Positions 1 through 64,000 of a stretch of 64,000 nucleotides of DNA are shown piece by piece. The translations under genes and the position numbers were made by a program. Position 1 is the first letter of the stretch; every line of letters begins with the position of its first letter. A model generated the notes under the pieces. That model searched no databases, was not told the DNA's origin, and was given only the letters and a program-made list of their open reading frames with translations. Source of the DNA: Candidatus Latescibacterota bacterium (lineage in GTDB: Bacteria > Latescibacterota > UBA2968 > GCA-2709665); NCBI GenBank assembly GCA_965226795.1, contig CBDDDZ010000005.1:2880001-2944000 (forward strand), read 5' to 3'.

Positions 1-574
1 GAAGACCTTCCTGTAGGTGAGTGAAGTTCTCTTTAAGGCTGCGCTCGCATTGAGCAAGCACCTGCTCGAAGGTTTCCTGGCCGAAAACGGGCGGCACGTA
101 GTTTAATACCGCTCGCATCGTCAGCGCAGTGGCCACGATGTTGTCGTGAGAGAAACACGAATTGATCTCTTTGCACAGTCGCACCAGAACGGTGGTGTCG
201 AAATCCGTTGAACGCACGTCGTTCAATTGATCGATTACCGATGTATGGATGATGAATTGGGTTGTTGAGACGCTCGGTGCGCTACTATCGGTACCGCTCA
301 TCGCAGTTTCAATGTCTGGCAGGAAAGCCAACATTTCAGAATGAACCTCGAAAGCGGAGAAGACGTCATTGACATCCACTTCAAGACTGTTGAGTCGTTC
401 CTTTTCAATACTTGGGAGTATCGGCGATGTCAATCGTTGCAGTTGAATTAGAAGATGACGGCATTCGAGACAAAACGCTGATTGTGCATCGAAGTCATCG
501 ATCGGGCCACTAAACCTAAAGTTTCGTATATCTTTTATGACTTCGGCGATTCGTTCAGTTCGCGTCAGGGACAT
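1..574 (-). CDS. Hypothetical protein with a HEPN/DUF4145-like helical C-terminus; runs off the left edge and is missing from the ORF track
   Basis: Translated by hand from the ATG at 574: MSLTRTERIAEV...FDTTVLVRLCKEINSCFSHDNIVATALTMRAVLNYVPPVFGQETFEQV..., with no stop before position 1. The 'ATALTMRAVL' helix resembles the A..+.R..LE motif of HEPN-like proteins. Confidence 0.6.
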   Translation of the reverse strand, partial: MSLTRTERIAEVIKDIRNFRFSGPIDDFDAQSAFCLECRHLLIQLQRLTSPILPSIEKERLNSLEVDVNDVFSAFEVHSEMLAFLPDIETAMSGTDSSAPSVSTTQFIIHTSVIDQLNDVRSTDFDTTVLVRLCKEINSCFSHDNIVATALTMRAVLNYVPPVFGQETFEQVLAQCERSLKENFTHLQEGL

Positions 575-718
575 TTCCGTTCGGATACGGATTGAGTTCG
601 GCGATACTTCATGAAAAATCTGACAACTCTCGATGGAGTTTTCTAACGTAACCCGTGACACTCGATGGTATCGATGGGAACGTCATTCCACACTTCGTCC
701 GGATAACAAGGAAAGGGG

Positions 719-1987
719 TTACGGGCTCCGAAGTGCTTTAGCTACGCCACTTTCTGAAAGAACCGCGAGAGCATCGGATACGAGCAAGCGCACTGTGCGG
801 TTCTGATCCGCGGCAGATAGAAAATGCTCGAGAGGCCATTCAACACGCAGATCCCACCAGGCGACTTCATCTGGATCGAAATTCCACTTTGTCACCGGCC
901 AGTTTTTACCCTTTTGGCATGATTTCTCCCGACTCAGATCATTCAGTTTCTCTGCCCTATTCCCCAAAATGCCCTTCACGCGCTTTTTCGCATTATGGCG
1001 ATGATCGGTCTCGATTGCTATGAACAATACGGGCGTGCACCCTGCATGGACACCAATCATCAATAGAGGATAATCGTCGTCCGTTATCGGACCCCACAGA
1101 ACGCTTCTGCGCCTCATGGCCAAAAGGTGTTTCTGATGTCTTAATTTATCAGCAGTCACCAGCTTTGAGTCCTGGACACATTCTTCAAGACTCGAGACCA
1201 GCGAGTCAAAGGTCTCAACGGTCCTGTCTCCCATTGACGCAAGTGCACGCAGAAAGAGAACGTCATCAATTTTGAATTCTGACTCGCCCATCATGTTTAC
1301 CCCTCCAATATAGTCGCGCACAAACGAATAGTACGACTCGACAAGTACTCTTTCGTAGTTGCCGTCGTCCAGATGATTCCCTGCTGATTTTAACAATTCT
1401 GCAACACCCATCCAGGTCAGACGGTGCCATGATTCACGGTGTTTAGCAGGCAACTCCGCCCAAAGGTCGCTCTTTCCCAGTACGAAGCCAGCATTATGCT
1501 CGGCGCTGGCATCTTTGAGCCATTCCGAATAGAAGTCAAGCTGGTTTCGGAGCGGTTTTTCTTCATCCCCACCCCAATCCAACGATTCATTGATGCCGCT
1601 GTCGACCTTGGCTTCGAACGCCCAAACTGCGAGGCGTTCCAGACCATTCTCAGATCGCCTCACGATTTCAACCGTGAGGTCGATTCTCTTGGCATCGCGG
1701 ATTACGCGCTCGGTCTCGAGTATGATCTGGCATTGTTCGAGATCTACCGGTACCTGTAAGCGGGTGATTTCGGCCAGTTTGCTAACAAAGCCTCGCCGGA
1801 TCGTGGGCGCACTGCTCAGCACCGAGGCCAGGACCTCCACACAGAACCTCTCCTTTTGCTGGAGACCCGGTGTCCTCGACAGGCGCCTGAATAGGTCGAA
1901 GCCCGATCCCTCATTATTTCTCCCAAAAGGATCAGTTTCGATAAATGCCAAAGTCAGTTCCTGCAATACCATTCCTCCAATAGGCAT
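719..1987 (-). CDS. PD-(D/E)XK nuclease family protein
   Basis: RIDL...FEAKVDS...NQLDFY match the D, ExK and QLxxY motifs. The C-terminal half is of unknown function and the start codon is uncertain. Confidence 0.75.
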   Translation of the reverse strand: MPIGGMVLQELTLAFIETDPFGRNNEGSGFDLFRRLSRTPGLQQKERFCVEVLASVLSSAPTIRRGFVSKLAEITRLQVPVDLEQCQIILETERVIRDAKRIDLTVEIVRRSENGLERLAVWAFEAKVDSGINESLDWGGDEEKPLRNQLDFYSEWLKDASAEHNAGFVLGKSDLWAELPAKHRESWHRLTWMGVAELLKSAGNHLDDGNYERVLVESYYSFVRDYIGGVNMMGESEFKIDDVLFLRALASMGDRTVETFDSLVSSLEECVQDSKLVTADKLRHQKHLLAMRRRSVLWGPITDDDYPLLMIGVHAGCTPVLFIAIETDHRHNAKKRVKGILGNRAEKLNDLSREKSCQKGKNWPVTKWNFDPDEVAWWDLRVEWPLEHFLSAADQNRTVRLLVSDALAVLSESGVAKALRSP

Positions 1988-2082
1988 TCATCCACTATTG
2001 ATCGGTGCTCGTGCGTGCGATTAAGCGAGCGCGTTTATGGCCAAACTGGAAAACTAGATCTGAATAGTACAGAACGCGTTTC

Positions 2083-2111
2083 AAAGTAGGACGTCCAGGT
2101 ACGTTTGTCAA
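2083..2111 (-). promoter_or_regulatory. Sigma70-type promoter for the nuclease gene
   Basis: TTGACA-N17-TACTTT on the minus strand. Confidence 0.5.
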
Positions 2112-2544
2112 TCCGTTTAGCGACGAATTGAGGTAGGACAAAATTGACCAACCCTGCTGCTACCGGCTGTCTTCCTGAGTTTGCGAACCCGAATTTTCGA
2201 GTTTTTCTCTACGGTCCGGCGAGTTTGTGCACGCATTCGGATCATAGCCTTCAGGGGAAGCTCATCCCGGGAGACTTACGCAGTTCAGGCGGGATAGACC
2301 CTTCCGGAACCGGTACATATTCCGGGCCTGCGGTAGGGTACGTGCGAAACTAAAGTAATGCGTTCGCTTCGTGGTTTAACAGGGGGGTCAACTGGAGCAA
2401 GTCTGAAGCGGGCGGTGGGTGTGGGGAAGCAAGCGAGACGGTGATAGGAATAAAAGGAGAACGAAAGGAGTTGCGGGCGCTTATAGGCGGATGAAACGTC
2501 CTCTCCGTCATCTGAGCGCAATTAAGACTGACAATTGGATTGCT

Positions 2545-2769
2545 TTATTTCGTACCGATAAATTCCTCGTCAGTAAGCCCGATGTCTCTTGCGATTCGCC
2601 GAAGCAATATCGGCGAAATATCTCTTCCTTTGTGAAACGGTACAGTTGTCGCTCTTCCATCCGAATGGCGAAACTGCTTGTGCGATCCTCTTTGACGCAC
2701 TTCGCGAAATTGCAGCGATTCAAGTATTCGAGTCACTTCCCGAGGCTTAAGTACTGGAATTTTAGACAT
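2545..2769 (-). CDS. hicA: HicA family mRNA interferase toxin
   Basis: RQRGSHKQFRH...TTVPFH...LLRRI, the typical HicA pattern; overlaps the end of hicB. Confidence 0.93.
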   Translation of the reverse strand: MSKIPVLKPREVTRILESLQFREVRQRGSHKQFRHSDGRATTVPFHKGRDISPILLRRIARDIGLTDEEFIGTK

Positions 2770-2974
2770 TTGAGGTTACAATCTGCTGCGTTCCCACAAA
2801 CTCGGACTCGAGAATCGGTTCGCCGTCCTCAACAAGCATCTCGATCACTTCCGTCAGGTTTGTGTTTAATTCATCCAAAGTCTCGCCCTGAGAATGTGCG
2901 CCAGCAAAGCCGGGCACGTAACCGACATAAAACCCGGTTTCCTTACAGTGTTCCACGACGGCCGTAAAACGCAT
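2762..2974 (-). CDS. hicB: Short HicB antitoxin with no C-terminal DNA-binding domain
   Basis: YVGYVPGFAGAHSQGETLDELNTNLTEVI is the HicB partial RNase H fold motif. It lies upstream of hicA. Confidence 0.9.
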   Translation of the reverse strand: MRFTAVVEHCKETGFYVGYVPGFAGAHSQGETLDELNTNLTEVIEMLVEDGEPILESEFVGTQQIVTSNV

Positions 2975-3083
2975 TTTTCGCCTCACCTAATGGTTTGTTC
3001 CATTGGAGTCTTACAATAAGTCCGCTACGCGAGATCATCGGTGCATGTTCATTCGCACTGCTTGGTTACGGTACGGCGTTGAC

Positions 3084-3174
3084 TTCCCCCCACCGCATCA
3101 GCCGTCGCCGGCCCTTCGACAGGCTCAGGGGACCGGCTCGGCTTCTGCGACTTCCCCCTCAAGGGTGGAGTGAT
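3084..3174. repeat. Composite REP-like palindromic intergenic element
   Basis: The minus strand reads ATCACTCCACCCTTGAGGGGGAAGTCGCAGAAGCCGAGCCGG...CCTGAGCCTGTCGAAGGG...CCGGCGACGGCTGATGCGGTGGGGGG, which forms nested hairpins. Only one copy is present in this window. Confidence 0.55.
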
Positions 3175-3260
3175 CGGACCGTCAAACGGGCTCGCGCACT
3201 CACTTCCACCCATTTGGTTGTGGCTGAACAACGCCATTCCACGATCGGTAGATCTTTTTT

Positions 3261-5816
3261 CTACCCCCCCGCTGACATCCCAAAGACCGCGGCGAAGAGG
3301 ATAAAATCCGCAAAGCTGACCTGTTCGTCTCCGTTCAGATCCAGATTCAAATCAAAATTCGGATCGCCGGAACCGCTGCCGAAACCGCGCGCGAAAATCA
3401 CGAAGTCCCCGAAACCCACGCTGCCGTCACGGTCGAAATCCGCGCGTCTCGGATCGGTGACCGGCGCGTCTTCGTAAACCGGCTGCCCACGAACGGCGAT
3501 ACCCCGGGGCCCGTCTTCCAGCGTGAGCGTTTTGCGTATGAATCCTGTCGCTGCATCGATAAACAGCAGTTCGTTCGAATCCTGGTTGGCCGCGTAAACC
3601 GTCTTTCCATCGGCGGAGACGGCAACGTCGCGCGTTTCGCGCCCGCGTGCCGCCCACTTCAGAATTACGCGATTCAGTTCAGTATTGATAACCAGCACGT
3701 CGGCATTGGTCCGATCCGTCGCATAGAGGCGTTTACCATCCGGGGAGAGGGCAAGCCGGAAGATGCTCGCGGAGGGCTGGTCAATTTCGCTTACGACCTT
3801 ATATGTTTCGGTATCGATTACCGAAATACCAGCCCCGTTACCGCTGCGTCCGAACCTGGATACGTAGAGACGGTCTCCCGAGGGAGAGAGCAGCAGGGAC
3901 CGCGGCGAGACGGCCACGTCGATCCGCTGGGTCACCTGGGCGGCTTCGATATCCACCACCATCACCTGATCTCCATCGATGTCCGCTGCGTATAACCACT
4001 TTTCCTCGGGCCCCACGGCAATGCCGAACGGACCGCGTGTCCCTTCCCCTTCACCGGAAACGGGCGTAGAAATGCGCCGCCTCTCCCGCAGGCTGCCCAT
4101 GTCCACGACCGATACGGTCTGGTCCGCGGCATTGCTCACGTACACGCGTGACCCGTTTCGAGACATCGCCAGATCCAGCGGCTCGCGCCCCACCCGGGTC
4201 ACCAGGACTTCGTGTGTGGATGTATCGATCGCCATCAGCTTGTTTTCCGCGCCATCCGCATCGGCGCCGTTGTTGGCCACGTAGACATATCGCTCGTCGG
4301 GTGTCAACAACACACTCAACGGGTCGCCACCCAGCGGTATCCTCGCCACTTCGCGGTCCAGGCCCGTATCGAACACGGCCAACTGCCGCGAACGACGAAG
4401 GCACACGTACACGACCGGCTCACCGGAAAGCGCAAGCACTTCAAACCGGAGTTCCGGCAGTTCCTCAGCGGGATAGACCGTCTCATTGCCCTGGCTGTCC
4501 TGCGCCCGGAACCTATAGGTAAACACCGTTCCGCGCTTCCCTCCGGGAAACTCGGCAGAATAAAACCGTCCCTGGTCAGGCTGCAACACCATCGTCCGGA
4601 CGGGCCCGCCGTCGATCCGGTAATCCACCTCGACGGAAGCAACCGGGTCCTCGTCCAAAATGCGAACCTGTAGTCGATACGGCCCGGCCGGGCTCGGCGT
4701 GTTGTTCGGAAGAACTGAAGGTTGAATATCCGGAAAGCCGGGAAGCGCCGTACCCAGCGTAAAGTCCACCTCGCCCACGCTCCTGCCGGCGGCAACCCGA
4801 ACCGCGTCGGCAACGTCTCGAATCGCCCGGTTGTCGTAATATTCCTCCGGGAAGCCGGCCTCGAACCGGGTGTAAATGCCGCCGAAATTCCGCGTGGTCA
4901 CCGATCCGCCCACCGGTTCGATACCCACGTGATATTCACCTGGCGGCAGACCCTTGATTTCATAGGCCCCATCTCCGCCGATCCCCCGGGTCTCACCTGC
5001 CGTTCCGGAAAGAACGCCAGCGGCGAACGCGCCGGTATCCGCGTGGTATGCCACCACGTGCACCCCGAATGCCCCCTCGCCGTCCCGGTGTGTCACCCGC
5101 CCCGAAATCGCGGCCGTGGAAATTATCGCCTCCGTCGATGGGTAAAGCGCCGAAACCCCCGCCCGGTCGTCCGTTGTAAGGGTTCGTTCCTCGCCAAAGT
5201 AAAAGGGATACATCGACGGACGAACTGTTGGGTCACCCGCCAGCGGCGAATGGGCAAGGCCCAGCAAGTGGCCGATCTCGTGGGTCAGCACATCCTGCAT
5301 ATCCACCAGACTGCTCTCCGCATCGGGATTTCCCACCGAATAGGAATAGTCTCGCCCGTTGAAGACGATATCGACATCGGTAATGTGTCCCTGAACGTCC
5401 CAATTCATACGCGCGAACGCGATCACGCCACCGCCGCCGCCGGCGGGGAAATTCCCGGCGCTCCGGTCAATGGTAATGACGTTCTTCCCGTCTGTCGTCG
5501 ACACTTCCAGATCGGCGACGCCGCGGCTCCTGAACGCCGCGAATGAGATGGGCACGTCCTCCCACGCGGCGAAACTGTCGCGTACCAGGCGTTTCACATG
5601 GTCGGCAAAAAAGTGAAATTGGTCGATTTCGAGCCAAAATTCGATTGCGCGAGCCTTACCGGCCGGCCAGCGCGCCGTGACGATCTGGCCCTGGTTGTTC
5701 CGGTGCATCTGAAACACATAGGAAGACACGGGAGCCGCCAAAAAGCAGCCCGCCAGGGCGGGCACGACAAGCCAGGTGCACAATCGACGCATCCTGATTC
5801 CGATGTCGCGTCTCAA
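3261..5816 (-). CDS. Secreted matrixin/M10-type metalloprotease with Ig-like domains, a YVTN-type beta-propeller and a C-terminal dockerin-like double EF-hand
   Basis: Signal peptide; HEIGHLLGLAH metzincin motif with an SMYP Met-turn; repeated LSPDGKRLYA..V.VID blades; DFDRDGSVGFGDFVIFA and DLNGDEQVSFADFILFA. The start may be the ATG at about 5792. Confidence 0.85.
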   Translation of the reverse strand: MRRDIGIRMRRLCTWLVVPALAGCFLAAPVSSYVFQMHRNNQGQIVTARWPAGKARAIEFWLEIDQFHFFADHVKRLVRDSFAAWEDVPISFAAFRSRGVADLEVSTTDGKNVITIDRSAGNFPAGGGGGVIAFARMNWDVQGHITDVDIVFNGRDYSYSVGNPDAESSLVDMQDVLTHEIGHLLGLAHSPLAGDPTVRPSMYPFYFGEERTLTTDDRAGVSALYPSTEAIISTAAISGRVTHRDGEGAFGVHVVAYHADTGAFAAGVLSGTAGETRGIGGDGAYEIKGLPPGEYHVGIEPVGGSVTTRNFGGIYTRFEAGFPEEYYDNRAIRDVADAVRVAAGRSVGEVDFTLGTALPGFPDIQPSVLPNNTPSPAGPYRLQVRILDEDPVASVEVDYRIDGGPVRTMVLQPDQGRFYSAEFPGGKRGTVFTYRFRAQDSQGNETVYPAEELPELRFEVLALSGEPVVYVCLRRSRQLAVFDTGLDREVARIPLGGDPLSVLLTPDERYVYVANNGADADGAENKLMAIDTSTHEVLVTRVGREPLDLAMSRNGSRVYVSNAADQTVSVVDMGSLRERRRISTPVSGEGEGTRGPFGIAVGPEEKWLYAADIDGDQVMVVDIEAAQVTQRIDVAVSPRSLLLSPSGDRLYVSRFGRSGNGAGISVIDTETYKVVSEIDQPSASIFRLALSPDGKRLYATDRTNADVLVINTELNRVILKWAARGRETRDVAVSADGKTVYAANQDSNELLFIDAATGFIRKTLTLEDGPRGIAVRGQPVYEDAPVTDPRRADFDRDGSVGFGDFVIFARGFGSGSGDPNFDLNLDLNGDEQVSFADFILFAAVFGMSAGG

Positions 5817-5819
5817 GAC

Positions 5820-6212
5820 TCAGTCCTGTTGTATAAGCACGGGTTCGGGCCTCTCCTGATCCACGTACCACACCTCCTGCCGCCCGTCTCCGTCCAGGTC
5901 CGCCCACGCTTCCGCAACAAACGTCGACCCTTCCACCGTTACCCGGTAACGGAATCTGCCCGGAACCTCGTTTAATTTCAGGATATCGGCATTTTTTTCA
6001 CGGCTTATGGGGAGATAAGTTCCATATTCCTGAATGTAGGCGCTTTGCAGCCCGTAGATCAATTCGAGGTGCATCCGGGCGCGCGTGCGTTCGATGTCCT
6101 CGGGAGACTGCGCTGTGAGCCGGTAGATCATCAGCGCGCAGAATACGACCATCAGCAGTGCCGGCACGAGATGCTTCCTGAAGGAAATGCCACGTTCCGA
6201 TGCTTCGGGCAC
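5820..6212 (-). CDS. Small membrane-anchored protein resembling a type IV pilin head domain
   Basis: N-terminal TM helix, then ARMHLELIYGLQSAYIQEYGTY and FVAEAWADLDGDGRQEVWYVD. No prepilin cleavage site is visible. Confidence 0.55.
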   Translation of the reverse strand: MPEASERGISFRKHLVPALLMVVFCALMIYRLTAQSPEDIERTRARMHLELIYGLQSAYIQEYGTYLPISREKNADILKLNEVPGRFRYRVTVEGSTFVAEAWADLDGDGRQEVWYVDQERPEPVLIQQD

Positions 6213-6214
6213 GG

Positions 6215-7942
6215 CTATTTCTCCCCGGTGAGTCCTGACTCCACCCAGGCTTGAATGTGGAGCCGCTCTTCAGCGGCCGTCTCCCATCGGGGTACGACCT
6301 CTATTGTATCATGAAGCGCGGAAATGGGTTCGGCGGGAGCGAAGGGTCTGGCCACCCCCGGCGTCCAGGTACGGTTGCCGTCGATGTCTCCGAAGGCCAG
6401 CACCCGGTAACGCCCTGGCGGCAACGATTCCAGAATATAGGTAGAATCACCGGGCGCAACCGTGACTGCGTGCGTGCGTTCAGGGCCTGAAAGTGTTTGC
6501 GCCTGTACCACGATCGGCGTTTCGGAGGAGACTACCGCACCACTCACGGCGCCCTGATCCTCAGGAGACGCAACCGTAAACCGGAACACGATCTCGCCTT
6601 CGCCCGGGTTTCCGGAAACATCGGCAAGCTTGCTGGCCTGTCCCTTCAGAACGTAGTTCTCACCGGCCACCCACACTTCGTCGGGCCGAAACGCAAGGCG
6701 GTTGGCCCGAGGCCACGAGAACCGTCCCGCCGGGGCGTCCGTACTGTCGGAAATTACCCAGAACCCAGGATTCGTCCCGGGAGCCATGGCCTCGCTGAAA
6801 TCGATCCGCAACTCGGCGTTTTGCGAAATATGCCGTGCTCCCACGTCCGGTTCAACACGTACCGGATCGGGCGCGCGTCGGTCGGGTTGTCCGTCGCCAC
6901 GCACCGTTGCCACTTCGCCGGACGCAATCGCATTGCCGAACCGGTCGGCAATCCCGCCCAGTTCCACACGGTATTCCATTCCGTCAGCCTGCGGTCCTGT
7001 AACCAGCCACACCCGGCTGGAATCCCCGGCATCCGGGTAGACCGCCTCCACCTCAAGGAACCCGTCGGCACCGGAAATGCGGGGCGGCGAGGGCAGGTCC
7101 ACGGGTTCGTCGAACCGCAGCGACAGCCGCCGCTGATCGGGTGTCCGCGCCAAAACAAAACGCGGCGGTACGCTGTCACGCACCGCCATCTTAAGCAAGC
7201 CCAATCGCGCACGGCTCTCGCCCGAACGAAGCGGGATATCCCCCGATGGGACCGCAAGTGGTTCACCGGGATTATACGCCTGGTCGCGGTCCCCGTCGCG
7301 GAATGCGAATACCCGGTACCGCCCCGCTCCCAATCGGACAAAGCGGAACGTTCCATCGGCGCCGGGCTGTGTCACATAAGCAGCGGAGGCAGCTGCAGGG
7401 TCGGGGTCGTCAACTCCCGTCAGATCGTACGCCCATACGTAGACCTGCCCCCGTTTCCCGGCACGCACGAGGACGCGTCCGCGGATTTCACCGCCACTCA
7501 ACCGATGGCCGGTGGAGAATGCGAAACTGTAGGACGCCTCCATACGATTGAACGACTCGTCGGAACTCGCGGCGCCCACCGACACCACGTAGGTCCGGTC
7601 CGTACGAAGGCCTTCGCGTGGACGAATTTCAAGTTCCCGCCCGCGCCATCTGAAATCCGGATCGGTGGAAAAGCGCGGCGAAATAAAAATTGCCCGCGTC
7701 ACCGATCGGCGGTCCATGGATTCGCTGAACCGGATGCGGATGCGGGTGTGCGTTCCCACGCCCACGGAATCGGCAGCAGGCATCGTGTGGACAACCCGGG
7801 GCGGGATCACATCCGGTGGTCCGCCAGGCGGCGGCATGGGGTTGGCGCACGCTACTGCGAGAAGCGGCAGGAAGCCCATCAGTATTCGTGCCGCTATTTC
7901 CCACAGTGAGAAAGGAGGGCGAACCCGATTTAGTGTTCTCAC
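6215..7942 (-). CDS. Lipoprotein with Big_5 (SbsA-like) Ig-like domains
   Basis: Lipobox AVAC followed by ANPMPPPGGPPDVIPP; repeated I.F(S/D)E.M Ig motifs; YRVFAF.D.D motifs. Confidence 0.85.
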   Translation of the reverse strand: MRTLNRVRPPFSLWEIAARILMGFLPLLAVACANPMPPPGGPPDVIPPRVVHTMPAADSVGVGTHTRIRIRFSESMDRRSVTRAIFISPRFSTDPDFRWRGRELEIRPREGLRTDRTYVVSVGAASSDESFNRMEASYSFAFSTGHRLSGGEIRGRVLVRAGKRGQVYVWAYDLTGVDDPDPAAASAAYVTQPGADGTFRFVRLGAGRYRVFAFRDGDRDQAYNPGEPLAVPSGDIPLRSGESRARLGLLKMAVRDSVPPRFVLARTPDQRRLSLRFDEPVDLPSPPRISGADGFLEVEAVYPDAGDSSRVWLVTGPQADGMEYRVELGGIADRFGNAIASGEVATVRGDGQPDRRAPDPVRVEPDVGARHISQNAELRIDFSEAMAPGTNPGFWVISDSTDAPAGRFSWPRANRLAFRPDEVWVAGENYVLKGQASKLADVSGNPGEGEIVFRFTVASPEDQGAVSGAVVSSETPIVVQAQTLSGPERTHAVTVAPGDSTYILESLPPGRYRVLAFGDIDGNRTWTPGVARPFAPAEPISALHDTIEVVPRWETAAEERLHIQAWVESGLTGEK

Positions 7943-7946
7943 GTCA

Positions 7947-8852
7947 CTACGCCCTTGGATGCGCCTGCCGATAGGCCTTTTTCAGTCGTTCCACGCTCAC
8001 GTGGGTATAGATCTGGGTCGTGGACAGGCTCGCGTGCCCAAGCATTTCTTTGACCGCATTCAGATCGGCGCCCGCGTCCAGCAGATGGGTGGCAAACGTA
8101 TGCCGCAGGGTATGCGGGCCCAACCGGCCTCTGCCCGTCGCCTTTTCAAGATGCCCCACGACCCGATCCTGAACCCCGCTTGCGCTCAACGCCCTGCCTG
8201 AACGGCTAAGGAAAAAACGCCGCCGGTCAACCTCGGGCGCATCGGCCGGCAACAGTTCGGATCGACGTGCCAAATACCGGCGCAGAGCTTCCCGAGCGGG
8301 CCTCCCGACGGGCACGAGTCGCTCCTTACCGCCCTTCCCGGTCACCCGGACGGTTCCGCTGTCCAGGTCCAGGCTATCCATACCGATTTCCGCCAGTTCG
8401 CGCAAACGGATGCCGGAACTGTAAAACAATTCGAGAATCGCCCGGTCCCGCAAACCCAATACCGTATCCGGCGACGGATTCTCCAGCACCCGCCGCACCT
8501 CCCTGAGGTCCAGATGTACCGGCAAGGTCTTCTCCTGCCTGGGCGGACGGACCTGCAGCGCCGGATTCTTCTCCAGGCGGCCCAGCCGGCAGAGATAGGC
8601 AAGAAACGTGCGCAACGACGCCAGCTTCCGCGCAATTGAACGCCTGCCGAATCCGGCGCCGTTCAGATGACCCAGGAACGCCCGTACGTCGTCCCTGGCG
8701 AGACGACTAACATCCGGGTGTTCCGCGCCCGATCGGACCTGCAGGAAAGAAAGGAACCGTTCCAGGTCCGTTCGGTAGGCCCGACAGGTATGCGGCGACA
8801 ATCGACGCTCGCTGGCGAGATGACGTAGAAATTCGGCTATCTGATCCTGCAT
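7947..8852 (-). CDS. xerC: Tyrosine recombinase XerC
   Basis: LSPHTCRAY, SGIRLREL, GKGGKER, HTLRHTFATH, LGHASLSTTQIY; lies downstream of topA. True start is MQDQ at 8852. Confidence 0.9.
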   Translation of the reverse strand: MQDQIAEFLRHLASERRLSPHTCRAYRTDLERFLSFLQVRSGAEHPDVSRLARDDVRAFLGHLNGAGFGRRSIARKLASLRTFLAYLCRLGRLEKNPALQVRPPRQEKTLPVHLDLREVRRVLENPSPDTVLGLRDRAILELFYSSGIRLRELAEIGMDSLDLDSGTVRVTGKGGKERLVPVGRPAREALRRYLARRSELLPADAPEVDRRRFFLSRSGRALSASGVQDRVVGHLEKATGRGRLGPHTLRHTFATHLLDAGADLNAVKEMLGHASLSTTQIYTHVSVERLKKAYRQAHPRA

Positions 8853-8977
8853 ATCTAAGGGTTCCTGCAGTGTGTGCCGTGTCTTTGCATCGGAACAGCG
8901 GGCGCGGACCCGTCGACGGGGCTTGCGTCGGTTTCCGGTTCGAACCGCCGGTATCAGGGAAACGCGCGACGGCCTGC

Positions 8978-11233
8978 TTACGCTTTTTCGTCTTCCCGAG
9001 CGGGCGCCGTATGCCTGCATTTCAGGCACCGCACGGACGTCTGGCCGTTTCGACCGGTATGCTCCGCCAGAAACGGACCTTCGCACATCGGGCAGGGCAG
9101 GTTCAACGGTCTGTCCCAACTCGCGTACGTGCACTTCGGGAAGTTGCCGCAACTGAAGAACGTCCTGCCCCGCCGGCTGCTCCGTTCCTTGAGCTGACCG
9201 TCGCAATCTTTCTGAGGGCATGGCACTCCCGTCGAGATTGACCGCGTATTTTTGCAGTCCGGGTACCCGGAGCAGGCCAGAAAACGTCCATTCTTTCCGG
9301 TACGGATCGCCATTTCGGAGCCGCATTTCTCGCACACCTCGCCCGATGGTTCCGGCTCGGAGGCCTCGAGTGGTAGCGTATTGCGACACTCCGGAAATCC
9401 GGAACAGGCCAGGAAGCGCCCATTGCGGCCCCACTTGATTACGAAGAAGTTTCCGCACTTCTCGCAGATTCTGTCCGTCTCCTCCTGAAGTGCTTCCTTC
9501 ATCTGTTTTCGCTGCCCCTCGGCCCGTTCCAGATCCCTGCAAAACGGTCCGTAGAAATCCTCGACAACCTTCACCCAGCCCACCTCGCCGTTTTCGACCT
9601 GGTCGAGTTCATCCTCCATACGGGCCGTGAAATCCACGTTGAAAACGTCGGGAAACGCCTGTACCAGAATACCGTTTACGGTGCGGCCCAGGTCCGTGGG
9701 CGAAAATCGGCCCGCGTTCCTGCCCACATAGTCCTTATCCTGTAGAGTACTGATAATTTGAGCGTAGGTGCTGGGCCGCCCGATTTCGAGAGACTCCAAT
9801 TCCTTTACCAGTGTCGCCTCGGAAAACCGGGGCAGTGGTTTGGTAAAGTGCTGCTCGGGCAATAGCGCCATCATTATCAGGGTGTCGCCTTTCTTCAGCC
9901 CTTCCGGAAGCCGGGTCTGGGCTTCCTCCAGCTCATCGTCCGTCCCTTCGGTATATAACGCCGTAAAACCGGCAAACTTGAGCTCCGATCCGGTTGCCCG
10001 CAATTCATACTCATCCACACGGACATCCACCGTCGTCCGATTGTAGACGGCCGGCGCCATCTGGCACGCAATAAACCGATCCCAGATCAGACGATACAGT
10101 TTCGTCTGATCCGGCGTCAGGTGTGCGTCGACGACCTGCGGGGGGCGTTCCATGTCGGTGGGGCGTATCGCCTCGTGCGCATCCTGTGCGGCCTTACTCT
10201 TTCGATAGGCCTTGGCTTTGGCCGGAAGGTACGCCTCGCCGAAGCGCCCCCGGATATAGTCCCTGGCCGCCGATACAGCCTCGTTTGCCAGACGGGTGGA
10301 GTCGGTTCGCATATAGGTAATCAAACCGGTTGTTTCGGTCGCGTCCGTCGTGGAAACCCGGACCTCAATACCTTCATAGAGCTGTTGGGCAACCTGCATC
10401 GTCTTGCGAGCCGTAAACCGCAGCCTGCGGGACGCTTCCTGCTGAAGCGTGCTCGTAATAAACGGCGGGGCCGGATTGCGCCGCTGCTCCCGTCGTTTCA
10501 CCTCGGCGATCCGGTAGCCGGGATCCGAGGCCGCCGCGCGCAGGTCCGACAAGATACGGTCTACTTCCTCCCGCGTCTTCAACTCCGGCTTTTCACCTTT
10601 GAACCTGAATAACCGTGCCTTGAACGGCGCGGTATCCTCCCGTTTCACATTAACGTCTACGGTCCAGTATTCTTTCGGAACAAACGCAACAATCGCCGCC
10701 TCCCTCTCGCAGATCAGGCGAAGCGCAACCGATTGAACCCGCCCCGCGCTCAGACCCCCATGTACCGTTTTCCACAGCAGCGGACTGACCTTGTACCCCA
10801 CCAGGCGGTCCAGAACCCTGCGGGCCTGCTGGGCGTCCACCTTCCTGGAGTCGATCCTGGAAGGGTTGGCCACCGCCTCCCTCACCGCCCGTTCCGTAAT
10901 CTCGTTGAACATCACCCTCTGGGCATCGTCTCCCCGTTTGAGCGCCTCGGCCACGTGCCAGGCAATGGCTTCCCCCTCGCGGTCCGGGTCCGTCGCCAGA
11001 ATCAACCGGTCGGCCGACCGCGAGGCCGACCGAAGCTCCTTGACGAATTTATCCCGTCCGCGAATGGTCCGGTATGTGGGTTTGAACCCGTTTTCGACGT
11101 CAATGCCCAGTTCCTTCTGTGGCAGATCCCGCACATGGCCCATGCTGGCCAATACCTTGAATCTCTTACCGAGTATCTTGTTGATCGTTCTCGCCTTGGC
11201 GGGCGACTCGACCACCACCAGCGCATCAGGCAT
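8978..11233 (-). CDS. topA: DNA topoisomerase I with C-terminal zinc ribbons
   Basis: VESPAK, ATDPDREGE, SAGRVQS, ITYMRTDS (catalytic Tyr), and repeated CxxC motifs at the C-terminus. Confidence 0.97.
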   Translation of the reverse strand: MPDALVVVESPAKARTINKILGKRFKVLASMGHVRDLPQKELGIDVENGFKPTYRTIRGRDKFVKELRSASRSADRLILATDPDREGEAIAWHVAEALKRGDDAQRVMFNEITERAVREAVANPSRIDSRKVDAQQARRVLDRLVGYKVSPLLWKTVHGGLSAGRVQSVALRLICEREAAIVAFVPKEYWTVDVNVKREDTAPFKARLFRFKGEKPELKTREEVDRILSDLRAAASDPGYRIAEVKRREQRRNPAPPFITSTLQQEASRRLRFTARKTMQVAQQLYEGIEVRVSTTDATETTGLITYMRTDSTRLANEAVSAARDYIRGRFGEAYLPAKAKAYRKSKAAQDAHEAIRPTDMERPPQVVDAHLTPDQTKLYRLIWDRFIACQMAPAVYNRTTVDVRVDEYELRATGSELKFAGFTALYTEGTDDELEEAQTRLPEGLKKGDTLIMMALLPEQHFTKPLPRFSEATLVKELESLEIGRPSTYAQIISTLQDKDYVGRNAGRFSPTDLGRTVNGILVQAFPDVFNVDFTARMEDELDQVENGEVGWVKVVEDFYGPFCRDLERAEGQRKQMKEALQEETDRICEKCGNFFVIKWGRNGRFLACSGFPECRNTLPLEASEPEPSGEVCEKCGSEMAIRTGKNGRFLACSGYPDCKNTRSISTGVPCPQKDCDGQLKERSSRRGRTFFSCGNFPKCTYASWDRPLNLPCPMCEGPFLAEHTGRNGQTSVRCLKCRHTAPAREDEKA

Positions 11234-11396
11234 ATTGTCTCCCAAAAGAACGAGCCACATCGAATGACATCATCGAGTGACTCACCACGATTCAGGCACG
11301 TTGTTAAGCATACAGAGAAGGGTTCATATCGCTCTCAATGCGTCGCCTGAAATCTCTCCGGAATTATCGCGTGACGCACGTAACGCGTCCGATTCA

Positions 11397-11425
11397 AAAA
11401 TACGAGCGCCTCTCTAAAAAGTCAA
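11397..11425 (-). promoter_or_regulatory. Sigma70-type promoter for the topA operon
   Basis: TTGACT-N17-TATTTT. Confidence 0.5.
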
Positions 11426-11585
11426 GATAAAACTGTTAACTTACTGTAAAACATTTATTTAAACTATGAACTGGCAGACTCTCACACCCGATCCGCCGTC
11501 AAACTCTGAGCCTGGTGACAAACTGGAAGCGGGTTACCGCGACGATCGTCGACGTGAGTCCCGGCTGGCCTCTGCGAGGGGTTTC

Positions 11586-13682
11586 TCAGACAGGTGGTCG
11601 AGTCTCCGTCTGAACTCGCCTGCCCTGTCTTTCCGATCGCACCACGAGGGCCTCGCCAATCATCAACGACAGCGCCAGGCCCAGTGCAAGCCGCCACAGT
11701 TCCCGTCCCCCACGCACTTCCCGGACCGCGCGTGCCAGGGAAGCTTGCGGTTCCACAATCCGGAGACGCACCCCCGCGAATATCCTTTTCAGCCGCTCTG
11801 CTGACGCAGGCGTTGGATCCCCTTCGCGGGCATCGATATGAACGGCGAATCGGTCCGCCAGGCGGTCCCTGGCGTAAATCTCCCAGACTCCCGGGATATC
11901 CACCTCGCCGACCGGCCACACCGAGTGTACGCCGCGCTGTTCGGGCCAGATCGTTCGCGCCTCCCCCGTGGGAGGCTTCAGCAGGGCTTCACGGGCCTGA
12001 ACATCAGATCGGTTCCGATACACCGTGTCGCCCACGGAATAGTCGGCTTGACCGGGAGAGCCTGCCGCCAGATACCGGCTCAGTCGATGTACAAACGGAA
12101 CGAAAAACCCCGTGAGAGGCAGGTCGGTCCAACTCAGATCGGTTTTCAGGCCGGCGGCAAACAACGCCACACGACCAGCCCCAACGCTGGTTTCGGCCAG
12201 AGCGGGGTCGCCGTTGCGGAAAAGGAGAACAGGCTGCGACGTATCGCCCGGCCGTACCCGGCAGTACGCGTAAAACCGGGGACTTCGCAGCCCTTCCGCC
12301 GAAGCGATCCCCCGGAAAATCGCGTGATCGGGCAGTGGCTCACGCAACCTGTGATAGGTGTTGACCTGCCCGGGAGAGCCTTCAATGCCCACGAGTGAAG
12401 ACGGAAACAAAACCGGAAGCACAGCGGAATTGTAATACCGGAAATCCACCCGATCCCCCAGGATGATCATCAGGCCCATTCCACTTTGCACCCGATGTTC
12501 CAGGACCTTCAAGGTGCCGGCGGGCACCCGGGTCAAGTTAAACAATAAGGCCGCGTCCGTCTGCTGCAGGAGATCCGCGTTCATTTCATCCGGCCGAACC
12601 GACCGAACCGATACTGCCTGTTTCGGCCCTGCTGCGAGGGCTCTTGAGACGAAATAGGTCTCGTCTTCGGTCTCGGCCACCAGCAGCACCCGGACGCGCT
12701 CAGGGATATTCAGAACCGATGTGTAGACGTTATCCGCCGCCAGGTCGTCGTCTCCAAGCTCGATGCGCAAGGGAACCTGTCCTCCCCTTTCCGGGACGAA
12801 TCGGAAATGGAGACGCCGGGAGGCACCGACCTCCGTACGGATGACCTGCTGACCGATCCGGCGTCCGTCAAGATAAACCTGTACCGGCGCGCGCAGCCGG
12901 ACGGGGCCTCCGTAATCCATCAGCGACACCCTGAGCGTGGAAGCGCTCCCTGCGGCAAGAATCCCATCGACGGGGGACGCGTCGCGGATGCCCATATTGT
13001 CCGGCTCGGACGGCTGTACCGGAATGCAAAACACGGTGATTTCCCGTCCTTTAAAAAGCGTATCGGGTACCTCCGACCAGCCGTTTCGGGCGAAATCCGA
13101 AAAGACGTATAACTCTCTGTTCGGAATCTCTGTCTGAGAGGCACGTCCCAGCGCGGCCTCCAACGCGGGTCGGAAATTCGTTCCCCTGTGCGTGGACCGC
13201 ATGACCTCGAGCCGCGCCCCAAGGCGGTCGGGACGGCCTTGCCCGACCTCCTCCACCCGGTCGTCCACCTGGAACAGACGCACCTCGTCCCGGGCATCGA
13301 ACAGATGCAGAACCTCCTTCGCCCGGCTTCGGGCGCGGTCAAACAGGGTTCCTTCAGGTACCCTGTAACTCATGCTCAGAGATCGATCCAGCAGAAGCGC
13401 CGCAGAGGTTCGCACGGCGCCGTTGCCGCCCATCCCTTTAAGCGTGGGGCGGGCAAAGGCAAGCACCAGGAACAAAATGACCAGTGTGCGCAGAATCAAC
13501 ACCAGCACCTGCTTCAACCTGACCCGGCGCATTCGGTCCTGTTGTAGTGTCTCCAGGAGAGCCACGTTGCTGAATGCAACGGTTACGGCCCGCCTTCGGT
13601 TTAACAGGTGAATCGCCAGCGGCAACAGAGCGGCCCACAACCCGTGCAGCACGGCCGGTGATGAAAAGGATAGACCAAACAT
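11586..13682 (-). CDS. BatA-domain / vWA / glutamine-amidotransferase-like membrane protein
   Basis: LPLAIHLL..RR...VAFS...LVLAFARP (BatA), LLDRSLSM and VFSDF (vWA), and a C-terminal ELW TM helix. Confidence 0.88.
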   Translation of the reverse strand: MFGLSFSSPAVLHGLWAALLPLAIHLLNRRRAVTVAFSNVALLETLQQDRMRRVRLKQVLVLILRTLVILFLVLAFARPTLKGMGGNGAVRTSAALLLDRSLSMSYRVPEGTLFDRARSRAKEVLHLFDARDEVRLFQVDDRVEEVGQGRPDRLGARLEVMRSTHRGTNFRPALEAALGRASQTEIPNRELYVFSDFARNGWSEVPDTLFKGREITVFCIPVQPSEPDNMGIRDASPVDGILAAGSASTLRVSLMDYGGPVRLRAPVQVYLDGRRIGQQVIRTEVGASRRLHFRFVPERGGQVPLRIELGDDDLAADNVYTSVLNIPERVRVLLVAETEDETYFVSRALAAGPKQAVSVRSVRPDEMNADLLQQTDAALLFNLTRVPAGTLKVLEHRVQSGMGLMIILGDRVDFRYYNSAVLPVLFPSSLVGIEGSPGQVNTYHRLREPLPDHAIFRGIASAEGLRSPRFYAYCRVRPGDTSQPVLLFRNGDPALAETSVGAGRVALFAAGLKTDLSWTDLPLTGFFVPFVHRLSRYLAAGSPGQADYSVGDTVYRNRSDVQAREALLKPPTGEARTIWPEQRGVHSVWPVGEVDIPGVWEIYARDRLADRFAVHIDAREGDPTPASAERLKRIFAGVRLRIVEPQASLARAVREVRGGRELWRLALGLALSLMIGEALVVRSERQGRRVQTETRPPV

Positions 13683-13830
13683 GCCGACCCAACCTGGAAT
13701 TGTAGAATCACGCGTTCGATTTACCACATCTGCGGACGAGAACGCCGCCGGAACCCCCCGGCAACGCCTGAGGTCCGTCCGGGCGCCAAAAGCCCGCCCG
13801 ACACCGAACCTCTAATTTTGCTCCGCAAAC

Positions 13831-13861
13831 AAAAAAAACCTGCTTCTCAATCGATCGCAGG
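13831..13861 (-). terminator. Possible intrinsic terminator after the PTS IIA gene
   Basis: CCTGC...GCAGG stem followed by a T-run on the minus strand. Confidence 0.35.
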
Positions 13862-13893
13862 CTGTCGCGGTTCGGGGGCGCGTTATTATGGAT

Positions 13894-14355
13894 TCAGGAA
13901 TGAAGTTTCTCTTCTTCTTCGATACAGGCAATCAGGGACTCGCAGTCCTCCGATTCTATGAGATGCCGGCGAAACGCCTCTCCCTTGAGCAGGCGGGAGA
14001 TGCGCGCCAACGCCTTGATATGCGGCCCGGAAACATCCATTGGCGAAACCAGCAGGAAGAAGATGAACGTCGGCTGGTCGTCCAGAGCGTCGAAGTCAAC
14101 GCCTTCCCGCTTAATGCCCAGGACGCCGCCCAGTTCGCTCACATATTCGGATTTGCCGTGCGGAATGGCGATACCGTGTCCGATGCCGGTACTCATAATA
14201 TCCTCGCGTAGAAGCACGGCTTCCAGGACCTTCCCTCGATCGGTGATTTTATCGCTGTCTACGGCATCGACCAACTCCTCGAGTATTTGCCGCTTGTTCC
14301 GGCCCCTCAACCCGGCAATTACCGACCTTCCAGAAAGAATCTCCATCAGGGTCAT
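13894..14355 (-). CDS. PTS IIA component (PtsN/fructose-type)
   Basis: REDIMSTGIGHGIAIPH (phospho-His), GVDFDALD, HIKALARISRLL. Confidence 0.92.
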   Translation of the reverse strand: MTLMEILSGRSVIAGLRGRNKRQILEELVDAVDSDKITDRGKVLEAVLLREDIMSTGIGHGIAIPHGKSEYVSELGGVLGIKREGVDFDALDDQPTFIFFLLVSPMDVSGPHIKALARISRLLKGEAFRRHLIESEDCESLIACIEEEEKLHS

Positions 14356-14429
14356 GAAAACCTCTCCCGCGAACACCCCGAAACCACCATCAATATCCCA
14401 TGCCCGTGCAGCGCGCCCCGGCGCAGCGC

Positions 14430-14458
14430 AAAATAACCCATCCCTTGTACGTAGTCAA
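14430..14458 (-). promoter_or_regulatory. Sigma70-type promoter for the PTS IIA gene
   Basis: TTGACT-N17-TATTTT, the same pattern as upstream of topA. Confidence 0.45.
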
Positions 14459-14576
14459 GGGAAAAGGCATAAAAAAACAGGGGGATAGGCCAATGTCACG
14501 ACCGGGAAAACCGGCATGGTGAATCGGCGACTCCAAGGTGCGGCCGGACACGGTCCGGCGCGACCCGGGGAGACAG

Positions 14577-16394
14577 TTATCCCGTCGCCCGGCCTCGAAT
14601 CAGGAGTTCCCGTTCATAGCTGCGCATCAGGTCCGATCGGGTGATGACCCCTTCCAGTTCTTCACGCGAATCGGAACGAAATACAGGCAGGGTATCCGCA
14701 TCCGTGTTCGAAAACTGAACCAGCGCATCGGCCAGTGAACTGGAGGGCTCGAGGGTGGGCGGCGGTTTGCCCATGACGTCCTCGGCGATAAGCAGCGCAT
14801 GCATATCGTACTCCAGCATCACTTCCCGTATGTCGTGAAACCAGATCATGCCCTTGAACCCGCCCTTGTCGTCCATCAGCGGGAAATCGTGCAGGTTGCT
14901 GCGGCCGATCAGGTCGACAATCTTGCGCAATTGGGGTGTGTACCCTGATGAAATCGAAATCCTTGCGTACGATCCGCGAGACCGGGAGTTTTTCCAATAC
15001 CGACAGATCCCGTCCATGGTGTATATTCAATCCCCTGCGCCGGAGCTTGAGCGAATAGATGGACTCGCGCTCGATTACACGCGCCATAACCACCGCCAGA
15101 ACCGTGGTGAACATTAACGGCAGAATGAGGCGGTAGTTTCCGGTCATCTCCACAATAATGAGCGAGGATGTAAGGGGGGCATGCGTCGTTGCGGCGACAA
15201 AGGCGCTCATGCCAACCACCGCGTACGCACCCGGTGGGCTGATGACGCCGGGCAACCACGCCTCCGCCAGGCGGCCGAATGCGCCGCCGAGCGTGGCGCC
15301 CATAAAAAGCGATGGCGCAAACAAGCCGCCCGAAGCGCCCGAGCCCACGGTTAACGACGTGCTAAGCAGCTTCAACCCCAGAAACAGACCCAGCATAGGC
15401 AGCAGAATCTGTCCCTGAAGCGCAGCGCCGACAATCTCGTAACCCACACCCATGGCGGGAGGGCACGCAAGGCCGATGAGCCCCACCAGCGCGCCGCCGA
15501 TGGCCGGCTAAAGCCATGGCGGCATCCCGTACGCTTGCCGGTTGAAAAGATCCTCGGTGGCATACAGTAGCCCGATGAAGACAGCGCCCACGACTCCCGC
15601 GAGAACGGCCAGAATACCGTACCATCCCAGTTCGTGGAGATTCACGAACTGATAGTCCGGCACCTCGAACACCTGGCGTTCTCCCATATAGGCCTTTGCG
15701 ACGACGGCCGACATAACCGAAGAGATCACCACAGGCGTGAAGGCGGCAATCGTAAAGTCTCCGAGTATGATTTCCAGCGAAAACAGCACGCCTGCGATCG
15801 GCGCGTTGAAAATGGCCGAAATTCCGGCCGAAGCACCACAGGCAATCAGCGTTTTCAGGTTCGCTTCGGAGAATCTGAACCACCGCCCGACAGTGGATCC
15901 CCAGGCGGCCCCGATCTGGATTATTGGTCCCTCGCTACCGGCCGACCCGCCGGACCCGAGTGTGAATGCAGACGCAAACGCCTTGGCCTAACGATCACCC
16001 GTGCGCGGATCACGCCACGTTTGGTGATGATTGCGTTCATGACTTCCGCAACGCCGGCGCCACGCGCCTCCGACGCATAGAAACAGGCGATCAACCCGGC
16101 GGCCAGGCCGCCCAGGGCAGGAATGAGGGGAAACAGGAAGGGTTTACCCAGAAGTACCGGCGCGTCTACGAGCAGCAGCCTGTACGCCGCATCCAGCAGC
16201 CATTGAAACAGCACGGAACCCGCTCCGCAACCGACCCCGACCAGAATGGCCAGACTGATCAGCAAGGTTTGTTCACTGAGGTTCAACCGGAGGAAAAACC
16301 GAACGATCCGGTTACGGAAGCGGTTTGCCGCGTTGGGGGAAGTCAATACGGTTGGCGCGGGATCAACATGCACCGATAAATACCTATTTTGCAA
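14577..16394 (-). pseudogene. ClC family chloride channel/antiporter with CBS domains, disrupted
   Basis: GAGVAEVM, GSAGSEGP, FNAPIAG, GGLFAP and a CBS tail are spread over four pieces. Frameshift at about 15985, in-frame TAG at 15508-15510 (WL*PAIGG), frameshift at about 14930. Confidence 0.85.
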
Positions 16395-16432
16395 ATGTAG
16401 GTCGCCGTCCAGGAAGCTGATTTCGACAGGTG

Positions 16433-16461
16433 AGTATACCCTTCGCCACCCGCACTGTCAA
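16433..16461 (-). promoter_or_regulatory. Near-consensus sigma70 promoter for the ClC gene
   Basis: TTGACA-N17-TATACT. Confidence 0.65.
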
Positions 16462-16572
16462 GCGGAAAGCAGATATTGCAGAACACGCAGAAACTTGAAA
16501 CATTTCGGCTGAATCGGCGTAAAACGAGGGGTAATCCACGACCACCCCCCGGGCAAACTGTCCGATCCGCCG

Positions 16573-19020
16573 ATGCAACCCTCCGGCTCGTTCGAAACCG
16601 AAAGGAATTCCATGCGCCCTGTTGGACCCGTACCGAAATTGTTCGCCAGGATGTGCGTCGTCATTCTGTTGGCGCCATCCTCCGTTTTCTCGCTGTCGCC
16701 CACAGCCGTCGACTCCCTTTACGCTCATGGTCAGTCCACGGAACGGATGGACGACGTGCGCAAAATCATCTCCGAACTCAATGCCGCCCTGCCCGAAGCT
16801 ATCCATCCGGCCGGTATGCTGATCCGAATCGGCAACCTGTACCTGCGGCTGCAGGAGGCGGACAACGCGGACGTCGCCTTCCAGGCCGCCGTTGACCAGG
16901 ACACTACACTTGCGGGAGCCTATCTCGGCCAGGGCGAGGTCCAGCTCGAACTGCGAAACAGACCCCGCGCCGCCCTCGTTCCTCTTCAAAAGGCCGTCGA
17001 CCTGGATTCCACGTATGCGGAAGCCCACTATACGATGGCTCGCGCTTACCTGCGTTCCAGAAAAACCACGGCCGCAAGGCGGGCGGCGGACAAGAGTATT
17101 CAGGTGGATCCGAATTACGCGGCGCCATACCTGTTTCTGGCAAAACTCTACCAGCGGGAAAACAACAATCGGGCCGCCCACACGTTCTACAAAAAGTATC
17201 TCGAACAACGCCCGAGCGACCAGACTGCAGCCTACGAATTCGCCGTTGAACTGCTCAAACAGAAGGAACTCGACCGGGCCCGGGAAATCGCGGAGCGGCT
17301 GGGGGGTTCGCGTGGCATGCCCATTGTCGCCCAGGCGCTCATGGCCGACCGGGACTATGAAGGTGCGCTGGAGGCCTTTTCGCAGTATATCGACAGTCTC
17401 ACCCCTGAGCAACAGGCCCTCTTCGAAGACATTTCGCTGGTAGGCCGTTCTCACGAAGTGAACGCCTATCGTTCGACGACCCCGAAAACCCGGGAGGTAT
17501 TCCTGCGAAACTTCTGGCTTAGAAAAGACCCATTCAAATCGTCCGCCGGTGCGATGCGACGGGCCGAGCACTACCGTCGGGTCTGGTATGCCCGCACGTT
17601 TTTCGGGAAGAAAAGGTTCCCGTACGACCGTCGGGGCGAGATCTATATTCGCTACGGTGAACCGGATTTCCGTTCCAGTTGGCGCGAACTCAATGCCCAG
17701 ATGCCGCTAAAGGTCCAGCGCGTCCAGGAACGCATGGCCCATCAGCTTTACGGAAACAACGCCCTGGCCCTGACGTTCGTGGGTCCCGTCTACCCCATTC
17801 GCTCCACACAGACCGCCGAAAACACCTGGCGCAACTCGGAGGTCCGCGCAAGTTCGCAACCCGGTCAGTCAATCGATGAAACCGCAATCGGCCTGCAACG
17901 ATACAAACCCATTACGTCCAGCGGCGACTGGTCCGCCGTTCCATGGGCCGTCTGGATCTACGCCGATATCGACGGAGGCATTGAAATCGCCTTCACGGAC
18001 GAGTTCAACACGGGAAACTTCGACTACGCGCCTGAACCCGTCCTTGGCCCGGAAGATATTAATGAATACAACATGCAAAGCCGGGGCGGACCGTTTCGCA
18101 ACATGGTAAACCGGCTTAACACGCTTTCTCCCGCGGCGCGGATGACCAGGGTTGCCAGTAAAGAACCGGAACGATTCGCATTTGAAGCGCTGGATCCCCT
18201 GGACTACTATTACGAAGCCCTTTCCTTTCGCGGGCAGGACGGCAAAACCGAACTGCAACTCAACATAGGGCTGCCCATTGACAATGTAGCCCGGCCCGAA
18301 GACATCGACACGATCATCGTTGTCAATCGCCGCGTTGCGCTTGTCGACAGCCGCAAGGGCCGACTCCACAAACGCAGCGACGACCTCGCAGTGCCGGTTA
18401 CGGACGCCAACCTGGGCCGGAGCCTGCTGGCACTCGACCGCGTTGACATGGCCGCCGCACCAGGCGTATACCAGCTTGCGGTGGAGGCCTGGCGAAAGAA
18501 AACGGACATGCTCCAGGTCTACCAGCAGACCCTGGAACTGCCCGACTATAGCGGCGACGAACTCATGATGAGCGACATCCAGATCGCTCAGAACGTGGAG
18601 GAGGCCAGAGAAGGATCCAATCCGAAATTCGTGCGTCAAGGTTGGGATATCCTTCCGGCGCCGTCCCGCACCTTCTACGTTGGCAACTCCGTCTTTGTCT
18701 ACTTCGAAGTCTATAACCTGGAAAAGGATGCCTTCGGAAACACCCGTTACGAAGTGACGTTTGAGGTCATCTCCAAGTCCACAAGCGACAAATCACCCAG
18801 AACCTTTCTGCCCAGAATCCGGAAAGACGGCGAAGCCATCGAGGTGCGATATGAGCAGGTCGGCACCGAATACTGGGTCTCGGATTTTGTGGAACTGGAC
18901 CTGGGACAGGCGAATCCGGGTCGCTATTCGCTCCACATGACGGTCAAAGACCTGAACGCCGGCCTGATCATTAATCGGGACAGCATCTTCCGGATTGCAT
19001 CGCTCCGACGCCGGCAATAG
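16573..19020 (+). CDS. TPR and GWxTD-domain exported protein
   Basis: N-terminal TPRs; FWLRKDP...EHYRRVWYA..FF....PYDRRGEIYIRYGEPD; C-terminal MSDIQIA, YFEVYNL and GRYSL Ig-like domains. The start is probably further downstream (16612 or 16651). Confidence 0.85.
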   Translation: MQPSGSFETERNSMRPVGPVPKLFARMCVVILLAPSSVFSLSPTAVDSLYAHGQSTERMDDVRKIISELNAALPEAIHPAGMLIRIGNLYLRLQEADNADVAFQAAVDQDTTLAGAYLGQGEVQLELRNRPRAALVPLQKAVDLDSTYAEAHYTMARAYLRSRKTTAARRAADKSIQVDPNYAAPYLFLAKLYQRENNNRAAHTFYKKYLEQRPSDQTAAYEFAVELLKQKELDRAREIAERLGGSRGMPIVAQALMADRDYEGALEAFSQYIDSLTPEQQALFEDISLVGRSHEVNAYRSTTPKTREVFLRNFWLRKDPFKSSAGAMRRAEHYRRVWYARTFFGKKRFPYDRRGEIYIRYGEPDFRSSWRELNAQMPLKVQRVQERMAHQLYGNNALALTFVGPVYPIRSTQTAENTWRNSEVRASSQPGQSIDETAIGLQRYKPITSSGDWSAVPWAVWIYADIDGGIEIAFTDEFNTGNFDYAPEPVLGPEDINEYNMQSRGGPFRNMVNRLNTLSPAARMTRVASKEPERFAFEALDPLDYYYEALSFRGQDGKTELQLNIGLPIDNVARPEDIDTIIVVNRRVALVDSRKGRLHKRSDDLAVPVTDANLGRSLLALDRVDMAAAPGVYQLAVEAWRKKTDMLQVYQQTLELPDYSGDELMMSDIQIAQNVEEAREGSNPKFVRQGWDILPAPSRTFYVGNSVFVYFEVYNLEKDAFGNTRYEVTFEVISKSTSDKSPRTFLPRIRKDGEAIEVRYEQVGTEYWVSDFVELDLGQANPGRYSLHMTVKDLNAGLIINRDSIFRIASLRRRQ

Positions 19021-19155
19021 GGGCACCGCGCGGGACAAAGCACCCGGATCAGGCCTGATCCCATAGCCGTGTTTGCGCTTCCTGCCTCGCGTTCCCAATC
19101 GATCGGAGCGAAGTCCGTTCCTTAGGCGGCCCGTACGGATCCGCGATCCGGTCGA

Positions 19156-19704
19156 TTATCCCAAACGCATCACCAGGGTGCCGGCCACGCGATCGTGAAG
19201 CGCCTGCCGGTCCGTGTGACGGCGCGTGATCCAGACGAGCACAAAACCCAGCAGCCAGCCCGAATAAAAGACGATCGACCAGACATGCAGGCTTCCGGCA
19301 TCCAGATCCTCCGGCGGCGTCAGGACGCGTTCGGCACCCAGCGCCACCTGATGAGGTTCCGTATACGGGTTGAGGGCAGAAAGGGCAATTAGAAACACGA
19401 AAACAGGCGTCCACTTCACGGTGGAACGGACAAAAGCCCGGGCTTGCCCTATTCCGCCGCCAACCACGGAAATAACCCTCAGGCTCAACATAATCTTACC
19501 CGGCGTCTGTCCTCTGCGTACAAGAAAAACGGTACAATAGACCAGCGTGATCCCGTACTCCAGAACCAGCGCCGCAATTGGCGAGGGCGTGACCTCTCTC
19601 AATGCGCGGGAAAGCGGAAGATCCAGCAGCTTCAGCATCAGCATGTCAATCACCAACGCGAGAAACCGCCGTCCAAGCCCGGCCATCTCATCTTGCATCA
19701 GCAT
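19156..19704 (-). CDS. RDD family membrane protein
   Basis: RRFLALVID, GQTPGK, QALHDRVAGTLV. Confidence 0.92.
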   Translation of the reverse strand: MLMQDEMAGLGRRFLALVIDMLMLKLLDLPLSRALREVTPSPIAALVLEYGITLVYCTVFLVRRGQTPGKIMLSLRVISVVGGGIGQARAFVRSTVKWTPVFVFLIALSALNPYTEPHQVALGAERVLTPPEDLDAGSLHVWSIVFYSGWLLGFVLVWITRRHTDRQALHDRVAGTLVMRLG

Positions 19705-19708
19705 CGTC

Positions 19709-20128
19709 TTACGCCCCTGCTTCAGACCGCGGTCCGTAAAGCGCGATCGGCAGATATTCCCTGAAACGCTGAAAATCGCCGTCTGTGGTCAGGATCGGCA
19801 TCCCGTACCGATGGGATACCGCGCAAATCAGAAAGTCCGTGCTGGACCCGTAAACACCCCGGCTTCGGCTCCGGTTGAAAAAATCGGCAGCGCATTCAGA
19901 ATCCGGCGCCTCAAGCGGCAGATCCGGAAACGCCCGTAGACGACTTCGAAGTCTCTCGAATTGATCCTGCGAACGGATTCCGGAAAGGACCTCCTGGCGA
20001 ACCGGCCCGATCAGTTGCACTCGAAGTTCACGGACCAGTTCCCCGAACTCCTCAACGACAGGGTGTTCGGAAACGACCTTGCGCCGCAGCGATAACGACC
20101 AGACGCTCGTATCAACCAGTACCTTCAT
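19709..20128 (-). CDS. vapC: PIN-domain VapC toxin
   Basis: VLVDTSVW, QEVLSG, TDFLICA, ILTTDGDF. Confidence 0.92.
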   Translation of the reverse strand: MKVLVDTSVWSLSLRRKVVSEHPVVEEFGELVRELRVQLIGPVRQEVLSGIRSQDQFERLRSRLRAFPDLPLEAPDSECAADFFNRSRSRGVYGSSTDFLICAVSHRYGMPILTTDGDFQRFREYLPIALYGPRSEAGA

Positions 20129-20325
20129 TGCCGTTTCCGTTGTATCTTGTAGTCGAAATCCGTGTCGTAGTCGATCGTATTGAACAGGTCCAGTATCCGC
20201 AGCTGCCTGCGGCGCTGAACATACTCTTCCAGGGCCTCAGTGACAACAGCCTTTTTCGTTCTGTGCCCTCCGATCCGACGGGCTTCCTCGATCAACGCGT
20301 CGTCAAGCGCAAGATTGGTTGCCAT
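20125..20325 (-). CDS. vapB: VapB antitoxin (DUF2191-like, ribbon-helix-helix)
   Basis: MATNLALDDALIEEARRIGGHRTKKAVVTEAL; ATGA overlap with vapC. Confidence 0.9.
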   Translation of the reverse strand: MATNLALDDALIEEARRIGGHRTKKAVVTEALEEYVQRRRQLRILDLFNTIDYDTDFDYKIQRKRQ

Positions 20326-20349
20326 GATACACCTCCTATTTACACGTAA

Positions 20350-20373
20350 TTTTACACACTCTTATGTGTAAAA
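20350..20373. promoter_or_regulatory. Probable VapBC operator
   Basis: Perfect inverted repeat TTTTACACA-N6-TGTGTAAAA, 25 bp upstream of vapB. Confidence 0.65.
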
Positions 20374-20522
20374 GCAAACGAATTTCTTTAGTCGGTGCCA
20401 CGAGCGAGAATTGCCCGGTCAGACCGTAATAGAACCCTATAATGGGAAGAGCAACGAAAGCCCTGCTTCCAATGAACCTTATATTCGTGCACTATCACAA
20501 ATCAACCAGGGAGGAGTGAGCC

Positions 20523-21659
20523 GTGCGACTCCTGCAATTCCGCGATCCATCCGCCCCGGGCCCCGCGCGTCTCGGCCTCGTCGAAAGTGACATGGTCCTG
20601 GACCTCACGGCGTGCGAGCCCTACCCCGCCTCGGTCTACGACCTCTACTTTACCCACGGGGGCGACAGCATGGGGTTGGATCGGGTGGTCGGTGACATCG
20701 ACACTGCCAAAGCACGTTCCTACAGCCTGCCGGAACTCATGAACAATGGGCCACCCGCACGCCGGCCGCACCTGATCGCTCCCGTCACGCCGCCGCCCGG
20801 ACAACCCCACCGATTGCGGATCTGGCTAGCCGGCGTCACCCATGCAGACAGCGCCAGGCTGCGTGAAACCGAAGCGAAAGAGGCCACCGGCGGATCCGTC
20901 AATGTGTACGATCAGAAATACCGCGAATGCGCGCGCGGCGGGATTCCCGAACTCTTCGCGAAGACCGAAGCGGACGAGCTGGCCGGACATCGCGGGCATA
21001 TCGCAAGGCCGGAAAGCACCCGCCGCCTCGTGCCCGAAACAGAACTGGTCACCCTTTACGGACTGGACACCCGCGGTCAGATCAGGCGTCTGGGCTTTAC
21101 CGGCGGCAATGACTACACCGACAATGGCATTGAAGCCGAAAATCCGCTGAATCTTCCCCAGGCCAAGAATTGGCACGGAGGCTGCGCCAGCCTGGGGCCG
21201 GTTCTGGTCACGGACTCCGAATTCGACGACACCAGCGTCGCCGTATCCTGCGAAGTCCTGAGAGATAACGAACGCATCGCCCACAAGGCGGGACACACCG
21301 GCCAGAGCCATCTCAATATGCCTGACCGGCTCTTCCACCTGGAGCGGTCTCTTTTCAGTCGTCTGCCCCTACGAGGAAAGACCCTGCAACTGCTTTACTG
21401 GGGCACACCTATTGTTTTTTCGGAAGCCGACCTTCCCAATGGCCTCCAGGTTAACGATACCGTCCTGATGTCTTTCGGCGGCATCGGCGACCTGCATAAT
21501 TCCATCGCGCCCTTCCCTGATAACCGCCAACTGGCGTGGCTGGACGCCTACCGGCGTTGGCGCGGCCGGGACCAAGTCGCCGGGAAAGGCGAAGGAATCG
21601 CTCCTACAAGACCCGATCGTGACCCCACGGGTCCTGTTTCACAATCTCGAATGCCTTGA
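20523..21659 (+). CDS. Fumarylacetoacetate hydrolase family protein (sugar-acid dehydratase-like)
   Basis: AGVTH..SA..R, PELFAK, VPETEL, GNDYT...IEAENPLNLPQAK, SLGP. Confidence 0.8.
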   Translation: MRLLQFRDPSAPGPARLGLVESDMVLDLTACEPYPASVYDLYFTHGGDSMGLDRVVGDIDTAKARSYSLPELMNNGPPARRPHLIAPVTPPPGQPHRLRIWLAGVTHADSARLRETEAKEATGGSVNVYDQKYRECARGGIPELFAKTEADELAGHRGHIARPESTRRLVPETELVTLYGLDTRGQIRRLGFTGGNDYTDNGIEAENPLNLPQAKNWHGGCASLGPVLVTDSEFDDTSVAVSCEVLRDNERIAHKAGHTGQSHLNMPDRLFHLERSLFSRLPLRGKTLQLLYWGTPIVFSEADLPNGLQVNDTVLMSFGGIGDLHNSIAPFPDNRQLAWLDAYRRWRGRDQVAGKGEGIAPTRPDRDPTGPVSQSRMP

Positions 21660-21915
21660 TCGGACTTCGGCCGCGCGGCGCGTCGTGCAGCGTCGACGGA
21701 TTATAGGAGGCTCCGGCCAGTTTCAGCAGCGACTCCAGTTGGGGTTGACCCAATGTAAGCCCTTCCAGAAACATCTCTTCGCCGTTGATGTCCTTTACAG
21801 TCGTGCCTTCCGGACCCACAAACACCCGGCGCAACACGCGCATATTCGCACGGTGTTCCCGGAAATACGCAAGCGCGCGCGAGGGATCTCCTCCGTCGCA
21901 CCTGAGTTCAGGCAT
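21604..21915 (-). CDS. Hypothetical protein
   Basis: 103-aa ORF with GGAGG ahead of the ATG and protein-like composition; divergent from PFOR. Confidence 0.6.
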   Translation of the reverse strand: MPELRCDGGDPSRALAYFREHRANMRVLRRVFVGPEGTTVKDINGEEMFLEGLTLGQPQLESLLKLAGASYNPSTLHDAPRGRSPIKAFEIVKQDPWGHDRVL

Positions 21916-21978
21916 CGTTTGCCTCCGCGTTTCGTTCGTGCCCGTGATTCCTGGAAAGACCTTTTAGCCAAGGTAAAT

Positions 21979-24007
21979 ATGGAGGGGCCGCGGAAAGCGC
22001 CAAAATACAGTTTGCCGGACAGGCCGATGAATTTCCGTTTCCCGGCATCCCCGACGTGGGCGACGGAGGCGATGCCGCAATCTGGGTAGAAAAACACATC
22101 AGCCAGGGCGCATGCGCCTATCCCATTACGTCTTCCTCGATTCTGGGCGAGAAATACAGTGCGGTGGTGTCCAACGGCGGGGTCAACCTGTGGGGCGATA
22201 CCCTGGTCTTCATAGAGCCGGAGTCCGAACACAGTTCGGCTTCAGCGGCCGAAGGATTTGCAGTGACCGGCGGAAGGGTCACCAACTTCACCTCCGGGCA
22301 GGGCCTCGTACTGATGAAAAGGGTGCTCTACACGATCTCGGGCAAACGCCTTCCCGCCGTCTTCCATATCGGCGCGCGCGCTCACCTCACAATCGCTCAA
22401 CGTTCACGCGGGCCACGACGACGTGATGGCCGTGGCCGACTGCGGCTGGGGCATCGTATTCGCCCGAAACACCCAGGAGGTCATGGATATCACGCTTATC
22501 GCGCGCCGCGCCGCGGAGGCCTCTCAGACACCGTTCATGGTTGTCCAGGACGGGTTTCTCACAACCCACACGGTCCAGAACGTCAGGGCCATCGAACCGG
22601 AACTGATGAAGCTTTTCGTGGGACGCCCGGAAGATAAGATCCAGAATCTGATGGATACCGACAATCCGATGATGAGCGGCGTGGTGCAGAACCAGGACAG
22701 CTACACGAAGGGCAAGATCGCCCAGCGATATTTCTACGATCGCGTGCCCGACGACCTGCAGGAATCCATGCACGAATTCTACAGGATGACCGGAAGGCGT
22801 TACGGATTGATCGACGGATACCGCCTTGAAGACGCCGAATACATCATCGTGGGCATGGGCAGCATGCTCGAGACCGCCCAAACCGCTGTCGACTGGTTGT
22901 GGGATACCGAGGGTCTGAAAGTGGGCGCCCTTCACGTCACCTCATTCCGCCCGTTCCCGGGCGTCGAAATTGTGGAGGCGCTCAAAGGAGCAAAGGCCAT
23001 TTCCGTTGTGGAACGAATGGACAACCCGCTTGCGCAGTCCAATCCGCTGACCGCCGAAATCAAGGCCGCCTTTGCCGATGCCGCCAGCGGCGCCAGGGGT
23101 TATCCCGGAATCGATCGCCTTCCCAAAATTCTCTCGGGGATGGCCGGCCTGGGAAGCCGGGACGTCCGGCCGGGCGACTTCATTGCCACAGTCAGAAATA
23201 TGCAGGCGGCCGCACCCAGGCAGAAGGAACTTTTCGTCCTCAATATCGAACACGCAACTGGCCCTTCAGAGGCGGCCCGATCCCGGCACGCGGGAAATCG
23301 GCGCCTTCGCGATGCGCGGGCACTCGGTGGGCGGGTACGGATCCGTTACCACCAATAAAGTCATCGCCACGTTGCTGGCGAACCTGGGTCTTCACGTCCA
23401 GGCCTACCCGAAATACGGATCGGAAAAGAAGGGCCTGCCCACCACATACTATCTCACCGCCGCCAACGAACACATCCAGACCCACTCGGAGCTGGAAGTA
23501 GTCGACTTCGTGCCGCTCAACGACGTCAACGCCTTCAATACCGCCAATCCGCTGGCAGGCGTTGTCGACGGCGGCATGGTCTTCATCCAGAGTCCCCACA
23601 CCGTGGCGGAAAAAGCATGGGACAACATTCCGGGTTGGGCGAAAAGGACGTTCCGAACCAGACAAATCAAGCCTCTCGCCCTGAATGCCGTTAAAATTGC
23701 CCTGGAAGAAGCGCCGTCGCCGGATCTGATGCAGCGTTTCCAGGGTATTGTTCTTCTGGGAATCTTTCTGAAACACACCCCCTTTCAGAAGGATCTGAAT
23801 CTCACGGAAGACGAGTTGTTTGTCAATGTCGAAAGCGCGGTCAACAAATACTGGGGCAATAAGGGCAAGGGGGTCGTGGACGCCAACATGAATGCCATCA
23901 TGAGAGGTTACCGGGAGGTATTCGAAGTCCCACGGGAACTGATCGAAAGCACAATCGACCAGGAAACGGACGAACTTCCGGCGGGCCTGGTCTTGGTCGG
24001 ATGCTGA
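21979..24007 (+). pseudogene. Pyruvate:ferredoxin oxidoreductase alpha-gamma subunit, frameshifted
   Basis: AYPIT, ESEHS, FTSGQGLVLM, DGFLTTH and GYGSVTTNK are split by frameshifts at about 22380 and 23255. There is no in-frame start after the GGAGG at about 21981. Confidence 0.85.
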
Positions 24008-24147
24008 CCGGTCGTTCCGATTTCTCCAACGGCGTAGTGCCTCCTGTTGTCGCTTCTTAGTTGCGCATCGGCATCAAGGTGCCACGTTCCAAACCCGCAA
24101 CGATCACGCTCATTCCGAACGTTCAAGCCGAATCGGGAGTAAAAACC

Positions 24148-25177
24148 ATGTCGACCAATGGAAAAAACGAGCCCGCCACACTGCTGAGCGTCAGTTCATT
24201 GCAGGATATGGACGAGGAGCCGATCTCCTCCTCGCCGCTCAACCTGCATACCCTGCTGGATATCGAAGACTTCAACGGGCGGGTTGTGGCGGGGTACAAT
24301 ACAGGCATCGCCGAACAGGGGCTGCCCGCCGATGTAGGCATTGCCCGCAGCCTCGTGGGTCCGGGTACCGGCGCCCACCGCGACTTCAGCTACATCGCCC
24401 CCGAGATCCCGGAGTTCATCCAGGAGAACTGCGTTGGCTGCATGGACTGCGGAGAAGCCACGGCCCTGCGCATGATGCCGGCCTCCACGGGTTATCTGCA
24501 CGGCCCCGAAAACCTGGGCCTCGTGGCCTCCACAGGTTGTAACACCGTCTACACCTCCACCTATCCGTACAACCCGTATACGATTCCGTGGACCAACTCC
24601 CTTTTTGAAAACGGACCCACCGATGCCATGGGGATGCGTGCCCGCTGGAACCAGATAGGCTGGCACGATAAGAAGATCTGGGTGATCGGCGGAGACGGGG
24701 CCATGCTCGATATCGGCTTCCAGGCACTCTCGCGCATGCTCATGTCCGGCATGGATATCAACGTCCTGGTCCTGGACACCCAGGTCTACTCCAACACCGG
24801 CGGCCAGGCGTCCACCTCGAGTTATATGGGCCAGAACACCAAAATGTCCGTACACGGCGTGGGAGACCACCTGGCCGGGCACCAGGCCAAACTGGCCATG
24901 GAATCCCGGGCCTTCCCCATCTTCATCTACGATCCACGCAACGGGGAACGCATCAAGGAACGGCTGGACCTTAAGGGCAACCCGGCCGTCAAGGACGATT
25001 GGTATACCATCCGCAAAACGGGCGAAACCGTCGACTTTGTTACTTTCGCCCGGACGGAAGGTCGTTTCGCCAAGCAATTCAACAGAGACGGAAATCCTTC
25101 CGAAACCCTTATGGCCGCCCAGGAAGATCGCCTGCAAGAACTGGCGCATGCTCCAGGAGATGGCCGGCATCATCTGA
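24148..25177 (+). pseudogene. PFOR delta-beta subunit with internal deletions and a 3' frameshift
   Basis: CVGCMDC joins directly to GEATALR. STGCNTVY and the GDGA...DTQVYSNTGGQ TPP motif are present. SVHG joins directly to VGDH. An extra base at about 25134 displaces KNWRMLQEMAGII*. Confidence 0.82.
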
Positions 25178-25212
25178 AGACACGCTGTAAACATCGCCAT
25201 AGGTTGACGCAC

Positions 25213-25249
25213 GAAAAGCCCCTGGAGGTGTGCCTCCCGGGGCTTTTTT
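25213..25249 (+). terminator. Intrinsic terminator after PFOR
   Basis: AAAAGCCCCTGGAGG-tgtg-CCTCCCGGGGCTTTTTT. Confidence 0.8.
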
Positions 25250-25288
25250 CTTCATCGTCCGCTCAACCTGCATGAAAGGGCAACATGG

Positions 25289-25317
25289 TTGACTTTTCAG
25301 CTGTCTACCGGTAAATT
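25289..25317 (+). promoter_or_regulatory. Sigma70-type promoter for the PDH operon
   Basis: TTGACT-N17-TAAATT. Confidence 0.5.
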
Positions 25318-25502
25318 CAGAAGCCGATGTGACATCGATCAACCCGAACAAAGCTGGTTTTGAAATTCCTGGTGCGTCCGGTCGGAGCCTGACAACGCGT
25401 TGAACCTTGCCGCGTCCGGACAGGTTGGGATAACCCGGTTCGATCTTGCCACGTGTGCGTCAGCGACAAGCACGTGCACGGCGAATCATTACGAGGCCGT
25501 TA

Positions 25503-28208
25503 ATGTCTGATAAAGTCGTCCGAATCCCCTCCCGAGACGTCGACCCCGCCGAAACCCAGGACTGGATCGAATCGCTCGACTATGCCCTGGAAAACTACGG
25601 ACCGAACCGGGTGCGCTTCCTGTTCAAGAAAATCGAGGAATGGGCGCACCGCGCGGACGTCGTCATCCCCTTCAGTGCGAATACGCCCTATGTCAACACC
25701 ATTCCGGCGGATCAGCAGCACCCCTACCCGGGCAACAGGGAAATCGAACGCCGCATCAAGAGCATCATTCGCTGGAACGCCATGGCCATGGTGGTGCGCG
25801 CCAACCGCGAATACGACGGCATTGGCGGCCACATCTCCACCTATGCGTCCGCGGCCACTCTGCTCGAGGTGGGTTTCGACCACTTCTTTCACGGCCGGAG
25901 CAACGGCTTCGTGGGCGACCAGGTGTATTTCCAGGGTCACGCCGCGCCGGGTGTATACGCCCGTGCTTTCCTTGAAGGCAGGATCGACGAACAGGCCCTG
26001 GAGAACTTCCGCAGGGACCTCCGGCATCCCGGCGGGCTGTCCTCCTATCCGCACCCTTGGCTGATGCCCGACTTCTGGGAATACCCGACGGTGTCCATGG
26101 GCCTGGCGCCCATTATGGGCATCTATCACGCGCGGTTCAACCGCTACCTGGAGGATCGAGGCCTCAAAGACACCTCCGCTTCCCACGTGTGGGTCTTTAT
26201 GGGCGACGGCGAAACCGACGAGCCCGAATCCCTTGGCGCAATCACCCTGGCCTCCAGGGAGAAGCTGGACAACCTTATCTTCGTGATCAACTGTAATCTC
26301 CAGCGGCTGGACGGCCCGGTACGGGGCAACGGCAAGGTGATTCAGGAATTGGAAGCCGCATTCCGCGGCGCCGGCTGGAACGCCATTAAAGTAATCTGGG
26401 GCGACGACTGGGATCCGTTGCTGGCCCGGGACCACGAGGGCATACTCGCCCAGCGCATGAACGACGTGGTGGACGGCCAATACCAGAAATATACCGTTGA
26501 ATCGGGCGACTACATCCGCAGAGATTTCTTTGGCGCCCACCCCAAACTGCCCGGAATGGTCGACCACCTTTCCGACGAACAGTTGCAGAAAATGCGACGA
26601 GGCGGGCACGACCCCGAAAAAGTCTACGCGGCCTACAAGTCGGCCGTGGAGCACAGGGGCTCGCCCACCGTAATCCTGGCAAAAACGATCAAGGGCTACG
26701 GGGTAGGCGAATCCGGTGAAGGCCGGAACGTCTCTCACCAGCAGAAGAAACTGAACGAAGACGAACTGCGGGAATTCCGATCCCGCTTCGGAATCCCTAT
26801 CTCGGACGACGAAGTGGCCGCCGCTCCCTTTTACCGGCCTCCCGACGACAGCCCGGAAATTGAATATATGAAACGACGCCGGGAGGAACTGGGCGGCTAT
26901 CTGCCCTGCCGGCAGGTCAATACAAGACCTCTCGCCGTTCCCGCGCTGGACGTTTTCGACGAATTTCTGAAGGGCACGCAGGGCCGGCAGGCCTCCACGA
27001 CGATGGCCTTCGTCCGGATGTTCTCCAAGCTCCTGCGCGATCCCGAAATCGGCAAACTCATCGTGCCGATCATCCCGGACGAAGCCCGTACGTTCGGCAT
27101 GGAACCGCTCTTTCGACAATGCGGAATCTACTCCCACGTCGGGCAGCTCTACGAACCGGTAGACGCCGATACACTATTGTATTACCGGGAAGTCAGGGAA
27201 GGTCAGATCCTGGAAGAAGGCATCAACGAAGCCGGTTCCATGTGCTCCTTCATCGCCGCGGGTACGGCCTATGCCACCTGTGGTGTGAACACCATCCCGT
27301 TTTTCATCTACTACTCCATGTTCGGATTTCAGCGCATCGGCGACCTGATCTGGGCCGCCGCGGATATGCGGTGCAAGGGTTTCCTCCTGGGGGGTACGGC
27401 CGGCCGAACGACGTTGAACGGAGAAGGCCTTCAACACCAGGACGGTCACAGCCACGTACTGGCCAGCACCGTCCCCAATCTACTCACTTACGACCCCGCC
27501 TATGCTTACGAAATCGCGGTCATCATTCAGGACGGTATCCGGCGCATGTACGGGGAGCAGGAAGATATCTTTTATTATCTGACGCTAGGAAACGAGCCCT
27601 ACGACATGCCGGCCATGCCGGAGGGCGCCGAGGAAGGCATCATCAAAGGTATCTACAAACTCAAGCCAGACTCCCTGGAAAACGCAACGCATCACGTTCA
27701 GCTTTTCGGCAGCGGCGCCATCCTGAGGGAAGCCCTTCGCGCCGGGGAAATTCTGGCCGAGAAATACGGTGTTTCCGCGCAGGTCTGGAGCGTCACCAGT
27801 TACAAGGAACTGCGTAAGGACGCCCTCGAAACCGAACGTTGGAACCGGCTGCACCCCTCAAAACCCGCACGCAAGCCCTACATCACCCGCGTACTCGAAA
27901 CCGCCCGCGGCCCAGTCGTGGCGGCTTCCGACTATATGAAAATCCTGCCCGACATGATCCGACCCTGGGTGGCACAGGATCTGGTTGCCCTGGGTACCGA
28001 CGGCTTTGGAAGAAGCGATACCAGGGAAGCGCTTCGCCGGCACTTTGAGGTCGATGCCGAATCCATCGCCGTCGCCGCGCTCTACGCCCTATCGAACCAG
28101 GGCGGGATCCGGAGAGACCAGGTTGCAAGGGCCATAGAGGACCTCGGCGTCGACCCCGATAAAGTCAATCCGGTCGCGGCCGGTCCAACGTTAAGTTACG
28201 GAAAATAG
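25503..28208 (+). CDS. aceE: Pyruvate dehydrogenase E1, homodimeric type
   Basis: GGHIS, QGHAAPG, PTVSMGL, GDGETDEPE, NCNLQRLDGP, GEGLQHQDG. Confidence 0.97.
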   Translation: MSDKVVRIPSRDVDPAETQDWIESLDYALENYGPNRVRFLFKKIEEWAHRADVVIPFSANTPYVNTIPADQQHPYPGNREIERRIKSIIRWNAMAMVVRANREYDGIGGHISTYASAATLLEVGFDHFFHGRSNGFVGDQVYFQGHAAPGVYARAFLEGRIDEQALENFRRDLRHPGGLSSYPHPWLMPDFWEYPTVSMGLAPIMGIYHARFNRYLEDRGLKDTSASHVWVFMGDGETDEPESLGAITLASREKLDNLIFVINCNLQRLDGPVRGNGKVIQELEAAFRGAGWNAIKVIWGDDWDPLLARDHEGILAQRMNDVVDGQYQKYTVESGDYIRRDFFGAHPKLPGMVDHLSDEQLQKMRRGGHDPEKVYAAYKSAVEHRGSPTVILAKTIKGYGVGESGEGRNVSHQQKKLNEDELREFRSRFGIPISDDEVAAAPFYRPPDDSPEIEYMKRRREELGGYLPCRQVNTRPLAVPALDVFDEFLKGTQGRQASTTMAFVRMFSKLLRDPEIGKLIVPIIPDEARTFGMEPLFRQCGIYSHVGQLYEPVDADTLLYYREVREGQILEEGINEAGSMCSFIAAGTAYATCGVNTIPFFIYYSMFGFQRIGDLIWAAADMRCKGFLLGGTAGRTTLNGEGLQHQDGHSHVLASTVPNLLTYDPAYAYEIAVIIQDGIRRMYGEQEDIFYYLTLGNEPYDMPAMPEGAEEGIIKGIYKLKPDSLENATHHVQLFGSGAILREALRAGEILAEKYGVSAQVWSVTSYKELRKDALETERWNRLHPSKPARKPYITRVLETARGPVVAASDYMKILPDMIRPWVAQDLVALGTDGFGRSDTREALRRHFEVDAESIAVAALYALSNQGGIRRDQVARAIEDLGVDPDKVNPVAAGPTLSYGK

Positions 28209-28240
28209 CGAGCGTTCGCGGCACCCGCAAAGGAGGAACC

Positions 28241-29533
28241 GTGGCTGAGGAATTCAGACTTCCGGACCTGGGTGAGGGTATCGATCAGGGCGACGTGGTG
28301 CGTATCATGGTCTCGGAAGGTGATTCAATCGAGGTCGATCAGCCCGTCATCGAACTGGAAACCGACAAAGCGCTGGTTGAAGTCCCATCTTCAATTGCCG
28401 GAACTGTCGCTTCGGTCAAGGTCACGAATGGCGACAGTATCTCACCCGGCACCGTACTCATCACCGTGGAAGCTGCACAGACAGCGGACGCGCGGCAGCC
28501 CTTGCAGGAATCACACGCGCTGGATGAAGAGGTCCAGCCGCCACCGCCGGATCCGCCGGTGGAACGGCGGGCGCCGCCCGGTCCGGTGGACGCGGACACG
28601 ACCGAAAAGACGCCCATGGCCCCGGAAACTGCACAGGGCACGGTGCCGGCCGCGCCCTCCGTGCGTCGATTCGCGCGCGAACTAGGCGTCGATCTGCGCC
28701 AGGTTCCCGGCAGCGGCGCCGGCGGACGGATTACCCGAGACGACGTGAAGAGCTACGTACAGTCCTCTCTGAACGAGGCGGCGTCAGCCGGACCTGTCGT
28801 CGCGCCCGATCTGCCCGACTTCAGCCGGTGGGGCCGTGTCGAACGACAGCAACTGCCCGGGGTCCGTAGAACCATTGCGCAGAACGTCGGCACGGCCTGG
28901 GCGCATGTCCCGCACGTCACGCAGTTCGATCGGGCCGACGTGACGGACCTGGAGGCTTTCCGCCGGCGGCACAAGGCCGGCACCGAAGCCCGGGGCGGCA
29001 GGCTCACACCCACGCCGTTTGTCCTGAAAGCCGTCGTCAGCGCATTGAAAGCCTTTCCGCAGTTCAACGCCAGCCTGGACATGGCCGCCGGACAGCTCAT
29101 CATTAAGCACTACTACCACATCGGCGTGGCCGTTGATACGGAGAGGGGCCTGATCGTGCCGGTTATCCACGACGTGGACCGAAAAGACATCTTCGAACTG
29201 GCCGTTCAACTCGACGACCTCGCCCGCCGGACGCGGGAGGGCAGAGCCGAACTCGAAGAGCTTCAGGGCGGCACCTTTACCGTCACCAACCTGGGCAGCA
29301 TCGGCGGTACTTCCTTCACTCCCATCGTCAACTTCCCCGAAGTCGCCATACTCGGCATGGGGCGGTCCCGACCGGAACCGGTCGTCCATGATGGGCGAAT
29401 CGAATCCCGTCTCATCATGCCAATCTGCCTGTCGTACGACCACCGCGTCGTCGATGGCGCCGACGGCACGCGATTTACCAGTCATCTGGTTGAATCCCTC
29501 GAAAACCCGGAACGCATGCTCCTCGGGGGATAG
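28241..29533 (+). CDS. aceF: Dihydrolipoamide acetyltransferase E2 with one lipoyl domain
   Basis: LETDKA lipoyl site, AAPSVRRFARELG binding domain, DHRVVDG catalytic motif. Confidence 0.95.
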   Translation: MAEEFRLPDLGEGIDQGDVVRIMVSEGDSIEVDQPVIELETDKALVEVPSSIAGTVASVKVTNGDSISPGTVLITVEAAQTADARQPLQESHALDEEVQPPPPDPPVERRAPPGPVDADTTEKTPMAPETAQGTVPAAPSVRRFARELGVDLRQVPGSGAGGRITRDDVKSYVQSSLNEAASAGPVVAPDLPDFSRWGRVERQQLPGVRRTIAQNVGTAWAHVPHVTQFDRADVTDLEAFRRRHKAGTEARGGRLTPTPFVLKAVVSALKAFPQFNASLDMAAGQLIIKHYYHIGVAVDTERGLIVPVIHDVDRKDIFELAVQLDDLARRTREGRAELEELQGGTFTVTNLGSIGGTSFTPIVNFPEVAILGMGRSRPEPVVHDGRIESRLIMPICLSYDHRVVDGADGTRFTSHLVESLENPERMLLGG

Positions 29534-29615
29534 CCGGCGATCGAAAGCCCTTAGGACCACGCTGCCTGCCTGCAGCAGGCAGGCAGCCTCGCGTGTTCAC
29601 CAATCCGGAGCAACC

Positions 29616-31034
29616 ATGCCGGTAGACACCCATAAGACCGACCTCCTTGTTATCGGCGGGGGGCCGGGCGGTTACGCCGCCGCCTTCAGATCTGCGGACC
29701 TGGGCATCCCTGTCACTCTGGTAGAAGCGGACGACCGCCTCGGGGGCACATGCCTGCTCCGGGGTTGCATCCCCTCCAAGGCCCTGCTTCACGTTGCCAG
29801 CCTGATTTCCGAATCCCGTGAAGCGGCGGCGTGTGGATTGACGTTCTCCGAACCGGAAATCGATCTGGACAAAATGCGGAAGTGGAAAGACGGAATTCTC
29901 ACGAAGTTCTCACGCGGCCTCGATGTCCTTTGCAAGCGCCGCAGAGTCACGCGGGTCCGCGGCCGTGCCGTCTTTGAATCTTCCGATCGGGTTCGTATCT
30001 CCGGGCGTGACGACGTCTCTCAAATCGATTTCGTCCATGCCATCGTCGCCACGGGGTCCCGGCCCGCCGTGCCCCCGGTTTTCGACATTGACAGCCCGAA
30101 AATCCTGGATTCGAATAAGGCGCTTGAAGTGGAGAACATTCCCAATCGTCTGCTGGCTGTCGGGGGCGGCATCATCGGCCTGGAACTGAGCACCGTCTAC
30201 GCCCAACTCGGAAGCCAGGTGACGCTCGTCGAAATCACCGGCGGTCTCTTGCCCGGTGTGGACCGTGACCTGGTCAAACCCCTGCAAAAACGCCTGGAAG
30301 GCATTTTCGACGGCATCCACCTCAACACCGCCGTCGCCGCCCTGGAAACAAACGGGAATGGTATATCCGCGAGTTTCGAAGGGGATTACCAGGGGCGGTC
30401 ACAGACCTTCGACAACATCCTGCTCTCGGCGGGCCGGCTACCCAACACCGAAAACCTGGGGTTAGAGAATACGCGGGTCGGGCTCTCGGATCCCGGCTTC
30501 ATCGTCGTCGACGGACACATGCGTACGGCCGACAGCCGCATCTTTGCCGTTGGCGACGTGGTCGATGGCCCCGGGCTCGCGCACAAAGCCGCACACCAGG
30601 GGAAAGTTGCCGCCGAAGTCATCGCCGGGCAACCCGCGGGCTTCGACAGCATTGTCCCCTCCGTTGTTTACACGGATCCTGAAATCGCCTGGTGCGGACT
30701 AACCGAAACCCAGGCGCGGGAGCAGGATCTCCCCGTCAAAATCGCCCGTTATCCCTGGGCCGCCTCGGGCCGGGCTGCAACCCTGGGCCGTACCGAGGGT
30801 CTCACCAAACTGATTGTCGACCCTCAGACCAGCCGAATCCTGGGGGCAGGGATCGTCGGCCCGAACGCCGGGGAACTCATCGCCGAAGCCGTCCTTGGCG
30901 TCGAAATGGCCGCTGTCGCCGAAGATCTGGCGCACACGATCCACCCCCACCCTTCGCTCTCCGAATCCCTGGGCATCGCCGCGGAAATCCACCTGGGTAC
31001 CGCGACCGACCTCTACATCCCGAAGAAGCGATAG
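29616..31034 (+). CDS. lpdA: Dihydrolipoamide dehydrogenase E3
   Basis: GGGPGGY, GGTCLLRGCIPSK, GGGIIGLE, HPHPSLSE. Confidence 0.97.
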   Translation: MPVDTHKTDLLVIGGGPGGYAAAFRSADLGIPVTLVEADDRLGGTCLLRGCIPSKALLHVASLISESREAAACGLTFSEPEIDLDKMRKWKDGILTKFSRGLDVLCKRRRVTRVRGRAVFESSDRVRISGRDDVSQIDFVHAIVATGSRPAVPPVFDIDSPKILDSNKALEVENIPNRLLAVGGGIIGLELSTVYAQLGSQVTLVEITGGLLPGVDRDLVKPLQKRLEGIFDGIHLNTAVAALETNGNGISASFEGDYQGRSQTFDNILLSAGRLPNTENLGLENTRVGLSDPGFIVVDGHMRTADSRIFAVGDVVDGPGLAHKAAHQGKVAAEVIAGQPAGFDSIVPSVVYTDPEIAWCGLTETQAREQDLPVKIARYPWAASGRAATLGRTEGLTKLIVDPQTSRILGAGIVGPNAGELIAEAVLGVEMAAVAEDLAHTIHPHPSLSESLGIAAEIHLGTATDLYIPKKR

Positions 31035-31392
31035 CGTTTCAGCGGGATGGCGGAAGGCGAACCTCCGTCCGGGAAACGCGCCCGGACCTTGGCAGGTGGA
31101 GGCCATAATCTCACACAAACACACGAAGACACCATGAGATCGGAAAACGGTTCAGGTGATTATACACCGTCTGACGCGATACATCCAACTGCCTGGCAAT
31201 CCGCGGCTCCTACCTGCGTAGCGCCTGCGCTGCAGGCGGGTCGGAACGCCGTCTTCACTCCCCTAGAATGCTCCTCTTCACCTTGTTTCATGGCTCTCGC
31301 GCTCTCACTCTAATCTGGATCTCAATTCCAAAAGCCGCGTACCCAGTGCCTGAGGCGATTCAACTCTTCGGTCCTCAGGAGTTTCATTGCCA

Positions 31393-31424
31393 AATGTCAG
31401 TGTATATGATATATTTCTGACATT
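31393..31424. promoter_or_regulatory. Probable AbiEi operator inverted repeat
   Basis: AATGTCAG-N16-CTGACATT immediately upstream of the antitoxin ATG. Confidence 0.55.
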
Positions 31425-31437
31425 CAAGAGGTGGATC

Positions 31438-32034
31438 ATGTCCAGCCTGCCGAAACGGATTACGAGACTCGCCGCCGAGTCACCGGAAGGCGCACTGCTG
31501 TCCCCAAGTGCTCTTCTTCACTTGGGAACCCGCGCGGCAATCGACCAGGCGTTGTCCCGACTTGCCCGCAAAGGGGAACTTCTGCGGGTCTGCCAGGGCG
31601 TCTATGTCCGGCCGATTCAGACCCGATTCGGTCCTCGTCCGCCTGCCGTTGAGAAAGTGATCGCATCGCTGTCCGCCCTCTGGGGTGAGACGATTGTGCC
31701 CTGTGGGGGCGCAGCGGCGAACGCCCTTGGACTCACCACACAGGTGCCGGTGCGGCCGGTTTATCTGACCTCGGGCCCTGGTCGCAGGCTGTACCTGGGT
31801 AAGTTGGCAGTGGAACTGCGCCATGCTCCGCGTTGGCAGCTGGCAGCGCCGCACCGACCCGCCGGCGAGGTGGTTCGCGCCCTGTCATGGCTGGGTCCGG
31901 ACGAAGTTGAGGCGGGCTTAGGCGTGATTGGGCGCAAGCTCTCAGCCGAAGACCTTAGGGAGTTGGCCGCATCGCGTGCTGTAATGCCGGCATGGATGGC
32001 AGAACCCGTGAGCGCAATGGTTGCCAATGGCTGA
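31438..32034 (+). CDS. abiEi: Type IV TA antitoxin AbiEi (DUF6088-like)
   Basis: AIDQALSRLARKGELLRVCQGVY (winged HTH) and AANALGLTTQVP..YLTSG. Confidence 0.88.
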   Translation: MSSLPKRITRLAAESPEGALLSPSALLHLGTRAAIDQALSRLARKGELLRVCQGVYVRPIQTRFGPRPPAVEKVIASLSALWGETIVPCGGAAANALGLTTQVPVRPVYLTSGPGRRLYLGKLAVELRHAPRWQLAAPHRPAGEVVRALSWLGPDEVEAGLGVIGRKLSAEDLRELAASRAVMPAWMAEPVSAMVANG

Positions 32035-33043
32035 CACACCGTTTCAATCCCTCTCCCCGGACGACCGGCGGGATGCCCTGAACGTGGCCGCCAGCCTCAG
32101 TGGGAGGAGTACCCATCTCCTGGAGAAGGACATATGGGTAGTGCATACGTTACGCGCCCTGATGGAGAGTCCTTACGGTAGAGACCTGACCTTCAAGGGA
32201 GGCACCTCTCTGGCCAAGGCGTATCATGCCATCCGTCGATTCTCGGAAGACCTTGACATCACCTATGGCATCCGAGCCATCGCTGCCGACCTCGTGGAAG
32301 GCTATGGGGAAGATGCACTGCCATCCACGCGCAGTCAGGAACGGAAGTGGACGCGGGAAATTAGACGGCGCTTGGCCGAGTGGGTGGAAAATCATGCGCG
32401 GCCCAACATTGAGTCTAACCTGTTTGAGTCCGGCCTTTCCGCACGGATACGTGCCGACGGAGACCGGATATTCGTCAGTTATGAGCCCCTGTTCCCAGAT
32501 TACGGATTCGTAAGCCCGGAGGTGTCGGTGGAGTTTGGGGGGCGTTCCACCGGGGAGCCTCGCGAAGAACGTCCTATAACGTGCGATGCGGCGCCATATG
32601 TATCGGAAGTCGCATTCCCCTCGACCCATACTCTTGTCATGTTGCCTGAGCGTACCTTCTGGGAGAAGGCCACAGCCGTACACGTTTTTTGCCGCCAACA
32701 ACGAAGCCGAGGTGAGCGGCTCTCCCGGCACTGGCATGACCTCTTCCACCTGGACGACGCGGGTTTCGTCGAAAGGTCGCTCGTCGACCGAGCCCTGGCA
32801 ATGTCGGTAGCACGACACAAGGCGATGTTCTTCCGCGAGAAGGACGCCGCAGGGAGTTGGATCGACTACGAGGCTGCGGTATCTGGTGCATTGCAGTTGG
32901 TGCCGCATGGACTGGCATATGAGGCGCTGGCTGACGACTACGGAAAGATGCTCAGCGATGGGATGTTGCTTGAAGACGAAGAGCGATTCGAGGCCATAGT
33001 GGACAGATGCGCCGAAATCGAGACGAGGGCGAATCGAAGGTAA
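32027..33043 (+). CDS. abiEii: Type IV TA toxin AbiEii nucleotidyltransferase
   Basis: LEKD, FKGGTSL, RFSEDLD, ERTFWEK, RHWHD. Confidence 0.92.
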   Translation: MADTPFQSLSPDDRRDALNVAASLSGRSTHLLEKDIWVVHTLRALMESPYGRDLTFKGGTSLAKAYHAIRRFSEDLDITYGIRAIAADLVEGYGEDALPSTRSQERKWTREIRRRLAEWVENHARPNIESNLFESGLSARIRADGDRIFVSYEPLFPDYGFVSPEVSVEFGGRSTGEPREERPITCDAAPYVSEVAFPSTHTLVMLPERTFWEKATAVHVFCRQQRSRGERLSRHWHDLFHLDDAGFVERSLVDRALAMSVARHKAMFFREKDAAGSWIDYEAAVSGALQLVPHGLAYEALADDYGKMLSDGMLLEDEERFEAIVDRCAEIETRANRR

Positions 33044-33065
33044 GCATAACTGATGTATAGACAAA

Positions 33066-33250
33066 TCTCGGCCCCAATGCCGGGGAACTCCTCGCCGAAG
33101 CCGTCCTCGGCGTTGAAATGGCCGCGGTCGCCGAAGACCTGGCGCACACGATTCATCCTCACCCTTCCCTATCCGAATCCCTGGGCATCGCCGCCGAGAT
33201 CCACCTGGGTACCGCGACCGACCTGTACATTCCCAAAAAGAGATAGCGTT
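33066..33250 (+). repeat. Diverged second copy of the last 58 codons and stop of lpdA (matches about 30854-31039)
   Basis: Encodes GPNAGELLAEAVLG...TDLYIPKKR*. A manual codon alignment gives 19 differences in 177 nt, 18 of them synonymous. Confidence 0.95.
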
Positions 33251-33437
33251 TTAAAGGCACCCCCATACTTACTTACCCCTCTTTCCCCCATCGTTCACCC
33301 ACGGGTAGATAAATACAAAGAAGCCAACACAATTGAGTAAGGAAGATCCTCACGAGACGGCGCGTAGGGAAGCACAAGCGATTCTTAATAATAAATATGA
33401 TGAGGGATATGTTTGGTGATACAAGGAGGATAGGTCT

Positions 33438-34106
33438 ATGAAAATTTATCTTTTTTGCCTAATTATTGGGCTGGTGAGTTTGCCCAATTGTATCTTGGCG
33501 GAGGAAATTGAACCTATTCCTGGAGATTTAAATTTAGATGGTACAGTAGACTTTGCCGATTTTGTTATATTTGCACAGAATTTTGGTAAGACTGTCCCAC
33601 CGCCAGAAGAAGTGAAGTGGGCGGCCATGGCTAAAGAGTTATTGGGTTTCTGGCGTTTTGATGGTCAGGATCGACAGTATTATTTCATTATAGGAGAAAC
33701 GCGATTACCGAGTCGAGAAATGGCTGATATAGTGCCCTTGGCTTATGGAATTACAAATAAAGGAGGTTCGGCGTTAGCGGGATATACGCCTGGAATAGAG
33801 AAGTATACGATACTTTACAGACCTTCAGAAACATCCACTGTTTATGTTGCTATTTTCTTTGAATTGGTTTTTGACGATAACCAAATCAGACCATTTGGAA
33901 CAATCGTACATATATAGAGTGACGGCGATATAATTCTTAATTCTGAGTTTATAGAAGGGTCCAGTATACGTGGTATCGATGTATTGAAGGATGAGAATGA
34001 ATTTTTGCTTAGTAAGGATTGGTTGCCCAAGGTTGATGCATCGTCTATTCAAACTGAACAAGAATTATTCAGGCATTTTCAAAGAATAATTCCCCTCATT
34101 AAATAG
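33438..34106 (+). pseudogene. AT-rich exported protein with an N-terminal dockerin-like EF-hand and an internal TAG
   Basis: GGAG RBS, signal peptide, GDLNLDGTVDFADFVIFAQNFG. After the TAG at 33915-33917 the same frame stays open for 62 more codons, ending at TAG TAA (34104-34109). Confidence 0.65.
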
Positions 34107-34187
34107 TAAAGGATGATCACAAATATGTTAATTTTACTGCTATTGATGCCGACTTCCGCTCACTGCGATACCATCGGGAAGAATCTA

Positions 34188-35651
34188 GTGTTATGTCCCT
34201 AAAATAACCTGGTTAATTCTTGAAGTTGTCCTATGTTCTCTCTAAACATTTTTGCACCTTTCAATAAAGGAGAGAGCCATGGGACGTGGTCGCCCTCGAA
34301 AGCCGATTGTGTTGAGTGCTGAGGTCCGTGAGGAACTGACGTCACTTTCACGGTCTCGTACGTTGTCGCATGGTCTCGTGCGACGCGCCAATATCATCTT
34401 GATGAGCGTCGAAGGTCTCAGTAACCGTGTGATTGCCGAAAAAGTCGGGCTGAGCCAGCAGAGTGTCGTCACCTGGCGTAACCGCTTTCTAGTGTTATGT
34501 CCCACCTGGTTAATTCTTGAAGTTGTCCTATGTTCTCTCTAAACATTTTTGCACCTTTCAATAAAGGAGAGAGCCATGGGACGTGGTCGCCCTCGAAAGC
34601 CGATTGTGTTGAGTGCTGAGGTCCGAACTGACGTCACTTTCACGGTCTCGTACGTTGTCGCATGGTCTCGTGCGACGCGCCAATATCATCTTGATGAGCG
34701 TCGAAGGTCTCAGTAACCGTGTGATTGCCGAAAAAGTCGGGCTGAGCCAGCGAGTGTCGTCACCTGGCGTAACCGCTTTCTCCAGCAGATTAATGGGTCT
34801 GTACGATGAACGCCGTTCGGGCAGACCACGCACCGTCGAGGCCGAGGAGATCACAGCGCTGGAAGACGCTCACCACAAAACCCGAAGATGGCAGCACCCA
34901 ATGGACGTGTCGATCCATCGCTGTCGAAACGAAGATATCCAAATCCGAGGTGCAACGTATCTGGTCCACATTGGGGATTGCGCCACACCGGCAGAAGCAC
35001 TTCAAGCTATCCAACGATCCCTTCTTCACTGAAAAAGTGCACGACATCGTCGGACTGTATCTGGACCCACCCGATTGTGCGATGGTGCTTTGTGTCGACG
35101 AGAAAAGCCAGACGCAGGCGTTGGAACGTACCCAACCGCTTTTGCCGATGGGGCTGGGATACGTGGAGGGCGTGACGCACGATTACGTCCGCCACGGTAC
35201 CACGACGTTGTTCGCCGCCCTGGACATTGCCTCAGGCGAGGTTTTGACGCAATGCAAGCGCAGGCACCGCCACCAGGAGTTTTTACAGTTTCTCAACCAC
35301 ATCGACCAAAACATACCTGAAGATCTCGATGTACACTTAATCGTCGACAACTATTGTACGCACAAACACACCAAGGTGAAACGATGGCTTTCAAAAAGAC
35401 CCAGATACCACCTTCACTTTACTCCCACATACGCATCCTGGCTCAACCAAGTCGAGATCTGGTTCAATATCATCACACAGAAAGCCATCAGGCGGGGCTC
35501 CTTCAGATCCGTGAGAGAACTCATCGACAGAATCCAAACCTTCACCGACAACTACAACAAGACGTCGAAGCCATTCGTCTGGACCGCCACCGCAGTATCC
35601 ATCCTCCAGAAAATCGAACGATTATGTAAATCTATTTCTGGGACATGACAC
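34188..35651 (+). mobile_element. IS630-family insertion sequence with a duplicated left end and a frameshifted transposase
   Basis: IRL GTGTTATGTCCC and IRR GGGACATGACAC; TA duplicated at 34186-87 and 35652-53; CVDEK, IVDN and NQVE DDE motifs. About 300 bp of the left end repeats from 34492. Confidence 0.92.
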
Positions 35652-35743
35652 TAGATCAATATATGGGTAAGTCGTATGATGAGTTGAAAATTATCTTTAA
35701 TGGCGATTTTCCTTATTTTTATTCACCAGAACGTGAATACAGA

Positions 35744-36000
35744 TTCAAGCATTTAGGTTATTATAAGGGTCGGCGGTGTGGTGTCTTATTTACATTTGAT
35801 GACAAAAAACGTGTTGTTGTGGTTGATGCTGTTGGTCCAGGGTGTTATGATAATTGGAAGGGTCGATCTGAAACGGAGCTGAAGACGATTCCTGTTGATT
35901 CCATATTATCAAAATTAAGTTATAGAAATGTTGCAGATGTTGTAAGGCTTTTCAAGCATTTAGGTTATTATAAGGGTCGGCGGTGTGGTGTCTTATTTAC
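35744..36000 (+). repeat. Exact 50-bp direct repeat (35744-35793 and 35951-36000)
   Basis: TTCAAGCATTTAGGTTATTATAAGGGTCGGCGGTGTGGTGTCTTATTTAC occurs twice. Confidence 0.95.
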
Positions 36001-36325
36001 GGTATGTATGTTTTATCTCTTGGTTCGTGTGCAGGTGAAACGATGGGCTATACTTTGGATAGGAAATTTACACTATATTCTGGTGCATACGAAATGCTGA
36101 AGGAATTTCGTCTAAGTAAATGTGGTTTTACTGTTAGATATAATAAGGGCATCATAAACGATGTTCAATTAACCAGGAACAATGCCTGTGTTTATGAGTA
36201 CTATCCGAATGAGCTTTTGAACGGGATTATTCACGGCAAGTATTAATTACATGGTCGGTTAGTGGAGAAGATACGGTATCGAGCCCTGGTATGAATTAAC
36301 CGCGGGCTTATTTCCGGACGGCACA

Positions 36326-39300
36326 TCATTTCATCAGCACCATCTTCCTTACCGCCGTGAACTCGCTGCCGTTCACCACCAGACGGCTGCAGTAGACGCC
36401 GCTGGACACTTCCCTCCCCGAGTCATCCCTCCCGTCCCAGGCGACCTGGTAATATCCGGCCTGCCGGTTTCCCTCGGCCAGCACACGGACCCGTTGACCC
36501 AGCAGATTGTAGACGATCAGCGAGATTTCACCGGCCTCGGGCAGCTGGTATGAGATCTGGCACTCGATGTTGAAGGGGTTGGGGAAATTCTGATGCAGGG
36601 CATATTCCCCTGGCTCGGCCGGTGCATCTCGCATGAAGCTACCACCGATCTTCCATCCCGTCACGTCGCCCCGGTCGGTCCCGACCACCACGCCGTCTCC
36701 CAGTCTCAGAATATGGGTCGGCTTCCCCGAGACCTTTCCCAGACCCCGGACCTCCCCGGATCCGTCCAATACGACGACGCTGCCGTCCTCGCAGCCGGTC
36801 ACGACCCAGGACGCGTCATATGCGCGCAGAAACGCCAGCACGGTGGGCGGGCTGGGAAGCCGGCGAGTCCACACACGGTTGCACCGCGCATCCAGCGCGA
36901 CCACGAGTCCCTTCGACGTCGCCGCAAGAATCTCCTTCTTCCCGTCTCCGTCCAGGTCGCCGATGTCCAGGTCGCGAATATTCTGTGCAGGGATCGGATT
37001 CCCCGGTCCAAAATTCGCGTTATAAAGAGGTGCGCCGTTCTCACGCCACACGCTCACCCTGTTCCACGTGCCGTTGATCTCGCTGACCACCTCTCTCGTC
37101 CCGTCTGCGTCCAGATCTTCGTAGAAGATGTGTTTCCGGCTCATCGAGGCCCATCCGCCAATATACGTGTGGCCTGCCGGAACCCCGGCAAACCTGCCAC
37201 GTATCACGTCGCTCGTTCGGCTGTTTACCAGCGAGAGCGCATGCGAATCCGTGGGCTGACGCGCGATCAGGAGATCGACGCCGCCCCTGGGACTCTCGAT
37301 CAGTGCGAACCGGGTTCCGGGCCCCCAGAATACCGGCAGCCGCTCCACGAGTTCACCCCTGCCGTTAAGGATCTCCAGCGTACAGGCGCTTCCCACGAAT
37401 GCCTGGCTCTGTCCGTTTCGAAAGATTCCCGTATGCAACCCGTGGATCCCCTCGTGACCCGGTGCGGTCTTGAACCAGTAGGTCTTCCCGGCCTGGTAGA
37501 CCGCCGGGGCCATTTCGGACACAAACGTCCACCGGCGTCTTCCCTCCAGGTCGAATGCAATAACCTGTTCGTCCCTGCATCCGACAAGCAGCAACTGGAA
37601 AGCATCCCACCAGCGAAGCACCCGAACCGGCCCGTCCGTACCGAAAAACCGACCCTCCCGGCCATCCGATGTCAGCAGATGTACCCCTCTGTCCTCAGCG
37701 ACTCCGATCCAGGTCTTGCCTTCGGCTTCGAAGGAGATCATGTCCGTCACCGCACCGCCGATCCGTGACCTCAGAAACATAGGCGTGGGTGGGCCGTCCG
37801 GCGCTGCCGGCGTAACATGAATCTCCGCATCCCGCCGGCGCGCCGTCAGGGCCTGCGACAACAGCCCCCTGAGGCGATCGACCGTTTCGGAGAGCACAAT
37901 CGGATCTGGTGTCGCGCCTGTCAATTCATGCCTGCCCTTCGGTACATGGAACACGGCGCCGCTATCGGAAACGGAGCTCAGCGGCAGCGGAACGCCATCC
38001 AGACGGACGTCCGACGGTTCAGCGAACGCCGCGCGGATGTGTGTCTCGTCTCTTGTTGTTAGCGCCGCGGATCCAGTGCGGAAGTCCCAGTCCAGATCAA
38101 CCGGCGCATCCGATGCGAAAAGAACCGCCTCCATCCCCGCGGATTTCAGATCTTTCCCGAAGAGGTGGTCGCTGGCCAGGAGAACGATGTCGCCCTGAAT
38201 ACCGGCGTACTCTCCGCCGACGACAATGGCCGGTTCGGGAAGTCCCAGTGCCGCCGCCTGCGGCCCGAGCCGCAGGCACGCAACCGGGGCTTCAGCCGTG
38301 CCGTTCCCGGCAATCAGCGAAAAGAACGCGCGCTCCTCACCGGACGAAACGGAGCCCGTCCACACCAGGAATGCCGTTCTTCTATTGAGTACAATCTCAA
38401 CCGGGTCGGAGGCGCGGATCCCGAAACGGGTACCGCCACTCTCGATGTACGACTCGCCACCCGATGAAATCGAACGCCATCGTCCCTGTCCCGTCCATTC
38501 GGTCCTCACTTCGAGATTCGCGCTGTCCACCCGGAATTTCAGTCGATCCACAAACAACGCATACCTGCCCACGCGTTGTACCAGGGCGCGACGCCAACTG
38601 CAGAATGCCGCATCGGACACCTCGGCGACGGCCACGGCCGTCCGGCCCAACACATCCCGATAGCGAAGCGCCGCGTCCATTGGGCTGTGCGGCTCCACCA
38701 GCCCGTCCGCCCCGGTCAGCACCTGATTTCCGTACCCCTCGAGTACAGTCTCCCCATCCAGGCGGAGTTCCAGAACCGCGTACGAGTGGTAGGGATTTCG
38801 GGACGCCCCGTTCAATCCGTCGATCAGGATAAAATCGCCCGTCGCGTCGGTTGTGCTTCGAAAGCTCCCGAATTGAAACGAGTCCGACAGCGGCAACCCG
38901 CTCCCGCGTCGTTTCCACAGGGTCTCCGGCAACTCGAGAATACTCCATTTGAGGGTAAGATCGGTCGGTTGCTCCGGAACAAGGTCCGGCTCCGGCCAGA
39001 ACGACTGGCCCAGCCGGAACCCGTCCAGGTCCAATCCGGTCCGGCGCGTGTATTCCAGATATCGCCCGTCTCCCATGAGATACGCGGCTTTGTGGAGATA
39101 TCCGATGGAAGCGTAACGAAGAGCCCAGTCCGGTTCGCGGCCGGATATCAGCATCTCCTGCCCGCGCAGCAGCGTCTCCAGAACGCCGTTCCGCAACGCC
39201 GCCCGATCTCCCGAAATCAGCATATACGTGAAAATCGGGGCAATGCCCGTACTGTACCAATACAGATTGTCGGCTTCGCCCATCACCCATGCGTGGTTAC

Positions 39301-40444
39301 GCAATGGAGAGAATTGCCATTCAGCCGCCCACATGCAGTGCTTCCAGAGCGGGTGCGGGTAATCCTTCTGAAAGTACCGTCCGAGGCAGTAGAGCGCGAT
39401 GGCCGCCCATTGGTGATGCCGGGTACCTACTGCGGAGGGCGGCGTGTCATATGCCTCTCTGCCCATATCCAGGTTTCGTACGATCAAGGCCGTCCGGCTC
39501 TGGCCATAGGGGTCATGCGAAAACTGCTGCGCAAATGCGTTGGTGATCCTCAATCGCTGTTCGTCCGTGAAGACCGGGCTTTCCTCGATCAGATCCCAGT
39601 ACAGGATCAACATATGCGCGGTGTAATGGTACGGGCCGCTGAGGGGCTGATCTTTATTCTCGATCCTTTCACCGTCGATCGACGCAATCCGGGCCTTCGC
39701 CTCCGCGTCGGGAAAGGCCAGCCGCAGAAACTCCCGCGCATGGTGTTCTTCACCGGTCATATAGTACATCGCCATATGCTTGCTGATGCTGTTCCAGCCG
39801 AAATACCCCACGGACCGGTAACCCGCGGAGGCCTCCCAGGTCTCGAAATCCTGAAGCTTCTCCGGTACCTGCATCCCGTTTCCAAGACGGATTTCCACCA
39901 GCCAGCCGACCGACAGGCCTGCTCCACCGCCGGGAACTCCGGCAAGCTTTCGAATAAGCACATCGGTCGCCAGACCCACGCCGGCGGCATCGCTCCCACC
40001 GACTGCAATCACATTGCGCCCGTTCCCGAAGGGATTGTGGAGAGACCGCACAACGTAGCCGTCAGGTCCGGGATATTTCAGGTCCAGCAGTGTGTAATAG
40101 CGATCGTACAGCCCCGCAATGGTGCGATTCGTGGACCTGTTGCCGAGCACAATCAGGTTTTCCGAAATTGGCACGGACCCGGCAGGTGAATCGTCCCGCG
40201 CCACCGGTACCTCCACCCCGGTCCGGGCGAGAATCGCCCGCTGGATTCGCACCGCGTCGGTGTCGTAGATTCCGCTTGAGGGAACCACGATAGTGGCGGC
40301 TGCCCGCCCGTTCTCCACCAGGACGGTGGTCAGGTGCAGATCTTTAAGGTCGAGGTATACGGGAGGGATTGGCGCGGAGTTTGCGTACAGGGGCGTTGCA
40401 GAGGGTGCGAAGAGAAGGAGAAGGGCAACCACGCGCGGGTACAT
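36326..40444 (-). CDS. Large secreted protein with a heparinase II/III / lyase-like core, an FG-GAP/PQQ-like propeller and a C-terminal FlgD-Ig (T9SS-like) sorting domain
   Basis: Signal peptide from MYPRVV; NLIVLGN...PGPDGYVVRS N-terminal domain; aromatic helical core; DLDADG and DLDGDG repeats; LHQNFPNPFN...WDGRDDSGREVSSGVY...KMVLMK. Confidence 0.7.
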   Translation of the reverse strand: MYPRVVALLLLFAPSATPLYANSAPIPPVYLDLKDLHLTTVLVENGRAAATIVVPSSGIYDTDAVRIQRAILARTGVEVPVARDDSPAGSVPISENLIVLGNRSTNRTIAGLYDRYYTLLDLKYPGPDGYVVRSLHNPFGNGRNVIAVGGSDAAGVGLATDVLIRKLAGVPGGGAGLSVGWLVEIRLGNGMQVPEKLQDFETWEASAGYRSVGYFGWNSISKHMAMYYMTGEEHHAREFLRLAFPDAEAKARIASIDGERIENKDQPLSGPYHYTAHMLILYWDLIEESPVFTDEQRLRITNAFAQQFSHDPYGQSRTALIVRNLDMGREAYDTPPSAVGTRHHQWAAIALYCLGRYFQKDYPHPLWKHCMWAAEWQFSPLRNHAWVMGEADNLYWYSTGIAPIFTYMLISGDRAALRNGVLETLLRGQEMLISGREPDWALRYASIGYLHKAAYLMGDGRYLEYTRRTGLDLDGFRLGQSFWPEPDLVPEQPTDLTLKWSILELPETLWKRRGSGLPLSDSFQFGSFRSTTDATGDFILIDGLNGASRNPYHSYAVLELRLDGETVLEGYGNQVLTGADGLVEPHSPMDAALRYRDVLGRTAVAVAEVSDAAFCSWRRALVQRVGRYALFVDRLKFRVDSANLEVRTEWTGQGRWRSISSGGESYIESGGTRFGIRASDPVEIVLNRRTAFLVWTGSVSSGEERAFFSLIAGNGTAEAPVACLRLGPQAAALGLPEPAIVVGGEYAGIQGDIVLLASDHLFGKDLKSAGMEAVLFASDAPVDLDWDFRTGSAALTTRDETHIRAAFAEPSDVRLDGVPLPLSSVSDSGAVFHVPKGRHELTGATPDPIVLSETVDRLRGLLSQALTARRRDAEIHVTPAAPDGPPTPMFLRSRIGGAVTDMISFEAEGKTWIGVAEDRGVHLLTSDGREGRFFGTDGPVRVLRWWDAFQLLLVGCRDEQVIAFDLEGRRRWTFVSEMAPAVYQAGKTYWFKTAPGHEGIHGLHTGIFRNGQSQAFVGSACTLEILNGRGELVERLPVFWGPGTRFALIESPRGGVDLLIARQPTDSHALSLVNSRTSDVIRGRFAGVPAGHTYIGGWASMSRKHIFYEDLDADGTREVVSEINGTWNRVSVWRENGAPLYNANFGPGNPIPAQNIRDLDIGDLDGDGKKEILAATSKGLVVALDARCNRVWTRRLPSPPTVLAFLRAYDASWVVTGCEDGSVVVLDGSGEVRGLGKVSGKPTHILRLGDGVVVGTDRGDVTGWKIGGSFMRDAPAEPGEYALHQNFPNPFNIECQISYQLPEAGEISLIVYNLLGQRVRVLAEGNRQAGYYQVAWDGRDDSGREVSSGVYCSRLVVNGSEFTAVRKMVLMK

Positions 40445-40689
40445 TTCCACGATCCTTTCTCGTGCCCTGAAGCGCCGTGCGGCGCGCGAGGCCGTCGATG
40501 AGCCGCGAAAACGCAAATATATGGGAATATACCCTGTTTGAGGTCGAATGTGTAGTCGTACCTTTCCATCCGTCGCGTCGACCGGGCGCGCGGGCGCCTT
40601 CGCACGGTCAATGCATGGACCCCCGACGCCTTGCATGACCGGATTCATTCGGCTATCTTTTGGTCAGAGAAGCCTGGAAAGGAGGGAAC

Positions 40690-41553
40690 ATGGAATACCG
40701 TCCGTTCGGTAATACGGGCATGCGGGGCAGCGAGGTCAGTCTGGGGGGCGCGTACATCGGCGGAACGGATCCCGAACGCGCTCGCGAGAACGCAGTCGAG
40801 ATCGTCCGCCGTGCGAACGACCTGGGAATCAACTATATCGACACCGCACCCCTATACGGAAAAAGCGAAGCGCTATTCGGCTACGCCCTCGAGGCCGCGC
40901 AATCGCACATGCACGTCGCCACGAAGGTTGGATTTGATCCCGAAAACTTCGACTATCGGCGGGATAGCGTACTTCGCAGCGTCGAACGAAGCCTCCAGCG
41001 CCTTCGTCTTTCGAAGCTCTTCTCCGTCCAGATTCACCAGGTGAGCGTAGCGGGTTGGGAGCGCATCATGGAGCGGGGCGGAACGCTCGAGGGGTTGCGA
41101 GACGCTCAAAAACGCGGCATGTGCGACCATATCGGCATTACGGACAGGGCTATCCCCCTGCTGGCGAAACTCGCCCGTACAGGGGAGTTCGATTCCCTGC
41201 TTGTCTTCCACGACTACCACCCTTATTCGCAAAAGGCCGCTGAAGAGGTCATACCGGCCGGCGCCGCAAGCCAGATGGGCATTGTCGTTGCCACCGCGCT
41301 CGCCGGCGGGCTTTTTTCCGATCCCCCCCGGCGCCGGGCCGCGCTCGAGAATCTGGAAGATCACGGGGAACGCACCAGAGCCGAGGGGATCATTGAGCGT
41401 CTCAGCAATGAACCCGGCACCGTACCCCGGAATGCATTCAGGTGTGTCCTCGCCGACTCGAGGGTCAGCACGATCTCGAGCGGAGCGGCGACCGCGGTCG
41501 AACTGGAAGACGTGGCACGCGCCTCGGAAATGGGTCCGCTCGCGTGGCGCTGA
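40690..41553 (+). CDS. Aldo/keto reductase
   Basis: YRPFGNTG, GINYIDTAPLYG.SE, VATKVG, SVERSLQRL. Confidence 0.92.
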   Translation: MEYRPFGNTGMRGSEVSLGGAYIGGTDPERARENAVEIVRRANDLGINYIDTAPLYGKSEALFGYALEAAQSHMHVATKVGFDPENFDYRRDSVLRSVERSLQRLRLSKLFSVQIHQVSVAGWERIMERGGTLEGLRDAQKRGMCDHIGITDRAIPLLAKLARTGEFDSLLVFHDYHPYSQKAAEEVIPAGAASQMGIVVATALAGGLFSDPPRRRAALENLEDHGERTRAEGIIERLSNEPGTVPRNAFRCVLADSRVSTISSGAATAVELEDVARASEMGPLAWR

Positions 41554-41777
41554 GCCGGTGGGAAACGCCAAGCGGTGACGCAGCGTGTTGCGCCGTTGGG
41601 ATTTGCACGGAACCCTTCCCCCAAGAATCGTGTCTTTCATGGGTGCGTGAATCACCATCTCAGCCCTGGTTGCGCTGTTGAATTCCGCTGTAAGCCGGGA
41701 CATGCGCTCCGAGGTGAATCCGGACAGATACTCCGGCGCTGGCGCGCCACAGCCGTTTCCGTGTGGAGGGTTGCACG

Positions 41778-44240
41778 ATGAAATACGTTCTGGCTTTCGC
41801 GGTTGCATTCGTCCTGGGGACGTCCGGCGAGAACCATGCCCGGTCGACCGACACCCTTCAGGCGCCGGTTGAAGCGCTTTACAGCGAGGGCATGCGGCTT
41901 TTCGAAGCGGAAGACCTGGACGCCGCACTGGCGACATTCAGGAAAGCGCTGGGTATCAATAAGAAACATGCACCGTCGCTGGTCGGCATGGGCCACGTGT
42001 ATTTGAAGCGCGGCGACCTGGATGCGGCCGAAGACGCGTTTATGGATGCCAGGCGCAGGCAACGGAAATTCGCGCCCGCTCACAATGGGTTGGGGTTGGT
42101 GTATATGCGGAAGAAAAAGGGGTTGCAGTGGGCAATCAGATATTTCCAGGATGCGATTTCCGCGGATCGAACGTCCTCCGAAGCGTATTACAATCTGGCC
42201 GCGACGTACCGACGAATTGGAGACACCAAAGAACTGATGGCCTACAAACGGCTCGCGAGAATCGCACCGGAACATTGGGATGTCTGGTTTCGTATCGGTT
42301 GCATCTACAAAAATGGAGAATCGGGAGAATACGTCCAGAACGAAAAGGCGGAAGCGGCCTTTCGGAGGCAACTCGAGGTCAACCCCGATCACGCGGAGGC
42401 ACGGCTGAATCTGGGAAAAGTATTGAGGGAACAGGACAGAACGGAAGAGGCCGTACCGCTTCTGAAACCACTTGTGGAGTCGCGCAATCCTCATCAGCAG
42501 CGGTCGCTGTTGGCGCTGGCAGAAGTCTACTTGAAGCAACGTGAATACGACCGGGCCGACGTCCTGTTCGACCGGTATCTGGAAGGCGTGGGGGCGGATA
42601 CGCAGGCCGTATATTACGACTTGCGCAAAGTCGCGGAGGAGGAGCAGGAGAGGTTCGATTCTGCGCCCGCGGCGGAGTGGAAAGCGCTTTGCGAGAAGTA
42701 CTGGGCGGGGCGGGACCCTGCCCCCGCAACGGCCGCAAATGAGCGAAAGCTGGAGCATTATCGGCGCGTGGCCTACTCGTTGGAGTATTTCGGACGGGAC
42801 CGGTTCCCATGGGACGTGCGCGGCGACGTCTATGTCCGGTACGGCCGTCCCGCCCATGTGAGCAGTTCCGGAAATATCCGATTCGAAACGGATCCGAAGG
42901 CGATAAGGATCAAGGAACGGATCGCGCTTCAGGCCGGCGATGCGGTATCCCAGATGCTCAGGGTGCGAAACAGCGAAACGACTTCCTTCGGTGGAAGGGT
43001 GGGAGGGATCGGACAGGCTGATGTTTTAGGGCCTATCAGCGAGACTCTGCGCGAGACGGAGGCGGCGGGGATCACCCGGACGGCGGACGGCGGCTACCGG
43101 GAGGTCCCGCTAGGCGACGGCTCCGGGGATCTCTCCGGCAAGCTGCGGATGGCGTCGAGCATTCTGGGCTGGCCGGTGTATCCGGTTTACGGCAAGGTGT
43201 GGGAATACTGGATTTACACGGACGTGGGACCTGGAATGGAGATTACGTTCACCCGCACGTTGGGACAGACGACTTTCAAATTCGCCGATATGCCGAGCGG
43301 CAAGGGCGGACACTCCCGCCACCTTTTTACGTGGCAGCGCATGAATCCGAAATTGCAGCTTGACCAGGTGGGGCGTCGCGTGCCCGTACTCTACCGGTCC
43401 GCGTTCGCCACAGGACCGCTGGCTTATTTTTTCGACTCGGCGGCGTTCAAGGGGGCGCAGGACGCCACAAATCTTGAGGTGTACTATGGAATTCCCGTGT
43501 GGGAGCTATCCTTCTCGCCGGGGCCCGACAGAAAACCCGCAACCCGACTGAAAAAGGGGGTGGCGCTCTACAACGAGTCGAATGAGCGGGTGCTTCGGAG
43601 AGACGGCGAATTTGAGCTGTTTTCCGATGTGCCGGCGGATACGGCCCGAAAAGCCTACGTACCGGAGATGTTCCGTGTTGCTGCGCCACCCGGCCGATAC
43701 CGGTTGTCCGTCCAGGTCCTGGAAATCGATACGGGCAGATCGCAGGTCTACGAGCAACAGGTCGTGTTGCCGCCATATCCCAGGGGATATTTAAGGCTGA
43801 GTGGCATTCAACTGGCCGCGTCAATCCGTCCGGCGGACAGTGATCGATTCCGCAAGGGGGACATCCAGGTCGTTCCCAATCCCACGCGGGCGTTTGAACG
43901 AGGGCAATCGGTTTTCATTTATTATGAAGTGTACAATCTGAAGCGAGACGAACTCGGAACCACGCGGTTCCGGGTGTCCTACGAAATGCGGTCGGCGTTG
44001 AGCGAATCGGTGGGCGCCCGTATTCTGGGCGGAATCGGAAAGCTGCTGATCGTTCGGCAACACAATCAGGCGTCGATTTCGATCGAGTACGCCCATATTG
44101 GCAGTCGTGAAGACGACCAGGGATACGTGGAGTTGGACATGGCCGCTTCCGATCCGGGAGAAAAGTTCCTGACGGTGACCGTAACGGATCAGGTGTCAGG
44201 ACAGACAACGACGGGAACCACGAGATTGAGTATCAGATAG
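41778..44240 (+). CDS. Second TPR and GWxTD-domain exported protein
   Basis: Signal peptide, TPRs, YWAGRDP...NERKLEHYRRVAYS...FPWDVRGDVYVRYGRP, LSGIQLA, YYEVYNL. Confidence 0.87.
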   Translation: MKYVLAFAVAFVLGTSGENHARSTDTLQAPVEALYSEGMRLFEAEDLDAALATFRKALGINKKHAPSLVGMGHVYLKRGDLDAAEDAFMDARRRQRKFAPAHNGLGLVYMRKKKGLQWAIRYFQDAISADRTSSEAYYNLAATYRRIGDTKELMAYKRLARIAPEHWDVWFRIGCIYKNGESGEYVQNEKAEAAFRRQLEVNPDHAEARLNLGKVLREQDRTEEAVPLLKPLVESRNPHQQRSLLALAEVYLKQREYDRADVLFDRYLEGVGADTQAVYYDLRKVAEEEQERFDSAPAAEWKALCEKYWAGRDPAPATAANERKLEHYRRVAYSLEYFGRDRFPWDVRGDVYVRYGRPAHVSSSGNIRFETDPKAIRIKERIALQAGDAVSQMLRVRNSETTSFGGRVGGIGQADVLGPISETLRETEAAGITRTADGGYREVPLGDGSGDLSGKLRMASSILGWPVYPVYGKVWEYWIYTDVGPGMEITFTRTLGQTTFKFADMPSGKGGHSRHLFTWQRMNPKLQLDQVGRRVPVLYRSAFATGPLAYFFDSAAFKGAQDATNLEVYYGIPVWELSFSPGPDRKPATRLKKGVALYNESNERVLRRDGEFELFSDVPADTARKAYVPEMFRVAAPPGRYRLSVQVLEIDTGRSQVYEQQVVLPPYPRGYLRLSGIQLAASIRPADSDRFRKGDIQVVPNPTRAFERGQSVFIYYEVYNLKRDELGTTRFRVSYEMRSALSESVGARILGGIGKLLIVRQHNQASISIEYAHIGSREDDQGYVELDMAASDPGEKFLTVTVTDQVSGQTTTGTTRLSIR

Positions 44241-44340
44241 ACGGCTCGTGGCAATGGAAGCTGCGTGCAGCGGCGAATGCGGAGAACCCGGCAAGGTCGG
44301 TAAATTCCGGCACGTAAACAGGGTTTGTGGGGAGCGATCC

Positions 44341-46626
44341 ATGAACGGATACCCGCCAGCCTGGCTGGCTCTGGCATTTGTTCTGTCGGCTTGTGCGGGA
44401 GAAGAGGCCGTGGTTACCGTTTCCGGCGCCGTGGCGCGTCCCGGACGGTATGCCCACAGGCCCGAATGGACCGCCGACGATTACGTAGAGGCCGCCGGCG
44501 GATATACGGCGGAAGCTGTCGCGTCCGAAGGAAAGTTGATCCGGGTGCGGCGGGACAGCGTAACCAACGAGGAAGCGAACCGGTCGTGGTGGCCTCTGGC
44601 ATCGTCGCCCCTTGTCAGGGCGGGGGATGTGATCCTCGTCCCGTTTCGGACGTACGCGGTGCGGATGGATACGGTATGGCCCCTGGAAGACCTGACCCTT
44701 CGCTGGCAGGATAGGGAATATCGGGTTCCGAGAGGATGGCTGGCCGAAGGCCGGACCAGCGCGGGGGTGATGGTTGCCGCCGTGATTGGAGAAGGCACGG
44801 TGGTCGGAAACGAAAGCGGCGATACGCTGGGCAGATTTCAGTATCTATATCTTCACTTGCATCCCGCCGTATATGACGAACTGGCCATGCCCGTCGGAAG
44901 TCCCGATGAGAACAGCCTTCTTCTGGAGGATGCCCTGGGTATCCATCAGAGTATTTTTTCCAGAGTCCTGCACCGGTCCGGCGAACGCGCAGAAATGCCC
45001 CCGGAGGGGTATTTTCGGGTCATTGCAGGCGTGTGGCCAAAACCCCGAAGCAAGACCATGCCCGGTTCGGGCATTCGTAAGCGAAAATACAGAGACGGTC
45101 GCGAGTGGACCACGTTTCCGGATGGCAGGCAACGCATGGTGTTCCCCGACGGACGCGTGGAAATGGAATTGCCCGACGGGTCGCGTGAAAAACGCCTTGC
45201 CGACGGCAGGGTCGAGGCGACAGATCTGAAGGGAGACGTGCTGGTGACGCATCCCGACGGAAGAATCGCCGCCACATTTGCGGACGGAAACCGGGAAGAG
45301 CGGTTTGCCGACGGGCGCATCGTGCAACGCTTCAAGACCGGAACAAAGCGTACGATTTTTCCGGATGGCAGGGAGCAAACGCGATTTGCGGACGGCACTC
45401 TGCATGTCAAACGCAAAGACGGAACCGTGGAGATGACCTTTCCCGAGGGGATGAGGGAAACGCGACATGCGGACGGGCGGAGGGTGGCCGTGACCAGAGA
45501 AGGACACCGGGTGACGGTGTTCCCGAACGGACGACGTCTGACCCGGACAGTGGACGGTACGGTACTCGAAGAATTCGCGGACGGGCGGCGCGTGCAACGG
45601 GGCCCGGACGGCGAGCGGGTGGAGGTGTTTATAGACGGGACCAGGCGAACGGTCTTGAAGGATGGCTCCACGGTGATCCGGAAACCGGACGGCTCCCGCG
45701 TGGAGCATCACGTGGATGGCATGGTAATGGAGATATTTCCGGGTGGGCGCAAGGTACAATCCGGCGCGGACGGCGTCCGGCTGGAGACGTTTCCGGACGG
45801 CCGGGAGGTACAGACCGACGATCAGGGCAACCGGCTGGAGACGTTTCCGGACGGCCGGCGTTCTCAAAGCGACGCCGAAGGCAACCACGTTGAGGAGTTT
45901 CCGGATGGGACGCAGGTCAAAACATTCGTCAACGCCTACAGGTACTGGGGACCGTTAGAGAGCAATCTGGTGGAGGTCGACGACACGCCGGAGCGGCTGC
46001 CTCCAGGGGTTCGTCTGCAGGTGGCTGGCGCCGTACGTTCCGATCTCGAAGGCATGCTGGCGGCGGTTTTCCGGTTACCCGATGGGAATGTTTTTGAAAT
46101 TCCCGTCGAACGTGAGAAAAAACGCTTTCACTGTGTGTTTCCGGACAGCGTTTTTGCGGCATCCGGGCATTACCGGGTGCAGGTCCGGGCGCAACTCACC
46201 CGCGGGTCCGTGGTGGCCGAAGACCGGCCGCTGGTCGTGGGGGATCCGCGACCGCTTGGGAAGATGGTCCTGACGGTTATGCCGTTTCGGGGCGCGGATG
46301 ATGCCCGAAACCGACTTTCACAGATGATTCATACGGCGCGCAGCCGTCTGGAGTTGCCGGTCCTCGAGGCGCACCCGAAACTGATGGAGTCCGCCCGGGC
46401 TAAACTTTGGGACGTGCTGTCGTCCGGCGCCTTCACGTGCGAGCGGGCACACGGGGGCGCGGAGAGTTTCGCCCGGGGTCCTTCCGTTGAGGAGGTATAT
46501 ACATTTATGATGCTGAGCGGAGCTCACAGAAAGGCCATTCTGAGTAAAGAATGGACGCACTGGGGCGTGTCCGTCCAACAGGACGGTGGGGACATCCTTG
46601 TGGTAATGGTTTTTGACACCACTTGA
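44341..46626 (+). CDS. Lipoprotein with an SLBB domain, a long beta-hairpin (F)xDGx repeat array and a C-terminal CAP/SCP-like domain
   Basis: Lipobox LSAC; VTVSGAVARPGRY...AAGGYT...AGDVILVP; about 30 xDGx turns at a 9-aa period; FMMLSGAHRKAILSKEWTHWGV. Confidence 0.75.
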   Translation: MNGYPPAWLALAFVLSACAGEEAVVTVSGAVARPGRYAHRPEWTADDYVEAAGGYTAEAVASEGKLIRVRRDSVTNEEANRSWWPLASSPLVRAGDVILVPFRTYAVRMDTVWPLEDLTLRWQDREYRVPRGWLAEGRTSAGVMVAAVIGEGTVVGNESGDTLGRFQYLYLHLHPAVYDELAMPVGSPDENSLLLEDALGIHQSIFSRVLHRSGERAEMPPEGYFRVIAGVWPKPRSKTMPGSGIRKRKYRDGREWTTFPDGRQRMVFPDGRVEMELPDGSREKRLADGRVEATDLKGDVLVTHPDGRIAATFADGNREERFADGRIVQRFKTGTKRTIFPDGREQTRFADGTLHVKRKDGTVEMTFPEGMRETRHADGRRVAVTREGHRVTVFPNGRRLTRTVDGTVLEEFADGRRVQRGPDGERVEVFIDGTRRTVLKDGSTVIRKPDGSRVEHHVDGMVMEIFPGGRKVQSGADGVRLETFPDGREVQTDDQGNRLETFPDGRRSQSDAEGNHVEEFPDGTQVKTFVNAYRYWGPLESNLVEVDDTPERLPPGVRLQVAGAVRSDLEGMLAAVFRLPDGNVFEIPVEREKKRFHCVFPDSVFAASGHYRVQVRAQLTRGSVVAEDRPLVVGDPRPLGKMVLTVMPFRGADDARNRLSQMIHTARSRLELPVLEAHPKLMESARAKLWDVLSSGAFTCERAHGGAESFARGPSVEEVYTFMMLSGAHRKAILSKEWTHWGVSVQQDGGDILVVMVFDTT

Positions 46627-46779
46627 GAGGCATGGGGAGCGGAGGATGCAGATACCGAAAGGGCCGCCACGAATCTGGCGGCCCTTTCCGGATTGAAATC
46701 GACTACCGCACCGGTCCTAATGTTCCGACCCCGGGCCGGACGGCGCCCGCACCCGTGTAGCAACGACGATGCGGACCCG

Positions 46780-47862
46780 TTATTTGCGTCCGTATTGCAG
46801 GATGAAGTCTTCCACCATTTCCCGGGCCTCTTCGTCGCTGAACTGCTCGGGCGGGGTCTTCATAAAGTAGGACGAGGGGCCCGGCAACGGCCCCTTCAGG
46901 CCGTGCTCGAGGCCCAGCTTGCAGCAACGAACGGCGTCGATAACCACGCCGGCGGAGTTGGGCGAGTCCCAGACTTCCAGCTTCAGTTCCAGGTTGAGCG
47001 GCACACCGCCAAAGGTTTCGCCCTCCATCCGGATGTGGCACCATTTCCTGTCTTCCAGCCACGGCACATGATCGCTCGGGCCGACGTGTACATTCTTCTC
47101 TCCCAGGTCGTAGTCCAGCTGGGAGGTAACGGCGTTGGTTTTGCTGATCTTTTTGGATTCGAGCCGGGAACGTTCCAGCATGTTGTAGAAGTCGGTATTC
47201 CCGCCAAAGTTCAGCTGGTACGTGCGCGTAAGCTTGACACCTCGTTCACGGAAGAGCCGGGTGAGTACCCGGTGGACGATGGTGGCGCCAACCTGTGATT
47301 TGATATCGTCTCCGATGATGGGAAGGCCGTGCTTTTCAAAGCGTTCGGGCCAATGACCCGCGCTCGCAATAAAGACGGGCACGCAGTTGACAAAACCACA
47401 ACCGGCCTGAAGAACCTGCTCGACGTACCACTTCGTGGCTTCTTCGCTGCCTACCGGGAGATAGTTGACAACCACGTCGGTTCCCGTGGCTTTCAGAACC
47501 TCCGCCACATCCACGGTACTGCCGTCCGCCTTCTTTATGACCTGGCTGAGATACCGGCCCAGGCCGTCGTGGGTCATGCCGCGCTGAACGGGCACGTCGA
47601 GGTGAGGAACATCCGAAAATTTGACGGTATTATTGGGGTCGGTGAAGATCGCCTCACTGAGGTCTTTGCCGACCTTGTTCCTGTCGATGTCGAACGCGGC
47701 GGAGAATTCGATGTCGCTGACGTGATACCCGCCCAGATCGGGATGCATCAGGCCGGGTATGAAGCTGTCTTTCTTAACATCTCTATAATATTGGACGCCC
47801 TGTACGAGAGACGATGCGCAGTTGCCGACGCCGACGATGGCAACCCGGACTTTTCTGACCAT
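46780..47862 (-). CDS. ino1: myo-Inositol-1-phosphate synthase
   Basis: [40 protein letters not shown]. Confidence 0.96.
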
Positions 47863-47956
47863 TGAAAGACTCCTTAGAGGGTTGAAAACCTGCCGTAATG
47901 AAATTAAACGGAGCTTAAAGATAGGAACATTTATATATTTGACAAATGAATAATTA

Positions 47957-47984
47957 CTATATTATTTATAGATTATTTTTATAG
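47957..47984. promoter_or_regulatory. Probable LysR binding box between the divergent ino1 and lysR genes
   Basis: The palindrome CTATA-TTATT-TATAG contains T-N11-A and lies in a strongly AT-rich patch. Confidence 0.5.
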
Positions 47985-48133
47985 GTCTTGCGTCGGCGCG
48001 TTCGGGGCACAATTCCGTTCGGGCCGCGGTGCCGAAACCTCGGAACGGCAGTCGGCCACAGCCGCCACACGTTCAATCCCTGCCGGGGCCGCGCCGGTAC
48101 CACCGCGTTTCGCTCGTGTCCAAGGGGGCGTTT

Positions 48134-49057
48134 ATGAACCTGCAGCACCTGAAATATTTCCTGGCCGTGGCCCGCGCAAACAGCTTCAGCAGGGCCGCGC
48201 GAGAACTGCACGTGACACAGCCCACCGTCAGCACCGGGGTGGCGGACCTGGAGCGCGCGCTGGGGATCCGCCTTTTCAACCGGGGCAGCCGCCACGTGGG
48301 CCTGACAATGGAGGGTAGAACGCTGGTGAATTACGGCATGCAGATCCAGGATCTGGTTGAATCGACTGAAGATCGGCTGAAGCGCCGCGACGTCCTCCCG
48401 GGCGAAGGATTTCAGTTCGGGGCGATCGACGCCGCCGTGACCTACCTGCTGCCGGAAATCCTGAAGGCATATATGCGGGATTGTCCGGATGTAGCGCTTT
48501 CCGTACAGGTGGCGCCTTCCAGGTACCTGGTTGAGGATCTGCTTATGAACCGTTCTGAATTCGCCGTAATTTCGCTTCCGTTCACCCATCCGAAATTGAA
48601 AACGGTTTCCATTTATGGAGATTCCATGCCCCTGGTCGCGGGGGCGTCGCATCGGTTTTCCCGGCGTCCCTCCGTTGGCCTGCAGGAAGTCGCTGAGGAA
48701 CCCCTTATCCTGTTTCACGCCGATTCCGTGTCACGAAAAATCGTAGACGAACGGTTCGCGGAGGCCGGTGTGTCCCCCGGCGTGGTTATGGAAATGCGAA
48801 GCCCCGAGGCCATGCGGAAACTGGTTGAGGTAGGCGTGGGAATTTCTTTCCTGCCACACCTGGCCGTGCGGGACTCTCTGACGTCGGGAGCGCTGGTGAC
48901 CGTACCGGTGAAGGGAGTACAATTCAGCCGCGAAATCGGCGTGGCGTGGCGCGAGGGACGCTATTTCGGCCCTGCCATCCGGCACCTGCTGGACGCCATT
49001 TATGAACGGTTCGGGATAGCAGTGGGCGGGAGGCACGGCGACCAGACGGATGTCTAA
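48134..49057 (+). CDS. LysR family transcriptional regulator
   Basis: LKYFLAVARANSFSRAARELHVTQPTVS...LE..LG.RLFNR. Confidence 0.95.
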   Translation: MNLQHLKYFLAVARANSFSRAARELHVTQPTVSTGVADLERALGIRLFNRGSRHVGLTMEGRTLVNYGMQIQDLVESTEDRLKRRDVLPGEGFQFGAIDAAVTYLLPEILKAYMRDCPDVALSVQVAPSRYLVEDLLMNRSEFAVISLPFTHPKLKTVSIYGDSMPLVAGASHRFSRRPSVGLQEVAEEPLILFHADSVSRKIVDERFAEAGVSPGVVMEMRSPEAMRKLVEVGVGISFLPHLAVRDSLTSGALVTVPVKGVQFSREIGVAWREGRYFGPAIRHLLDAIYERFGIAVGGRHGDQTDV

Positions 49058-50226
49058 ATCTTTACTGTAATGACGTCCGTCGCCTTCAGTGCCTGTTCAA
49101 TCAGCGGGGAGAGTTCGAGTTTCGGTTCGATCGCATGAACCGTCTTCAGATCGGCGCGGGTCTCCGGATGTTTGGGCACAAAGACCGTGCAACAATCTTC
49201 ATAGGGCTCGATCGAGATATCGTAGGTCCCGATGCGCCGGGCGAGATCGATAATTTCCTCTTTGTTGTCGCCGCATAGTGGGCGCAGAAGGGGCAGCGGT
49301 GTCACTTCCTCGATGGCGCGCATGTTGGACAGGGTTTGCGAGGCGACCTGACCGATACTCTCGCCCGTAACGAGGGCCTGTGCGCCTTCTCGCTCGGCAA
49401 TGGTTTCGGCGATGCGCAACATCGCTCTGCGATAGAAAATCACCCGGTAACCGGGCGGCGCATGGGTCATCACGCGGCGCTGGATTTCAACGAACGGGAC
49501 CAGATACAGCGTCGATTGGTACTGGTACCGTGTCAGCACGCGGACGAGTTCCTCGGTATTGCGCTGGGAGCTTCGGTTGGTATACGGCTGGCTGTGAAAG
49601 TGTACGAATGAGAGCCGCACGCCGCGTTTCATCGTCTTGTATGAAGCAACCGGCGAGTCGATTCCGGAGGACAGCAGACTGACGGCACGCTCGTTGGCGC
49701 CGACGGGCAGACCGCCGGGCCCGGGTGTTTTCCCGGTGTAGATGAAGGTGCCCTGGTACGAAATTTCGATGAAACAGGTCAGGTCCGGGTCATCCAGCTT
49801 GACCCTTGCCCTGGAGAGGGTCTGGACATGGGCTCCGACGTCGCGGTTGATCTCCTCAGACGTGAGCGGGAAGTTCTTGTCGCCGCGACGGGCTGCAATC
49901 CTGAAAGAGCCGAATTCCACGTTCCGGACGACGTCCCACGCCTCCGCCCGTATGCGTTCGATGGAGTTGGGCACGCGAACGGCTTCGGAGAAATTCGCAA
50001 TCCCGAACACGCCGGCCAGGCGTTCCCGGATGGGTCCAAGATGTGCGTCCGGTGCGAGTTCCAGGGTAATGCGACCGGAAAGACGGCGGGCGGCGCCGTG
50101 TGGCAGGCCTTTCAACGCACGTGCGATATTTGTGAGCAGTTGCTGTTCGAACCGGCCGCGGTTCCTCCCCTTCAGGCCGATTTCGTGGTAGTGGATGAGG
50201 ACAACCCGTTCGGGCACGGCGTCCAT
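49054..50226 (-). CDS. thiI: tRNA 4-thiouridine synthase ThiI (no rhodanese domain)
   Basis: EIGLKGRNR, a THUMP domain, the SSGIDSPVA PP-loop, GQVASQT, EDCC. Confidence 0.95.
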   Translation of the reverse strand: MDAVPERVVLIHYHEIGLKGRNRGRFEQQLLTNIARALKGLPHGAARRLSGRITLELAPDAHLGPIRERLAGVFGIANFSEAVRVPNSIERIRAEAWDVVRNVEFGSFRIAARRGDKNFPLTSEEINRDVGAHVQTLSRARVKLDDPDLTCFIEISYQGTFIYTGKTPGPGGLPVGANERAVSLLSSGIDSPVASYKTMKRGVRLSFVHFHSQPYTNRSSQRNTEELVRVLTRYQYQSTLYLVPFVEIQRRVMTHAPPGYRVIFYRRAMLRIAETIAEREGAQALVTGESIGQVASQTLSNMRAIEEVTPLPLLRPLCGDNKEEIIDLARRIGTYDISIEPYEDCCTVFVPKHPETRADLKTVHAIEPKLELSPLIEQALKATDVITVKI

Positions 50227-50291
50227 AGCGTCTTTCCGAAGCGTCGTTCGCGGCGAAACAGGCCGGGATCGGTGCTTCCAGCGGTTGGCCG

Positions 50292-51401
50292 CTACATCGC
50301 TTTTAAAATGTGGTAGAGATTGTGCAGAAAGATCCGGTTGTCGCCGTCGACGTATACCATCTCTCCTCCCATGCGGCTGAATGACTTGCAGAATCTGAGA
50401 TAGTAGGCAGGGTTATCTTTCGGCGGTTCGCCCCTGGACCAATCCCAGGTCATGGGCGAAAGATCGTTGACAACGATAAATGGGCGCACAACGCACTTGT
50501 TTTCCTGAATTCGAAGATTGTTGGCCAGCGAAAGGGCTTTCTCAAAGACCTGCGGCGCCATGACGGCCGAACCTATTGAGAGAAACACGCCGCCATCCAG
50601 ATCGACTACACCCCGGGTAAAGACACGAAAGTCGATATCCGCACCGCGCCCGATGGCCGCACCGTTGGCGAGGTGGTGGTTGTGGATGATGTCGTAACCG
50701 ATGCCCGGATGTACCGTAAGCGCAACACCGAGGCTGTATGCCTGGGCCGTTAGCGACGTATCCTTAAACGGGTGTTCCACCCGGCAGCGGCCGGAAGGAA
50801 TGTCAAATCGAGTAACGACCTGCAGAAGGTCGGCGTACGCCGGCATGGCGGGCCAATCCGTGGGGTCGTGAACCCAACGGCGCAGACCGGATGCCAGTTC
50901 GCCGCGGGTAGGTATGTCGCAACCGTCGTCGGAGATGAATTTTCCGAGGGATTCGCCGTACCCCATGCCCTTTAGAGCGCCGGTGAGAACGGCCAGATGA
51001 ATGTAGCGACCCGTTTCCTCCCATGTGCCGAAACATCCCTGTGCGACGTTTGCCCGCACGTCTTCTTCGGAGCACCCCTGAAATGCGTATTCCCAGTCGT
51101 GAATGGTGCCGGCTCCGTTTGTGGCCAGATGGGTGATCCAACCTGCCTCCATCATGCGTACAACAACCGGCCCCAGGCCATTCTTGACCAGATGCGCGCC
51201 GTAGGCCAGCATGACGGAAGCACCCCGCCGCCTGGCACGGTGGATTTCTTCAGCAACTCGCCGGAGCCTGTCCACCAGCATCCCGGGGGCGGGAGCGGGT
51301 GTGTCCGGGTCAACCATGATCTCTTCGACCGAGAATTTGCTATGTCTTTCCGACAGGGGTCTGAGGACGACATCGCGGTGATCGATCTGTTGGTAGGGCA
51401 T
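50292..51401 (-). CDS. Conserved protein with a deoxyhypusine-synthase-like fold
   Basis: YGAHLVKNGLG, ATNGAGTIHD, SEEDV, GSAVMAPQVFEKALS. Confidence 0.65.
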   Translation of the reverse strand: MPYQQIDHRDVVLRPLSERHSKFSVEEIMVDPDTPAPAPGMLVDRLRRVAEEIHRARRRGASVMLAYGAHLVKNGLGPVVVRMMEAGWITHLATNGAGTIHDWEYAFQGCSEEDVRANVAQGCFGTWEETGRYIHLAVLTGALKGMGYGESLGKFISDDGCDIPTRGELASGLRRWVHDPTDWPAMPAYADLLQVVTRFDIPSGRCRVEHPFKDTSLTAQAYSLGVALTVHPGIGYDIIHNHHLANGAAIGRGADIDFRVFTRGVVDLDGGVFLSIGSAVMAPQVFEKALSLANNLRIQENKCVVRPFIVVNDLSPMTWDWSRGEPPKDNPAYYLRFCKSFSRMGGEMVYVDGDNRIFLHNLYHILKAM

Positions 51402-51414
51402 ACAACCGGTTTCC

Positions 51415-51840
51415 CTATTCAGCCACCCAAACCCGTCTCAGCGGGACATCGGGAGATTGGCAGACGCCGCCGTAGATTGTCACGGCGGTTATTTTGTCGT
51501 TCCGAAACCGGCACAGGTGCACTTCGGTCGCTTCCAGACGTTTGCCATACAGCGCTTCGGGCAGTCCGGGAAGGGGCTGGTTTACAATGCCCTTATGGCG
51601 AAACTCCACAGCGACCATGTCGCCGCCGGCGATGACGTTGAGAATCTCGAGCCGCAGGTCTCGCTCTTCCTCGTGGCAGCCCCGCCAGAGCGCCACCATG
51701 TTATCCGCGCCGCGGATGTCCAGTCCGCCGCCAACCATGGTCGCGCCGTCGTCGTAGGTTTCCCGAAGGCGGTTCCAGTCCGAGGCAAATGCGGCTTCGA
51801 GGGACTCCCTGGCAATACGCGCGTTTTTCCTTGATGACAT
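51415..51840 (-). CDS. SnoaL-like / ester cyclase (NTF2 fold) protein
   Basis: D....ETY.D.A, IRGAD, IAGGDMVAVE, RFRNDKI. Confidence 0.8.
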   Translation of the reverse strand: MSSRKNARIARESLEAAFASDWNRLRETYDDGATMVGGGLDIRGADNMVALWRGCHEEERDLRLEILNVIAGGDMVAVEFRHKGIVNQPLPGLPEALYGKRLEATEVHLCRFRNDKITAVTIYGGVCQSPDVPLRRVWVAE

Positions 51841-51878
51841 TGGGAACACCTCCGGAATTTCAAATCCACGTTTTATTG

Positions 51879-52667
51879 CTATTCAACGCTGGCGTCGGCC
51901 CGGTACTGTTCGAGATTTCCTCTGTATTCCAGGCCGAGTATTTCCCGGGACCGTGCGACGTTGCAGGTTCTGTCGGCCCCCGGCGTACCCACAATGTGGA
52001 AAATGTCGAAGTCGATGGACTGGGATTCCAGGCTCAGCCGGCAGGCCTCCGCAAGGTCGTGGCGGCACACCCATCCCTGGCGGTAGGGACGCTCATCCGT
52101 ACCCAGTTTTTCCCTGTACCGACCGATGCCGAGTCGGCTGTCAACAATGTAGTCCGGCCGAAGCACGATAATGCGGAGACCGAACGCGTCGTGGTACTGC
52201 CGGCACATTTCTTCCTGAAGGCGTTTGGTGACACCGTAAAGGCCGCCGTCGGGCCGCCTGACGTCGGCCGTGAAAAAGATGCCTTTTGGATGGGCGGTCT
52301 GACAGGAGCCGAGATGCACGATCCTCCCGATGCCGTGCCGCCGGGCAGATTCGAGTACGTTCCAGAGGCCCTTGATATTGATAAGGAAGGGTTTCACGTC
52401 GTCTACCCCGTGGGCGCCGGGAGCGTCCGAGTGGTACACGGCCATGTGCAGAACCGCGTCCATACCCTCCATGGCCCGGTGTACGGCTTCAAAATCCACG
52501 ATATCTCCGTGTACGATGTCACCGCCCGCCCATTCACCGTCGGTGTCTTGCCACGCGCGCCACGCCTGCGGACCGAAATCGAAAGCGCGGATCCGATGGT
52601 TTTCGTCCAAAGCGGCCAACGCGGCCCGTCCGAGCCAGCCGGCCGCGCCGAATACGACAATATTCAT
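51879..52667 (-). CDS. NAD-dependent epimerase/dehydrogenase (uronate dehydrogenase-like)
   Basis: GAAGWLG, GDIVD, YGVTK catalytic motif. Confidence 0.88.
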   Translation of the reverse strand: MNIVVFGAAGWLGRAALAALDENHRIRAFDFGPQAWRAWQDTDGEWAGGDIVHGDIVDFEAVHRAMEGMDAVLHMAVYHSDAPGAHGVDDVKPFLINIKGLWNVLESARRHGIGRIVHLGSCQTAHPKGIFFTADVRRPDGGLYGVTKRLQEEMCRQYHDAFGLRIIVLRPDYIVDSRLGIGRYREKLGTDERPYRQGWVCRHDLAEACRLSLESQSIDFDIFHIVGTPGADRTCNVARSREILGLEYRGNLEQYRADASVE

Positions 52668-52697
52668 CTTCCGGGCTCCTTATGCGAAGAGCAGGTG

Positions 52698-54104
52698 TCA
52701 GAACCTCTCTTTGGCAAGTCCGTACTTCCGGTAAAAATGACGAAACTGATCGTAGCTCAGACTCAGCGATTCGGCCGCCTTGCGCTGGTTCCAGTCTGCG
52801 CGGTTCAGCGCGCTCCTGAGCAGCCCGAGTTCAAAGGCCGTGACCTGAGCGTCGAAACCGTCTCCCGGCGGCGCCGGAGCCCCGCTGGAGATTTCGGGCG
52901 GCAGATCGCAGGGTTCGATGGATGCGCCCGTGGCCATGCAGGCGGCACGTTCGGCGGCGAATTTGAGCTCGCGCACGTTTCCGGGCCACGGGTACCCCAA
53001 CAGGAGGCGGAGGGCGCGTTCCGAAAACGGACGGACCACGAGTCCGGGCACCTCCCGGACGATCTGTTCAACAAAATACAGGGCAAGTGGCTGGATGTCT
53101 TCATTCCGTTCGCGGAGTGGAGGAATGCGAATGATTTCAAAGCGGAGGCGGTCGTAGAGATCCTGACGAAAACGGCCTTCCATGATCTCTCGTTCAAGAT
53201 CGGCATTCGTGGCGGCAATGATCCGGACGTCCACCGTGGTGGGCGTGGCCCCGCCCACGCGTTGAATTTCCTGGTACTCGATGGCGCGCAGGATGTTCTG
53301 CTGGAATTCCGGGGTGGTGTTGCCAATTTCGTCCAATAACAGGGTACCGCCGTTGGCCGCTTCAAACCGGCCGGGGCGGGCTTCCGTGGCTCCGGTAAAG
53401 GCGCCCTTTTCGTGGCCGAAGAGTTCGCTTTCGAGCAAATTGGCGGAGAGGGCGGCGCAGTTGACTTTAACGAAGGGACGATCTCTGCGTACCCCGCCGT
53501 AATGAATCGCGGCGGCCACGAGTTCCTTCCCGGTACCGGGTTCGCCGAGGACCAGTACCGGTCGCGGGATGGAGGCGATGCGCCCGGCCTGCTGCATAAT
53601 CCGCAGCATCTGCGGGCTGGCGTTGACCGTCCTGTATTTTTTCCCGAATTCGTCCCGGTAGTAGCGATTCTCCCGGTCCAGATTCTTTACCTGGGCTTGC
53701 AGCCGGGCATTCTCCCTCAGGACGGCGAGTACGCGGTCGAGTTTTTCCAGGCTGAGTTCAAGCCGGTCCTCAATATAGAAATCTTTTTCGATGAAGTCGG
53801 AGGCGCCCATCCGCAGGGCCGCTACGGCGTTCTCCACGGTGCCCTTGCCCGTGAGGATGATAACCGGCAGATCGGGTACGAGGTGGCGAATTTGCCGGAG
53901 GACTTCCAGACCGTCCGGCTCGGCCGGACCGAAGTCGATATCCAGAATGGCCATGTCAACGACCGAAACGTGCTCTCGCAGGTATGCAAAGGCCTTTCTT
54001 CCCGTCGGGAAAGCCCTCACGATCCGGCCATCCACCTGGAGGCTTCGCGTGAGCATGCCCAGTATTTCGGGCTGGTCATCGGCGATAACGATTTGAGCAT
54101 TCAT
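52698..54104 (-). CDS. Sigma54 enhancer-binding protein of the PspF clade with an N-terminal receiver domain
   Basis: REC residues (ADD, LDID, TG, K); [14 protein letters not shown]; PspF-type IEY, DRL.F and NQRKAAE.L.LSY.QFR...KY signatures. Confidence 0.9.
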
Positions 54105-54107
54105 GGG

Positions 54108-55736
54108 TTACTCAAGGAATTCTTCGGCCAGGGGCAGCCGCGCGGCCGATATCGGATCGCCGCTCCAGCCGATACTTTCCGTACCGGAGACGAGTTCGAA
54201 GTCCACCGGAAGATCGATGCGGAACACGGCGCCTGCGCCCGGGCGGCTGATCATGCGCAGGCTTCCTCTGTGGGCGGACACAATGCGGGAACAGATGCTG
54301 AGGCCGAAGCCATTGCCCTTTTCCTTGGTGGAAAACCCTGGATCGAAGATTCTGGACTGGATCTCTTCGGAAATGCCGGGTCCATTGTCTTCCACTTCAA
54401 TGAAAACCGACGCCCGCTTATTGTCGTAGCCGGCCTGTACTGTGACCGCTCCGTCTTCATCTACGGCGTCCAGTGCGTTGAGAATCAGGTTGGTGACGGC
54501 TTCTCGCAGCATGCCGGGATCGACCTTGACCTGGGGAACCTGGGGCTCAGATACGTAGCGGAGCGCCGCGCCGCCGGTTCGGGTCGAGACGGCTTCTTTG
54601 ATTTTCCCCACCAGTTGCGGAATATCCACCAAAGAGGGATTCAACGGATCCTGTTTCATGCTGCGCAGGTAGGCCACCCATTGGTCGTAGATGTGTTCCT
54701 GGTCGCGGGCGAGATTTCTCAGGTCGGCGAGAACAGTGTCTTCCGGCGGCGCCCTTCGAATGAGCCGGCGCGTACGGCTCCCTACCAGACCCATCAGGTT
54801 CTTGATCTGGTGACCCCGCGTATACAGGCTCTCTCCCACCTGCACGCGACCCAGGTCGATGAGCTCGAGGGATAAACGCGACAGGACCGAGGCTGCTTTG
54901 CCGCCGAATTCTTCAATGATGGATGTGTACTCCTGTTCCATCTGAGCCGAACTTCTGTGATCGAAAAGAAGGTTCGCCAGGTTTCTGTAGGGTAGCGCAT
55001 AGTCCGGCTCGAGCTGGATCGCTATCTTGAATGCGCCCAGAGCCTGGAGGGTCTGACCCGTCTGCATGAGCAGAACGCCAAGGTTGTTGTGGCCCGGGGC
55101 GAACAGCGGATTCGCTTCCAGCCCGCGACGGTAGACCATGATGGCTTCATCGATGTTTTCCGGAAGGTCGTCCAGAAAGCTGGCGAGCAGGAAGCAGGCG
55201 CCGTCCACATTGGCGAAGGGCACGCCCCGGTCCACGGCCCCGAGAATATAGCGAAGCGCTTCAACCGCCTGTTGCCGGCCATTCGACCCCGATTCCGCAC
55301 CTTCGGCCTGCAAAATCGCCAATTGAAACTGCGCCTCCAGATGGTCCGGATCACGTTCGGTGGCGGCTTTAAAGGCCTTGAGAGCTCCTCCGGCGCCCCC
55401 TTTGAGCCGGCAGAGTCCCATCTTGTAAAACAGGTCCGCACCGTGATCCGGCGCAAGATCGAGGCAGCGCGTAAAGCAGGTCAGTGCGTTCCGCCAGTTG
55501 CCTTGCCTGCAGTACACAACACCCAGATTGTGGCGTGCTCGAATATTCTGAGTATCGGTGGACAATGCCGCCCGGTAGGCGGCTTCGGCCATTTCCAGCC
55601 TGCCTGTTTCCAGCGCAGCGTCCCCTTCCCGACAGTGTCGGCGCGCAGTGGGGTTTCCGGATTCAGGCAGGGCGTACGCGATAGCGATGCGCTCGGCGGG
55701 AGCAGGCGCGTTGTCGGTCACGGTTGGATTATGCAA
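54108..55736 (-). CDS. Soluble TPR-containing histidine kinase
   Basis: Several TPRs; H-box GHQIKNL; NLILNALDA, DNGPG, FDPGFSTK, GNGFGL. No TM helix is visible. Confidence 0.9.
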   Translation of the reverse strand: MHNPTVTDNAPAPAERIAIAYALPESGNPTARRHCREGDAALETGRLEMAEAAYRAALSTDTQNIRARHNLGVVYCRQGNWRNALTCFTRCLDLAPDHGADLFYKMGLCRLKGGAGGALKAFKAATERDPDHLEAQFQLAILQAEGAESGSNGRQQAVEALRYILGAVDRGVPFANVDGACFLLASFLDDLPENIDEAIMVYRRGLEANPLFAPGHNNLGVLLMQTGQTLQALGAFKIAIQLEPDYALPYRNLANLLFDHRSSAQMEQEYTSIIEEFGGKAASVLSRLSLELIDLGRVQVGESLYTRGHQIKNLMGLVGSRTRRLIRRAPPEDTVLADLRNLARDQEHIYDQWVAYLRSMKQDPLNPSLVDIPQLVGKIKEAVSTRTGGAALRYVSEPQVPQVKVDPGMLREAVTNLILNALDAVDEDGAVTVQAGYDNKRASVFIEVEDNGPGISEEIQSRIFDPGFSTKEKGNGFGLSICSRIVSAHRGSLRMISRPGAGAVFRIDLPVDFELVSGTESIGWSGDPISAARLPLAEEFLE

Positions 55737-55761
55737 TCGGAGACTCCTGGTTGAAGCCGAT

Positions 55762-57276
55762 CTATTCCGAAGATGTCTTCGGTCTTTCCGAAGGGTCGCC
55801 TGTCGGATTGTTCTCGCCTGTCATTCTACCCAGGAATTCCGGTAGTTCGAGGCCCGCCAGTTTTGCCAATTCATGCATCGGCGGAATGGCGCCCATCAGG
55901 CGCTGGCCGAGATTGGACATACCTCCCTGTCCGTTGCCGCCGTCCCAGACCACGATTTTATCAAGGGGCAGATTCTTTATGGCTTCGGCCTGGATGCCTG
56001 CGACCTCGGTCAGCCGTTCCACGATGAGGAAGGCTGCGGCGGCCTGGTCGTTTCCTCCGCATGCCGCCATCAACTCCTTGTAGCCCTCCGCCTTGGCCTC
56101 CAGGATGGCCTGAGTGCCCTCGGCTTCGGCTCGCTTCTGTGCCAAAATGGCAGCAGCCTTCCCCTGCGCCACAAGTGTCCTCTGCTCCTTCTCGGCCTGT
56201 GCCTGTACCACCAGCTTTTGCTTTTGCGCATCGGCCTGTACGACGATTTCCGCTCTCAGTCGAGCTTCTTCGCGCAGCGCGCGGGCATCCTCGGCATCTT
56301 TTTCCGCACGTTCCTGGGCAACCCGTATAGCGCCGTCCGCAGCCTTCGCGGCCTCCTGCCCCTTCTGCCGGGCGATCTCTTCGGCCACTTTCTGCTGCGC
56401 CATATAGCCGGCCTTTTTGGATTCGGCCTCGGCCTCCGCATGGACCGCTTCCGCATCCAGAGAAGAGACCATCTGGCGTCTGTTTCTTGCGGCCTCGGTC
56501 TCGCCGATTTCGGCTTCGGATTCGAGAGCGGCAACCCTTTGGCGCCGGTCCCTGGCGGCTTCGGCCTCGCCGATTTCGGCGGCCGCGTTCGCAGCAGCCA
56601 CGTCCGTGCGCTGGTCCCGTTCCCGTTCCGCCACCCCCACCTTGCCCATTTTCTCCTGCTCGGCCACGTCGACGGTCGCCTGGTTGATAGCTTCGGCCGC
56701 GGCCTTTTGCCCGAGAGCCTTGATATAACCGCTTTCGTCTTCAATATCCTTGATGTTCACGTTAATCACGGCCAGGCCGATTTTCTCCATTTCGGTGGAG
56801 ACTGCTTCATTGACCTTGAACATAAAAGCCTGCCGGTCCCGGTTGATTTCTTCGATTTCCATAGTGGCTATCACCGCCCGCATCTGACCGAGGATGATGT
56901 CCTGCGCCTGACTCTGGATCTGTTCGCGAGAAAGACCCAGGAGACGAACTGCCGCATTTTGCATCACGCCCGCCTGATTTGACACCGCCGCGGTGACGGT
57001 TGTCGGAACGGACACACGGATGTTCTCCTGCGAAAGGGCGTTGTCCAGGTCTATGGGAACGACAAACGGCTCCAGGTCCAGATACTCATAGTCCTGCAGG
57101 AGCGGAAGAACGAAGGCAGCGCCCCCGTGAATGCATTTCGCCGCCCCCTGTCCGGTCTTGCCGTAGACGACCAGTATTTTGTTGGATGGACACCGCCTGT
57201 ACCTGGAAATAAACGTCACGAAGAGCAGAAATACCACTAACAGCATTATAATTGTCAGTATCGTCTCAGTTGCCAT
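55762..57276 (-). CDS. Flotillin family (SPFH) protein
   Basis: N-terminal TM helix, YRRCPSNKILVVYG, GGAAFVLP, an AEA-rich coiled coil, DKIVVWD. Confidence 0.93.
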   Translation of the reverse strand: MATETILTIIMLLVVFLLFVTFISRYRRCPSNKILVVYGKTGQGAAKCIHGGAAFVLPLLQDYEYLDLEPFVVPIDLDNALSQENIRVSVPTTVTAAVSNQAGVMQNAAVRLLGLSREQIQSQAQDIILGQMRAVIATMEIEEINRDRQAFMFKVNEAVSTEMEKIGLAVINVNIKDIEDESGYIKALGQKAAAEAINQATVDVAEQEKMGKVGVAERERDQRTDVAAANAAAEIGEAEAARDRRQRVAALESEAEIGETEAARNRRQMVSSLDAEAVHAEAEAESKKAGYMAQQKVAEEIARQKGQEAAKAADGAIRVAQERAEKDAEDARALREEARLRAEIVVQADAQKQKLVVQAQAEKEQRTLVAQGKAAAILAQKRAEAEGTQAILEAKAEGYKELMAACGGNDQAAAAFLIVERLTEVAGIQAEAIKNLPLDKIVVWDGGNGQGGMSNLGQRLMGAIPPMHELAKLAGLELPEFLGRMTGENNPTGDPSERPKTSSE

Positions 57277-57430
57277 TGCTAATCCCTCCTCCATTGGATA
57301 TTTTCAACTTTGATTGAGATCTATCCCGGAGCGAATCCGGTGCGGGTTGAAACCCCTACCTGTCTCATCCATCGGCGCAATCAGACAGTTGGGAAATCCA
57401 GGAAACATAGACATTTAAAACAAAATCCAC

Positions 57431-58039
57431 TCAGGACACCAACGGCTCGACCTCAAGCGTGGTTGGATCGAGCACACGTAGAATGCGGACCGGCGTATTG
57501 GCCGAGATGGGCATGCCATTTTTTCCGCGGGCAGATACGTAGGCGACGGTTCCGCTCTCCATCACCCGGACCTGTCCGGTGCCGCCTTCCAGGATATCCA
57601 GATATACCTCGCCCGACGTACCAACGCATGTATCCAGGCTGGCGTTTCCAGTCTCTGTAAGCTGCCGGATTCCGTGGAAAAAATAGGCCACAACCGCCAT
57701 GCCTGCACTGCCCCAGACAAGCGCGTAAAGTAGGGCGGTCTGAATATCCAACCCTCTCTCGAGATACAGGGCGCCCGCCCACCCGAACAGCATGCCAAAG
57801 GCGATCAGGCACCTGACAGATAGCAGTTTGAAAGAAGCAACCGTACCGTTTTCCAGTCCGTCGTTAAATTCCGGGCCGGCGTCGCCGAGGTTTGTGTCTC
57901 CAGAAACGCCTGCATCCGAACTGTCTCCAAGACCAAGTACAACCACCAGGAGTTGCCAGACGAAAAACGCACTGAAAAAAATCGCCACGATGTAGAAAAT
58001 CTGGTTGAGCGTGGTCAGATCCGTCCACCAGGCATCCAT
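57431..58039 (-). CDS. NfeD-like membrane protein (OB-fold C-terminus), partner of the flotillin
   Basis: Three TM segments, FKLLSVR..IAF...FGWAG, VGTSGEVYLDI...GQVRV. Confidence 0.88.
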   Translation of the reverse strand: MDAWWTDLTTLNQIFYIVAIFFSAFFVWQLLVVVLGLGDSSDAGVSGDTNLGDAGPEFNDGLENGTVASFKLLSVRCLIAFGMLFGWAGALYLERGLDIQTALLYALVWGSAGMAVVAYFFHGIRQLTETGNASLDTCVGTSGEVYLDILEGGTGQVRVMESGTVAYVSARGKNGMPISANTPVRILRVLDPTTLEVEPLVS

Positions 58040-58311
58040 ATTTCGTTCCCTTCGCCGGGTCGCTGGGTCTCTGACATCGAATACGTAAAAATGTGCAGGA
58101 TTTCAGAGGTTCTGGGGCCAGTAACGCACCCCTCAAGAATGTGACATAGAACGCCAACGGAGTCAACAATAAACCCAGTGGGTTTCCGGCGGCGTTTGCA
58201 GCTGCCGAATCCTCTGTTCCCGTCAAACCCCTCTGGCACGGGGAGGCGGCATCAATTACGACGATTTCCCGGCCCTGAAATCTGCTTGTCCGCGACCTGC
58301 GGCAAGCTGTC

Positions 58312-58887
58312 TCAGAAAGGGACCAACCCGTGCTTCCTGAATTCGCCCTTCAATTGATATCTTCCACGGTTGAGCCAGGTCTTGACCGTACCCATCGGAA
58401 GTTGCAACTCCCGTGTAATCTCCTCGTATGACCAGTCCCTGACATAACGCATCCAGACGACTTTGCGATACCTGGCCGGCAATGCGCGAATACTCTTCCT
58501 GACAAGCTCGCGGTGCTGGCTTCGCTGGGCCGAAATTTCCGGATTTTCGCCGGTAGCGGGCACGCGCGTGGCTTCTACAAGCGCCGCGGGGTCTTCGGTT
58601 ACTTTTATCCACCGCCGGCGCACCTGTTGTTTGCGGTAGTGGGATTTATGTACGTTCAGCGCGATTTGCGTAAGCCAGGTGGCAAACGCGGCCTCTCCCC
58701 GATAGGAGCCCAGGGCGGTATATGCCCTCAAAAAGGCGGTTTGCACCAGATCCTGTGCGGTTTCAGGATCGCTGGTTCTACGCATCATCGTGGCGTAGAT
58801 CTGTTCATGGCAGGCCTTGTAGAGAACACCGAAGGCAGCGGCGTCACCTTCGATTGCCCTCCGGACCAGATGCCGTTCGTTTTCCAT
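58312..58887 (-). CDS. ECF RNA polymerase sigma factor
   Basis: GDAAAFGVL, AQDLVQTAF, FATWLTQIA.N, SYEEI..L.LPMGTVKT.L.RGR. Confidence 0.94.
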   Translation of the reverse strand: MENERHLVRRAIEGDAAAFGVLYKACHEQIYATMMRRTSDPETAQDLVQTAFLRAYTALGSYRGEAAFATWLTQIALNVHKSHYRKQQVRRRWIKVTEDPAALVEATRVPATGENPEISAQRSQHRELVRKSIRALPARYRKVVWMRYVRDWSYEEITRELQLPMGTVKTWLNRGRYQLKGEFRKHGLVPF

Positions 58888-58918
58888 TAATAGGATATCC
58901 TCTCGAAAGGATGGTCAT

Positions 58919-59095
58919 TTACCTGGAGTCACTCGAAAGCAGTCGATAACCCACGTAAATCAGGACGAACGAAACCAGCAGTTTCAGGAGCAAAAACAGG
59001 ACTTCCAGGGACACGCCGATCAGCTTGATCGCTTCGAAAATACCGAAGTATGCGCCGATGGCGATAAGGATGATGCCGAGGATTTTCGCGAGCAT
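58919..59095 (-). CDS. 58-aa two-TM small membrane protein (LiaI/PspG-like); missing from the ORF track
   Basis: AAAGGA RBS, then MLAKILGIILIAIGAYFGIFEAIKLIGVSLEVLFLLLKLLVSFVLIYVGYRLLSSDSR*. Confidence 0.75.
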   Translation of the reverse strand: MLAKILGIILIAIGAYFGIFEAIKLIGVSLEVLFLLLKLLVSFVLIYVGYRLLSSDSR

Positions 59096-59253
59096 TGCTC
59101 TGTCCTTTCTCTCTTGCGGTGTTGTATTGAATGAAGGTCCCGGACCAGGTTCGAACGCGAGTCACGGAGGGCTTCGAGATCGTTCAGGCGCTGGTCCACG
59201 GTGTCCAGCCGCGTGTCGAGAATCAAGCGAAGGATTTCCCACGCAGTGAAGTC

Positions 59254-59628
59254 TCAAGCCACCTTTTTAACATTTCCGTGGTCTGCGTCCGGCGTAAGGG
59301 TTCCCACGTCTGCTGTTTTGAAAATACCGGACAGTCTCGTCGTTCTCAGAATCCTCTCGAGCCGCCCGGAAACGCCGCTCAGCTTCAGGTCGCCTCCCGC
59401 GTCTCTAATGGACGTCAGACCCCTGATCAACTCCCCCAGCATGGCGGCGCCGACACGGTTCGCCTTTGAAAGGTCCACCACCACCATGCCAGCGCCTCGC
59501 TTGACAAGTCTGGCAATTCTGCGCCGAAACGGCGCACCTTCCGACTCGGCGATGAGGTCGCCACCTACGGTGACAATGACCACACCATCCCGAGTGCTTT
59601 CGCTGAGGTGAAGACGATTTGCGTACAT
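59254..59628 (-). CDS. STAS-domain anti-sigma-antagonist-like protein
   Basis: VVIVTVGGDL, VVVDLS, GGDLKLSGVS..LERIL..TRL. The usual D-S-S/A-G phosphosite reads GAAM here. Confidence 0.85.
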   Translation of the reverse strand: MYANRLHLSESTRDGVVIVTVGGDLIAESEGAPFRRRIARLVKRGAGMVVVDLSKANRVGAAMLGELIRGLTSIRDAGGDLKLSGVSGRLERILRTTRLSGIFKTADVGTLTPDADHGNVKKVA

Positions 59629-59721
59629 GGTTCAATGCCCCGCGTTACTGTGTAGGTTTGATCTAGGTGCCGTTGCCCGAACCTGTTTCTCTTGGAGCCA
59701 AAGTGACCGCGCCGTCGCCGA

Positions 59722-59937
59722 TCATGAGGTCCCTCGCGAGCCCGGCCGATTCAGCTTTTCGTCGATCGCGATCATGATTTCCTGGATATCCGTCAGTCGC
59801 CGGTCGAGGTCGTCCAGCCGGGCATTCAGGCGCCCTTCGACCTTGCCGGGCAGGACGCCTTTGGTTTGTCGATCTACATATTTAAGGACCGCCGTCGCGA
59901 GAACAATTAGCGCAATGCCAACACCGAATTCAAACAT
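59722..59937 (-). CDS. Small single-TM coiled-coil protein, PspB-like
   Basis: GGAGG RBS; N-terminal TM helix followed by RLDDLDRRLTDIQEIM. Confidence 0.65.
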   Translation of the reverse strand: MFEFGVGIALIVLATAVLKYVDRQTKGVLPGKVEGRLNARLDDLDRRLTDIQEIMIAIDEKLNRPGSRGTS

Positions 59938-59963
59938 GACATCCCTCCATCAAATTCAAGATA

Positions 59964-60605
59964 TCAAAGGTCATCCACCGGTTTTGCCCGGTATTTCTCG
60001 GCCCCGCGTTCAATTTCAGGAAAGTGATAGACAACCAGACCGGACTCGGAAACGCGAACTTCGGTGCTGCCGCCGACGGCCAACGCGCCGAGGATCTCGG
60101 CGGCTCTTTCGACGGTCATCCTGCCGTCGGTAGCGGCCTCCAGAACGGTGAGGCTTCCGCCTTTCTCCCGTGCGAGTCTGAGCAACCGATGTTGGTATTG
60201 CGCGTACCGTTTGCGCTCGGCCGCCGTGTGGACCCTGCACCCGGCCAGCCAGAAGACCAGCGCGATGGCGACAACGACAAGCCCCATGCTGAAATCAAGC
60301 GCGTCGAGGCGGAAGCCGGACGGCTGGAAACCGGAGAAAACGGGCCCCATCAGGCCGCCGAGTCCAAACAGAATCGCTGTGGATTTTAGAACGAACGCGA
60401 GGGCGTATCGCATGGCGCAGCTCCCGTCAGTGGCCAGATCGGAGAATCGGAAAGACAGGCGACGCGATCGTGGGTGCCGAACCGTTCGCGGCTCTTGCCG
60501 CATGGGTCGGGTTTTCCGGACGTCGCGCCAGGCCTTTTTTGTGTCGCGCATCGCCTTTTCAATTTCGTAAGCGATTTCGTCCAGGATTTTTCGCAATTCA
60601 TGCAT
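59964..60605 (-). CDS. Two-TM membrane protein with a C-terminal winged-helix-like domain
   Basis: Overlaps the pspA stop by 8 nt; LLRLAREKGGSLTVLEAA...AAEILGAL...VRVSESGLVVYHFP. Confidence 0.75.
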   Translation of the reverse strand: MHELRKILDEIAYEIEKAMRDTKKAWRDVRKTRPMRQEPRTVRHPRSRRLSFRFSDLATDGSCAMRYALAFVLKSTAILFGLGGLMGPVFSGFQPSGFRLDALDFSMGLVVVAIALVFWLAGCRVHTAAERKRYAQYQHRLLRLAREKGGSLTVLEAATDGRMTVERAAEILGALAVGGSTEVRVSESGLVVYHFPEIERGAEKYRAKPVDDL

Positions 60606-61275
60606 CGGATTTGCGGAGTTTGTCTTTCAAAGCCTCAAGTTCCTCTTCCACGGTGTTCCGGCGTTCCAGTTTTTCGAACGAGCCTTCGAGCGAGGCATCC
60701 TCGCCTGCGATTTCGGCGTGAGCGGAAGCCTCGGCTTCTTCGTTTTCAACCCGGCTGCGAAAGCGTTCGAAGCTGGAAAATGCGTCGTCGCCGATGCCCG
60801 AAAGGCCCTGGGCGATCTGCTTTCGGGCCTGGGCGGCTCGGTGCCGCGCGATAAGGGCCACCTGGCGGGTGCGTGCTTCGTCCAGTTTGGACTTTAGCTG
60901 CGTCAGCTGTTTCTTGAGTTGGTCGGAGGTCTTGTGGCTTTCGTCGAAAGCGACTTCCAGGTCGCGGGCGGCCTTTTCGAGGGTGGCCTTTCGTTCCAGC
61001 GCGCGCCGGGCGAGGTCGTCCTCGCCGTTTTCCACGGCCAGTTCGGCCTTTTTCTGCCAGGCTTCGATCTGGTCCGTTTTTTCCAGAAATTGACGCTCCA
61101 GGCGTTTTTCGTTCGCAACGGCGGTCCCGACGGAAGCAGTCGCCTTGTTGACGGCGTCTTCCATTTCGAGAATCATCTGCCGAATCATCTTTTCCGGATC
61201 TTCGGCGCGATTCAGAATGTCGTTGATGTTGGCCTTGATAATGTCCGCCATTCTGGAGAAAATCCCCTTAGCCAT
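60598..61275 (-). CDS. pspA: PspA/IM30 (Vipp1) family protein
   Basis: GIFSRMADIIKANIN..L.RAEDPEKM, AELAV..GEDDLARRAL, VEEELEALK. Confidence 0.96.
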   Translation of the reverse strand: MAKGIFSRMADIIKANINDILNRAEDPEKMIRQMILEMEDAVNKATASVGTAVANEKRLERQFLEKTDQIEAWQKKAELAVENGEDDLARRALERKATLEKAARDLEVAFDESHKTSDQLKKQLTQLKSKLDEARTRQVALIARHRAAQARKQIAQGLSGIGDDAFSSFERFRSRVENEEAEASAHAEIAGEDASLEGSFEKLERRNTVEEELEALKDKLRKSDA

Positions 61276-61368
61276 GGTCGTACTCCCTTCTAAGGTGGGC
61301 ATCTGGACCCCACCATGGTGGAATGATACAGTTTCCAGTTTCTATCCACGGTTCGGCCGATTACACGC

Positions 61369-61384
61369 TGCAAAGAACGTACCC
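61369..61384 (-). promoter_or_regulatory. Sigma54 -24/-12 promoter upstream of pspA
   Basis: The minus strand reads GGGTACGTTCTTTGCA (GG-N10-GC), close to the consensus TGGCACG-N4-TTGCW. Confidence 0.75.
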
Positions 61385-61468
61385 GTATGACAAAAAAACC
61401 AGGCTGCTATTAAGTGCCAGTATTTATTAGATTTATCCCGTCCATCGAGACGGAGCTGCCAAAAGCTG

Positions 61469-61506
61469 TTGGTGAAAAACGCCATACATTAGGCGAAAAC
61501 AGCCGG
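61469..61506. promoter_or_regulatory. Tandem PspF-type upstream activating sequences
   Basis: TGGTGAAAAACGCCA and AGGCGAAAACAGCC, 21 bp apart and about 90-120 bp upstream of the -24 box. Confidence 0.55.
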
Positions 61507-61547
61507 ATTGGGCCGGCGTTGTCCACTTGTTCCCGGGCGGAGCCGAC

Positions 61548-61576
61548 TTGCCTTTTTCGGACAAATGGCGTAATAT
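61548..61576 (+). promoter_or_regulatory. Sigma70-type promoter for the amidase
   Basis: TTGCCT-N17-TAATAT. Confidence 0.45.
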
Positions 61577-61650
61577 CAGAGGTGCTCTCTCAGGAGGGCA
61601 TAACGGGTGCGGACACCGATCTATGGGAGCTTCCGAGTAGAACGAAAATT

Positions 61651-62772
61651 ATGGAATACTATCGACATTTGCGCCTGCTGTGCGCTGTACTCTGCCTGGT
61701 CATGTTGCTCGCAAGCCCCCTTTCCGGACTCTCGATGGTTTACAAGGTTCGGAAGGGCGACTCTCTGTATTCCATTGCCCGGCAGTTCGATACAAGCGTC
61801 CGGGAGATCAAGCGAATCAACAAGCTACGCACAAATAACCTCTATCCGGGGCAGGTGCTGCGGCTGGGTCCACGGATTGTCAAATATGACGCGCAGAACG
61901 GTCCGTACTACTGGCGAAAGCCAAAGGCGTCCAGGCAAAAGCACCGGAACTATTCGGAGGCCGCGCGTTCCGCCCCGAGTCTGGACTATCGGCGCGCTCA
62001 GATCCTGTTGCGCGCCTTTGACAACGAGATTCTCTCCCGGGCCCCCGGGAAGAGACGGCAGCCGCTCAAAGGCTGGCGGATTGTGCTCGACCCGGGGCAC
62101 GGGGGGATCGATCCGGGAGCGATCGTTTCCAATACCACGGGCGAGAACAGGCGGGTTTACGTCGTCGAAGATGAATATGTATACGATATTGCACTGCGAA
62201 TGTACAGGAAACTTCGACTTCTGGGCGCGGAGGTGGCATTGACGGTGATCAGTCCCAATCATCTGATTCGGGATAACGAGGTGGCCAAGGTTACATTCGT
62301 CCACGAAAAGAACGAAGTCTATAACGATGAACGGTACAACCGGAGAAATTCGGATCGGGTGCGACCCAGGAGCGCCAATCTTTCGCAGCGCGTTCGAGTT
62401 GCGAACCGCTTCTTCAAAAGAGCGCGCAGGGGCAGGAGCCTGTTTGTCTCACTGCACGCGGACAACAACCCAGGACGGTCCGAGGGACCGCTGGCGATCC
62501 ATCTGAAACGGCGGGGCAAGGTAGACAGCCGTTCCAGAACGTTCGCACGCATCATGCGTTCAGCCCTGAACCAGCCCGATTTGCCCGCGAAGGTTCAGGG
62601 ACGGAACCTCTGGGTCTTGCGAAACAACCTGGCCCACGCCGAGATTCTGGTTGAGATTCACAACGTCCACGACAAAAACGACGCCTATCGGATTCGGCAT
62701 CATAAGGACAGGGAGCGGAACGCGCAGCGGCTCGTTAACGGAATCCTTACGTATGCGAAGAAGCGCCGATGA
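61651..62772 (+). CDS. LysM plus N-acetylmuramoyl-L-alanine amidase (Amidase_3)
   Basis: Signal peptide, YKVRKGDSLYSIA (LysM), LDPGHGG, VEDE, SLHAD, ILVE. Confidence 0.92.
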   Translation: MEYYRHLRLLCAVLCLVMLLASPLSGLSMVYKVRKGDSLYSIARQFDTSVREIKRINKLRTNNLYPGQVLRLGPRIVKYDAQNGPYYWRKPKASRQKHRNYSEAARSAPSLDYRRAQILLRAFDNEILSRAPGKRRQPLKGWRIVLDPGHGGIDPGAIVSNTTGENRRVYVVEDEYVYDIALRMYRKLRLLGAEVALTVISPNHLIRDNEVAKVTFVHEKNEVYNDERYNRRNSDRVRPRSANLSQRVRVANRFFKRARRGRSLFVSLHADNNPGRSEGPLAIHLKRRGKVDSRSRTFARIMRSALNQPDLPAKVQGRNLWVLRNNLAHAEILVEIHNVHDKNDAYRIRHHKDRERNAQRLVNGILTYAKKRR

Positions 62773-62887
62773 TTTCCCGGATAAGGAGCGAGATCGACGC
62801 CTTCGCCAGGCTCCAACTCTCAGGGTTGGCATTGCTCCTGGTGCCGCGCATATTCTGGTGTGGCGGGCCGGAGAACGGCAGCCTTTC

Positions 62888-64000
62888 CTATCGCGTGAAT
62901 CCCCTGATCCGGAGTGAATTCGAGATTACCGAGACGGAACTCAGAGCCATTGCGCCGGCTGCCACCATGGGCCCGCCGAGCGGGTTGAGCAGGCCGAAAG
63001 CGGCTACCGGTATCAGCAGGATGTTGTAGACAAACGCCCACAGCAAGTTCTGGCGGATCGTGCGCATGGTCCGGCCCGATAGGCGGATCGCGGTTTCTAT
63101 TCCGGAAAGGCTGCCGGACATGAGGGTGATGTCCGCGCTTTCCATGGCGGCGGCCGTGCCGGTGCCGACGGCAATGCCAACGTCGGCGGTCGCCAGGGCA
63201 GGCGCGTCGTTGACGCCATCCCCGACCATGGCCACGCGATGACGCTCCGCTTGCAGTGCTGCGATACGTGCTGCTTTCTCTTCGGGCATTACCTCCGCAA
63301 TGACCTGGGCGATCCCCGCCTGCTCAGCGATGGCCCCGGCGGTTCTTGCGTTGTCTCCCGTGAGGAGGATGACGTTCAGGTCCAGTGACTTGAGTTCGGA
63401 AACGGCACGCACGACATCCGGCTTCAGGATGTCGGCGACGCCTATGAGACCGTCTACCTGATTGCCTGCGGCGACAAACAGAACCGTTTTTCCGCCGGCT
63501 TCAAGACGCGCCGCCTGCGCGTCCAGGTCGGTCGGTACTATAGCCCGGTTATCCATCAACCGCCGGTTGCCCAGAAGAATGGTGCGACCGGCCTTTTTTG
63601 CGCGTACGCCCTGCCCCGGCAGGGCTTCGAATTCCAGGGAATCTTCAATTGGCTGCCCCCGTTCCCGCGCCGCGTTGCGGATCGCCTCTCCGAGGGGGTG
63701 TTCGGAACCCTGTTCGACGGCCGCGGCCAACTGGAGCAGTTCCGTTTCCGTGCATGTACCGGTGGTTATGAGATCGGTAACGGCGGGGCGGCCGGTTGTG
63801 AGGGTGCCGGTTTTGTCCAGGACAATCGTGTCGAGCCGGTGGGCGTTCTCGAGGACGGCGCCGCCCTTGATGAGGATCCCCAGTTCCGCGGCCCGGCCAG
63901 TGCCGACCAGAATGGCCGTGGGTGTGGCCAGGCCGAGCGCGCACGGACATGCGATAATGAGGACCGCTACGGCGTTGAGCAGCGCGTTGGGGGCGCCCGC
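62888..64000 (-). CDS. copA: Cu(I)-type P1B ATPase, 3' part; the 5' end lies beyond the window
   Basis: Read on the minus strand: [48 protein letters not shown]. Confidence 0.92.

Follow-up and report, generated by a model that had tools for sequence, protein, structure and literature searches.

Among uncultured Latescibacterota, a large group carries the membrane-repair gene pspA in a conserved cluster with genes encoding a soluble sensor kinase and a PspF relative that bears a receiver domain, and it is likely, judging from the genes and their regulatory sites, that this kinase–activator pair would switch pspA on. Regulation of Psp responses is known mainly from enterobacteria, in which PspA holds the activator PspF, and from Bacillus, in which the kinase is in the membrane and PspA is only an effector. 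The cluster was analyzed in a 64,000-nucleotide stretch of Latescibacterota DNA, referred to here as the window.

Composition and conservation of the pspA cluster

The cluster comprises ten ORFs, all on the minus strand, that span 61275 to 52698. All ten were confirmed as real genes, in keeping with an earlier reading of the sequence alone that had described ten co-directional genes.

60598..61275, minus: pspA (PspA/IM30, ESCRT-III-like), 225 aa; PF04012, E 1e-48
59964..60605, minus: core protein with two TM segments and a C-terminal winged helix, of no known family; 8-bp overlap with pspA; 28/29 loci
59722..59937, minus: PspB-shaped 71-aa protein with one TM segment and a coiled-coil tail (RLTDIQ...IDEK family); 26/29 loci
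59254..59628, minus: STAS protein, accessory; PF01740; 2/29 related loci
58919..59095, minus: 58-aa 2TM protein, core; 23/29 loci by HMM and one more by eye
58312..58887, minus: ECF sigma factor, confined to the window's order; Pfam/NCBIfam; 16/29 loci
57431..58039, minus: NfeD/YqiJ-like 3TM protein, accessory; ESM Atlas likeness; 11/29 loci
55762..57276, minus: flotillin (Band-7, FloT-like), accessory; Pfam/NCBIfam; 11/29 loci
54108..55736, minus: soluble TPR-DHp-CA histidine kinase with His309, Gln310 at H+1, Asn313, and N-box Glu412; 29/29 loci
52698..54104, minus: REC-PspF, a receiver followed by a PspF-clade AAA domain and a PspF-type HTH; TIGR02974, genome search, alignments, and trees

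Matches to Pfam or NCBIfam models (PspA, STAS, ECF sigma, Band-7/FloT, TPR plus HATPase, and REC-AAA-HTH) bore out the identities first given to the pspA, STAS, ECF sigma, flotillin, TPR histidine kinase, and REC-AAA-HTH genes. The pspA start was corrected to the ATG at 61275, and the flotillin gene most likely starts at the ATG at 57276, behind a Shine-Dalgarno sequence.

The core of the cluster, present in three Latescibacterota families, consists of pspA, the 2TM-winged-helix gene, the small membrane genes, the TPR kinase gene, and the REC-PspF gene. A survey of pspA neighborhoods upheld the claim of a conserved gene order across Latescibacterota relatives, with the kinase and activator genes following pspA at 29/29 pspA-holding loci, although related genomes and loci in this and the other conservation counts are not independent samples. 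At L043, a locus from the same phylum, the activator is truncated and no cluster is present. The sequence-only reading had also placed an ECF/STAS layer and a flotillin scaffold in the architecture; the ECF gene is present at 16/29 loci and the STAS gene at 2/29, and therefore this layer is not a fixed part, nor is the NfeD–flotillin pair (11/29). These genes are optional and were probably added later. The position that we take to be the STAS phospho-acceptor Ser is Ala in the window and at locus L023, and Ser in the STAS paralogue of the same genome. The NfeD gene had no Pfam match at E 0.05 but resembles ESM Atlas clusters of the NfeD_TM/YqiJ type (score 0.95–0.97, with the family on 11–14% of cluster members).

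The second gene is real, as originally described, and belongs to the core, but its winged helix is weakly backed, with a model pLDDT of 78 and generic MarR/TFE-type matches (E 0.007–0.04). It resembles unnamed ESM Atlas clusters, and a search for likeness to ESCRT-II gave only generic winged-helix proteins, with no ESCRT-II among the matches listed. The 71-aa protein had been called PspB-like, and the likeness is one of shape only: it has one TM segment and a coiled coil, the hhalign comparison with E. coli PspB gave 7.9% (a single-sequence template and thus a weak test), and 0/19 members of its family matched the PspB family. Comparisons of the small genes with PspC and PspG also failed (5.0 and 0.8%, weak tests with single-sequence templates), and no likeness to PspG was found for the 58-aa 2TM protein, a paralogue of which is encoded after the genome's second pspA. 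The reported absence of pspC was borne out by counts of zero in the window's own genome, which is 96% complete, and 2/128 genomes of the three carrier families.

The pspA promoter and its probable PspF-related activator

The following regulatory elements were identified in the window.

61491..61505, minus: distal enhancer site (UAS), a weaker copy; GG-N9-CC repeat, 21 bp away from its proximal counterpart, kept in 12 aligned upstream regions
61470..61484, minus: proximal PspF-type enhancer palindrome TGGCG-N5-CACCA; 10/10 pattern match
61385..61469, minus: AT-rich spacer from enhancer to promoter; A+T 0.58, compared with 0.42 for the genome
61369..61384, minus: sigma-54 promoter (−24/−12), predicted start ~61358; kept upstream of pspA at 30/30 loci
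58138..58166, minus: internal sigma-70-like promoter TTGACT-N17-CACATT, between the ECF gene and nfeD

The enhancer pattern describes the pspA and pspG sites of E. coli as well, and the proximal site matched at 9/10 positions or better at 30/30 loci, compared with 3.4% in shuffled sequences. E. coli pspA has a similar enhancer pair, 20 bp apart. Enhancer–promoter distances were 89–150 bp, clustering at about one helical turn. A role of IHF at such an AT-rich spacer is known from E. coli, and by analogy an IHF-type bend may form in 61385..61469.

In the window alone, matches to the sigma-54 consensus were not above chance (12, with 9.1 expected). When a matrix trained on 29 relatives was applied to the genome, the pspA promoter ranked first (35.4 bits) and the promoter of the second pspA ranked second (30.9 bits) of 773 sigma-54-like sites. 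An N9-spaced TGGCAC site at ~61418 was discarded as the promoter in favor of the N10 site. RNA contigs from five runs of two studies end at 61342–61390, and these contigs show neither strand, level, nor a single transcript; gaps among them are uninformative. The genome contains rpoN.

The receiver of the activator (PF00072, residues 5–112) is intact, with Asp55, Thr85, and Lys107 present. It is followed by a sigma-54 AAA domain with the GAFTGA motif and a Fis-type HTH of the PspF clade, the HTH motif of which matches that of E. coli PspF. The best NCBIfam match was TIGR02974 PspF, at 342 bits and thus below the cut-off of 443. REC-PspF was the best match of E. coli PspF in the genome, and in trees its AAA-HTH portion grouped with E. 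coli PspF (SH-aLRT 100). The sigma-54/PspF-type output that had been proposed is in line with a promoter and PspF-type enhancer kept at 30/30 loci and an activator of PspF ancestry, and it is likely from these sequence features that REC-PspF acts from the palindromes on the sigma-54 promoter of pspA.

The genome encodes about a dozen further sigma-54 activators, and the internal promoter divides the two-component pair from pspA in the window's family, as might be expected if the pair were an unrelated neighbor and transcription of pspA depended on a different activator or on the ECF sigma factor. We regard this as very improbable in view of the PspF-type enhancer, the PspF ancestry of the activator, the 29/29 linkage, and the pspA-to-activator clusters in family f4 that contain no ECF gene.

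It had been proposed that all ten genes follow one sigma-54 promoter. The promoter itself was conserved, but a sigma-70-like pattern was found directly after the ECF stop at 8/9 loci of the family and 2/9 of the sister family (0.046 expected by chance per 230 nt, for a pattern drawn up after the sequences were seen), and no ECF-type promoter was recognized before nfeD. With this conserved site inside the cluster, transcription of all ten genes as a single sigma-54 unit is improbable. The internal promoter may maintain basal amounts of the kinase and activator.

In E. coli PspF, Tyr51, Leu52, and Trp56 form the PspA docking patch, with Tyr51 as the main PspA contact (PMC3791423). In an alignment of 33 homologues of the activator, Trp56 was found in 0/33 and Leu52 in 0/33 (replaced by Gly, Ser, or Ala), and Tyr51 was found in 29/33. 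All standalone PspFs in the tree with a parsed loop carry Trp. Direct inhibition of the activator by PspA must still be considered because of the retention of Tyr51 and because a second PspA site on PspF has been described (PMC6003685). Under such dual control, phosphorylation would be needed and, much as in E. coli, PspA would in addition inhibit the activator at Tyr51 or at this second site, but the loss of Trp56 and Leu52 in 33/33 homologues makes this quite unlikely.

The word "rewired", used in the initial description, implies a direction of change that the tree leaves unsettled: the receiver-bearing proteins were paraphyletic with respect to standalone PspF in one model (support 60) and monophyletic in another (76), both quick searches. 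In a search of representatives, long top matches (900–1000 aa) that were considered as kinase–activator fusions turned out to be tandem AAA proteins.

The TPR kinase and its predicted contact with PspA

The kinase gene lies 3 bp from the activator gene in the window. The kinase is present at 29/29 loci. No TM stretch was found in it, which agrees with the earlier claim of cytoplasmic input, and the two proteins are probably a cognate pair. Its fold matched ZraS, CckA, and HK853, and His309 and the N, G1, F, and G2 boxes are invariant. The active site is unusual in that H+1 is Gln or Arg in 44/44 sequences and never acidic, the H+4 Asn (the phosphatase Asn) is invariant, and N-box position 412 is Glu or Asp in 44/44, with Asn416 kept in 44/44 and Asn420 also kept. 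In a control for this acid swap, which retained the 14 of 79 rows in which the His was aligned, the N-box position was Gln or Arg in 10/11 ordinary kinases. Three rows of the control had the Gln/Glu combination; one was the window's kinase, and two were others. The H+1 motif of the HWE/HisKA_2 kinases is HRxxN, and no HisKA_2/HWE Pfam match was found in this kinase. Like the kinase described here, members of that group are soluble and have a non-acidic H+1; they also carry an N-box glutamate (PMC12148442). In that group, however, the glutamate occupies the place of the first N-box Asn, whereas this kinase retains both Asn416 and Asn420 and has its acid one turn earlier, at 412.

HisKA kinases need the H+1 acid (PMC3510030, PMC8292422), and DrBphP, which lacks it, is a phosphatase only (PMC8292422). 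With this precedent, the H+1 residue and invariant H+4 Asn would suit a TPR protein that is mainly a phosphatase, as in LiaFS or DrBphP, which when bound by PspA would keep the activator dephosphorylated, the phosphate coming from acetyl phosphate or another kinase. However, the invariant His309 and boxes, together with an N-box acid found in 44/44 and replaced by Gln or Arg in most ordinary kinases, look like a reciprocal swap that preserves catalysis, and we give the phosphatase interpretation a low probability. Instead, Glu412 may stand in for the missing H+1 acid.

A complex model of PspA with the kinase TPR domain scored 0.67 (runs 0.67, 0.68, and 0.49), compared with 0.01 for the best of three controls. 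The score mark applied was reached by 116/157 solved complexes and 2/215 mismatched pairs, counts that are only rough for the alignments used here. The runs shared at least 96% of contacts, and partner pLDDT was at least 84. In the model, PspA helices 1–2 dock on TPR residues 203–280, just ahead of the helix that runs into His309, through a PspA face of residues 41–62 and 105–123. The predicted interface was more conserved than the remainder in both partners (0.79 vs 0.65 and 0.93 vs 0.79), and distant PspAs that are linked to such a kinase retained 18–21 of its 23 positions, compared with 5/23 in E. coli PspA. Helices are easily accommodated in TPR grooves, and the model is silent on regulation. 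The modeled contact predicts that PspA reports back through the kinase and not the activator.

We favor, with moderate confidence, a Psp system in which a kinase-controlled REC-PspF acts on the pspA promoter and free PspA holds the kinase off through its TPR domain until stress occurs. In this scheme, free PspA would bind the TPR domain and, by analogy with PspA–PspF, inhibit the kinase. Membrane stress would draw PspA away, perhaps to small membrane proteins that replace PspB/PspC and capture it. The released kinase would likely phosphorylate the neighboring REC-PspF, which in this form would likely bind the enhancer palindromes and turn on the sigma-54 pspA promoter.

The kinase–activator pair was also found in three further phyla, where it lies beside pspA mostly in Myxococcota (4/5 loci, compared with 1/19 in Planctomycetota and 0/10 in Poribacteria). 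PspAs of these phyla keep 3–9 of the 23 interface residues, and the promoter-plus-enhancer pair was not found at 12 pspA loci of five non-Latescibacterota genomes. A scan of genome contigs, which served taxonomy, gave 15 close kinases and a generic remainder, and a metagenome scan, which yielded at least 598 stretches, was swamped by generic AAA motifs. In Poribacteria and in most Planctomycetota the pair has no pspA next to it, which is what would be seen if the activator and promoter were as described but the kinase read another signal, such as an unfolded protein or the cytoplasmic tail of a small membrane protein, with PspA a mere effector like Bacillus LiaH. The RLTDIQ...IDEK tail family, with 1–4 copies per locus and varied membrane heads, also has the form that sensors docking on a common partner would be expected to take, but it is missing from 3/29 loci that keep pspA and the kinase, and the complex model and interface conservation favor PspA as the ligand. 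We consider another signal unlikely.

Relation to known Psp systems

The cluster resembles the enterobacterial system (pspF divergent from pspABCDE, plus pspG, in E. coli K-12) in its PspA effector, sigma-54 promoter, tandem TRGYG-N5-CRCYA enhancers, AT-rich spacer, PspF-clade AAA-HTH activator, and small regulon, which includes another target at a separate genomic site. It differs in that the activator gene is downstream and co-directional with pspA, the activator has a receiver and lacks Trp56, a soluble TPR kinase is added, PspC is absent, the kinase is the predicted target of PspA, and the membrane partners gave no match to PspB or PspG in the weak comparisons above. With Bacillus LiaIH-LiaFSR it shares a PspA-family gene and a dedicated two-component system in one cluster, but LiaS is membrane-bound with a HAMP domain and LiaR is a REC-wHTH protein (PMC11237479), whereas here the kinase is a soluble TPR protein and the regulator a sigma-54 AAA protein. 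The proximity of pspA to a 3TM NfeD/YqiJ-like gene and flotillin recalls the PspA–Band-7/flotillin–YqiJ/YuaF clusters catalogued in PMC11237479 and PMC9239133, although here the pair is optional, has its own promoter, and is accompanied by no CesT/Tir gene. The wiring of pspA through a kinase and REC-PspF is not described in the available text of two Psp catalogues. The sequence-only reading had not included the PspF-type enhancer evidence, the Trp56 loss, the predicted binding of PspA to the kinase, or the unusual active site of that kinase.

More tentatively, the cluster could represent a second basic design of Psp switch, possibly the older one, in which PspA, a bacterial ESCRT-III, would serve as ligand for a novel soluble TPR kinase family with the acid swapped from H+1 to the N-box, and these kinases would drive a receiver-bearing PspF that occurs in at least four phyla. 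The textbook PspF would then have arisen by losing the kinase and receiver and gaining Trp56, as PspA feedback moved from kinase to activator. The system joins the enterobacterial and Bacillus logics, with the E. coli enhancer code kept across phyla. It may offer a three-protein circuit, with core-switch proteins that are all soluble, for reading whether an ESCRT-III-like protein is in its monomer or polymer state. It may also provide a histidine kinase for which a protein ligand is predicted and in which catalysis is unusually arranged, as well as clues to the origin of PspF.

Gene content and conservation of the cluster

Ten ORFs were found on the minus strand of the window from 61275 to 52698, matching the ten co-directional genes of the sequence-only reading. 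PspA, a STAS protein, an ECF sigma factor, a FloT-like flotillin, a TPR-HATPase protein and a REC-AAA-HTH activator were recognised with Pfam and NCBIfam; the gene preceding the flotillin resembled the NfeD_TM/YqiJ clusters, and the three small membrane genes had no family match. The same genome carries rpoN and three pspA genes, and it gave no PspC match, as that reading had proposed.

A clear orthologue of the activator was found in 99 of the 168 genomes of the phylum, restricted to one class and, within it, to three families (f1, 20/21; f2, 28/31; f4, 50/76; remaining families, 0/39). PspC was distributed inversely, being present in 2 of 128 genomes in f1, f2 and f4 and in 26 of 36 in families f5-f14, a pattern that amounts to about one evolutionary event and not many.

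Conservation of gene order was evaluated in 32 of the 98 other loci, hand-picked across genera. Of these, 29 held pspA and two end at contig edges; in the last, L043, the activator is truncated and an orphan. Gene order was conserved: the kinase and activator lay downstream of pspA in all 29 pspA-holding loci. Also present in these loci were the 2TM-winged-helix gene (28/29), the coiled-coil-tail family (26/29, with one to four copies each) and the 58-aa gene (23/29), whereas ECF was found in 16, NfeD-flotillin in 11 and STAS in 2. These counts define a core of six genes. The genes outside it are lineage additions, and so the earlier view of an ECF/STAS layer and a flotillin scaffold as part of the architecture was not upheld.

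The coiled-coil tail is joined to membrane heads that differ by genome (L016:10585-10941, L023:7548-8598, L040:10967-11873). The cluster is interrupted in L020 by a 401-aa exported-looking protein and in L037 by a transposase-like gene, and L030 has a second pspA and a tail-family gene downstream of the activator (16454-17161). In the window, a LysM-amidase gene (61615-62772) is divergent from pspA, with a conserved sigma-70-like promoter at 61548-61576 (+); the amidase, often together with a P-type ATPase, borders the cluster throughout the order. Elsewhere in the window are a DUF6088/AbiEii type IV toxin-antitoxin-like pair and a DDE transposase (31387-33040, 34806-35645), as well as ORFs of 815 aa (16573-19017) and 1440 aa (36329-40648) that had no Pfam match at E 1e-15 and might be either antisense frames or genuine orphan genes.

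The activator and its promoters

PspF was the top NCBIfam family of the activator (342 bits, under the cut-off), and a comparison of E. coli PspF with this genome gave the activator as the top match (266 bits vs 229); both proteins have the DRL.F motif and the HTH pattern. A quick tree search covered 115 AAA-HTH rows, drawn from the best 150 profile matches over 1.84 billion proteins plus the genome's own activators and leaving out multi-AAA rows and some variant rows; it placed the activator within a 36-row clade that includes E. coli PspF (SH-aLRT 100). A 60-row tree again grouped it with PspF. Apart from the truncated one, every homologue keeps an intact receiver with Asp55, Thr85 and Lys107. 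The PspA docking patch described for PspF consists of Tyr51, Leu52 and Trp56, with Tyr51 as the main contact (PMC3791423), and a second PspA site on PspF has been described (PMC6003685). Trp56 and Leu52 were each missing in 33/33 homologues, and Tyr51 was retained in 29.

The sigma-54 promoter anticipated ahead of pspA was located, and a second such site was found at another pspA gene of the same genome (G000, contig C2):

61384-61369, minus strand: sigma-54 site GG-N10-GC, upstream of pspA
G000:C2:564893-563907, minus strand: second pspA; it has a sigma-54 site of its own and a perfect enhancer, and a paralogue of the 58-aa 2TM gene lies downstream

Upstream of the window's site lies TGGCG-N5-CACCA, built like the enhancers of E. 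coli pspA and pspG. This pattern was derived from the window and the E. coli sequences ahead of any inspection of the relatives. It reached 9/10 or better in all 30 upstream regions and was perfect in 16, compared to 3.4% and 0.1%, respectively, of shuffles. Enhancer-promoter distances clustered with a period near 11.5 bp. When the 773 sigma-54-like sites of the genome were scored with matrices trained on the 29 relatives, the top rank went to the window's promoter and the next to the promoter of the second pspA. The rank of this independent site is the strongest sign that the activator has a Psp regulon, of which the C2 locus is likely a second member, and transcription of pspA is very probably driven by the activator. 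A third pspA (G000:C3:231673-229897, minus strand) was not among the top promoter matches; a 130-aa gene upstream of it resembles by eye the CesT/Tir-type partner of the published catalogue.

RNA-library contigs of five runs from two studies stop at 61342-61390, an interval that includes the predicted start (61358); no loose ends were listed there, and a probable DNA run bridges that gap. The contig ends are a weak hint of a start near 61358. A single RNA contig covers 49026-61390. At 57280, within the spacer ahead of the flotillin ATG, one base is missing in all covering runs (X1, X2, X3, X5, X6, X7 and X13; seven RNA, or six RNA and a probable DNA run), which may be an assembly error. A sigma-70-like site, by a pattern defined after inspecting the sequences, lies just after the ECF stop in 8/9 loci of the window's family vs 2/9 in the sister family, and is also present where nfeD-flotillin is absent. 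It would provide basal kinase and activator.

The kinase and its predicted contact with PspA

No TM stretch was found in the kinase, and in the model the TPR helices continue into the DHp helix, with a CA domain resembling those of ZraS, CckA and HK853. The H-box was H-[QR]-[ILV]-K-N, and N-box position 412 Glu or Asp, in all 44 homologues from four phyla. In contrast, 11 ordinary kinases (in a comparison from which 65 of 79 rows were dropped) had an acidic H+1, and the position equivalent to 412 was Gln or Arg in 10. The H+1 acid is described as required for kinase activity of HisKA proteins (PMC3510030; PMC8292422). We read the H+1 and N-box pattern as a putative reciprocal swap of the acid, which would leave the protein a kinase; the rival explanation is that it is a phosphatase only.

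When kinase residues 95-365 were folded with PspA residues 22-150, the complex scored 0.67 vs 0.01 for the best control; the mark used is attained by 116/157 solved complexes and 2/215 mismatched pairs, counts that are only roughly valid for the alignments used here. Contact agreement between runs was at least 96%, and partner pLDDT was at least 84. The predicted interface (kinase 203-244 and 272-280; PspA 41-62 and 105-123) is conserved above the remainder in both proteins, with nominal p values of 0.005 and 0.003 for kin that are not independent. Of 23 interface residues, distant kinase-linked PspAs share 18-21, the second PspA 11 and E. coli PspA 5. The complex model supports the predicted PspA-kinase binding, by which PspA would feed back on the kinase; we give the full mechanism, including this feedback, an even chance.

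Occurrence in other phyla and relation to known Psp systems

A profile search found receiver-bearing clade members in 5/251 Myxococcota, 26/301 Planctomycetota and 22/101 Poribacteria genomes, and neighbourhoods were viewed for 34 of these 53 loci (5, 19 and 10, respectively). The kinase adjoins the activator in 4/5, 5/19 and 4/10 loci, and pspA does so in 4/5, 1/19 and 0/10; three Myxococcota loci have the order kinase, activator, pspA, ECF. A kinase match lies elsewhere in 4/5 genomes without an adjacent kinase. The PspAs of such genomes retain 3-9 of the 23 interface residues, and in five of the genomes the regions ahead of 12 pspA genes showed no promoter and enhancer pair, both of which count against generality of the system. 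In a subgroup of the clade the receiver has decayed and no kinase adjoins the activator (L211, L217, L222-L224, L226, L237-L240); L222 lies opposite a Band-7 gene, and L223 adjoins a Ser/Thr kinase. The receiver-bearing forms may be either the ancestor or the sister of standalone PspF.

The Ravi 2024 catalogue describes PspF variants with ACT/PAS domains, PspA with membrane kinases and REC-HTH regulators, and pspA with flotillin and YqiJ/YuaF (PMC11237479). No receiver-PspF or TPR kinase was seen in the portions consulted of this catalogue, of Popp 2022 (PMC9239133), of Huvet 2011 (PMC3041696) and of the Desulfovibrio regulome, which describes a PspF without an N-terminal domain (PMC4641369); the Ravi web app and the Popp data files could list such a context. 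No description of a kinase-controlled PspF system was found in the literature searched. The window's system would work like the enterobacterial Psp switch but differs from it, and is not a member of it, because a receiver is present and Trp56 and PspC are absent. It represents a kinase-linked Psp variant that is conserved through one class and recurs outside it.
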